Of a DNA stretch of 34,461 nucleotides, positions 1 through 34,461 are shown piece by piece; positions within the stretch are counted from its first letter, which is position 1; the number at the start of each line of letters is the position of its first letter. Made by a program: the position numbers and the translations under genes. This stretch comes from an uncultured Smithella sp. (GTDB taxonomy: Bacteria > Desulfobacterota > Syntrophia > Syntrophales > Smithellaceae): NCBI GenBank assembly GCA_964351355.1, contig CAYGNV010000003.1, positions 1 through 34,461 on the forward strand. The letters run 5' to 3'. The notes under the pieces were generated by a model, which did no database searches, was not told the origin of the DNA, and saw only the letters and a list, made by a program, of their open reading frames with translations.

Positions 1-1244
1 TATTTTTCCGATCCGCCCAGATAGTGGTCCAGGTAATCGTGGATGTCGGGGTTCTCCCAATCTTTCTTATCGGGCGCCGTTGCCAGGATGCCGCCACCGA
101 TGTCCTGAACCAGCTCCAGGAAATTATGGTATTTGCTGGCAAAATGGAGTTTTGCCATATTGCAGATAAGAGGGTTCGGCACGGCGATGTCGCCATACAT
201 GACAGGGTCTTGAGCCGCTGCATTGGCAAGGGCGCGCAGCGTCTCCACGTATGCGGCGATATCCGCCAGTTTATCCATGATGTGGCTTACTTTATAAAGT
301 CCATTGTACTTGGCCATGGCGACGGCACAGCCCGCCATAACCTCCACGGCGGGAACTTTGTAACTGATGGCCGTAAAGCGATGGAAGGTGGCGAACGTGT
401 AAGCGAGGAGCATGGAGTACTGCCATTCTCCGCACATGAAAACCCGCTCCCAGGGGACAAAAACATTGTCAAAAACGATCATGGCTTCCGTCAGCTCACG
501 GACCGGCCGGTCGGCATGAAACTCATGATCAGACCATTTGCCACGCCCGCTGCGACAAATAAAGGTGATACCCGGGGTGTTGGCCGGGATAGCGAAACTT
601 AAGGCATAATCCGCCTCGTTTTCACGCATCTGCCGGGTAGGTACGACAATGATTTCGTTTGCTGCTGGGGCGCTGGTAATATGAATCTTAGCCCCCTTCA
701 CCACGATGCCGTCTTTGTTCTTATCCACAACGTGAAGATAATAATCGGGGTGCTTCTGTTTTGAAGGTTCTTTTCCCCGGTCTCCCTTGACGCAGGTGAC
801 AGCGCCACAGGTATGGAGATCATTCTTCCGCAAGTGCTCCAGGAAATTCAAGGCATTGTCCTGATACTGCTTTTTCCCCATCTGACCGGCAACGACAAAA
901 GCGGCATTGAGACAGTCGGTCCCGATATCCTTCCCGAAGGGGAGACCGCCGATCATTTCGATGGATCGCTGGATCATCTTGGTGCGGTTCATCAGATCTT
1001 CTTTGTTTCGCGGCGTAATGAAGTAGCGGTTGACCGGTTCGCCCGTTTGTGGATGAGGGGCGACAAAGATGTCCCGCAACGCCGGATCCGGCAATGAAGT
1101 CAGTTCATATCCTGCGGCGATGGTGTCGCAAGTGATGCCCAGGATCGGATGTTTGGTGATATCGCCCACTTTTTCCCCCCGGATGTAAACGCGCCGGCCA
1201 TCACGCAGGCTCTCCTTGTACTGCTCAACCGTACGGATTCCCAT
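1..1244 (-). CDS. AbfD/HpaB-family protein (4-hydroxybutyryl-CoA dehydratase-like), N-terminal 414 codons; the C-terminus runs off the left window edge
   Basis: Absent from the supplied ORF track because it has no stop in the window. My own minus-strand translation starts at ATG 1244..1242. The RBS GAAGGAGG (complement of 1253-1260) lies 8 nt upstream. The reading is uninterrupted: MGIRTVEQYKESLRDGRRVYIRGEKVGDITKHP...DKNKDGIVVKGAKIHITSAPAANEIIVVPTRQMRENEADYALSFAIP...VFDNVFVPWERVF...FHRFTAISYKV... This resembles the AbfD/HpaB family as I remember it. The + ORFs 24..602 and 813..1097 are antisense shadows. Confidence 0.8.
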   Translation of the reverse strand, partial: MGIRTVEQYKESLRDGRRVYIRGEKVGDITKHPILGITCDTIAAGYELTSLPDPALRDIFVAPHPQTGEPVNRYFITPRNKEDLMNRTKMIQRSIEMIGGLPFGKDIGTDCLNAAFVVAGQMGKKQYQDNALNFLEHLRKNDLHTCGAVTCVKGDRGKEPSKQKHPDYYLHVVDKNKDGIVVKGAKIHITSAPAANEIIVVPTRQMRENEADYALSFAIPANTPGITFICRSGRGKWSDHEFHADRPVRELTEAMIVFDNVFVPWERVFMCGEWQYSMLLAYTFATFHRFTAISYKVPAVEVMAGCAVAMAKYNGLYKVSHIMDKLADIAAYVETLRALANAAAQDPVMYGDIAVPNPLICNMAKLHFASKYHNFLELVQDIGGGILATAPDKKDWENPDIHDYLDHYLGGSEK

Positions 1245-1318
1245 AACTATTTCCTCCTTCTATTTTTAGATTATTTTCATCTATTCTACTCCTGATCCAG
1301 GATCTTACCCACGCTTGG

Positions 1319-2440
1319 TTATGCGATCCCCATGGATTTCCCCAACAGCGTGAGGATGGATTCAACCGGAAGGGATATATTCGGCCCCCCGGCCCCCAGG
1401 ATCATCTGACAGCCGGGACAATAAAGGCCCAAAACATCCGCGCCCGTATCCTGGGCCTGCTTCAGCCGCCGGTCCCGGAACTCGAATCCCGGCTTTCCCG
1501 TGCCCGTAATGGCGTAGGCGCCACAGCACAAGGCATTTTCCTTCGTATTTTCCATTTCGACGATTTTGATCCCCGGGATGGCGTTCAATATTTTCCGGGG
1601 AGAATCCGAGCCGGGCGTGATCCCCCGGACGAAGTGGCAGGGATCGTGAACGGTCACCGTCGCCTCGACCTCATGGAAAGGACCCAATTCATCAAGATGT
1701 CCGGCGATAAAATCGGTGATGAACGTCCATGGCCATGCAGTATCCGGGTGGTGATGATCAAATGTCATCTTGCACGTCGGACAGAAGATGACGACCTCTT
1801 CCGGGGAAAGGACATTCAGCCCGGCGATCAATCGATCAAATTGTCTCACGGCCTCTTCCGGGCGTCCAGCCATGAACTGGAGCTCTCCGCAACAGGAATC
1901 AAAACCTCCCATGACCCCGATTTCGGAATCTATACGCTGCATTATTTTAACGGTTGTAGCCAACACGCGTCCCTCGACTAAACCCCAGCAACTGGAATAA
2001 AGGACCGTTTTCACCGATTTCGGCGCCTCCCCGACGGCATTCGTGATCAGTCGGTCTGGTCTGTCAAGAAGTCCCCGGAATGAAGGGATCACACTTTCGA
2101 GCAGCTCTTTGCCTGAGCCGAGGATGGTGGCCACGCCTTTCGGTATCGGGTCTCCCAGTTCCCGGAGAATCGTCTTGCCGGAGCCGAAGCAGAGGCCGGG
2201 AGCAAGCCCCTGAGGGCAAATGGCGGTGCAGGTATTGCAGAACAGGCAGGAATAGATCCTTGTTCGGGCGAGATCCCCGATCTTCCCGTACCGGAACAGA
2301 TCGAGGATCTCTTCCATAATCTTTCCCGAATCAACGCCCCGGAGTTCTGTGTTTGCAACAATAGGACAGATTTCCACGCAGAGACCGCAGGCCGTGCAGT
2401 CTTCGGCAAAATGCCGGAGCATTTCTCTTGGATTCAACAT
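1319..2440 (-). CDS. Fe-S oxidoreductase, HdrD/GlpC/LutA-like (2x[4Fe-4S] ferredoxin motifs plus CCG-type Cys-rich domains)
   Basis: 373-aa ORF. It has the motifs CTACGLCVEICP and CLFCNTCTAICP, followed by the Cys-rich segments DSCCGELQ, LCCGAYA and YCPGCQ. It is co-directional with the AbfD-like gene and lies 74 nt upstream of it. Confidence 0.8.
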   Translation of the reverse strand: MLNPREMLRHFAEDCTACGLCVEICPIVANTELRGVDSGKIMEEILDLFRYGKIGDLARTRIYSCLFCNTCTAICPQGLAPGLCFGSGKTILRELGDPIPKGVATILGSGKELLESVIPSFRGLLDRPDRLITNAVGEAPKSVKTVLYSSCWGLVEGRVLATTVKIMQRIDSEIGVMGGFDSCCGELQFMAGRPEEAVRQFDRLIAGLNVLSPEEVVIFCPTCKMTFDHHHPDTAWPWTFITDFIAGHLDELGPFHEVEATVTVHDPCHFVRGITPGSDSPRKILNAIPGIKIVEMENTKENALCCGAYAITGTGKPGFEFRDRRLKQAQDTGADVLGLYCPGCQMILGAGGPNISLPVESILTLLGKSMGIA

Positions 2441-2561
2441 AGGCTCTTCTTTCTTCCTTTGTTATTTTATTGTGCGCTACTTACCGGACATGGCTTTCTT
2501 TGATAAGAATTCCTTTTTGCGGGAGGAGCATAAATTGAGGATGATGTCCCCCGAATCCAAC

Positions 2562-3461
2562 TCAATGAGGTTTGCGGCCTTCCTGTTTCATTTTGATCAT
2601 CTCTTCCATGAGCTTGCTATAGTCCTCACTGAGAATCTGATTGGGTTCTTCCAGAAGTGAGGCATCAAACATCAACTCCAACTTTTTGAGCTGCTCCATG
2701 GCTATCTGGTTCTGGCTGAAATTTCTGTCCATCCGCTCCACCAGCCCCTCCCCTGCTTGCTTAAGGTCACTCAAGTCGATATCCAGGCGGGTAAGGGCGA
2801 GGACGTTCTTCAATAGGTCGTAGCAGGTCTTGGCGCTATAATCCTGGATGTATAGCGGTACCCTGGCTGTGATTCCTGCGGCTTCAATTCCCTGCTCGCC
2901 GGCAAGAGACAACAGCACAGTCGTGAAGCTGCACGGCCCTTCATAATTGAGGAAAGGAGCAAAGGTCTTGATCTCATCTTTCAATCGCGGATGACTCACG
3001 ACAGCAAAGAATCTTGTTTCCCTGGTGTGAGGCACCTGGTCAAATACGCCGCCCAAGATATAGATCCTGGTGGCCTGGAAGCAACGAGCCAAGTCGAGGA
3101 TGGCCTGGGCATACTCGGGCCACTGCAAATTCGGCTCAACACCGGAGAAGAGAATCAGGTCGTGGCCGGCGCCGCTCTTCCAGAAGAAGAAATCATTTTG
3201 CGCCACGTCGAGCCTCTTGATGACCCCTTCTTCAATTCTGGCATGAGGCCGCAGGCTCTGCTCCGGACTGGAGCTTGGAATCTGATAAATATGGAAGTCA
3301 CGTGACTCTATATGTGCAAATTTACGCGCATGTAGCTTGCGACACAAATAGTCGATACTGCCTGTGGAAACCTCGCCCGCATTCAGCCAGCCCCGGAAGC
3401 CAACCACAATATATGGAGACAAAAGTTCAGGCTGATTTTGCATTACAAGACGACTGTCCAT
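2562..3461 (-). CDS. PAC2 (proteasome assembly chaperone 2-like) family protein
   Basis: The track ORF 2562..3494 opens with TTG. I prefer the ATG at 3461 (MDSRLVMQ...), which is preceded by GGAAAGGGA. The segment IVVGFRGWLNAGEVSTGSIDYL and the ~300 aa size resemble PAC2-family proteins. This is recognition from memory only. Confidence 0.55.
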   Translation of the reverse strand: MDSRLVMQNQPELLSPYIVVGFRGWLNAGEVSTGSIDYLCRKLHARKFAHIESRDFHIYQIPSSSPEQSLRPHARIEEGVIKRLDVAQNDFFFWKSGAGHDLILFSGVEPNLQWPEYAQAILDLARCFQATRIYILGGVFDQVPHTRETRFFAVVSHPRLKDEIKTFAPFLNYEGPCSFTTVLLSLAGEQGIEAAGITARVPLYIQDYSAKTCYDLLKNVLALTRLDIDLSDLKQAGEGLVERMDRNFSQNQIAMEQLKKLELMFDASLLEEPNQILSEDYSKLMEEMIKMKQEGRKPH

Positions 3462-3545
3462 CCTTTTTTTCCCTTTCCGGAGTAAGTCTGGCAACCTATT
3501 TTCCCAGACACGACGGGTTGATCTTTTGTTTCTTTGTTTGTGTTG

Positions 3546-4328
3546 TCAGGATTCCAATGTGACTGCCTTGAGCGTGACACCGCCATCGACGACAATCGTT
3601 ATCCCTACGACATAGTCTCCGGCTCGGGATGCCAGATAGATCGCCGCCCCGGCCATGTCCTCATCGCGCCCGATGCGTTTTGCTGGAATTCTTGCAGCGA
3701 CCATATCTGATTGGTCACGAGCAAGCTTGTTCATTTCCGATGCAAATGCCCCTGGCGCGATTCCACTAACAACGATATTGTCTTTGATCAAGCGCAAAGC
3801 CATCCGCCGGGTCAAATGGATCAGACCTGCTTTACTTGCGGCATAAGAATAAGTCTCCAAAGGATTGACAATGACGCCATCAATCGAGGAAATATTGATG
3901 ATTTTTGCCGGCTGGTCTTCAGCCGCTTTTCGCAATTGCTTGATGAGGGCCTGGCTCAAAAAGAACGGCGTCTTCATATTAAGGTCAACGACCTTATCCC
4001 ACCCTTTTTCGGAATGGTCATCGAAAGCTTCCCCCCATGCAGCCCCCGCATTGTTCACAAGGATATCGAGCTTTTCTTCCCGCGAGACAAATTTACTGGC
4101 AAGGGCATTTACTCCCTCTACCGAAGAAACATCGGCCGGTAGAGAAATACACGTACCCAAGGCTGAGAGTTCTGCGGCTGTCTGATCGCAAGCATCAGCC
4201 TTGCGCGATGATATATAGACACGCGCGCCTTGTTCGAGAAATCCCGTTGCGATCATACGGCCAATCCCGCGCGAACCACCCGTTATGAGTGCCGTGCGCC
4301 CCTTGAGAGAAAATAATTCATTCATCAT
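3546..4328 (-). CDS. Short-chain dehydrogenase/reductase (SDR) family oxidoreductase
   Basis: Motifs: TGGSRGIG (TGxxxGxG), NNAG and YSYAASK (YxxxK). The track ORF opens with GTG at 4343. I prefer the ATG at 4328, which lies 5 nt after GGAGGAGG (complement of 4334-4341). Confidence 0.9.
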   Translation of the reverse strand: MMNELFSLKGRTALITGGSRGIGRMIATGFLEQGARVYISSRKADACDQTAAELSALGTCISLPADVSSVEGVNALASKFVSREEKLDILVNNAGAAWGEAFDDHSEKGWDKVVDLNMKTPFFLSQALIKQLRKAAEDQPAKIINISSIDGVIVNPLETYSYAASKAGLIHLTRRMALRLIKDNIVVSGIAPGAFASEMNKLARDQSDMVAARIPAKRIGRDEDMAGAAIYLASRAGDYVVGITIVVDGGVTLKAVTLES

Positions 4329-4395
4329 CCAAGCCTCCTCCACGTGGTTAATTAATTGCTTCTTCTTATATAATGGTTATTCAAAACGACATGGT

Positions 4396-4412
4396 ATGTC
4401 AATGAAATAATG
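4396..4412 (+). repeat. Left copy of the 17-nt direct repeat ATGTCAATGAAATAATG bracketing the defence island
   Basis: 16/17 identical to 17834..17850 in the same orientation. Its complement contains TTGACAT in a -35-like position upstream of the SDR gene. Part of it is locally duplicated: ATGAAATAATGA occurs at 4402-4413 and again at 4416-4427. Confidence 0.6.
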
Positions 4413-4544
4413 AACATGAAATAATGATCACAAAACAAGGAAACAAGCATGGTGAATAAAATTTTTCGATGATTTGCATTTGAAATGATTAATCTGAAAT
4501 TAAGTTTCGGGCACGGGCATTGCCGTTAAGTAATGTTCAGAGCA

Positions 4545-6620
4545 TCATATCCTTAGATCATCAAGAAACTCAGATGGCGAGTCGCCGCAGGTGATCAGCA
4601 ATTGATCGCGGGCGCGGGTGCAGGCGACATAGAGCAGGTGCCGCTCTGTGTTATAGACTTCTTCCAGATCGGCATCATCGCCCGCCGTTTCGATGCGCCC
4701 TTGCAGTGGGATCACTTCATCGTCACAGGCCATCACGCAAACAGCCCGGAACTCAAGCCCCTTGGCCAGATGCATCGTGCTGATAGATACTTGTCCGCTG
4801 GCTGTTTCGACTGTATCGTCGAGAATCCGATAGGCAACTTGCGATTTTTCCAGTGCCGCTTTCGCTCGCGGCAGTTGAGTATCCGAGCGGACAAACACAC
4901 CGATTTCATACGGTCGTGTGCCCTCACTGATTCTATCTGAGAGCCATTTTGCGACCGCATCTATTTCCTTCTCCTGCGAGTCGCAAACCAGAATCGCCGG
5001 TTTCGGGCCGTTAAAAACGGAAACAATACCGCGACGCTCTTCCTTGTTGCCGTCCACATCCATTATTTCTTTGCCTAAAAGTCTGTCGGCCTGCATCCGG
5101 ATTTGATGGGATGTCCGATAATTAATCCTAAGTGTCCGGGAACGTCCTCGAATATCGACACCCAGCGCCTTCCAGGAAAAAGGCTGCTGGAAAATCCGCT
5201 GCCCAAGATCACCGGCAAAGAAAAGGCTGTTTGGACGACCGGAACCCAAGGCGGCAAGAAACCGCAGTTGAGAAATGCTGATATCCTGCGCCTCGTCCAC
5301 CACAATATAATTAAAAGACAGTTTTTTGCTTTTGGTAAAATGATCCGCCAGACGGGTGAAGATGTCCGCATAGGTCAAAAGATTACCGGCTTGAAGCTTT
5401 GCGCGGACTTTTTCAAATATTAACCAGAGAATGACACGCTGCTTTTCCGGTAGCCGTGATTTTCGTCCCAGGCGACGGGCATCGCGGTATTCTTCCCAAG
5501 AATTCAGTTGCCAGGCATCCACCACATCTTTCCATTCCGTAATTAAGAAAGACAGCGGGAATTTATGACCGGAAACATCGTTTGAGGCTTCTTTCATGAT
5601 CTTGGCAATTTCCGCATCGGATGCAATGCGTGTCCGGCCATAGTTTGCTTCATAAAGCCTCAATCCAATCTCATTGAGGGCTACGCATTCCAGGCGTTCA
5701 CCTATTCGAGGCGCATTGCTGATCAGGCGTCTCATCCTCAAACGCAGAGCATTGGCCAGAGTATCTGAAAAAGTGGTTAAGAGCACACGGGCATCGGGAT
5801 TTGACCGCGCAAGAAACACGGCCCGATGAAGAGCGACGATGGTCTTGCCTGTGCCTGCCGAACCGGACACGCGCGCCGGGCCGCTATAATCTTTTTCCAC
5901 CATTTGCCGTTGCGCCGGATGGAGAAAAACAATCCATTTTTCCCAGGGGTATTCGAAGGCGCATTCCAGTTCTTCAATGTTGTGCATCGTGCGAAAACGG
6001 CGCTCGGCATCGGGATGTTTGAACGGGTCAGAACCAACGGCAGCAGGCGGCATGATTTGCGGCAGCGTTCCGGTGGCCAGACACAACAGAGCTTCCGCCG
6101 CTTCGCCAGGCAGATGGTCGGCCAATTCCAGAACTGTATCTTCGTTGGCTTTGCGCACATCATCAAGCCATTCAGGCGGCACACCGTATTTCAGCAGTTC
6201 CAAATCGGAATAATTGGCAAATAAAGGTTTCTTCTCTGAAACTGTCGACTTTGGAGCTTCGGCGTATGATGGGATGATCACTTCTTTGACGGTTTCCCGA
6301 ATCTCAACCAATTGCGCCGCTCCGGTCTGCGGGTGCGTTTCCAGCTTCCGACATTCGGCCCATTGATAAGCATGGTCATGATGAGCGACATAACATAAAA
6401 GCAGGCTGCTTTCCGTTTTATGCACAATCAAACGCAAATCGCTGCTGACACGGACAGACCAGAAGCGTTTGTCTTTTGCCTTTTCCAGTTTGTGAAACTT
6501 CATCCCCGGACTGGCCGGGTTTACTTGAAGATCAAAGGCAGTCGTTTTGACCGCTTTCTGCTCTTCGTTTGCCAGTTTGGATAAACTGTCGGTAAATGTA
6601 TCGGCAATAAGGAAGTTCAT
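4545..6620 (-). CDS. UvrD/Rep-type SF1 helicase with an N-terminal RelE/ParE-like toxin-fold domain
   Basis: 691 aa. Helicase motifs: GSAGTGKT (Walker A), VVDEAQD (II), GDLGQRIF (III), NYRTSHQI (IV), TMHLAKGLEF (V/VI) and YVACTRARD. The N-terminal ~95 aa (GMKFHKLEKAKDKRFWSVRVSSDLRLIVHKTESSLLLCYVAHHDHAY) resemble the RelE/ParE consensus. The start ATG overlaps the upstream S8 stop by 1 nt (TAATG at 6620). Confidence 0.85.
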   Translation of the reverse strand: MNFLIADTFTDSLSKLANEEQKAVKTTAFDLQVNPASPGMKFHKLEKAKDKRFWSVRVSSDLRLIVHKTESSLLLCYVAHHDHAYQWAECRKLETHPQTGAAQLVEIRETVKEVIIPSYAEAPKSTVSEKKPLFANYSDLELLKYGVPPEWLDDVRKANEDTVLELADHLPGEAAEALLCLATGTLPQIMPPAAVGSDPFKHPDAERRFRTMHNIEELECAFEYPWEKWIVFLHPAQRQMVEKDYSGPARVSGSAGTGKTIVALHRAVFLARSNPDARVLLTTFSDTLANALRLRMRRLISNAPRIGERLECVALNEIGLRLYEANYGRTRIASDAEIAKIMKEASNDVSGHKFPLSFLITEWKDVVDAWQLNSWEEYRDARRLGRKSRLPEKQRVILWLIFEKVRAKLQAGNLLTYADIFTRLADHFTKSKKLSFNYIVVDEAQDISISQLRFLAALGSGRPNSLFFAGDLGQRIFQQPFSWKALGVDIRGRSRTLRINYRTSHQIRMQADRLLGKEIMDVDGNKEERRGIVSVFNGPKPAILVCDSQEKEIDAVAKWLSDRISEGTRPYEIGVFVRSDTQLPRAKAALEKSQVAYRILDDTVETASGQVSISTMHLAKGLEFRAVCVMACDDEVIPLQGRIETAGDDADLEEVYNTERHLLYVACTRARDQLLITCGDSPSEFLDDLRI

Positions 6621-9127
6621 TAAACCTCCACAAGTACCGGAATAGAAATCATATTGGCTATAATCGTATAAAGATCTACGTCAACCCCTGGCGCGCGAAT
6701 CGAGATAATCAAAGAGTAACGTGCTGCTTTGTTGTAACCTTCTAAACGTTTTCGTGTCTTCCACCAGCCGAGTGCCGGATAGACTGCCACAACACCACGA
6801 CTGGCAAGATCAACCGCACTGCCCTTCCAAATATCTGAATGGATCGATCCTTTATGACGATTTTGTTTTCCAATTATCCAGTTTAAATCATCCCCGCCGG
6901 TACGCGTACCCTCTTCCTCATTGCGTGCTGCCGCATTGATTCTTGCACGAAAATCATCTTCTGATTCATGTTGGCGTTTGACATCAAAACGTAACCCATG
7001 AGACTCATAGCGATATCTTGAACGAACACCCCTCGCTGAAGGATTGGGCTCTATAAAATAAGATAATGTTACACGCATCTCGACCTGCGCTTCGCCAAGC
7101 GCTTCAAGTTCTGCCAACGGCCAAGGAAGTTGATGCAGATTCATATCTCTCATAGTTGGCTCTTTGCCGTCTTCACGCTGGAACGGATGTAAGGAGGATT
7201 CAACAACCATTGTAAGTGAGTTCGATACGCTCCAAATAGCGCGTTCTAAACTTGGAACACCCATGCCGCAGTGACGAACAAGCTGCGCATAATCAGTCTT
7301 TAATGGTGTGGAATTAGTTGGCAGAAACATTTTTCGCATGTCATCTGTCCATTCCGCAGAGTGCACTATCAAACCGCGTATAGTTTCTGGCCATTGTTCC
7401 GGATATGCTGCCATTAATTGAGCTGCCATGCGGGCGGCAAGAGCCATTGCTGCGCTTGTGGCATTAGTGGTTGTAAATAACCGTACATGCGGCATATGGT
7501 AAGTTGATAGAAGACTTAAACTGGACGTCCTTACTGCACTTGAATTATCTTTTGCGGCGTTGCCACCTTCGCATAATACATCTGGTTTCAATGGCCAATG
7601 TGGTTCCCATATAGTTGATGTTGAGCTGAATGGGCTTAGACCACCTTCTCGCGCAATTGCCTCATATGCGATTGTGTCCGGTTCGGTAATATTGGTAAGA
7701 TTAGTATAGGCCCCCACAGTTAAAGCATTCCATGCTTGCGCAGGGTCATGAATTCCATCCGTACTGTTGCTATTTGGATATTCCATCCATGCATTAGAAT
7801 CATCAACATTGCCAGCTGATACAACCATCAGTCGAGGTGTTTTTCCATAACCTTCTGCATCCACAGCCAGACTGTCAAGAGCAGCTGACCATGCCGAGGG
7901 ACGGCCACGATCTCTGCCATCCCTGGCGGTCACTGCCATACCGAACACACGTTGTCGGTATGGATCGGTTATTTCCGGACGTGCAACCGCTTCGATAGTC
8001 AAATAACCATGATGTTTAGAATCGCCGATATTACTACCATCAAAGGGCAACAATTTAACAGACTCCAGGCGATGTCTTATATCAATGAAATCTCTTGAAA
8101 TAAGCACATCCGTCAAATCCCCCCAAATAGCAAGACCTGCCATAGCAGTTCCGTGTCCGGCAACATCATTAGTTCCCCATGCAGGCTCTACAGTATGCAA
8201 ATCGGCATCGTTTAGAACAGGTGCAAGCAATGGGTTGCCATTATTGATTCCGGTATCTAAAAGGCAGACATAAGGCACTTGTTCGCCAGCCCCAGGAAAT
8301 TGACAACGGCCCTGTAATTCGTTCATCCAGGCGGTTTGCTCTTCGGTAGGTAATTCATCAAATAAATCAGCCGTTTCTTTTGCACGCCTGAGTTCAGCGA
8401 TACTATTTAGCACCATCATGGACCGTTTTATAGCGAACGCTGAAGTGTAAATAAGCAATATTGTCCGCTCTGGAAAATCAAGGCGACCTGGCGCAACATG
8501 GATACCGTGCGCCTCAGCCAATCTACAAAAATTCCCAACTGTAGCAGAACGGTCACTGCGCACTGGAAGCCATGCCTCCCACCAGAAAACTTCATCATCG
8601 TTTATAGGAAAAACTTCTGTATTATCTGTCCAGAGCGCTTTGAGCGTGGCAGTACGAATACTTTGAATAGTATTGATAAGCGCTTTATTATCGCGTGATC
8701 GACCTTGGGCATCTTTTTTTTCTTGAATATAGGAGGTAATTTTCTTTTCAAAATTTGTCAGTTTTCCGTCCGGCACAAAAACCGTAGCGAAGGTACGGCC
8801 TTCTTCAAAGCGTACATTCAATAACTCGATGCCTGAATTTTCCAGCGATAGGCTTTCGAAAGCTAACGTAATATCTGGAAAACTTTCAAATTCCACAGGT
8901 AAACCAAAACCATCTTCAAATCCAGCAATCTTTTGGATATTGCGGGCACTTTCAAATTCAGGCTTTAAAGAATTGATTTGCTCCAGCAAATTATTGCCAT
9001 GCTGCAGACGATCTCTTTCCTGAATTGTTGGTTTCTCAATTCTTAGTCGTGGCGTGACAAATCGTTCAGTTATGGTATAGCCTTGCAGTATAAAGTGTTT
9101 TTGCTTATTATCGGTTTGGTCGGGCAT
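6620..9127 (-). CDS. S8 (subtilisin-like) serine peptidase, IetS-like
   Basis: 835 aa with an ordered catalytic triad context: CLLDTGIN (Asp), AGHGTAMAG (His) and NATSAAMALA (Ser). There are large unassigned N-terminal (~280 aa) and C-terminal regions. RBS AAGGAG is upstream. The gene lies 21 nt after the AAA ATPase gene. Confidence 0.85.
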   Translation of the reverse strand: MPDQTDNKQKHFILQGYTITERFVTPRLRIEKPTIQERDRLQHGNNLLEQINSLKPEFESARNIQKIAGFEDGFGLPVEFESFPDITLAFESLSLENSGIELLNVRFEEGRTFATVFVPDGKLTNFEKKITSYIQEKKDAQGRSRDNKALINTIQSIRTATLKALWTDNTEVFPINDDEVFWWEAWLPVRSDRSATVGNFCRLAEAHGIHVAPGRLDFPERTILLIYTSAFAIKRSMMVLNSIAELRRAKETADLFDELPTEEQTAWMNELQGRCQFPGAGEQVPYVCLLDTGINNGNPLLAPVLNDADLHTVEPAWGTNDVAGHGTAMAGLAIWGDLTDVLISRDFIDIRHRLESVKLLPFDGSNIGDSKHHGYLTIEAVARPEITDPYRQRVFGMAVTARDGRDRGRPSAWSAALDSLAVDAEGYGKTPRLMVVSAGNVDDSNAWMEYPNSNSTDGIHDPAQAWNALTVGAYTNLTNITEPDTIAYEAIAREGGLSPFSSTSTIWEPHWPLKPDVLCEGGNAAKDNSSAVRTSSLSLLSTYHMPHVRLFTTTNATSAAMALAARMAAQLMAAYPEQWPETIRGLIVHSAEWTDDMRKMFLPTNSTPLKTDYAQLVRHCGMGVPSLERAIWSVSNSLTMVVESSLHPFQREDGKEPTMRDMNLHQLPWPLAELEALGEAQVEMRVTLSYFIEPNPSARGVRSRYRYESHGLRFDVKRQHESEDDFRARINAAARNEEEGTRTGGDDLNWIIGKQNRHKGSIHSDIWKGSAVDLASRGVVAVYPALGWWKTRKRLEGYNKAARYSLIISIRAPGVDVDLYTIIANMISIPVLVEV

Positions 9128-9148
9128 TAATAGGGAAGCACTCCTTTT

Positions 9149-10135
9149 TTATATTTTATTCTTCAATTTACCCGCAATATTCTGCCGCTCCAAAAGTGCC
9201 TGGCGAATATCCATTTCTGTGACAGACTCACGATCCTGTATGAGTGCTTCTTTAAGTACTTCCTCGGCAACTCTGGCTATTTCCGCGTAGCTCAGGCCTG
9301 ATGCCGATTCAGATAATCGCTTCCAAGAGATACCTTTGACTGAATATTGGTGTAAGCGTGAACGTAACAATGTAGCTATTTGAACATTAGCCGGCAAAGT
9401 ATAATTGAGAACGTCATCAAATCGACGAAATAAAGCATGATCGAGAATGTCCGCATGATTGGTTGCGGCAATTATCAAGCTGTGTGACTGATCTTGTTCA
9501 ATCATTTGCAAGAAACTGTTGAGCACACGACGAATCTCTCCCACATCATTAGTCAGGCCACGCTGTGAACCAATCGCATCGAATTCATCGAAAAAGTAAA
9601 TGCCACGTGTTTGTCCTGTTGCATCAAAAATCTGGCGCAATTTGGCTGCGGTTTCACCCATGAACTTAGTGATTAATCCATCTAATCGTACTTGAAATAA
9701 GGGAATGCCCAGTTCACCGGCAAGCACTGAGGCAGTAAGAGTCTTCCCTGTGCCAGGAGGTCCCATTAGCAGAAGTTTGCGACGAGGTGAAAGGCCATGT
9801 GCCAATATACGGGTAGCGTGCTTTTGCTCTCTGATAATACGTTGAATCTGTTGCTCCAATGACGCATCCAGCACCATATCGTTTAAGCGTGACTTGGGAT
9901 ATGAAACAGACAACAAATTGGCTAATTCACCACGCGGACGACTGATTGGTGTTGGTTGTCCGACCCCTTGACGTCGTTTGGCATCGTCGATCAGAAAGCG
10001 CAATTCTTCGGCTAATTTCCCATGTCCCAACTTGGCTTCCTGTGCAGCGACTTGCATGGCAACCGAAAAGAATCTTTGATCATCGCCCTCTATGTGCGAT
10101 TTAAGCATTGCTTTTAACTGATCAGCACTTGCCAT
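9149..10135 (-). CDS. AAA+ ATPase (classic AAA clade), IetA-like
   Basis: 328 aa. Motifs: Walker A GPPGTGKT, Walker B IYFFDEFD, sensor-1 IIAATN and Arg-finger region FRRFD. RBS AAGGAGG is upstream. The gene lies 27 nt after the mod stop. Confidence 0.85.
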   Translation of the reverse strand: MASADQLKAMLKSHIEGDDQRFFSVAMQVAAQEAKLGHGKLAEELRFLIDDAKRRQGVGQPTPISRPRGELANLLSVSYPKSRLNDMVLDASLEQQIQRIIREQKHATRILAHGLSPRRKLLLMGPPGTGKTLTASVLAGELGIPLFQVRLDGLITKFMGETAAKLRQIFDATGQTRGIYFFDEFDAIGSQRGLTNDVGEIRRVLNSFLQMIEQDQSHSLIIAATNHADILDHALFRRFDDVLNYTLPANVQIATLLRSRLHQYSVKGISWKRLSESASGLSYAEIARVAEEVLKEALIQDRESVTEMDIRQALLERQNIAGKLKNKI

Positions 10136-10162
10136 AACTATACCTCCTTGTTTGTTGCCCTA

Positions 10163-13100
10163 TTATACCCTAAACACCTTCATGACTTCATCACCTAAAT
10201 GATTGATGACTTTTACGGCGATGCGGCCGGATTTGGGTTTGTCGAAGGGTCGGGAAATGTCGCTGTTTAATGTTGCCCAGGCTTCTTCGTTGACCTCAGC
10301 CTTCAAGGTGGTCTTCAATGCTTTGTACGGGTCGTTTGCGCCCAGGAAATAGGCTTGGCGGACGAAGAAGCTTTCTTCGTTGTAGTCCGTGTCGATAAAC
10401 CAGCAGGCAATGCCATCGGCCCCGTCGCTGCGGACTTCGCCGGTGTTGGGGTGGAAGACATCAACGCCGTTAATTTTTACTTGAACCTGCCCACTCTCAG
10501 CATCCAGAACATCAATATCCGGTTCGCCGAAGATGATAAACAGGTTGCCTTTGCCGGTGTTCTTCAGATCGTCGGCCATATGCAGGTCGGCATTCATGCG
10601 GGCTTTGAGGACGGGGATGCGGCCCAGTTTGTTGAACTCCGAGGAATGGGCGTCGTAATTAAAGGCGCAGGTGATAAGCACGTCAAAGTCGGCATCGCCT
10701 GCCTCGCGGGCGGCGGCAACCAGATCGGGGCGGGAGACGGTTCCGAATTCAGGGCCGATGAAGATTGCGGCGCGTTTCTCGACGCCTGCCCCCGCAGCTT
10801 CACCCTCACCCTTACCCTCTCCCATCGAGGGAGAGGGAATCTTTTTTGAACCTTCCAGGTAGCGGCCTTCGGCGCAGATATAGTGTCCTGGCCACGGGGT
10901 TAATGATGTGAAGTTGATTTTATCATCCTTGTGAGCTTGCTGGACACCGGCAATTTTGAGGTTTTCCAAAATGATCTGCGTGAAGTCGCGCACCGCGCCA
11001 TAGTCGGCTAACGCTGAATCCGCGATGCCGTCGATTAATTCATCATTTTCATCAACTGTCAGAACGCGGTGAGGCAAAAGGCTCTCCACGGTGAATGGCC
11101 CGGCGACGCGGACTTTCTTTTTGTCGTCGTAAGGCTTGTCATAAAGATATTCAACGTCCGCCTTGGCGGCAATGGAGGCGTCGATTTCCTTTTGACGCTC
11201 GATGCGATATTGCCACCACTGGGCATGCAATGCTTCTGCTTCTTTCGTCACCCCGGCGAACGCCGGGGTCCAGTTGTCTTTTTCAGTTTTCTGGTTACCG
11301 GCACTCGTGCCATTCAGGGTATTCGCCGGTATGACGTCTGAGAAAGAGCGGGGGATTTCCCATTCTTCCCATGCCCTTTTTTCTCCCTCTCCCCTCGTGG
11401 GACGCGTGCCCTCCAGGGTAGAGGGTTGGGGTGAGGGGGCAACGCGCCCCAGAGCCTGATTTAGCTGTTTGCGGATGGGTTCCATCTTTTCCTGCCACTT
11501 TTCCCAGATGACATCGATCTCCGCATTGTTGGCAATGGACTTCAGTGTAATATGTGGCACGCGCTCATAGATAAAACCCTGACGGATGTCGCCGCGTATG
11601 GGCGCTGTTGATGGCTCTTTGCGGCTTATTTCGGCTTCCTTGATTTGACCGTCACGGCTATCGGCTAATAGATAATAAGGATAGCGTGCGCCCATGATGC
11701 GAGCACGGGCCAGGGCAAGCGCCACGCGGGACGTGTCGATGGTGATCCAGCGGCGTCCCCATTGCTCGGAAACGTATGTGGTCGTGCCTGAGCCACAGGT
11801 AGGATCGAGGACAAGATCGCCGGGGTCAGTGGACATTAGAATGCAGCGTTCAACTAGTTTCGGTGACGTCTGCACAACGTATGTGCGATCAGACAAAAAA
11901 CTATGTACGCAGTCCTGCCAGATGTTGTTTACAGGTCTTGCCGCAAAATCCTGGATGAAAGATTGAAACCACAAGTTATTGCCCTGTTTGACGACACGCC
12001 CAGCGTTAATGACCCGACGCATTCCTTCTTCACTAGTACGCCAGACTCGTCGGCCCGGACGATGTTCCATGCCCGCGAAGGCAATGGGATAACGTGTTGT
12101 ATCAACGCCTGAGGCGGAAGTAAGGTCTTGCAGGGACATGACACGACCACCTTTTTTTAAAAGCTCCGCAATATCATCGTCTGACGTGATTCGCCTTCTC
12201 GTCCCTTCTTGAAAGATCCAAACATATTGAGATGCACCATCTTCTCCGAATTCTTTAGGAAGATAAGGTTGGCGATACTTAAGTTTCTCAACATCTTTTG
12301 CGAACCAAAGAACAACGTCATAGACACTGGCTACCGAACTGGTATGCCCCGAAATACTGCTTGCCCCCGTAGTCTTCTGGAAAATAATGTCTGACACATG
12401 ATTTCTGTCCCCAAACACTTCATCCATCAACGCCCTTACGCGGTGGACGTTCTCATCCCCAATCTGGACAAAGATCGAACCACTTTCCGTCAATAAATCC
12501 CGTGCCACGGTCAGGCGGTCGCGCAGATACGTCAGATAGGAATGAATTCCATCGCGCCAGGTATCACGGAAAGCTTTGACCTGCTCCGGCTCGCGGGTGA
12601 TGTGGTCAGTGTTCCCATCTTTAACATCGCGGCTGGTGGTGGACCACTGGAAGTTGGAGTTGAACTTGATGCCGTAAGGCGGGTCGAAATAAATGCACTG
12701 CACCTTGCCGCGCAGACCTTCGCGCTCGGTCAGGCTGGCCATGACTTGGAGGCTGTCGCCCAGGATCATGCGGTTGGTCCAGTTGGCGTCGTGCTGGTAG
12801 AACTCGGTTTTGGCGGCTTCGGTCGGGATGCCGTTAAAATCGGCAAAAAGATCGTTTTGATAACCGGCCGTTTGCGAATTACTACTGGCCGTTTGTCGCA
12901 GCAGGTCGTCAATCAGCACTTTCGGATGGACTTTTTCCTGAATATAAATAGGCGGCGCGTTCACCACCAGGTCAGACCAGTCCTGCTCATCCTTACCGCG
13001 CCAGACCAGTTGCGGATCGAGATCGCGGTTGCGGTTTGCTTTTTCTTCTTCGTGCCCGGCAGCGCCACGCGGCAGGGTTACGGACAGTGTGTCTTGCGCT

Positions 13101-13207
13101 TCCTTTTGCAGCACGGATTGAAACTCGGCGGTGGGAATGTTTTTTCGCTTGGCTTCATCGTGCGTTAGCGTTTCGATTGTTTTATTATTTGTCTTTTTTT
13201 GTTTCAC
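10163..13207 (-). CDS. mod: Type III restriction-modification DNA methyltransferase (Mod), beta-class amino-methyltransferase
   Basis: 1014-aa ORF with a GTG start. Motif IV IYFDPPYG (aa 172-179) precedes motif I VLDPTCGSGTT. That order is typical of Type III Mod. The N-terminal NRDLDPQLVWRGKDEQDWSDLVV block is as in Mod proteins that partner with this Res family. The gene contains two inserted palindromic elements, listed as separate features. Confidence 0.85.
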   Translation of the reverse strand: MKQKKTNNKTIETLTHDEAKRKNIPTAEFQSVLQKEAQDTLSVTLPRGAAGHEEEKANRNRDLDPQLVWRGKDEQDWSDLVVNAPPIYIQEKVHPKVLIDDLLRQTASSNSQTAGYQNDLFADFNGIPTEAAKTEFYQHDANWTNRMILGDSLQVMASLTEREGLRGKVQCIYFDPPYGIKFNSNFQWSTTSRDVKDGNTDHITREPEQVKAFRDTWRDGIHSYLTYLRDRLTVARDLLTESGSIFVQIGDENVHRVRALMDEVFGDRNHVSDIIFQKTTGASSISGHTSSVASVYDVVLWFAKDVEKLKYRQPYLPKEFGEDGASQYVWIFQEGTRRRITSDDDIAELLKKGGRVMSLQDLTSASGVDTTRYPIAFAGMEHRPGRRVWRTSEEGMRRVINAGRVVKQGNNLWFQSFIQDFAARPVNNIWQDCVHSFLSDRTYVVQTSPKLVERCILMSTDPGDLVLDPTCGSGTTTYVSEQWGRRWITIDTSRVALALARARIMGARYPYYLLADSRDGQIKEAEISRKEPSTAPIRGDIRQGFIYERVPHITLKSIANNAEIDVIWEKWQEKMEPIRKQLNQALGRVAPSPQPSTLEGTRPTRGEGEKRAWEEWEIPRSFSDVIPANTLNGTSAGNQKTEKDNWTPAFAGVTKEAEALHAQWWQYRIERQKEIDASIAAKADVEYLYDKPYDDKKKVRVAGPFTVESLLPHRVLTVDENDELIDGIADSALADYGAVRDFTQIILENLKIAGVQQAHKDDKINFTSLTPWPGHYICAEGRYLEGSKKIPSPSMGEGKGEGEAAGAGVEKRAAIFIGPEFGTVSRPDLVAAAREAGDADFDVLITCAFNYDAHSSEFNKLGRIPVLKARMNADLHMADDLKNTGKGNLFIIFGEPDIDVLDAESGQVQVKINGVDVFHPNTGEVRSDGADGIACWFIDTDYNEESFFVRQAYFLGANDPYKALKTTLKAEVNEEAWATLNSDISRPFDKPKSGRIAVKVINHLGDEVMKVFRV
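10803..10837 (+). repeat. GC-rich palindromic element, copy 1, in-frame inside mod
   Basis: The plus strand reads CCCTCACCC-TTA-CCCTCTCCC-ATCGA-GGGAGAGGG, a perfect 9-bp stem with a 5-nt loop. In the mod frame it encodes ...PSPSMGEGKGEGE... Confidence 0.75.
11385..11437 (-). repeat. GC-rich palindromic element, copy 2, in-frame inside mod and inverted relative to copy 1
   Basis: The minus strand reads CCCTCACCC-CAA-CCCTCTACCC-(21 nt containing ACGCGT)-GGGGAGAGGG. It has the same module order as copy 1 but lies on the other strand. In the mod frame it encodes ...PSPQPSTLEGTRPTRGEGE... Confidence 0.75.
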
Positions 13208-13256
13208 GTTCCAACCCTTTCATCCTTACGCTTCACCATCCACCATCTACTATTCA

Positions 13257-14612
13257 CTATTCAATCACTTCCCAATGTCCGCCTTTGGCCGGGCCGACGC
13301 GCCGCAAACAGCCGATTCTTTGAAGCGTTTGAATATTACGCTCAATGGTCCGCTCTGTCACCTCAATGAGCGCTGATAATTCCGGAATCGTGATTCGCTG
13401 ATTCCGGCGGATTTCATCCAATATTTTCCCCGACGTTTTCCCCGACGTTTTCCCCGACATTTTCCCCGGCGTTTTCTCCGAAATCACACCAACTTTATCA
13501 GTGATGCCCTTTTGCAATCCTTTCCTCCGGAATCGCGCCACAAACAGCATTGAGCCTACCTCTTCGAACTCCGTCGCCGGCTCCTTCGCTAAAATCAGCT
13601 TGATGCCGCGGCCCCATTTCTCAATCAGATGCCGGCGCTGGAAGAGATCCGCCAGAAGTTCATTGCGCCGCATCGAAACCATCTTTTCCCGGATATCGGA
13701 AATGGTCAGTCCGCCATAAAGCAGGCCGGGGTTGCGAATTTCCAGACGATCCTTAAAGACAGCAATGTTAACCGAATCGTATTCGCGGTAATCCCGATGA
13801 CAAAAAGCATTGATGATGGCCTCGCGAAAGGCTTCCCGGTCAATCTCGGGAACATCCACACGCAACAGACCTTCCACACGCATACCGATATTGATATGCT
13901 CCAGAATATACTCTTCGGCCTTCTCGATGAGCGTAAAGACATCGCCCGTGATGTCTTTCATGTCCAGCGTAACGGTTGTGTCTGCTGTTCCAAACGTGGC
14001 GCAACGCAATTTGGCATTGGCAAAGAATTTCTCGGGGCTTTTGCCAAAACAGATAACGGCCGCGTTTCGTATCTTATGTTTCTTGATCAGGTTGAGTTTG
14101 TCGAGGGCGTTTTGAAGAGTATCGTATTTGAGCCCGCAGGATTTCAGAAACCGTTTCAGTTTAGCGCTGCTGATATCATCCGGTGTTGCCTGGGGGCAGA
14201 TTTCCGTATCCCAGCGCAGGCGGTCACGGTTTTTTTCCAGGATGAAATTTTCCAGTTCCTTGGCGCTTAACTGCCGGTCCTCATCACCCACCCGGCTGTA
14301 AGCCCGTCCATAGGCGTAATAAGGCGTTTCTTTACCTTCCACCTGCACCCGGATGCAAGGCTTGCCATCCATTGTCACTTTTTCAACGGAAGGATAAATC
14401 TTGGGTTCGATATGATCGCCGATTGTCCGGGAGACTTCCCTCAAACTGGCCTCGGAGATATTCTGACCAACGGCGGTTCCATCATTCTTGATCCCAAACC
14501 ACAACTCGCCGCGCTGATGCTTATTGAGCATGGCTGACAGAGAAACAATGCCCGCCTTCAATTCACTGGTGGATTTCTTCAGTTCTAAAGTTTCCGATTC
14601 AATCAATTGCAT
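13257..14612 (-). CDS. AlbA_2/Schlafen-like domain plus HATPase_c_4-like domain plus C-terminal winged-HTH protein (putative ATP-binding regulator/sensor)
   Basis: The track ORF extends to a TTG at 14693, overlapping the res stop. I prefer the ATG at 14612 (MQLIESETLELKKS...). N-terminus: ESETLELKKS...GELWFGIKNDGTAVG (AlbA_2-like). Middle: INAFCHRDYREYDSVNIAVFKDRLEIRNPG. C-terminus: RITIPELSALIEVTERTIERNIQTLQRIGCLRRVG (wHTH). Confidence 0.75.
   Translation of the reverse strand: MQLIESETLELKKSTSELKAGIVSLSAMLNKHQRGELWFGIKNDGTAVGQNISEASLREVSRTIGDHIEPKIYPSVEKVTMDGKPCIRVQVEGKETPYYAYGRAYSRVGDEDRQLSAKELENFILEKNRDRLRWDTEICPQATPDDISSAKLKRFLKSCGLKYDTLQNALDKLNLIKKHKIRNAAVICFGKSPEKFFANAKLRCATFGTADTTVTLDMKDITGDVFTLIEKAEEYILEHINIGMRVEGLLRVDVPEIDREAFREAIINAFCHRDYREYDSVNIAVFKDRLEIRNPGLLYGGLTISDIREKMVSMRRNELLADLFQRRHLIEKWGRGIKLILAKEPATEFEEVGSMLFVARFRRKGLQKGITDKVGVISEKTPGKMSGKTSGKTSGKILDEIRRNQRITIPELSALIEVTERTIERNIQTLQRIGCLRRVGPAKGGHWEVIE
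13424..13483 (-). repeat. 12-bp tandem repeat (TTTTCCCCGACG x5, the last two copies degenerate) inside the AlbA_2 gene
   Basis: Units lie at 13424, 13436, 13448, 13460 and 13472. On the coding strand they encode the linker ...KTPGKMSGKTSGKTSGK... between the HATPase-like domain and the wHTH. Confidence 0.85.
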
Positions 14613-14673
14613 TTCTTCCCTTTTATGGGTTCCCGCCAAAAGCCTGCGGGAAGGTATATGATTTTTCCCTTCT

Positions 14674-17600
14674 TCATCTGATAGCCTTCTCAATCATCTT
14701 GTTGAACTCTTCTTCTACCTTGGCTTTAAAATCAGATTCAATTTGATAGACTTCCGTCAATTCGGCAAAGGCCCAGCGGCCATATTGCCCGTTGTTGTTG
14801 ACGCCGGGAATCCAGTAGTTTTCCATGGTCGATTTCTTTTCCTTGGCGTCCTCGCGGCGATAGCCTTTGATTTCCACGATCTGGTTCAGAAGGTCTTTCT
14901 CGCCGTGGCCATCATCCACCCGAACGATAAAGTCGGGAAGATAGAGGCGCTTTTGCGAACCGAAATTATAAGGCACTTCCAATCCAAGGCTGTGATTTTT
15001 GACATAGGATTTTACCTGCGGATGCGATTCCGCCACGCGGCAGAATTCGGCCTCCCAGTCGCTGTCCAGAATCACCCAGTTGACTTGACAGCGCCGTGCA
15101 TCCGTTTCCCAGCGGTCGGTTCTGGAGGTGTTGAAGTTTACATGCATGGTGGAGCCGGTCGGGTTATAGCTATCCAGCACGGCGACAATGGGGTTCTTTC
15201 CTTCCAGTGAACGGGTGATGCCATCCGTGATACGATTGCAAGCCATATCGGCAAGGTCCTGATACATGAGCTGGGCGGGATAGGCGCCGCCTTTGCAAAT
15301 CAGACAATGGTCAAGCCAATCCTTGGTAATACGTTTCAACTGACCGAATAAATGATACTTGGGATCTTCACCCGTGTCGCGCCATTTGCTCTCCAGCAGT
15401 CGTTTGGTGAGATGAAACAAAAGCGTGGAGCGGCGAAGATCACCGGTATGGACAAGGGTTAAGTCAACCATCTCGCCAATGATGCCTTGATTTCTGGTAT
15501 TGGTCGGCCCGACAAGATCGGGCGTCAAATCCAGAACCGAATCAGCGTTAAATTCGGCGGTCAGCTTTTCCTGCGGCAGATCGACGCGATAGCCCGCCAC
15601 GCGGGGAAAGCGGATTTCCAGATGATCGCGCTCCGGACGCACAGCCTTGACCCGGATGGTTTCGCGGGGCGGTTGCGGCGGAGCGATGACCGGTTTGGCG
15701 GTAAAGTCAAACGGTATGCCCAGCACGTCGGCATATTCGACATTGAACAGGCCATCATCATTAAGATCATACGATTGTCGGCGCAGGGCGCGGCCAATGA
15801 CCTGTTCACATAAAAGCTGGGTGCCGAAAGCGCGGACACCCAAAACATGCGTGACCGTATTGGCGTCCCAACCTTCCGTGAGCATGGATACGGATACGAC
15901 ACAGCGGATGGACTCGCCAAGTCTATCTTTCTTGCCGACGGTGTTCATGACTTCCCGAAGCAAATCCTGATCGGTGAGGTTCTCTGCCTGGCTGCGGTCT
16001 CCGGTGCGTTCAATGATTTCCCGACGAAAGCGTTCGATTTCCAAGCTTGCCATCGCGCGGAAATTATCGTCAAGGGCATCGCCGGATTCCAGTTGTTCAC
16101 TGTCGATCAGCAATGTGCGCGGTCTGGCCAGAGGATTGCCGTATTCATCAAAGTTTGAAAACAAGGCAAATTTACCTAAAAACGGCGGCGGTGCAACACC
16201 ATCAGCACGAACGGGATGTTCAAAGCCGGACATGTAATCGTAAACCAGCTTGGAGGTGGATGTATTGTTGCAGACGACAATAAAGCAGGGCGGCAATTTC
16301 ATGCCGTTTTCCTGCCACAGGTTGTATGTCTTTTCATAATGGCCATAGAGCGCTTCCAATGCGGTCTGAAGCCGGGTGGGAAGTTTAAGAGGATCAAGCG
16401 CCGCGCTTTTGCCCCGGCCTTTCTTCGGCATATCCTTGCGGATATGCTCCCAGAGGTTGCGAAACATCGGCATTTCCATACCGGGGATATTGTCCGCAAC
16501 TGGAACACGCGGCAATTTGACGATGCCGCATTCAATGGCGTCCATTAAAGAAAAGTCGCACATTGTCCATGGAAACAGGGTGCCTTCGGCATAACCGGAA
16601 CCCCGCAAGAAAAAAGGCGTGGCGGATAAATCGATGACTTGTGTCAGGCCAATTTTGCGGTTGATCATTTCAAGACCGGTTATCCAGAGTCGCGCCGCTT
16701 CATTATTCTTTTCTGCTTCTTTTCGATCATCGCCTTTGAGCTCTTCTTCATCATCCTGTTCGGGTTTTTCCCGGTAGCAATGGTGCGCTTCGTCGTTCAT
16801 TGCCAGAATGTTTTTCATGCCCATCAGTTCCGGCATGACGCGCTGAATCATCTGCCCTTCGGTTTCGAGCGTTTTGAGTTCTTCACCGCCTCTGCCCTGA
16901 AGCAGCGATCGCCCGCCCCTGGACAGCTCCATGCGGTCACGCAATTTGAAGGCGTGATAATTGGTGACAACAATCTTGGCCCGCTCCAGATCGCGCATCA
17001 TATCGCCGGGCACAAGCTCGCGGCTCCGATAGTAGCTGTCCGGATCGTTGGGTTGGAGAACACGCAGCCGGTCTTTGATGGTTATGCCGGGGGTAACGAC
17101 CAGAAAACCACGTGTAAATTTTTTGCTGTTGGGACGGCGCACGGCATTAACGGTCTGCCAGATGATCAGCATGGCCATAACCGTGGTCTTGCCTGTTCCG
17201 GTGGCAAGTTTGAGCGCCAGACGCATCAGGTTGGGATTGGCGTCATTATTGGCATTGGCCAGATGTTCAAGAAAAGCTTTTCCTGCTTTTTCACCGGGAG
17301 CAACCTCGGTCAGCCAGATGGCCGTCTCCACGGCTTCGATCTGACAATAGAAAGGGCGGAGAGTGTTAAACTGGTGATGTCGCCAATGCTTAAGCAATCG
17401 GGCGGTTTCCGGCGTTACTTTCCAGTCATTGGGATTAGAAAAACTGCGCCACTTGTCCACGTGATAACGCAGGTCATTAATGACGGGTGTGGGATCGTAC
17501 CGTTGTTTCTGCGTGGATAAGCCTTTTCCCTCGTCAAATACTATGTTTGACTGGACTGTTGCTGTTTTACGTTTTTTGGGCTTGGGAATCGGCGTAATAA

Positions 17601-17727
17601 ACTCGGCACGGCGACGCTTTTCGATGATCTGTTGCGTTGGCTGGCCCTGCGCATCGAGTTCCCAATGACGCTGGGGATATTCATAGGGGGAATTTAGTAT
17701 GGGTTTTTCAAAAAAGAGATTTTCCAT
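14674..17727 (-). CDS. res: Type III restriction endonuclease Res subunit (SF2 DEAH helicase plus C-terminal PD-(D/E)xK nuclease)
   Basis: The track ORF opens with GTG at 17733. I prefer the ATG at 17727 (MENLFFEKPILNSPYEYP...), which is preceded by GAAGGTGA. Motifs: LATGTGKT, MNDEAHH, MLTEGWDA, QVIGRALRR, and YLPDF...IVEIKG near the C-terminus. Confidence 0.9.
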   Translation of the reverse strand: MENLFFEKPILNSPYEYPQRHWELDAQGQPTQQIIEKRRRAEFITPIPKPKKRKTATVQSNIVFDEGKGLSTQKQRYDPTPVINDLRYHVDKWRSFSNPNDWKVTPETARLLKHWRHHQFNTLRPFYCQIEAVETAIWLTEVAPGEKAGKAFLEHLANANNDANPNLMRLALKLATGTGKTTVMAMLIIWQTVNAVRRPNSKKFTRGFLVVTPGITIKDRLRVLQPNDPDSYYRSRELVPGDMMRDLERAKIVVTNYHAFKLRDRMELSRGGRSLLQGRGGEELKTLETEGQMIQRVMPELMGMKNILAMNDEAHHCYREKPEQDDEEELKGDDRKEAEKNNEAARLWITGLEMINRKIGLTQVIDLSATPFFLRGSGYAEGTLFPWTMCDFSLMDAIECGIVKLPRVPVADNIPGMEMPMFRNLWEHIRKDMPKKGRGKSAALDPLKLPTRLQTALEALYGHYEKTYNLWQENGMKLPPCFIVVCNNTSTSKLVYDYMSGFEHPVRADGVAPPPFLGKFALFSNFDEYGNPLARPRTLLIDSEQLESGDALDDNFRAMASLEIERFRREIIERTGDRSQAENLTDQDLLREVMNTVGKKDRLGESIRCVVSVSMLTEGWDANTVTHVLGVRAFGTQLLCEQVIGRALRRQSYDLNDDGLFNVEYADVLGIPFDFTAKPVIAPPQPPRETIRVKAVRPERDHLEIRFPRVAGYRVDLPQEKLTAEFNADSVLDLTPDLVGPTNTRNQGIIGEMVDLTLVHTGDLRRSTLLFHLTKRLLESKWRDTGEDPKYHLFGQLKRITKDWLDHCLICKGGAYPAQLMYQDLADMACNRITDGITRSLEGKNPIVAVLDSYNPTGSTMHVNFNTSRTDRWETDARRCQVNWVILDSDWEAEFCRVAESHPQVKSYVKNHSLGLEVPYNFGSQKRLYLPDFIVRVDDGHGEKDLLNQIVEIKGYRREDAKEKKSTMENYWIPGVNNNGQYGRWAFAELTEVYQIESDFKAKVEEEFNKMIEKAIR

Positions 17728-17811
17728 GTTCACTTCTTCACCTTCAGCTTTGCGGCAGATCCTGATAGCGGCAGTCCAAAATTTGATGAGAATTTACTTA
17801 TGACGGCACGG

Positions 17812-17840
17812 AGTATAAGAAGAACGAACGCGCATGTCAA
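17812..17840 (-). promoter_or_regulatory. Near-consensus sigma-70 promoter for the res-led operon
   Basis: The minus strand reads TTGACA (17840-17835), a 17-nt spacer (TGCGCGTTCGTTCTTCT), then TATACT (17817-17812). It lies about 85 nt upstream of the res ATG. The -35 lies inside the right copy of the 17-nt repeat. Confidence 0.6.
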
Positions 17841-17850
17841 TGAAATTATG
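17834..17850 (+). repeat. Right copy of the 17-nt direct repeat (ATGTCAATGAAATTATG) bracketing the defence island
   Basis: 16/17 identical to 4396..4412 in the same orientation. Confidence 0.6.
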
Positions 17851-17883
17851 GCCGCAAAAGATGAGACGTTGTGTCGATGTTTG

Positions 17884-18245
17884 TCATTGGAGATGAATTG
17901 CAGCTATTAGGGATTTAAGCAGCTTTCCGCAATCTTTCCAGCCGACTACTTTTATTTCTTTTTGCCTGTATGAATCATCTCCACCATAGATCAATGCCTT
18001 GGCGGTGTTATGGGTAATGCCGCATTCTGTGGCCAAAGAGGAAAGGTTGAGCAACTGGCCGGTTCGCCCGCGCACAGTCTCGCAAAACGCTGGAAGGTTT
18101 CCAGTTCATGAATCTTGAGCATCTGCCGGACGTCGCGTTCAACATAGGCCGTGACATAGACGGCAAACCAGTTTGCCGGGTCCAGCGCACGGTCATAAAT
18201 CGGCGGATAACATCCGGTCAGAAGCATGGCGTCAATATCGGCCTG
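17884..18245 (-). pseudogene. Decayed DUF4143-type AAA ATPase gene (N-terminally truncated, frameshifted, internally deleted)
   Basis: Two minus-strand frames together read ...LLTGCYPPIYDRALDPANWFAVYVTAYVERDVRQMLKIHELETFQRFARLCAG / (R)TGQLLNLSSLATECGITHNTAKA / LIYGGDDSYRQKEIKVVGW. The frame change near 18065-18070 fits a 1-nt loss (GGC CGA to GGCGA). The AAA domain and the middle ~150 aa expected in this family are missing. Confidence 0.6.
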
Positions 18246-18533
18246 ATGGTCCAGATGCTGGCCGGTTTGATTACCTATATCCTCCTGGCATCTATTGCCA
18301 CTGTAAAAAAAGCTTACAGAAAAGTGTATATATTTATTACATGACTCCAAACATCTAACCTGCCTAAATTGCTTCAGTAAATTACTGCAAAGAATTATAT
18401 CATTTTTTTGTGTTAATAAAATTAACATGGACATATTTTGGCGTTAAAAATCAGAACTTTTTTTGCTATAAATTAATGCAGTAATTACAAATAGATATCT
18501 AAACATATCACAATAATTTTAAAATAATATTTT

Positions 18534-18549
18534 TGGCATGCCTATTGTA
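18534..18549 (+). promoter_or_regulatory. Candidate sigma-54 (-24/-12) promoter upstream of the MFS transporter
   Basis: TGGCATGcctaTTGTA versus the consensus TGGCACG-N4-TTGCW. It matches at 14/16 positions with correct GG / TTG spacing. The -12 is GT instead of GC. It lies 82 nt upstream of the ATG at 18631, and an NtrC-type activator is encoded nearby. Confidence 0.35.
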
Positions 18550-18630
18550 TTAGTATGTTTGCAAGTAATTAATTGAATCAGGTTTATGTGCAAAAAGCAC
18601 AACCAAAAATAAGGTCTGAAGGAGGAATGT

Positions 18631-19968
18631 ATGTCGGAAGAAATTAAGAACAAAGGCTGGACGGTTGCTTCTGCCGGAACGGGAATTAATCTTGCGCTTG
18701 GAATTCTCTATGCATGGAGCATTTTTAAGGGCGCGATAGAAAAGTCTATTAACGCAGGCGGAGAAGGCGCATTTAACTGGGATCTTGCAAAACTGAACGA
18801 TCCCTATTCGGTGTGCTGTCTTGCTTTTGCATTTTCCATGATTCTTGCCGGAAAGTGTCAGGATAAATTCGGCCCCAGAGTCACCGCATTTCTCGGCGGC
18901 ATTATGGTAGGATTGGGACTTCTGTTGATTTCTCAGACCTCAAGCTATATCTACTGGGTCCTCGGGTTTGGTTTAATGGTTGGCACAGGAATCGGCTTTG
19001 GCTATTCTTCGGCCACGCCACCGGCTCTCAAGTGGTTTCCGGCCGCGAAAACAGGCCTGATCGCTGGTCTTGTTGTTGCCGGCTTTGGTCTTGCTTCAGT
19101 CTGGAGCGCGCCGTTGGCAGAATATTTATTGAAGGCATACGGCATCCACCAGGCCATGATGATATTTGGCGGTTTATTTGTGGTTGTGGTGTGCGGACTC
19201 TCCCTGTTTTTGGTCAACCCTCCCGCAGGTTATGTGCCCGGCGGTGCAGCAGCTCAATTGGCGGCAGCCTCCGCCCCGAAAAATGATGCCCCTCCCTCCG
19301 TCATGATGAAATCAGACTATTTCTGGACGCTCTGGATCATTTATTTTATCGCAGCAGGCGTTGGCCTGATGATTATTGGAAGCGTCAGCGGCATGGCCAA
19401 GAAGAGCATGGGAGATTCAGCCTTCATAGCGGTTGTGATTCTTGCCATCGGCAATGCCGCCGGCCGCATTGTGGCCGGTATTGTATCGGATAAAATCGGT
19501 CGCAAAACCACGCTAGTGGGCGTTCTGCTCCTTCAGGCGGCTTTAATGATTGCAGCCATTTCCCTCGTTGGTTCCGCAACAACCAGCGCTCTGTGGATTG
19601 TTCTTTTGGCAACATTTATCGGCTTTAACTACGGCGCAAACCTGTCGCTGTTTCCGGCATTAACCAAAGATCGTTGGGGTTTGAAATCCTTTGGCATGAA
19701 CTATGGCATTCTGTTTACGGCATGGGGCATTGGCGGTTTTGTCATGAGCAGAATGCAGCAGATGCTGACCGCGTCAACCGGCAGCTTCACCTCGTCGTTC
19801 ATCATTGCCACGATTCTACTCATCCTCGCTACCGTGGTTACCCTCACGCTCAAAACGGCCGAGCCGGTTGCAGTTCCAGTTCCAGAAGGCGCTATCTTCC
19901 AGCCACAGCTTGGTTTAACCATGGCGGACGGTGGTGAAAAAATAGAAGAAGACGATAAGAAGAAATAA
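18631..19968 (+). CDS. MFS transporter (oxalate/formate antiporter-like family)
   Basis: 445 aa and highly hydrophobic, with about 12 predicted TM segments. The layout is typical of MFS/OFA-like transporters (GKCQDKFGPR loop after TM2, SDKIGRK loop in the second half). A strong RBS GAAGGAGG is upstream. Confidence 0.8.
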   Translation: MSEEIKNKGWTVASAGTGINLALGILYAWSIFKGAIEKSINAGGEGAFNWDLAKLNDPYSVCCLAFAFSMILAGKCQDKFGPRVTAFLGGIMVGLGLLLISQTSSYIYWVLGFGLMVGTGIGFGYSSATPPALKWFPAAKTGLIAGLVVAGFGLASVWSAPLAEYLLKAYGIHQAMMIFGGLFVVVVCGLSLFLVNPPAGYVPGGAAAQLAAASAPKNDAPPSVMMKSDYFWTLWIIYFIAAGVGLMIIGSVSGMAKKSMGDSAFIAVVILAIGNAAGRIVAGIVSDKIGRKTTLVGVLLLQAALMIAAISLVGSATTSALWIVLLATFIGFNYGANLSLFPALTKDRWGLKSFGMNYGILFTAWGIGGFVMSRMQQMLTASTGSFTSSFIIATILLILATVVTLTLKTAEPVAVPVPEGAIFQPQLGLTMADGGEKIEEDDKKK

Positions 19969-19980
19969 AACCAATCAACC

Positions 19981-20020
19981 CCTTGGATGCCGCCAACGCC
20001 TGCGGGGGCGGCATCCAAGG
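19981..20020 (+). terminator. Perfect 14-bp stem hairpin after the MFS gene
   Basis: CCTTGGATGCCGCC (19981-19994), a 12-nt loop, then GGCGGCATCCAAGG (20007-20020), 13 nt after the MFS stop. There is no U-tract, so it may attenuate or stabilise the transcript rather than act as a classical intrinsic terminator. Confidence 0.45.
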
Positions 20021-20033
20021 AAAATATTACGGT

Positions 20034-20840
20034 ATGCGTGGCAACAAAATGACAGGGCGGACGGCGATGAGAAAACAAGAATATCAGATGATACCTGCGG
20101 AAGAAAAAAAGTGTATCTGGATGACTACCGGCCTGATTTCCTATAAGCTGTGCGCCCTCGATTACCTGTGTGAGGAGTGCCTGTTTGACCAGGTCATGCG
20201 AAATGAAATGAACGTCCAGGTAAGCCGGACAGTTCAACCCGCCGCTGTGGATGTTGGTGTAATCACCTGCGCAGCCGCACCCCAGGCCAGCAATGCGCTG
20301 TTCTACCACCAGAACCACTGCTGGGCAAAAGTTGAAGACCCTGACGAGGTGCGTATCGGCATGGACAGCATCCTTGCCAGACTTGTTGCCAACATTAAAA
20401 CCGTTGTGCTTCCTCAACAGGGAGAAATCGTAACACAGGGACAGTGCTTTGCGCATGTTATCCTGGCAAAACACATTCTGCAGCTCGTCTCGCCTGTTTC
20501 GGGCACTGTCGCAACTGTCAATCCGGAATTGAGAAAAAATCCTCAATTGCTTGTCCGTGCGCCCTGGGATAAGGGTTGGCTGGCGACCATTAAACCGGAC
20601 AACTTGGAGCAGGATTTGCGATCGCTCCTGTTCGGCAAAAAAGCGCTTGCGTGGTATCAGGGTAAAGAACAGATCGTCGCGCGCATGGGCGCGGCAACGC
20701 TTAATGAAAACAGCGCAGCGCTCGGCCCTACGCTGCAGGACGGCGGTGAGCCGATGCCCTGTTTTGTCAATGGGCTTTCCTCGGAACAGTTTGACCAGAT
20801 TATCGAATCCCTTTCCCGGACTGAAAATCCTGCAATCTAG
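20034..20840 (+). CDS. GcvH-like (glycine-cleavage H / lipoyl-domain fold) protein with an N-terminal 4-Cys motif
   Basis: The track ORF starts at 19983, inside the hairpin. The in-frame ATGs at 20034, 20049, 20067 and 20088 are more plausible starts. N-terminal motif: C-x12-C-x5-C-x2-C (CIWMTTGLISYKLCALDYLCEEC). The C-terminal half, HCWAKVEDPDEVRIGMD...CFAHVILAKHILQLVSPVSGTVATVN...WDKGWLATIK, aligns by eye with E. coli GcvH (EHEW...[21 protein letters not shown]...GGWIFKIK). Confidence 0.65.
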   Translation: MRGNKMTGRTAMRKQEYQMIPAEEKKCIWMTTGLISYKLCALDYLCEECLFDQVMRNEMNVQVSRTVQPAAVDVGVITCAAAPQASNALFYHQNHCWAKVEDPDEVRIGMDSILARLVANIKTVVLPQQGEIVTQGQCFAHVILAKHILQLVSPVSGTVATVNPELRKNPQLLVRAPWDKGWLATIKPDNLEQDLRSLLFGKKALAWYQGKEQIVARMGAATLNENSAALGPTLQDGGEPMPCFVNGLSSEQFDQIIESLSRTENPAI

Positions 20841-21363
20841 GGCGCAGATCGTGCATACACCGGGAACAAAATTCATCTGACTTTTGATCAATATCTTCTA
20901 CATAGGTTGAAGAATTCAGCACACACGCCGGGGTTGTGCAGTGCAAGAGCCCGAATGTATGTCCCAGCTCATGAATGGATTCTTTAATCAGCCGATCCAC
21001 CAGAAGCGCCCGGTTATCAGGCAGTCCGTAGAATTTGTTTTCCAGCCGATGCGACGAAACAACCGAGCTAATGCCGTCCAGTTGCGCCTCGCCGAAAACA
21101 AACGTCAGAATGGGAATAAACAGATCCACCTCGGCGACCCCGAGAATCTTGCCGGGGCTTGCGGGAGGATTGCCAATAAGCTGAAGAAGGATTTCAGAGG
21201 AATTGTATTGATTTCGGGCTCTGTCGTAGGCTCTCGGAAGATCTATCGGCCATTTTCCGGCGAATCTGGTTTCTATGCCGAATGCCTTCTCTATGCCCGA
21301 TTCTAAGGGTTCGCGCCAGAATCGAGAAGCCGCATGGATGGGCACAACGTAGATATAGGCCAT
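20800..21363 (-). CDS. Archaemetzincin-family (peptidase M54) zinc metalloprotease
   Basis: 187 aa. HELGHTFGLLHC...CVLN...CSRC matches the archaemetzincin signature HExxHxxGxxHC plus a distal CxxC. The gene lies 19 nt downstream of the response regulator gene. Its 3' end overlaps the convergent GcvH-like ORF by 41 nt. Confidence 0.8.
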   Translation of the reverse strand: MAYIYVVPIHAASRFWREPLESGIEKAFGIETRFAGKWPIDLPRAYDRARNQYNSSEILLQLIGNPPASPGKILGVAEVDLFIPILTFVFGEAQLDGISSVVSSHRLENKFYGLPDNRALLVDRLIKESIHELGHTFGLLHCTTPACVLNSSTYVEDIDQKSDEFCSRCMHDLRPRLQDFQSGKGIR

Positions 21364-21382
21364 AATCAGACATTCACGGTTA

Positions 21383-22735
21383 TCACATTTTTTTCAGCTG
21401 ATATTTTTCTATTTTATTATACAGGGTCAGACGGCTTATTTTGAGGAGGCTTGACGCCTGAGCAATGTTGCCGCCCGTGCGCTCCAGAATTTTTTGAATG
21501 TGCGCCTTCTCCACATCTTCCAGCGAAACGTCTTCGCCGGATGCAACTGCGGCAACCGGCGTAAAAGGGAAAGACAGGTCCTTGAGCTCAATGATGCTGC
21601 CGTGCGCGCCAACCATGGCCCGTTCGATAACATTACGCAGTTCACGAACATTCCCGGGCCATTCATACCGGGCAAGCAGATCAAGGGTTTCCGGGGTAAG
21701 GTTCGTCACGTTTTTATTCATGGATTGGGCATATTTTTTTACAAAATACCGGGCAAGAATCGGAATATCTGATTTGCGGTCGCGCAGCGGCGGAAGCACG
21801 ATGGAAAAAACATTAAGGCGATAGTATAAATCCTCCCGGAAGCTCCCATCACGCACGGCGTTTTCAAGATCCTTGTTTGTTGCGCAGACGATGCGAAAAT
21901 CGACATTGACAACCCGATCGCCGCCAAGGCGCGTAAACTGCTTTGTTTCAATCACACGCAGGAGATCCATCTGCATCTTAATGCCGATGTTGCCGATTTC
22001 ATCAAGAAAGATGGTGCCCTTGTCCGCCATCTCCAGCTTTCCGCGCCGCCGGTAGAGCGCCCCGGTATAAGCGCCTTTCTCATGGCCGAAAAGTTCGCTT
22101 TCCAGAAGCCCTTCGGCATAGGCTCCGCAGTTGATGGTAATGATGGGAAAATATCGGCGGTTGCTGTTAATGTGAATCGACCGGGCAATAAGTTCTTTGC
22201 CGGTCCCGCTTTCTCCGCGAATCATAACCGTGGAATCGGTTTGCGCCACGGTGGCAACTTTTTCCATGACCTTTTTAAGCCCCGCGCTTTCTCCCACAAT
22301 ATCGTCGGAAAATGATATTTCCTCAATCTGACATCGCAGTTGCATGTTTTCAGACAAAAGCCTGCGTTGCTCAACGGCATTTCTGATCAGATGGCTCATA
22401 TCATCCGGATCGACCGGTTTGATAATATAATCGAACGCCCCTTCTTTGAGCGCCTGAATGCTGGTGTCAACCGAAGCAAAGGCGGTGATCATAATGGTAA
22501 TGATGTTTTTATCAATCTGCTTGATTCTTCGCTGCAGCTCAAGTCCATCGATGCCCGGCATTTTGATATCCAAAAGGACAATGTCCCAGGCGCTGTTTTG
22601 AAGTTTCTGCAAGGCGGCGTTTGCGTCCTCTGCTGTTTCAACGCGATAGCCGTCAAACTTGAACCATTTGCCGAGCGCATCGCGCACCGATGCCTCATCA
22701 TCAACAATCAGTATGCCTATATCCGAAGGTTTCAT
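21383..22735 (-). CDS. Sigma-54-dependent response regulator (NtrC family: receiver + AAA+ + Fis-type HTH)
   Basis: 450 aa. Features: ILIVDDE...D in the receiver domain, GESGTGKE Walker A, the GAYTGA (GAFTGA-type) sigma-54 contact loop, and a C-terminal AQASSLLKISRLTLYNKI HTH. There is an ATGA start/stop overlap with the kinase gene at 22732-22735. Confidence 0.9.
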   Translation of the reverse strand: MKPSDIGILIVDDEASVRDALGKWFKFDGYRVETAEDANAALQKLQNSAWDIVLLDIKMPGIDGLELQRRIKQIDKNIITIMITAFASVDTSIQALKEGAFDYIIKPVDPDDMSHLIRNAVEQRRLLSENMQLRCQIEEISFSDDIVGESAGLKKVMEKVATVAQTDSTVMIRGESGTGKELIARSIHINSNRRYFPIITINCGAYAEGLLESELFGHEKGAYTGALYRRRGKLEMADKGTIFLDEIGNIGIKMQMDLLRVIETKQFTRLGGDRVVNVDFRIVCATNKDLENAVRDGSFREDLYYRLNVFSIVLPPLRDRKSDIPILARYFVKKYAQSMNKNVTNLTPETLDLLARYEWPGNVRELRNVIERAMVGAHGSIIELKDLSFPFTPVAAVASGEDVSLEDVEKAHIQKILERTGGNIAQASSLLKISRLTLYNKIEKYQLKKM

Positions 22736-24213
22736 GCTCTGGTACTCCTGTCTGCAATTTGTCCGGTGACTAACGTTTTCTGAACACGGGGCAGCGTAAC
22801 CGTGAACTCCGTGCCGCTGCCGGCATTGGACACAACATCGATTGTCCCGCGATAATGCTGCACGATGCCGTACACGGATGAAAGGCCAAGCCCTAAACTT
22901 TTGTTTGATTCTTTCGTTGAGAAGAATGGGTCAAAAATATGCGGCAGCGCATCCTCAGGTATGCCCGCGCCATTGTCGATGACTTTGATCTGAACCACTT
23001 CCTGATCCTGATAGTCGGTCCGGATAATTATTTTCCTGCCCTGGGGGGATGCTTCTATTGCATTGACAATCAGCGCAACCATTATCTGCTGGATCGCACT
23101 TGCGTCGCACTGGAGATAATCATCGCCGCAATCCAGCTCGGAGACCAGTTCGATGTTTTTCATTTTTGCGCTGTGATCAATTACTTTAGCACTAAGATCA
23201 ATAATTTCATTAACATGAGCATCTTTAATCTCGCCGGTTGAACGTTTGGCAAATAAAAGCAGGTTCTTCACAATGTCGCCGCACCGCTTCGCTTCGGTTG
23301 CGATAAAAGAAAGGTTTTCTCTGATGGATGCAAGTGTTTCAGATGTGATTGTTTCCTGCCCGAGGTACCTGGTGGAAAGTTTTGCGTAGGAAAGAATGCC
23401 GGACAGGGGATTATTGATTTCATGCGCGACCATCGCCGAAAGCCTTCCTAAAGAAGCAAGCTTTTCAGAAAGGGCGAGGCTGGATCGCGTTTTTCTTAAT
23501 TCCGCTTCGACTGTCTTTTGCCGTCGATGTGTTTGAAAGCTGATGCTGATAATGCTGCACAGAAGCAGCGTCATGATGAAAAGGATGACCAGCGAAATTT
23601 GAATGACTTTGTCGGTGAGCAGGGCAATATCCGCCTTAATGTCTTCAATATAACTGCCGGTTCCAATGATCCATCCCCATGGCGCAAAACCTTTGATATA
23701 GGAAATTTTGTGCAGCACGAGATTCTGATTACCATAGGACTGCCATCTATACTGCACAAATCCCGAGCCGTGTTTTTTCACGATATTGACATTTTCAACA
23801 AAGACGCGATTACCGTCATGGTCAATATAATCGCTGAGATTTCTGTTGTACAGGTCGGTGCGGTACGGATGCAGAATCATCGCCGGCGTCATGTCGTTGA
23901 TCCAGAAATAGCCTTTGTCGCCCTGCCCGTAGTGCATATTGCTGATTTGTTCAATGGCCTGACGTTGAGCCTGTTCGCGCGTCAGCAGTCCGTTGTGTTC
24001 ATCGCTTTCAAGTTTCGCAAGAATATTCCATGCAACATTGGTCAGCTCGCGGATCATTTCCCGTTTTCGCTCGAGACTGTTTTTCTCGATCGCGGGTATG
24101 ATCATAAACAAAATGCCGGAGATAAAAAGAATGATCGTCAGTATCGTCGGAACGACAACACGTATAAGAAACGGCTTCCAGGGAAAAGGGATATGAGGTG
24201 AAATCATATGCAA
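22732..24213 (-). CDS. Sensor histidine kinase with a periplasmic single-Cache-type domain
   Basis: 493 aa. Two TM segments flank a Cache-like region (GYFWINDMTPAMILHPY). The H-box is MVAHEINNPL. The HATPase N/G boxes are NAIEA and DNGAGI...GLGLS. Confidence 0.88.
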   Translation of the reverse strand: MHMISPHIPFPWKPFLIRVVVPTILTIILFISGILFMIIPAIEKNSLERKREMIRELTNVAWNILAKLESDEHNGLLTREQAQRQAIEQISNMHYGQGDKGYFWINDMTPAMILHPYRTDLYNRNLSDYIDHDGNRVFVENVNIVKKHGSGFVQYRWQSYGNQNLVLHKISYIKGFAPWGWIIGTGSYIEDIKADIALLTDKVIQISLVILFIMTLLLCSIISISFQTHRRQKTVEAELRKTRSSLALSEKLASLGRLSAMVAHEINNPLSGILSYAKLSTRYLGQETITSETLASIRENLSFIATEAKRCGDIVKNLLLFAKRSTGEIKDAHVNEIIDLSAKVIDHSAKMKNIELVSELDCGDDYLQCDASAIQQIMVALIVNAIEASPQGRKIIIRTDYQDQEVVQIKVIDNGAGIPEDALPHIFDPFFSTKESNKSLGLGLSSVYGIVQHYRGTIDVVSNAGSGTEFTVTLPRVQKTLVTGQIADRSTRA

Positions 24214-24348
24214 ATAATACTTTTTTTATTAGAACAGAAAACGTCTTGCCACCATATAGAACCCGCAATCATAACGCAAGGAAAAACAAACATCTTGTAC
24301 CATTTACTACCATCAAGATCAGCTCTTTATATTATTATCCCAGATTCC

Positions 24349-24483
24349 GCAATAGAGTTTAAAGTTGGCAATTCGTTCTACAATGAAAAGAGATGGCATA
24401 ATAGTTTTGACAAAAAGACTCCGAATATGGTTTACTTCAGTACAGCACACAATCGCAGAAACAGGTTGCGGCATGAACTTTAA
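24349..24483 (+). mobile_element. Probable remnant of an IS3-like transposase C-terminus (rve domain tail)
   Basis: AIEFKVGNSFYNEKRWHNSFDKKTPNMVYFS resembles the conserved ...FYNxERPHxSLGxKTPxEVY tail of DDE integrase-core transposases. There is no upstream catalytic region and I recognised no terminal inverted repeats. Confidence 0.35.
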
Positions 24484-24592
24484 CCCAGGGCAACTTCCCA
24501 CTTATAAATCCCTGTTCCATGTCCTAAGAACCCAGACCACCTGTCTATTCACAGTATTTAAAACGTAGCATGATTGATATGGAGCTTAAACA

Positions 24593-27307
24593 ATGAAAAC
24601 TTTAATCGGTAAGCACTGGCATCACCTGTCGGCGGCTGAAGCAATTGACCTCTTGGACGGTGATAAGGAAAAAGGGCTGGAACTGTTCGAGATCGACAAT
24701 CGTCAAAAAGAGTTCGGTCCCAATGTAATCACCGGAAAAAAGGGAAAAGGGCCGCTGTTACGCTTTCTGCTCCAGTTTCATCAGCCGCTGATCTACATTC
24801 TGATTGTGGCTGGAACAGTTACGGCCTTTCTTCAGGAATGGGTCGATACCGGGGTTATCTTCGGGGTTGTTCTGGTCAATGCGTTCATCGGATTTATCCA
24901 GGAGGCGAAGGCGGTCAAGGCCATAGAAGCTTTGGCCAGGACAATGACAACCGAGGCTACGGTACTGCGCGCAGGCGAGAAACGTCGCATCTCCTCGGCG
25001 GAAGTGGTCCCAGGCGACATCGTCCTTTTGCAGTCCGGCGACAAAGTGCCCGCAGATATGCGCCTGTTTCAGATAAGGGATCTTCAGGTGGATGAATCCG
25101 CTTTGACTGGAGAGTCGGTTCCTGTGGACAAGAAACCGGATGTCCTCGATCATGACACGGGACTGGCTGACCGGCGAAACATGGCATATGCGTCAACGCT
25201 GGTCACATACGGTCAGGGGGCCGGCATTGTCGTTACCATTGGCGACACGACGGAAGTGGGGCGCATATCCGAGCTTATCTCGTCAACAGAGACCTTGGAG
25301 ACCCCACTGGTCCGCAAGATTGCCCGCTTCAGCCATATCCTGCTCTATGCGATCCTGGCTCTTGCAACAATCACCTTTGCCGTAGGCCTTATACGGGGAC
25401 AATCCGCCTTCGATATGTTTATGGCGGCCGTGGCCCTGGCAGTAGGCGCTATTCCTGAGGGTCTGCCGGCTGCGATGACTATTACTCTGGCCATCGGTGT
25501 TGCGCGGATGGCGCGCAGGCGGGCCATCATCCGAAAACTCACCGCAGTGGAAACCCTCGGCAGTACAACGGTCATTTGCTCCGATAAGACCGGTACATTG
25601 ACCGAGAACCAGATGACCGTGCAGGAAATATTTGCAGGCGGCGAGCGATTTGAAGTCACCGGCGCAGGCTACACGCCTTCAGGCGGGATTCTCAAGCAAG
25701 GGGTTGCGGTGGATGCTTCCGGCTCCCCAGTCCTGATGGAATGTCTGAAAGCAGGTTTACTGTGCAACGACAGTTTGCTGTTGGAGAAAGAGGGCCGCTG
25801 GGCAATACAGGGTGATCCCACCGAAGGAGCGCTGCTGGTTTCTGCGGTCAAGGCAGGGCTGGACATGGCCGCATTGCTCAGGGAATCGCCTCGCATCGAT
25901 GCAATCCCTTTTGAATCGCAGCACCAATACATGGCCACCCTGCATGACGGAGGAACGAATACCCCCGGCATCGTTTATGCTAAGGGTTCTGTGGAAACTA
26001 TCCTGGATAAATGTGCTTTATCCCTTGATAGCGCGGGGCACCCTGCTGCGCTCGATGCCGAACGGATACAAAGAGCGGTGGCGGAAATGGCAGCCAGGGG
26101 ATTACGGTTGCTCGCCTTTGCAAAAGGAGAAATCAAACAAGGAACAACCGGGCTGAACCACCCTGATGTGGCGTCCGGTATGACCTTCCTCGGCCTCCAG
26201 GGTATGATCGATCCGCCCCGACAGGAGGCGATCCTCGCAGTTCAGAAGTGTCACACCGCCGGCATTCGCGTCAAGATGATAACCGGCGATCACGCCCTGA
26301 CGGCATCGTCGATTGCGCAGCAGGTCGGCCTGCACGATCCAACCAACGTCGTCACTGGGAAAGTCTTGATGGCGATTTCCGACAGTGAGTTGATCGACGT
26401 TGCCGACCGGACGTCTGTTTTCGCCAGGGTGACGCCGGAGCAAAAACTTCGCCTGGTTGAAGCCTTGCAGGCCAAAGGGAACGTGGTGGCTATGACCGGA
26501 GACGGTGTAAACGACGCCCCGGCCCTGAAAAGGGCAGACATCGGCGTGGCCATGGGCATCACCGGAACGGATGTGGCCAAAGAGGCGGCTGATATCGTGC
26601 TGACGGACGACAACTTCGCTTCCATAGAAGCCGCTGTGGAGGAAGGGCGGGGCATCTTCGATAATCTCACCAAGTTCATTGTCTGGACGCTGCCCACCAA
26701 TCTGGGTGAGGGTCTGGTGATTTTAGCGGCGATATTTGCCGGCGCTACCCTGCCCATACTGCCTGTGCAGATCCTCTGGATCAACATGACAACCGCCGTG
26801 CTGCTGGGACTCATGCTCGCCTTCGAGCCCAAAGAACCGGGCATAATGACGCGGCCGCCGCGCGACCCGAAGATGCCCATCCTCACCGGGGTGCTGATTT
26901 GGCGGCTCTTCATTGTGGGGCTGCTATTGCTCGCAGGAGCATTCGGCCTTTTCAAGTGGGAGCTGATGATGGGAGCCACGGTTACAGAGGCGCGCACTGT
27001 AGCGGTGAATGTATTTGTTCTTGTTGAAATTTTCTATCTCTTTAACTGTCGCTCGCTTACGCAGTCTATGTTCCGTGTGGGCTTTTTCTCAAACCCCTTG
27101 CTGTTCGGCGGTGTTGCGATTATGTTGGTCCTGCAGGCGATGTTCACCTATCTGCCGGCAATGAACCTTATGTTTCACAGCGCACCCATCAGTTTTGAGG
27201 CTTGGGGCCGGATATTGGCAGTATCCATCATTGTTTCTTTTGTGGTTAGTGTTGAGAAATGGCTCCGCAGGAGGAGCGCGGAGAGACGGGCAGTTCAGCC
27301 TGCATAA
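24593..27307 (+). CDS. P2-type cation-transporting ATPase (Ca2+/Mg2+-type)
   Basis: 904 aa. Motifs: LTGESVPV (TGES), IPEGLPA, CSDKTGTLT (phosphorylation site), MITGDH and TGDGVNDAPAL, with about 10 TM segments. Confidence 0.92.
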   Translation: MKTLIGKHWHHLSAAEAIDLLDGDKEKGLELFEIDNRQKEFGPNVITGKKGKGPLLRFLLQFHQPLIYILIVAGTVTAFLQEWVDTGVIFGVVLVNAFIGFIQEAKAVKAIEALARTMTTEATVLRAGEKRRISSAEVVPGDIVLLQSGDKVPADMRLFQIRDLQVDESALTGESVPVDKKPDVLDHDTGLADRRNMAYASTLVTYGQGAGIVVTIGDTTEVGRISELISSTETLETPLVRKIARFSHILLYAILALATITFAVGLIRGQSAFDMFMAAVALAVGAIPEGLPAAMTITLAIGVARMARRRAIIRKLTAVETLGSTTVICSDKTGTLTENQMTVQEIFAGGERFEVTGAGYTPSGGILKQGVAVDASGSPVLMECLKAGLLCNDSLLLEKEGRWAIQGDPTEGALLVSAVKAGLDMAALLRESPRIDAIPFESQHQYMATLHDGGTNTPGIVYAKGSVETILDKCALSLDSAGHPAALDAERIQRAVAEMAARGLRLLAFAKGEIKQGTTGLNHPDVASGMTFLGLQGMIDPPRQEAILAVQKCHTAGIRVKMITGDHALTASSIAQQVGLHDPTNVVTGKVLMAISDSELIDVADRTSVFARVTPEQKLRLVEALQAKGNVVAMTGDGVNDAPALKRADIGVAMGITGTDVAKEAADIVLTDDNFASIEAAVEEGRGIFDNLTKFIVWTLPTNLGEGLVILAAIFAGATLPILPVQILWINMTTAVLLGLMLAFEPKEPGIMTRPPRDPKMPILTGVLIWRLFIVGLLLLAGAFGLFKWELMMGATVTEARTVAVNVFVLVEIFYLFNCRSLTQSMFRVGFFSNPLLFGGVAIMLVLQAMFTYLPAMNLMFHSAPISFEAWGRILAVSIIVSFVVSVEKWLRRRSAERRAVQPA

Positions 27308-27320
27308 AACGGATAGCCAA

Positions 27321-27536
27321 ATGATTAAAAGAATACTTCTCGGCTTAGGCGGCACGCCGTACACGAGCATTGCGATTAGGCGCGCAGCAGATCTTGCCAA
27401 ACGGTTTGAGGCCGAAGTAACAAGCTTAACCGTAATCGATGTCAAGGGCCTATCAAATGGTGATCATGATGACAATCGTCACCCTGACGATGGAGTGGTT
27501 GTGTCCATTAAAACAGAAAGGCAGGTGTTTCCATGA
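27321..27536 (+). pseudogene. Truncated universal stress protein (UspA-family) gene fragment
   Basis: MIKRILLGLGGTPYTSIAIRRAADLAKRFEAEVTSLTVIDVKGL is a typical Usp N-terminus. After ~45 aa the reading loses Usp character and stops at 72 aa. Usp domains are about 140 aa. Confidence 0.5.
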
Positions 27537-27727
27537 AAATCAATAAGTTAGTTTTTGCAGAAATGACTTTGATCATTGGGGGCGTGTTTATCTTTAGAAG
27601 TTTGTGGATGTTGCTCGACAAGATATCCTTCACGCATGAGACCCGGGTGCTTTGGTTGTTATTGTTTTTGGGGTGCATCATCACGTTTTTAACTTTGAGC
27701 TGGATCGCGAAGCAAGACAAAAAATAA
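27533..27727 (+). CDS. Small (64-aa) two-TM membrane protein of unknown function
   Basis: MKINKLVFAEMTLIIGGVFIFRSLWMLLDK...VLWLLLFLGCIITFLTLSWIAKQDKK has two hydrophobic helices and a basic tail. There is an ATGA overlap with the Usp fragment stop. The local DNA is AT-rich. I recognise no homology. Confidence 0.35.
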   Translation: MKINKLVFAEMTLIIGGVFIFRSLWMLLDKISFTHETRVLWLLLFLGCIITFLTLSWIAKQDKK

Positions 27728-27825
27728 GCCGTTCGCGCCCTCGATGTCCGCTTATGCATATGGCGCGGCACACAATAATGAACATTCCCGCAAGGGCAGG
27801 AGTCAGACATGAAAAGGAGGGAACA

Positions 27826-30300
27826 ATGTCTCATCAAGATACCGTCGAAATGATTCTCAACGAGGAAGGGGTTGCGCTCTATCGCAAGAAAAATCCCGGT
27901 GCCGACCGCTGGGCCACGGGGTATGGCGTTATCCAGCACAGTGTAGAGACACAGGTCAGGGTATTTACCATGGCGGAGTGTTTGGCTGCCCGCGGCGTCC
28001 AGGGAGACGGCGTGCCGATTTTCGAGCTCCTTTACGCGGCCGACAGGGTCGCGAGCGCTGCCATGTGGCTGGTGGTTCATGAAACCTATGCCAAGAATGT
28101 CTATCTTGATGGGAGAGCGCTTATTCCCGAGGACTTCAAGCCCAACCCGGACGGACACACCGGCGGTTCTCTCAATATGGTCCCCGCCTATGCAGGCTAT
28201 ATGCTTGTCAATGCCATCAACGGCATTACGCGCTCATGGGTTATGGGGCAGGGACACTGCGCGTCCGCAATCGACTCTATAAATTTGTTGCTCGATAATA
28301 TGACCCCGGCCCATGCTGAGCGTTATTTCCTCACCGATGAAGGGCTTGCGCGCTACGTCCGGGACTTCTACTCGTACAAGTTAGGGGCGGACGGCAGACA
28401 GGACTCGCCCCTGGGCAGTCACGTGAATGTCCACACGGCAGGCGGGCTTGTTGAAGGCGGGTACCTCGGATTCACGGAGCTTCAGTATGTGCATATGCCC
28501 CTTCCGGGAGAACGGCTGGTCGCCTTTCTCAGCGACGGCGCTTTTGAGGAGCAACGGGGAAGCGATTGGGTGCCCCGCTGGTGGCGGGCTGAAGACTGCG
28601 GTATTGTGACGCCGATCATGATCAAAAACGGGCGGCGCATTGATCAGAAGACAACGATGTCTCAGCAGGGCGGGACTGAATGGTTCGTGGAGCATCTCAA
28701 GCTCAACGGGTTCGATCCTATCGTCTTTGACGGGAGAGACCCGGCCGCTTTCGCCTGGGCTATCTTTGAGATGGAACGCCGTCTTGAGGCTGCTTCCGAG
28801 GCAATACGGTCCGGGGCCGGTAATTACCCTCTGGCGCTTCCTTATGGTATCGCCGTAGCACCCAAAGGCGCCGGTTTCTTCGGCGAAGGCACCAACCTTG
28901 CCCACAATCTGCCCCTGATGTCCAATCCCAGCACCGACACAGCGGCAGCCCGGCATTTCAATGAGGGCGCACGAAAATTGTGGGTGCCTCAGCGGGAGCT
29001 CAAAGATGCCGTCGTAAAATTCCAGAATCATGATGCAGTCGGCAGGCCCAGGGAGCGTGACCACGCCCTGGTCAATCGAATGGTAAACTTGCGCGAGATT
29101 CCACCTCTTGTTTCCCGGCCTGTGCCGGAAAACCGGCGAGATCCGTCAAAATTGACCAGAACGTCCCCGATGTTTGCGGTAGATGCCATGTTCCTGGCCG
29201 CGGTTCAGGCCAATCCTCATCTTCGGGCCCGGGTGGGCAACCCCGATGAAATGCGCTCCAACCGGATGATCCAGACTCTGGAAAAGCTGAAGTTCCGTGT
29301 GACCGACCCCGAACCCGGCATACCGGAGGATATCCATGGCGCTGTTATCACGGCCCTGAACGAAGAGGCGGTGGCCTCCGCTGCCTTGGCAAACAAAGGC
29401 GGCATTAATTTTATCCATACCTATGAGGCCTTTGGCACAAAGATGCACGGTGTTGTCCGCCAGGAAGTCATCTTCGTTGACCACTGCAATGAGGCCGGCA
29501 GAAAACAGGACTGGCTTTCGGTGCCGCTGGTGCTTACTTCCCATACCTGGGAAAACGCCAAAAATGAGCGATCCCATCAGGACCCGTCCATGGCCGAGGC
29601 GATGCTCGGCGAGCCTTCGGACGTGTCGCGGGTCATGTTTGTGCCTGATTACAACACAGCCGCCGTCGTTATGCGCCGGATTTATCAGACACACGGGCAG
29701 ATCTGGACGCTGGTTGTCCCGAAGATCGACGCGTCGCCCGACCTCTTTACTGTTGATGAAGCAACCCGGCTTTTAGAGCGGGGAGCTCATCGTTTGGATT
29801 GGGCAGGTCATGAGGCGGCGCGTCAGCGCGTGATCCTTACAGCCATCGGCGCCTATCAGTTGCAGGAAGTCCTGAAAGCGTCTGTCCGCCTTGTGGAACG
29901 GAAGGTGCCTCACTCCGTAGTCTATATGCTGGAGCCCGGAAGATTTCGCTTTCCCCGAAATGAAAGAGAGGGTTTGCATTCAGCACCGACTTCCTTGCAA
30001 GCCGACCTCTACCCTGAGACGGTGTCCGCCCGCGTATTCGTCACCCACACGCGTCCGGAACCGCTGTTGGGAACATTGCAGCCGCTCAACACCGGCAGAG
30101 GCAAGACCGCGGCCATGGGGTTCATCAACCATGGCGGAACCCTGAACGTCCCGGGAATGCTGTTCGTGAACCGCTGCACCTGGGCCCACGTCTTGATGGA
30201 AGCCGCCGGGGTTATGGGAATGTCTCGCGAGGATTTGCTTAATTCTGAGGAAATGGCGGCGCTCGATGGAAAAGTTTCTCCCGAAGGGATCATCGTATGA
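27826..30300 (+). CDS. Phosphoketolase-family (XFP-like, ThDP-dependent) protein, divergent
   Basis: The track ORF starts at 27652. I prefer the ATG at 27826 (MSHQDTVEM...), which follows AAAGGAGGG. By eye, HTGGSLNMVPAYAGY, GQGHCASAI, SHVNVHTAGGLVEGGYLGF and AFLSDGAFEEQ align with the XFP blocks HWGTTPGLNFIYAHL, GPGHGGPA, SH...IHEGGELGY and VVGDGEAETG. The ~824 aa size fits the family. Confidence 0.7.
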   Translation: MSHQDTVEMILNEEGVALYRKKNPGADRWATGYGVIQHSVETQVRVFTMAECLAARGVQGDGVPIFELLYAADRVASAAMWLVVHETYAKNVYLDGRALIPEDFKPNPDGHTGGSLNMVPAYAGYMLVNAINGITRSWVMGQGHCASAIDSINLLLDNMTPAHAERYFLTDEGLARYVRDFYSYKLGADGRQDSPLGSHVNVHTAGGLVEGGYLGFTELQYVHMPLPGERLVAFLSDGAFEEQRGSDWVPRWWRAEDCGIVTPIMIKNGRRIDQKTTMSQQGGTEWFVEHLKLNGFDPIVFDGRDPAAFAWAIFEMERRLEAASEAIRSGAGNYPLALPYGIAVAPKGAGFFGEGTNLAHNLPLMSNPSTDTAAARHFNEGARKLWVPQRELKDAVVKFQNHDAVGRPRERDHALVNRMVNLREIPPLVSRPVPENRRDPSKLTRTSPMFAVDAMFLAAVQANPHLRARVGNPDEMRSNRMIQTLEKLKFRVTDPEPGIPEDIHGAVITALNEEAVASAALANKGGINFIHTYEAFGTKMHGVVRQEVIFVDHCNEAGRKQDWLSVPLVLTSHTWENAKNERSHQDPSMAEAMLGEPSDVSRVMFVPDYNTAAVVMRRIYQTHGQIWTLVVPKIDASPDLFTVDEATRLLERGAHRLDWAGHEAARQRVILTAIGAYQLQEVLKASVRLVERKVPHSVVYMLEPGRFRFPRNEREGLHSAPTSLQADLYPETVSARVFVTHTRPEPLLGTLQPLNTGRGKTAAMGFINHGGTLNVPGMLFVNRCTWAHVLMEAAGVMGMSREDLLNSEEMAALDGKVSPEGIIV

Positions 30301-30438
30301 TTTGGGATGCGGAATCAACGGCAAGCGGGGCTCACTGACGTGTTTTTGGATGATAGTTCCCACCTTCTGCAAGAGGGCTTGCATTCCCTCTGTCGATAAT
30401 GAGGGCATGGTGAATTCACCGGGGAAAGATATTTCAGC

Positions 30439-30468
30439 TTGACAAACGTGTCCTAAGCCTTGTAGAGA
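30439..30468 (+). promoter_or_regulatory. Candidate sigma-70 promoter of perR
   Basis: TTGACA (30439-30444), an 18-nt spacer, then TAGAGA (30463-30468). The GGAAT-N-ATTCC palindrome lies immediately downstream. Confidence 0.35.
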
Positions 30469-30478
30469 TATCCACAAA

Positions 30479-30491
30479 TAGGAATGATTCC
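30479..30491. promoter_or_regulatory. Candidate PerR/Fur-family operator TAGGAATGATTCC (palindrome GGAAT-N-ATTCC)
   Basis: A perfect 5-N-5 palindrome 4 nt before the perR ATG. The same 13-mer, differing only at the central base, lies upstream of katG (31008-31020). Confidence 0.5.
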
Positions 30492-30494
30492 GAA

Positions 30495-30929
30495 ATGAGA
30501 ATGATCAACAAAGAAGACCTGATCGGTCAGCTAAAGGAAAAAAGCCTCAAGATCACACCGCAGCGCCTAGCGATTATCGACGTCTTGGTGGAAAATTGTG
30601 ATCGGCATCCCGGCGTCACGTTGATCTACAACGAAGCCCGCAAGAAAGCCAAGAGCGTCAGCCTGTCCACGGTTTACGCGACGCTTAAGGAATTTTCCGA
30701 AAACGGCCTGATTAAACAACTGGAATTTGACCGGATGGAAAACCGCTATGATGTTGATTTATCTGAACATATAAACCTCATCTGCAAACGGTGCGGCACC
30801 ATTAGTGATTACGATATTCCTGTGCCCCTTGAACCCAAAGACATCGCCCGTAAAGCGGGTTTTGTCGTAACCGATTCCCGGATGGAATTCCACGGGTATT
30901 GCCGCGACTGCCTCAGGCGACCCGACTAA
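30495..30929 (+). CDS. perR: Fur-family transcriptional repressor, probably the peroxide sensor PerR
   Basis: 144 aa. It has an N-terminal winged helix (ITPQRLAIIDVL...LSTVYATLKEF) and two CxxC pairs (CKRC...CRDC). It lies directly upstream of katG-rbr-dfx. Confidence 0.7.
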   Translation: MRMINKEDLIGQLKEKSLKITPQRLAIIDVLVENCDRHPGVTLIYNEARKKAKSVSLSTVYATLKEFSENGLIKQLEFDRMENRYDVDLSEHINLICKRCGTISDYDIPVPLEPKDIARKAGFVVTDSRMEFHGYCRDCLRRPD

Positions 30930-31006
30930 TCTTCTTGTCCTGCAACCAAGCGGCATATAAAGCGGACGGTGAATAAAACAGGATAAGCAGGTTTAGATTT
31001 TTTTAA

Positions 31007-33244
<2,238 letters not shown>

Positions 33245-33260
33245 TTTTAGCATAACCGTG

Positions 33261-33761
33261 ATGAATAATAAAATAGAGGATGCGTTAAAAGAGGCTTTTG
33301 CCGGAGAATCACAGGCTAACCGAAAATATCTGGCTTTTGCCGTTAAGGCCGATCAGGAAGGATTTGCTCAGGCGGCAAAATTGTTTCGGGCGGCCGCGGA
33401 AGCCGAAACCGTACACGCCCACGCCCATTTACGGGCATTGAAAGGAATTCGCTCCACGAAGGAAAACCTCGAGGAGGCGGTGGCCGGGGAAACTCACGAG
33501 TTTAAGAGCATGTATCCGGGAATGATTGAAGCAGCCAGGGCTGAAGGGAATAAAGAGGCGGAGCGGTCGTTTCATTTTGCCAACGAAGTGGAAAAAATTC
33601 ATGCCCGGCTCTATCAGCATGCTCTTGACCATCTGGATGGCGCAAAAGAATCTTACGGCTATTATGTCTGTCCGGTCTGCGGCTATACTTCAGAAAAGGA
33701 AGCGCCCGAAACCTGCCCGGTCTGCGGCGCTAAAGGCAAGATGTTTAAGAAAGTGGATTGA
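33261..33761 (+). CDS. rbr: Rubrerythrin
   Basis: I prefer the ATG at 33261 (MNNKIEDALKEAFAGESQANRKY). Di-iron ExxH motifs are present (EAETVHAHAH, ANEVEKIHARLY), and the C-terminus has a rubredoxin-like CPVCG...CPVCG. The gene starts 16 nt after the katG stop. Confidence 0.9.
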   Translation: MNNKIEDALKEAFAGESQANRKYLAFAVKADQEGFAQAAKLFRAAAEAETVHAHAHLRALKGIRSTKENLEEAVAGETHEFKSMYPGMIEAARAEGNKEAERSFHFANEVEKIHARLYQHALDHLDGAKESYGYYVCPVCGYTSEKEAPETCPVCGAKGKMFKKVD

Positions 33762-33792
33762 TAACTTTAAATAAAAACCAAGGAGGTAGATC

Positions 33793-34167
33793 ATGGCAGT
33801 TAGAAACGAAGTCTATAAATGTGACGTATGCGGGAATATCGTGGAAATTCTTCACGCCGGTGTGGGCAAGCTGGTGTGTTGCGATCAGCCCATGAAACTG
33901 ATGACGGAAAACACAACGGATGCTGCCAAAGAAAAGCACGTGCCGGTTATAGAAAAAGTGGCAGGCGGCATCAAGGTAAAGATCGGAAGCGTCGCCCACC
34001 CCATGGAAGAGAAGCATTACATCGAATGGATCGAGGTTATCGCGGACGGCAAAACGTATCGCCAGTTCCTTGCGCCGGGTCAGGCGCCGGAAGCGATTTT
34101 CCCCATCGAGGCGGCAAATATTACCGCGCGGGAATACTGCAATCTCCATGGCCTCTGGAAAGCGTAA
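33793..34167 (+). CDS. dfx: Desulfoferrodoxin (class I superoxide reductase)
   Basis: 124 aa. N-terminal desulforedoxin-like CDVCGN...LVCC; centre II ligand region EKHVPV...[13 protein letters not shown]...CNLHGLW. RBS AAGGAGG is upstream. Confidence 0.92.
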
Positions 34168-34194
34168 TAACTGAAATAAAAGCTGTTCGTGGCG

Positions 34195-34214
34195 CCGGGG
34201 GAATCTTCCCCCGG
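34195..34214 (+). terminator. GC-rich hairpin after dfx
   Basis: CCGGGGGA-ATCT-TCCCCCGG, an 8-bp perfect stem with a 4-nt loop, 27 nt after the dfx stop. There is no adjacent U-tract. Confidence 0.4.
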
Positions 34215-34272
34215 ACCACACAAACCGTTTTCGATTTGCTTTTTGTGCGAATAATATCTCCGGTGTTGACAG

Positions 34273-34295
34273 TGTCTCCGGAGACAAGTTTTTTT
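34273..34295 (+). terminator. Short palindrome plus T7 tract (possible intrinsic terminator)
   Basis: TGTCTCCGGAGACA (34273-34286), followed by AG and TTTTTTT (34289-34295). The stem is short: about 5 bp once a CCGG loop is allowed. Confidence 0.35.
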
Positions 34296-34355
34296 GCCTG
34301 TGGATAACCGGCGATTGTAATATCCACGTTGCCGGTACCTACCTACCTTTTCCTC

Positions 34356-34385
34356 TTGACATACAAGATTGCCATGCCCTATACT
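34356..34385 (+). promoter_or_regulatory. Near-consensus sigma-70 promoter reading out of the right window edge
   Basis: TTGACA (34356-34361), an 18-nt spacer, then TATACT (34380-34385). It shares TTGACAT...TATACTCCG with the res promoter. Its target gene lies beyond the window. Confidence 0.45.
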
Positions 34386-34461
34386 CCGCCCGCCGAAAAG
34401 CAATATCTTAACCCAAGTTCATGATTTTAAAAATAATTCTGCATAATATTAGATAGTTGCA

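Follow-up and report, generated by a model that had tools for sequence, protein, structure and literature searches.

IetAS as probable cargo of a Type III-like restriction-modification operon ending in an ArmD-like helicase gene

In this work, we analyzed a 34,461-nt stretch of DNA from an uncultured Smithella sp. (GCA_964351355.1 CAYGNV010000003.1:1-34461; hereafter, the window), with emphasis on positions 4545-10135. Three co-directional genes in this region encode an AAA+ ATPase, an S8 protease, and a helicase with a RelE-like N-terminus, and they had been read from the sequence alone as a candidate three-gene defense module. Our analysis suggests instead, with a probability of roughly 0.7, that the ATPase and protease genes are an IetAS pair carried as exchangeable cargo in a Type III-like restriction-modification (R-M) operon that regularly ends in an ArmD-like helicase gene. 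The observations that carry this reading are the identities of the genes, the modeled fold of the helicase N-terminus, a frame of genes conserved among relatives, and the turnover of cargo within that frame. A defense role of the locus, as originally proposed, is supported.

The operon and its IetAS cassette

The region 4545-10135 constitutes the 3′ half of a six-gene operon that runs on the minus strand from 17733 to 4545. A candidate promoter (17812-17840, minus strand) lies ~80 nt 5′ of the res start; it is the best sigma-70-like match (TTGACA-17-TATACT, 11/12) and was called by consensus match only, in a region where the total number of such sites is not above the shuffled expectation. The first gene, res (14674-17733, minus strand), encodes a 1019-aa Type III-like restriction subunit of the BPTD_3080 family, which scored 1376 bits against NCBIfam NF046055 (cut-off, 800), matched Pfam ResIII and RE_endonuc, and contains SF2 ATPase motifs (ATGTGKT, NDEAHH) together with a C-terminal PD-(D/E)xK motif (LPDF...VEIKG). 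The mod gene (10163-13207, minus strand) encodes a long Type III methyltransferase of 1014 aa and the beta class (N6/N4), as judged by PADLOC MTase_III (PDLC03632, 1339 bits), Pfam N6_N4_Mtase (1.5e-33), and the presence of DPPY (FDPPYG) and SAM-binding (DPTCGSGTT) motifs. By genes and motifs, res and mod represent a Type III-like R-M system of the BPTD_3080 family with predicted restriction activity. The slot between them is occupied by a 478-aa cargo gene (13257-14693, minus strand) with AlbA_2 (Schlafen-like), HATPase_c_4, and winged-HTH domains according to Pfam. It overlaps the 3′ end of res by 20 nt, and homologues of its product were found in only 5 of the 80 loci with the best helicase relatives. 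The sequence-only reading had placed the three distal genes directly behind a Type III R-M operon. The adjacency is real, but since mod stops only 27 nt 5′ of ietA, the genes are more properly the tail of a longer operon. GC content is 0.43-0.445 across ietA and the 5′ part of ietS vs. ~0.52 in mod and res.

IetAS, which is said to have been reported by Gao et al. in 2020, is represented here by the two cargo genes of the slot between mod and the helicase gene. The first, ietA (9149-10135, minus strand), encodes a 328-aa AAA+ ATPase that matched the PADLOC IetA profile over nearly its full length (9.3e-77, residues 3-320) as well as Pfam AAA (2.7e-30), with the motifs GPPGTGKT (aa 125-132), IYFFDEFD (179-186), IIAATN (221-226), and FRRFD (236-240). 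A 21-nt spacer (9128-9148, minus strand), in which an AAGGAG ribosome-binding site can be read, separates it from the adjacent and co-directional ietS (6620-9127, minus strand). The 835-aa product of ietS is an S8 subtilase that matched PADLOC IetS (7.8e-35, residues 98-782) and Pfam Peptidase_S8 (1.2e-51), and it retains an ordered Asp/His/Ser triad (LLDTGIN, 289-295; GHGTAMAG, 324-331; NATSAAMA, 555-562). Large N- and C-terminal regions are present in this protein as first noted; they were then termed unassigned, but are typical of IetS because the family profile covers them. The gene positions, the 21-nt gap, the 1-nt TAATG overlap discussed below, and every motif quoted in the sequence-only reading were confirmed from the sequence, and its IetAS-like assignment of the first two genes agrees with PADLOC. 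The profile matches of the three proteins lie well outside what chance would give. The locus thus contains both an IetA-profile ATPase with Walker A and B motifs and an IetS-profile S8 protease with its triad. Because both proteins score under the NCBIfam equivalog cut-offs (IetA, IteA model, 210.7 vs. 510 bits; IetS, 66.8 vs. 900), the pair is a divergent subtype. Judged by sequence, ietA and ietS form a self-contained, known defense cassette placed within the R-M operon, and the cassette is predicted to be autonomous. IetAS was first described as a plasmid-stabilizing toxin-antitoxin pair, with the S8 protease as toxin and the AAA ATPase as antitoxin (PMC13069673).

The RelE-fold helicase

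The last gene of the operon (4545-6620, minus strand) encodes a 691-aa protein in which a YoeB/RelE-fold domain is fused to a UvrD-type helicase. Pfam, PADLOC, and alignment with ArmD place the SF1 UvrD/GajB-like core at aa 233-691, corresponding with the stop codon to 4545-5924 (minus strand). The core contains Walker A (GSAGTGKT, 253-260, with K259) and Walker B (VVDEAQD, 440-446, with D442) and matched Pfam UvrD-helicase (5e-19), UvrD_C (9e-19), and AAA_19. PADLOC profiles of the GajB type also match it (1e-25), but the operon contains no GajA (OLD-type nuclease), and Gabija was rejected. Between the toxin fold and the core lies the ~130-aa segment that had been regarded as a linker. The segment exists, but that description does not fit: the middle domain (aa 96-232; 5925-6335, minus strand) is largely helical, has many invariant columns in the helicase alignment, and aligns with E. 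coli O157 ArmD. Being conserved and common to ArmD, it is more than a linker.

A RelE/ParE fold had also been proposed for the N-terminus (aa 1-95; 6336-6620, minus strand), and structure prediction bears this out. With the AF2 model of the domain (pLDDT 88.5), Foldseek retrieved YoeB (2a6r, E 6.4e-6), RelE (3bpq), and YafQ from the PDB as its top matches (TM 0.62/0.73). Cami1 was also retrieved, and every one of the 30 PDB matches at E ≤ 1e-3 was RelE, YoeB, YafQ, or a related toxin. As modeled, the domain has a RelE/ParE-superfamily fold composed of a beta-alpha-alpha arrangement, an antiparallel sheet, and a C-terminal helix. Sequence profiles gave weak matches (Pfam HigB-like, 18.3 bits vs. 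a cut-off of 27, E 0.0032; ParE_like, E 0.22), as did a PDB profile search (RelE3, E 0.77; YoeB, E 1.3), the latter in the right register. Across the alignment, R63, H81, and Y85 do not vary, and H43, R57, and H80 are nearly invariant. The catalytic residues of YoeB are E46, R65, H83, and Y84. If the register of the profile search is extended, R63 and H81 fall at YoeB R65 and H83; H43, which is Glu in ArmD, lies near the position of E46. RNase function of the domain is putative, as for ArmD, with YoeB-like catalytic positions probably kept. No cognate antitoxin gene was found beside the N-terminal domain; the gene upstream is ietS in the window and mod or other cargo elsewhere.

Conserved frame and exchangeable cargo

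Relatives were picked on helicase similarity alone (at least 560 of 600 pattern-matched stretches), and the 80 best were retained. At 64-72% identity, homologues of the helicase are spread over at least 560 species of many phyla. For the upstream tally we used the 39 loci among the best 80 in which 9 kb or more of sequence precedes the helicase gene: 37 have a co-directional Mod of the same long Type III kind there, and 33 have the same BPTD_3080-family Res. Mod was absent from 10 kb of upstream sequence in two loci (L004 and L069). The frame has the order res-[slot]-mod-[slot]-helicase, and its genes are 64-80% identical across phyla. A bare res-mod-helicase trio is annotated on a conjugative plasmid of Pseudomonas avellanae, and of the 12 plasmids that encode a Res of at least 50% identity, 10 have a close helicase as well. 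The two exceptions are from Methylibium, and the one that was inspected has a Tn3 transposase gene directly after res. More distant BPTD_3080-family systems may be without the helicase. We found no published description of a Type III-like R-M operon with an ArmD-like third gene.

The slots hold many kinds of genes. In total, 101 slot proteins fell into 64 clusters, and the res|mod slot contains different genes in other loci. Where it is filled, the mod|helicase slot contains, as identified by PADLOC, SIR2+HerA, HamA+HamB (Hachiman), Dsr1, LmuA+LmuB (Lamassu), AbiP2, PrimPol-RT, HEC-06/DndB-like genes, Ppl, or IetAS, and in other cases unannotated genes; an OLD/AriA-like ATPase was also identified among the slot proteins. 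No other identifiable cargo is as frequent as IetAS, which occurs in two subtypes, with IetS in 9 and IetA in 7 of the best 80 helicase loci. In 12 of 58 loci among these 80, nothing lies between mod and the helicase gene; Mod then abuts the helicase, and the two usually overlap in a TGATG or TAATG. If the helicase is the R-M operon's own conserved last gene and IetAS was inserted ahead of it, the many other defense systems that related bacteria hold at the insertion point are to be expected. Conservation begins exactly at the helicase ATG, with unrelated sequence upstream in different loci, and the types of cargo are dispersed across the helicase tree. These patterns, along with the high identity of the frame genes across phyla, would also fit a helicase that promotes recombination, swapping cassettes between the mod and helicase flanks, rather than immunity. 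We regard such a role as very improbable: homology of the flanks can by itself account for swapping, the slots of the loci compared share no conserved integrase, transposase, or repeat boundary, the window contains no tRNA gene, and ArmD has a demonstrated role in defense (PMC12458937).

The sequence-only reading joined IetA, IetS, and the helicase into one three-component system, in which the helicase would serve as a nucleic-acid sensor or as a substrate from which the S8 protease, under ATPase control, frees the toxin domain. In its favor, ietS is tightly coupled to the helicase gene at 6620, where the TAA stop and ATG start share 1 nt (TAATG) in the sequence GGAGGTTTAATG. However, the helicase ATG overlaps the Mod stop in 4 loci and the stop of unrelated cargo in 5 loci, and the upstream gene ends -4 to +30 nt from this ATG in 40 of 64 loci. 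Tight coupling to the helicase is generic and not specific to IetS. The IetS-helicase junction seen in the window recurs in three loci (L018, L027, and L065), and a second, divergent IetAS subtype (IetA 36% identical) lies directly upstream of the helicase in L059, consistent with the prominence of IetAS among recognizable cargo. Yet 71 of the best 80 loci are without IetAS, the 12 empty slots included no intervening gene at all, and operons with helicases 84-88% identical to that of the window keep res, mod, and helicase but have other genes in place of IetAS. Further occupants of the slot (Hachiman, Lamassu, Dsr1, and SIR2-HerA) are known to work alone. Moreover, the IetS subtype of the window (51-55% identity) is present on 439 plasmids, of which at least 392 lack a helicase homologue and at most 47 carry any; the three plasmid regions inspected contain the two-gene pair with no helicase alongside. 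A precedent for an IetAS that requires a helicase is ietHAS, but its IetH is an SNF2 protein and belongs to a different family from the UvrD-type helicase of the window (PMC13069673). Lack of a conserved ATPase/S8 neighborhood around the helicase homologues had been named beforehand as grounds for refutation, and such a lack was observed: IetS and IetA are rare beside the helicase when compared with Mod and Res. Hence, the three-gene module is not supported, and we consider a role for the helicase as third IetAS component distinctly unlikely.

Distances between helicases correlate with those between their Mod partners (r 0.43, Mantel p 0.002) and are uncorrelated with IetS distances (r 0.01, n=7); the correlation with Res is not significant (r 0.14), and the mirror-tree test is low-powered, since even Mod and Res are uncorrelated (r 0.03). 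The uncoupling from Res could be taken to mean that the helicase is an autonomous single-gene defense or toxin protein, or a mere conserved flank of an insertion hotspot, that travels beside methylase-based systems. The protein does unite a motor with a putative effector domain in a single chain, two loci have no Mod within 10 kb, and its best PADLOC match (1.3e-29) is the NERD+UvrD model, one of the UvrD fusions that PADLOC lists as candidate stand-alone systems. This explanation nevertheless seems unlikely given the co-divergence with Mod and the fixed position of the helicase as last gene, which overlaps mod directly when the slot is empty. The same architecture is also the fixed last gene of ARMADA II, in which ArmD is essential: its deletion abolishes defense by the whole system, and its Walker A lysine is required (PMC12458937; PMC13463889).

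Proposed mechanism and comparison with known systems

We infer that the operon provides layered activities. Mod would mark host DNA, and Res would restrict unmodified DNA in an ATP-dependent manner. The helicase may work with Res-Mod as ArmD does in ARMADA II, its DNA motor being needed for interference or reinforcing it, and the RNase-type N-terminal domain, probably held in check within the protein, could supply a translation-directed second blow. Neither synteny nor translational coupling is proof that the helicase is a physical or functional partner of Res and Mod. IetAS would act alone as a toxin-antitoxin-like or abortive-infection layer, linked to the frame by no more than joint transcription and translational coupling. 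Functional cross-talk between the helicase and IetAS is conceivable, because IetAS leads the identifiable cargo and ietHAS exists (PMC13069673).

Grouping IetAS with the helicase is attractive but probably wrong, with IetAS as ordinary cargo and the unusual helicase as a part of the restriction system. Our results would mean that the recently described ArmD-type helicase is not confined to ARMADA II but also belongs to a second class of methylation-based systems, one that is very widespread, which points to a general accessory role of the RelE-fold helicase in restriction. They also define two precise insertion points between highly conserved genes, at which known defense systems take turns with many unannotated genes. 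Anchors of the kind provided by the res, mod, and helicase flanks have proved productive for the discovery of new defense systems. Since the helicase is coupled to any slot occupant and its architecture is common to ARMADA II, it could be a shared motor or effector. Tentatively, and with more doubt than confidence, the BPTD_3080-type res-mod-ArmD-like operon might be seen as a widespread docking platform for defense that moves horizontally, with the helicase as a DNA-sensing motor or RNase effector that cross-talks with embedded systems, including IetAS. In that case, slot genes that now lack annotation would offer a rich, pre-sorted supply of new defense systems.

The RelE::UvrD architecture is already described, being that of ArmD of ARMADA type II (PMC12458937). 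The helicase of the window is 32% identical to E. coli O157:H7 ArmD over its full length (E 4e-98), shares with it the RelE-like N-terminal domain, conserved middle, and GajB/UvrD-like SF1 core, and, like ArmD, is encoded at the end of a defense operon that includes a methyltransferase gene. Its clade is ~65-70% identical across phyla but only ~31-37% identical to the ARMADA-linked clade. In contrast to ArmD, which partners ArmA (SNF2), ArmB (PglX-like), and ArmC (YprA-like), it accompanies a Type III Res and Mod. ARMADA type II itself was rejected for this locus: an ArmD-like protein is present, but ArmA (BrxHII/SNF2), ArmB, and ArmC (YprA-like DEAD/DEAH, ~2000 aa) are not, and no YprA-like or SNF2 protein was found in the window. 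The operon resembles classical Type III R-M (EcoP15I-type) in the SF2 ATPase and PD-(D/E)xK motifs of Res, the DPPY and SAM motifs of Mod, and the res-then-mod order, but differs in its longer Mod (1014 aa), its conserved third helicase gene, and its tolerance of insertions at res/mod and mod/helicase.

As in IetAS, the pair in the window consists of an adjacent, co-directional AAA+ ATPase and S8 protease with near-full-length PADLOC matches and intact motifs; it differs by sitting inside an R-M operon and by its translational coupling to the next gene. In ietHAS, a variant of IetAS, the added SNF2 helicase IetH is needed and also tempers toxicity (PMC13069673). The window likewise has an IetAS pair beside a helicase gene in one operon. 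However, IetH is SNF2/DrmD-like, whereas the helicase of the window is UvrD/ArmD-like, follows ietS, and is linked by comparative genomics to res-mod rather than to IetAS. An assignment to ietHAS was rejected, as the sole helicase beside ietAS is UvrD/SF1 and the operon has no SNF2 domain. Cami1 (CARF-RelE, type III CRISPR, PDB 8phj) also has a RelE fold fused to a sensor or motor without a paired antitoxin, but the fusion partner in the window is an SF1 helicase rather than CARF, and there is no cyclic-oligoadenylate context. Finally, defense genes nested in methylation-based loci have been described, including PrrC in the Type IC EcoprrI system, BrxU in a BREX island, and back-up effectors in BREX (PMC12707154, PMC12839542). 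Co-transcription of such independent genes with a restriction or BREX operon gives layered immunity, and the window, too, has independent defense genes inside a restriction operon. It differs from these cases in that a Type III-like operon containing an ArmD-like gene serves as host, and in that its two defined slots take up complete multi-gene systems of many kinds, which turn over between close relatives.

Identity of the ietAS pair and the adjoining helicase

Three minus-strand ORFs lie where the sequence-only reading had placed them, and their coordinates, the spacer, the overlap at 6620 and all quoted protein motifs were verified in the sequence. The first, ietA (9149-10135, minus strand), encodes 328 aa and matches the PADLOC IetA profile (9.3e-77) and Pfam AAA (2.7e-30), while ietS (6620-9127, minus strand) encodes 835 aa and matches PADLOC IetS (7.8e-35, residues 98-782) and Pfam Peptidase_S8 (1.2e-51). 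These profile matches are far above chance and confirm the proposed IetAS identity. Since the pair misses the NCBIfam IetA/IetS ('Ite') equivalog cut-offs, it represents a divergent IetAS subtype. The third gene (4545-6620, minus strand) encodes a 691-aa helicase with matches to Pfam UvrD-helicase (5e-19) and UvrD_C (9e-19), together with GajB-type matches in PADLOC. Direct reading of the sequence showed a 21-nt ietA-ietS spacer with an AAGGAG site, and an overlap of the ietS stop and helicase start at 6620 (GGAGGTTTAATG). GC content is 0.43-0.445 across ietA and the 5′ part of ietS (window positions 8001-10000) vs. ~0.52 in mod and res, a dip that is consistent with a foreign insert.

The helicase as third gene of a res-mod operon

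The three genes had been proposed to form an undescribed defence module. The parts were correctly identified, but the grouping was wrong, as the helicase is tied to the res (14674-17733) and mod (10163-13207) genes encoded upstream of it on the minus strand. Relatives were collected by a one-genome-per-species scan with helicase peptides only, in which at least 600 stretches matched and at least 560 encode a relative. The neighbourhood sample consists of the best 80 of these (L001-L080; 64-72% identical), which span Desulfobacterota, Acidobacteriota, Nitrospirota, Planctomycetota, Bacteroidota, Spirochaetota, Chloroflexota, Firmicutes and many other groups. When six-frame ORFs of the 80 loci, many of them on short contigs, were searched with the window's proteins, homologues of Mod were found in 60 and of Res in 39. 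Where at least 9 kb of upstream sequence was available (39 loci), Mod was present in 37 and Res in 33, and the order res, mod, helicase and their shared direction were invariable wherever the genes occurred. In contrast, IetS was found in 9 and IetA in 7 of the 80 loci, which argues against the helicase as a conserved IetAS partner. Mod is visible in 58 loci; in 12 of these, mod directly adjoins the helicase, and the two genes most often overlap by TGATG or TAATG.

Bare res-mod-helicase trios include those of L023 and L046 and one at positions 18967-27027 of NZ_CP091148, a conjugative plasmid of Pseudomonas avellanae, where RefSeq names the products BPTD_3080 family restriction endonuclease, site-specific DNA-methyltransferase and 3′-5′ exonuclease. 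On the BPTD_3080 NCBIfam equivalog model the window's Res reaches 1376 bits (cut-off 800), and a close helicase is present on 10 of the 12 plasmids whose Res is at least 50% identical to it. The two plasmids lacking one are from Methylibium; inspection of one of them showed res directly followed by a Tn3 transposase gene. Mirror-tree comparison gave a significant correlation for a single pair, helicase-Mod (r 0.43, Mantel p 0.002); values for helicase-Res (r 0.14) and Mod-Res (r 0.03) were not significant, and helicase-IetS gave r 0.01 (n=7). Because Mod-Res is itself not significant, the method has little power, and these correlations count little for or against a triad of IetA, IetS and helicase.

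The junction between ietS and the helicase is nothing special. Of 64 loci, 40 have an upstream gene whose end falls -4 to +30 nt from the helicase start codon, and the 1-nt overlap is formed by Mod in four loci, by IetS in three and by unrelated cargo such as Dsr1 or HerA in five, so coupling is generic. The helicase ATG is the precise point at which nucleotide conservation sets in, and sequence before it is unrelated between loci that differ in cargo; by-eye alignment revealed no conserved repeats or att-like sequence in the 70 nt before the ATG once cargo is present. The opening ~30 nt of this gene (ATGGAATTCCGCATCGCCGACAC...) are conserved across phyla at the nucleotide level in L001-L080. 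Conserved flanks of this kind could allow cassettes to be swapped through homologous recombination.

Exchangeable cargo in two slots

Wherever Mod is visible but does not adjoin the helicase (46 of 58 loci), the slot between the two genes is filled (median 1.9 kb, maximum 7.9 kb). Its genes are nearly always co-directional, and their 101 proteins fall into 64 sequence clusters. PADLOC matches to slot representatives included SIR2+HerA (4e-157, 3e-266), HamA+HamB (1e-127, 2e-245), Dsr1 (1647 bits), LmuA+LmuB, AbiP2, a 1715-aa PrimPol-RT, HEC-06/DndB-like proteins, Ppl and an OLD/AriA-like ATPase; several recurring cassettes had no Pfam or PADLOC match. One of the latter, a candidate for a new defence system, is a three-gene cassette (~254, 182 and 140 aa) found in at least seven species (L020:270-1955; also L014, L019, L022, L031, L057 and L063, with a relative in L025).

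Turnover is evident among close relatives: where the helicase is 84-88% identical to the window's, res, mod and helicase are kept and the cargo differs, with mod|helicase occupants of 588+213 aa, an AAA_13 protein plus a 107-aa protein, or 641+212 aa. A gene pair of 588-641 aa and ~212 aa replaces IetAS in L087 (7518-9973), L090 (7373-9980), L091 and L092, with a Pfam match for neither protein. The slot between res and mod is likewise variable, and 14 of the 35 loci have a gap of more than 300 nt there. The window's occupant is an AlbA_2 (Schlafen-like)/HATPase_c_4/winged-HTH gene (13257-14693, minus strand) that overlaps the 3′ end of res by 20 nt; in close relatives the occupants are a DUF4062/HATPase_c_4/Fic_C protein or a DUF3800 protein, and elsewhere they include a UPF0175+DUF3368 pair. 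A distant BPTD_3080-family operon on plasmid pAQ5 of Picosynechococcus PCC 7002 (L098, NC_010479:29469-38071; Res 45% identical) has the order res, UPF0175+DUF3368 pair, mod and a 624-aa cytidine/dCMP-deaminase-domain protein, where the circular record ends. Cargo types are scattered over a neighbour-joining tree of the helicase, which is star-like and without support values, and so allows no firm conclusion on the number of insertion events.

IetAS also occurs away from the helicase. The window's IetS subtype is found on 439 plasmids (51-55% identity, full length), mostly Klebsiella IncF, Agrobacterium, Rhizobium and Burkholderia, and only 47 plasmids carry any helicase homologue at E <= 1e-30. 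In three inspected plasmid regions, a two-gene ATPase/S8 pair lies between IS elements or unrelated genes. A functional triad of IetA, IetS and helicase is kept as a decidedly improbable alternative on the strength of four points: IetAS is the commonest recognisable cargo among the best 80 helicase loci, a divergent second IetAS subtype directly precedes the helicase in L059 (3024-6347), the published variant ietHAS depends on an added helicase (PMC13069673), and the distance correlations weigh little either way. However, the ietHAS helicase is SNF2-type and the window's is UvrD-type, another family. The L059 pair (IetA 36% identical, IetS E 2e-21) has no Mod within the 6.4 kb available upstream. 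Cross-talk of the helicase with whichever system fills the slot is somewhat easier to envisage, if still unlikely. Rather than a triad, the locus is a Type III-like restriction-modification operon whose conserved third gene encodes an ArmD-like, RelE-fold helicase and in which a known defence pair is nested as replaceable cargo.

Helicase domains, operon function and known systems

The sequence-only reading had assigned a RelE/ParE fold to the helicase N-terminus. Profile matches were sub-threshold (HigB-like, E 0.0032), and a PDB profile search returned RelE3 and YoeB at E about 1 in the correct register. A 30-sequence alignment yielded a confident AlphaFold2 model of residues 1-100 (pLDDT 88.5, pTM 0.81), and Foldseek against the PDB matched it to YoeB (2a6r, E 6.4e-6, TM 0.62/0.73), RelE (3bpq), YafQ and the CARF-RelE fusion Cami1, with RelE-superfamily toxins alone in the top ranks and ParE and HigB further down. 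The model and its toxin matches therefore bear out the fold call, and the modelled domain lies nearest the RNase branch of the superfamily. R63, H81, A84, Y85 and W87 are invariant in an alignment covering both helicase clades, and H43, R57 and H80 nearly so. When the HMMER register is extended, R63 and H81 align with YoeB R65 and H83, which we take to be catalytic. The following ~130 aa (residues 96-232), previously read as a linker, are conserved within the family and align to ArmD, indicating a conserved domain and no loose linker. We relied on the N-domain model because a full-length model from a shallow 15-sequence alignment (mean pLDDT 61.7) was too poor for fold search. Searching exhaustively with residues 1-100 as the query gave 2154 matches. 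Each of the 150 listed shares 57-81% identity with the query, most fall short of 691 aa, and they are apparently fragments of same-family helicases, so this search does not reveal the closest stand-alone toxins.

The best sigma-70-like consensus match of the region (TTGACA-17-TATACT, 11/12; 17812-17840, minus strand) lies ~80 nt upstream of res and probably drives the whole six-gene operon, within which consensus matching found no convincing minus-strand terminator. Mod would methylate host DNA and Res would restrict unmodified DNA, with the helicase presumably serving as an ATP-dependent DNA motor that works with both. Its RNase-type domain, which has no antitoxin partner, is presumably auto-inhibited and would add a translation-directed layer. 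IetAS, whose protease is reported as the toxin and ATPase as the antitoxin (PMC13069673), probably acts as an independent toxin-antitoxin-like layer. No tRNA gene was found in the window and no integrase was seen beside the operon in ORF translations. From translations, positions 18631-34461 have an ordinary anaerobe housekeeping look (MFS-type transporter, sigma-54 response regulator and histidine kinase, P-type ATPase, phosphoketolase-like protein, catalase-peroxidase, rubrerythrin).

Membership of the operon in Gabija, DISARM or ARMADA was rejected because partner genes are missing. Distant full-length helicase homologues (31-37% identical) end operons after a large N6-methyltransferase and a ~2000-aa DEAD/DEAH protein in Thermus, Pseudanabaena and Microvirga; on an E. 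coli IncY plasmid, the upstream annotation shows only a DEAD/DEAH gene. The same homologue is last in a four-gene cluster of E. coli O157:H7; this cluster, which adjoins Druantia III, is ARMADA type II. Full-length alignment of the window's helicase with this ArmD shows 32% identity (E 4e-98) and pairs ArmD K266 with K259. Deletion of any arm gene, or ArmD K266A, abolishes ARMADA II defence (PMC12458937), and the armD requirement was confirmed in mBio 2026 (PMC13463889); Type III or BPTD_3080 partners go unmentioned in both papers. In the open-access literature we found no description of a Type III/RelE-UvrD association, nor of IetAS, an ArmD-like helicase and nested cargo combined in one operon type with two defined slots and a wide phyletic spread, and 'BPTD_3080' is absent from searchable papers. 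Already known separately are IetAS, ArmD-type helicases and accessory defence genes nested in methylation-based loci (PMC12707154, PMC12839542).

Follow-up and report, generated by a model that had tools for sequence, protein, structure and literature searches.

A Type III-like Res-Mod-helicase scaffold with two cargo slots in a defence-type locus of an uncultured Smithella sp.

The locus of interest occupies the minus strand of positions 4545–17840 in a 34,461-nucleotide stretch of DNA from an uncultured Smithella sp. (contig CAYGNV010000003.1; this whole stretch is referred to below as the window). Six open reading frames were confirmed here, all facing the same direction, in the 5'-to-3' order res, AlbA_2-wHTH, mod, ietA, ietS, helicase. 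We consider it likely that they constitute a single, mobile defence operon in which cargo is exchanged at two slots of a conserved three-gene scaffold (res, mod and the helicase gene). The locus combines an ordered architecture with a linked core, variable and slot-specific cargo, a conserved promoter and coupled gene junctions. Its features, in window coordinates, are as follows.

17834–17846, minus strand: 13-nt direct repeat ATTTCATTGACAT, left copy; it overlaps the -35 element
17812–17840, minus strand: predicted sigma-70-type promoter of the whole block, TTGACA-N17-TATACT (11 of 12 positions; the best site in the region)
14674–17727, minus strand: res, core gene 1, a BPTD_3080-family Type III-like restriction subunit (NCBIfam, Pfam and motifs)
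14630–14652, minus strand: hairpin TTCCCGC-N9-GCGGGAA in the spacer between res and the slot-1 gene (6–7 bp stem, no T-run)
13257–14612, minus strand: slot-1 cargo, an AlbA_2 (Schlafen-like)-HATPase_c_4-wHTH protein of 451 aa (Pfam)
10163–13207, minus strand: mod, core gene 2, a Type III-like beta-class amino-methyltransferase (1014 aa, GTG start)
9149–10135, minus strand: slot-2 cargo gene 1, the AAA+ ATPase IetA, 328 aa (PADLOC IetA, 257 bits, E 9.3e-77)
6620–9127, minus strand: slot-2 cargo gene 2, the S8 subtilase IetS, 835 aa (PADLOC IetS, 118 bits, E 7.8e-35)
4545–6620, minus strand: core gene 3, an ArmD-like UvrD-type helicase of 691 aa (Pfam, Foldseek and context)
6336–6620, minus strand: RelE/YoeB-fold domain of the helicase, residues 1–95 (structure model)
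4396–4408, minus strand: right copy of ATTTCATTGACAT, 137 nt past the helicase stop codon

The spacing of the five junctions, from res to the helicase gene, was read directly from the sequence as 61, 49, 27, 21 and -1 nt. Shine-Dalgarno sequences precede ietA (AAGGAGG), ietS (AAGGAG) and the helicase gene (GGAGG), and the last junction is a TAATG overlap of the ietS stop codon with the helicase start codon. Gene calls on the source contig have identical lengths for the five genes that they cover (that locus stops short of the helicase gene), and the domain assignments of the six genes agree across Pfam, PADLOC and NCBIfam. The start of res is placed at the ATG at 17727, giving a protein of 1017 aa; the list of open reading frames begins instead at the GTG at 17733. 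An earlier note on this DNA had described six tightly packed, defence-type genes on one strand, and had called the locus layered. Both descriptions withstand the re-reading of the open reading frames and of all five gaps, the second in the sense of a packed, same-strand, multi-system defence block with one conserved promoter. A search of E. coli genomes for a DNA match to the block returned none.

The first two core genes encode a Type III-like restriction-modification (R-M) pair. Res matches the NCBIfam model NF046055 as an equivalog, with 1376.1 bits (cutoff 800) over profile positions 1–969 of 970. Pfam places ResIII in it (E 3.6e-9), with RE_endonuc at 19.8 bits, under the 23.4 threshold. 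With the motifs GTGKT177, DEAH312 and PDF...EIK, the protein joins an SF2 ATPase to a C-terminal PD-(D/E)xK nuclease, the composition of a Type III Res subunit. The complete list of its PADLOC matches holds three weak REase_III matches and no Hma model; comparison with the sequences of solved structures gave no match, and a literature search for BPTD_3080 found no mention. Mod scores 1339 bits against the PADLOC model MTase_III PDLC03632, its Pfam N6_N4_Mtase domain spans residues 169–498 (DPPY at residue 175), and its N-terminal part matches the EcoP15I Mod (4zcf_A, E 1.9e-15). Residues 251–450 are hypervariable between flanking blocks that are 87–95% conserved, as expected for a target-recognition domain; Mod has the order of motif IV, target-recognition domain and motif I of the beta-class N6A/N4C enzymes of Type III systems. 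A conserved C-terminal extension of ~500 aa completes the protein. Relatives of Mod were found in more than 598 species, and they alter the reading of two traits that had been noted as unusual. The res-before-mod order is the rule in this family (57 of 57 loci), as is a Mod of ~1000 aa.

The third core protein consists of a RelE/YoeB-fold domain (residues 1–95), a helical linker and a UvrD/Rep SF1 core (residues ~232–691; Pfam UvrD-helicase and UvrD_C). Candidate functional residues are K259 of the Walker A motif, and R57, R63, H80, H81 and Y85 of the RelE-like domain. The structure model of the N-terminal domain has a pLDDT of 87, and its top Foldseek matches in the PDB are YoeB, RelE and YafQ (E 3e-5, TM 0.6–0.78). 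A profile search with this domain against PDB sequences returned nothing and Pfam gives just a sub-threshold HigB-like match; structure comparison alone was informative for this part of the protein. A NERD nuclease at the N-terminus, raised by the PADLOC model C3a187, was considered and rejected: the match does not extend outside the helicase core, and the N-terminal fold is that of RelE/YoeB. The fold, together with invariant Arg, His and Tyr residues, suggests that the RelE-like domain is possibly a ribonuclease. ARMADA reportedly works non-abortively, and this speaks against the domain being a simple suicide toxin.

The earlier note had parsed the locus as an R-M system with at least two accessory modules, listing the helicase apart from the R-M genes, alongside the Schlafen-like gene and the ATPase-protease pair. 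Our comparison set of 145 related loci overturns that assignment. The helicase belongs to a conserved Res-Mod-helicase core, and is no add-on, because (i) this mod family lies upstream of it in 34 of 34 helicase loci, across phyla, (ii) it adjoins mod, with a gap of 2–20 nt, wherever the space between them is empty of cargo, and (iii) pairwise identities of Res and of the helicase correlate (r=0.85). On RefSeq plasmids the triad occurs bare, with gaps of 1 and -1 nt. Cultured carriers include Pseudomonas avellanae NCPPB 4222 (plasmid p1, bare triad), Gemmobacter fulvus con5 (p6, with small genes in both slots), Ramlibacter ginsenosidimutans KCTC 22276 (with a NOV_C gene in the slot between mod and the helicase gene) and Luteimonas padinae KCTC 52403. 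Counted from mod, the helicase gene is found downstream and on the same strand in 42 of 60 loci (~70%); in the other 18 it is absent within 10 kb, so Res-Mod may be functional without the helicase.

The related loci contain two fixed intergenic slots: slot 1 between res and mod, and slot 2 between mod and the helicase gene. Slot 1 is filled in 64 of 110 loci and slot 2 in 70 of 90, while both are empty in 12 of 79. Across about 100 loci the cargo lies between the core genes, at these same two places, and cargo open reading frames are co-oriented in 184 of 209 cases. Each cargo family is tied to its slot, and turnover is rapid; at least 10 distinct slot-2 contents occur among loci whose helicases are at least 81% identical. 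The relatives' slots hold SoFic, SIR2 with HerA, HamA with HamB (Hachiman), HEC-01A-type ABC ATPases, AAA_21 with DUF4276, HEPN, NYN and GmrSD_N, along with many unannotated genes (roughly one cargo family in two). The cargo is thus nested, co-oriented and variable, and includes known systems (IetAS, SIR2-HerA, Hachiman and SoFic), which is the pattern of embedding. In the window, the accessory part is the AlbA_2 gene and the ATPase-protease pair only, and it is embedded in the core, not set beside it. On the matter of which modules travel together, for which comparative genomics had been proposed, res, mod and the helicase gene are linked as a core; the AlbA_2 gene and IetAS vary, their slots being empty or swapped elsewhere, and are not fixed members. 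The part that the slot-1 protein has in common with its relatives is the HATPase_c_4 core only, the relatives having DUF4062 at the N-terminus instead.

The occupant of slot 2 had been described as an accessory module of an ATPase and an S8 peptidase. It remains accessory, and is here refined to a known system, IetAS—reportedly that of Gao et al. 2020—embedded between mod and the helicase gene. The two genes are adjacent and co-oriented, 21 nt apart, and keep their catalytic residues: IetA has a Walker A motif (GPPGTGKT at 125) and a DE pair at 183 (in FFDEFD), and IetS (Pfam Peptidase_S8, E 1e-51) has D291, H325 and the serine of ATSAA. Both proteins score under the equivalog cutoffs that NCBIfam sets for IteA and IteS (210.7 against 510, and 66.8 against 900), so the window's pair represents a divergent IetAS clade.

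The site at 17840–17812 is the sole one in 14.7 kb to match at 10 or more of 12 positions; promoter-like sites overall are not above chance (15 seen, 17.9 expected). Its hexamers are invariant in the window and in four related loci (L001, L084, L003 and L114), whereas the spacer and the flanking sequence differ. Terminator-like matches are at chance level (19 seen, 17.3 expected), and none on the minus strand falls in an intergenic gap. The hairpin at 14630–14652 does not resemble a terminator; the 70-nt stretch around it, folded as a whole, comes to -15.4 kcal/mol in RNAfold. The single strong promoter and the lack of terminators between the genes, both proposed earlier, are therefore confirmed. 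The RNA runs searched for the window, whose DNA derives from a 2019 metagenome, gave no match. In an Accumulibacter relative, a 1458-nt metatranscriptome contig covers mod, cargo and the helicase gene, crossing two junctions; such contigs are assembled and strand-less, carry cargo different from that of the window, and may include DNA carry-over. On the basis of this contig, the co-transcription suggested in the earlier note is plausible, and in the window all six genes would be transcribed from the promoter at 17840–17812.

Exactly two copies of ATTTCATTGACAT are present in the window (0 expected), and they bracket a 13.4-kb block. Among 52 loci, flanking direct repeats rise above shuffled controls only in the window (13 nt) and in locus L096 (21 nt). 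The open reading frame at 17991–18434 has no family match; in another frame, this region contains a fragment of an ATP-binding-protein gene. An island-free SDR-MFS junction was sought and not found: the SDR protein is absent from the records, and other contigs with the MFS gene are identical to the window and end within the AT-rich spacer.

Type III R-M systems cleave DNA in an ATP-dependent manner and need unmethylated, inversely oriented sites to do so, with hemimethylation protecting the host. Like EcoP15I and EcoP1I, the system described here has a beta-class Mod whose target-recognition region lies between motif IV (DPPY) and motif I, and a Res that joins an SF2 ATPase to a C-terminal PD..ExK nuclease. 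It differs from the classical arrangement—two genes, mod followed by res—in its invariant res-mod order and its third linked gene (42 of 60 loci). It also differs from these two enzymes in the length of Mod, with its 500-aa C-terminal extension, in a Res too diverged for a match to structure sequences, and in the use of intergenic positions as cargo slots.

The helicase points to a different relative, ARMADA type II (ArmA-ArmB-ArmC-ArmD), which is likewise methyltransferase-linked and helicase-rich. It shares the architecture of ArmD, a RelE/YoeB fold followed by a UvrD/GajB-like SF1 core, and is a full-length homolog of the helicase in E. coli and Thermus ARMADA-II-type loci (31–37% identity; E. 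coli, 31%). ARMADA II does not function without ArmD, whose Walker A motif is also required (PMC12458937). The partners are different: a ResIII-type Res and an N6_N4 Mod stand in place of ArmA, ArmB and ArmC, and the Pfam and PADLOC matches listed for the window include no BrxHII-, PglX- or YprA/DruE-like gene. The helicase also matches GajB models (1e-25), but the window has no GajA and hence no Gabija system. A literature search for the Type III/UvrD/RelE triad found ARMADA only, and no description of this scaffold.

As a host of embedded genes, the locus resembles Hma, in which variable, co-oriented defence genes are likewise nested inside a three-gene helicase/methylase/ATPase scaffold, and with which it has cargo families in common (HEC-01A, E 4e-188; NYN; HEPN; GmrSD-like). 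Membership of Hma itself, raised by the HEC matches in the cargo, was rejected: HmaB is by definition an m5C methyltransferase (PMC8565338), Mod is an N6_N4_Mtase, and no Hma model is among the matches listed (every match for Res, the top 25 of 51 for Mod and the top 25 of 48 for the helicase). The nested position of IetAS sets it apart from the stand-alone form. It recalls PrrC and RloC in Type I R-M operons, second-line effectors that are nested in, and co-expressed with, an R-M system (co-expression here would follow from the shared promoter); those cases involve another host system and one fixed partner without cargo turnover, as against two slots here.

Several other explanations of the locus were weighed. 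Four independent systems (a Type III R-M, a Schlafen-like gene, the ATPase-protease genes and a stand-alone helicase) could have piled up in a defence island, sharing a promoter by an accident of packing. Six tightly packed defence-type genes behind one promoter would look much the same, and IetAS is autonomous elsewhere. A helicase family commonly found without Res-Mod would favour a pile-up; the opposite is observed, with the helicase tied to mod in every helicase locus across phyla and co-varying with Res, and with the accessory genes of about 100 loci lodged inside the core, in the same two places. We therefore regard a pile-up as very unlikely. Even less credible, to the point of being extremely improbable, is that the helicase is the third component of an IetAS subtype, the TAATG overlap reflecting functional coupling with the protease. 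The -1 nt junction would agree with such a subtype, as would the nine loci in which IetAS lies 5' of the helicase gene. However, in at least 11 loci without IetAS the helicase follows mod by 2–20 nt, many other cargos precede it, and stand-alone IetAS homologs on plasmids (~52% identity) come without such a helicase.

Two further alternatives accept the scaffold but change how it works. One holds that there are several transcripts, with cargo expressed from internal promoters, the hairpin after res acting as an attenuator, and embedding a mere convenience of recombination. Weak intragenic minus-strand sites (13361–13333, a 9/12 match upstream of mod; 13803–13776; 9500–9471) could serve such transcripts, and both the hairpin and the uneven RNA depth in the Accumulibacter relative would fit. 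Yet the internal sites, at 9/12, are as frequent as chance predicts, the 21–61 nt spacers have no promoter inside, and one RNA contig in the relative runs over two junctions; we judge this arrangement unlikely. The other holds that the triad performs BREX/ARMADA-like exclusion, methylation marking self while two motors block phage replication, and is not a cleaving R-M system. An ArmD-like helicase as in ARMADA II, an unusually long Mod with its conserved 500-aa extension, and a Res without a sequence match among solved structures all lean that way, but Res scores above the cutoff of the NCBIfam equivalog model for restriction endonucleases and retains PD..ExK, and the core of Mod matches Type III Mods. 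Exclusion thus appears rather improbable.

In the reading that we prefer, a single operon on a three-gene scaffold, Mod would mark host DNA and Res would cut unmarked DNA. The helicase would be an ATP-dependent partner of Res-Mod, acting on the DNA ends or nicks that these create, and might also act on RNA via its RelE-like domain. The slots would swap self-contained defence genes—in the window, AlbA_2-HATPase_c_4-wHTH in slot 1 and the autonomous IetA-IetS pair in slot 2—that would provide independent second layers under the operon's regulation. A bolder version, which we consider possible but doubtful, is that the triad is an undescribed and very widespread defence system in which the slots are specialised docking sites and the cargo is wired to the scaffold. 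Cargo would then be, for example, triggered upon restriction failure, beyond mere co-regulation. Slot 1 would take DNA-binding, sensor or modifier proteins (AlbA_2/HATPase_c_4-wHTH, SoFic, ORF6N, Bro-N and HTH-M78), and slot 2 effector systems (IetAS, SIR2-HerA, Hachiman and ABC-ATPase nucleases).

The parsing of such loci is hereby corrected: the helicase is part of an R-M-like core, and the genes in the middle are guests. Embedding hosts covered so far are Hma, BREX, DISARM and Type I R-M, with no Type III-like system (Payne et al. 2024, bioRxiv 10.1101/2024.01.29.577857); a Type III-like R-M with an ArmD-like helicase joins this list, on a scaffold found in hundreds of species from many phyla. 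Because about half of its cargo families are unannotated, new candidate defence genes can readily be drawn from the two slots by 'guilt-by-embedding', for which there is precedent (Payne et al. 2021, PMC8565338; Payne et al. 2024). Finally, the RelE-fold helicase of ARMADA II is linked to a second, unrelated methylation-based system, which suggests that it is a portable partner of systems that mark self from non-self, and its role is now testable in a simpler, three-gene setting.

The six minus-strand ORFs proposed in the earlier note are all present in the window sequence, and reading across their junctions returns the same values (61, 49, 27, 21 and -1 nt). Five genes, res to ietS, have equal lengths when called independently on the source contig; the source-contig locus ends before the helicase gene, and the agreement covers res through ietS only. 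The features are:

14674-17727, minus strand: res, 1017 aa
14630-14652, minus strand: hairpin TTCCCGC-N9-GCGGGAA in the 61-nt spacer after res, without a T-run
13257-14612, minus strand: AlbA_2/HATPase_c_4/wHTH gene, 451 aa
10163-13207, minus strand: mod, 1014 aa
9149-10135, minus strand: AAA ATPase (IetA)
6620-9127, minus strand: S8 peptidase (IetS)
4545-6620, minus strand: UvrD-type helicase
17834-17846 and 4396-4408, minus strand: 13-mer ATTTCATTGACAT, exactly two copies in the window (0 expected)

Good Shine-Dalgarno sequences lie upstream of ietA, ietS and the helicase gene, and ietS overlaps the helicase gene in a TAATG stop/start. The hairpin may act in processing or stabilisation, or as a partial attenuator. 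TTGACA-N17-TATACT (17840-17812) is, as had been claimed, the sole near-consensus promoter in 14.7 kb, and the spacers contain no minus-strand terminator-like matches, in agreement with the proposed lack of terminators between the genes; overall, promoter-like and terminator-like matches in the 14.7 kb scanned occur at chance level. Both promoter hexamers are invariant across five Syntrophales-clade loci, with variable spacer and flanks, and homology among loci of this clade begins ~10 nt upstream of the -35 element. The mobile unit therefore brings its own promoter.

No RNA runs containing the window sequence were found. In an Accumulibacter relative (L071; gene order res-SoFic-mod-AAA_16-helicase), contigs from four metatranscriptomes lie over all five genes, and a single 1458-nt metatranscriptome contig runs from the 3' end of mod through the cargo into the helicase gene. 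This contig indirectly supports co-transcription of the operon: the RNA contigs are the relative's rather than the window's, are strand-less, and may include DNA carry-over. The segment L071:9581-9951, which takes in the 3'-terminal part of the SoFic cargo shortly before mod, has a contig depth of 400-1445 in four metatranscriptomes, against about 5-70 in the remainder of the operon; this peak may reflect a stable RNA fragment or sequence common to abundant organisms.

Relatives of Mod occur in at least 598 species from many phyla. In a survey of the best 80 Mod loci (counts over evaluable cases), res lies upstream of mod on the same strand in 57 of 57 loci, and a full-length homolog of the window helicase (58-89% identity) lies downstream in 42 of 60. 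The reverse search, from the helicase into metagenome contigs, finds this mod upstream in all 34 evaluable loci. Pairwise identities of Res and helicase are correlated (r=0.85, 54 loci); those of Mod show a lower correlation (0.50-0.57), which is what swapping of its recognition domain would produce. Finally, the bare triad exists as an overlapping operon on RefSeq plasmids. The linkage to mod, the co-variation with Res and the bare-triad plasmids therefore identify the helicase as a core partner of Res-Mod, and its earlier reading as an appended module is not borne out. Eighteen of the 60 mod loci, L056 and L073 among them, lack a RelE-fold helicase within 10 kb. There, mod is followed by other sets of co-oriented genes, such as a conserved run encoding proteins of 387, 268, 229 and 420 aa, and these sets may take the place of the third component.

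With 1376 bits, Res clears the cutoff of 800 set for the NCBIfam equivalog "BPTD_3080 family restriction endonuclease", and it displays ResIII, GTGKT, DEAH and a C-terminal PDF...EIK motif; a sequence search against solved structures gave no match. Mod is a predicted Type III-type amino-methyltransferase (PADLOC MTase_III, 1339 bits; a match to EcoP15I Mod; DPPY at residue 175). Its residues 251-450 are hypervariable, which fits a putative target-recognition domain, and the C-terminal 500 aa are conserved. A second hypervariable patch, residues 601-650 (about nt 11258-11407), lies outside the methyltransferase core, with conserved sequence on either side; 110 homologs are only 19% identical to the window residue there.

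For the helicase N-terminus, Pfam yields only a sub-threshold HigB-like match. A model of residues 1-95 (pLDDT 87) matches the YoeB, RelE, YafQ and ParE structures (E 3e-5, TM 0.6-0.78), and many homologs carry the JGI label "RelE". R57, R63, H67, H80, H81 and Y85 are invariant; the remainder of the protein is a UvrD/Rep core. Full-length homologs (31-37% identity) on E. coli IncY plasmids and in Thermus come after a DruE/YprA-like giant helicase, and at the E. coli loci a class I SAM methyltransferase lies upstream as well. ARMADA type II has the same architecture as these loci, and its helicase, ArmD, is essential for direct, non-abortive defence, with the Walker A motif required (PMC12458937). 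One ARMADA-II-like set, on E. coli IncY plasmid NZ_CP114794.1 (L148/L150), comprises a class I SAM methyltransferase, a 2113-aa DruE/YprA-like helicase and the RelE-fold helicase. A tyrosine recombinase gene lies ~2.2 kb away, beyond two IS pseudogenes, and the set provides a tractable E. coli relative of the window helicase.

Between the scaffold genes lie two cargo slots. The res-mod spacer (slot 1) measures either ~20-120 nt or 0.6-4 kb, the mod-helicase spacer (slot 2) either 2-20 nt or 0.7-5.6 kb. Counted over 145 loci and the window, slot 1 is filled in 64/110 cases and slot 2 in 70/90, and 12/79 have cargo in neither. Most cargo ORFs are co-oriented (184/209), and the cargo is made up of typical defence genes: (i) in slot 1, SoFic, ORF6N, DUF1828, Bro-N, HTH-M78, NYN and DUF4062-HATPase_c_4 proteins, and (ii) in slot 2, HEC-01A-type ABC ATPases, AAA_21+DUF4276, SIR2+HerA, HamA+HamB (Hachiman), HEPN, NOV_C, GmrSD_N, AAA_13 and IetAS. 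Many further families are without annotation. Cargo families are slot-specific: SoFic and HATPase_c_4 proteins are seen in slot 1 only, IetAS and SIR2-HerA in slot 2 only. Slot-2 cargo starts 8-60 nt after the stop codon of mod and runs up to the start codon of the helicase gene. At least ten different slot-2 gene sets accompany helicases at least 81% identical to the window's; cargo turnover is therefore much faster than that of the scaffold.

In the window, slot 1 holds the AlbA_2 gene, which shares only its HATPase_c_4 core with the slot-1 relatives compared; of the proteins compared, only the window's has the AlbA_2 N-terminus. Slot 2 holds IetA and IetS (PADLOC 257 and 118 bits), with intact catalytic residues and scores under the NCBIfam equivalog cutoffs. 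Nine loci, belonging to several clades, have IetAS in slot 2; it also occurs stand-alone, on plasmids. In eight loci (including L060:7830-8477, L088:9667-9990, L092, L108 and L110-L112), the slot-2 position immediately before the RelE-fold helicase is taken by members of one family of small proteins (100-215 aa) that lack a Pfam match. They could act as partners to the RelE-like domain, perhaps in an antitoxin-like role.

A Smithella/Syntrophaceae host is suggested both by the genes on either side (SDR, L-lactate MFS transporter, sigma-54 regulators, Hdr-like genes) and by the closest relatives. The two 13-mer copies flank the 13.4-kb block, one overlapping the -35 element of the res promoter and the other lying 137 nt past the helicase stop codon, where there is no usable -10 element. 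The pair may be the scar of an insertion, a degraded second copy of the module end, or a coincidence; among 52 loci tested for flanking repeats, only L096 is comparable (21 nt). Just upstream of the res promoter, at 17950-18299 (minus strand), about 80 codons of an 'ATP-binding protein' gene are left, broken up by stop codons and shifts of frame; they match an internal stretch of a gene on an Allochromatium plasmid at 41% identity. This fragment is probably what remains of a gene at the edge of the island. In the region 17500-19000, an AT-rich spacer (GC 0.42-0.43) separates the island from the MFS gene. The contigs of three other samples with an identical MFS gene (L154-L156) all break off within the spacer (window positions 18325, 18549 and 18581), a sign of either strain variation or faulty assembly at the border.

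Two known systems were considered for the scaffold and rejected. It is not ARMADA, because ArmA, ArmB and ArmC are absent. The Hma methylase is an m5C enzyme (PMC8565338), unlike the predicted amino-methyltransferase Mod, and no Hma model is among the PADLOC matches listed. Nesting of defence genes in multi-gene systems is known for Hma, BREX, DISARM and Type I R-M (bioRxiv 10.1101/2024.01.29.577857). In the literature searched, we came across no triad of Type III-like Res-Mod and ArmD-like helicase, nor any mention of it as an embedding host. The layered defence locus of the earlier note is a real, compact, layered operon, built not of four stacked modules but of a conserved three-gene scaffold with two cargo slots. 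Neither the IetAS pair nor embedding as such is new; what is new is which genes form the scaffold, its coupling with a RelE-fold helicase, and the slot-specific, fast-turnover cargo.
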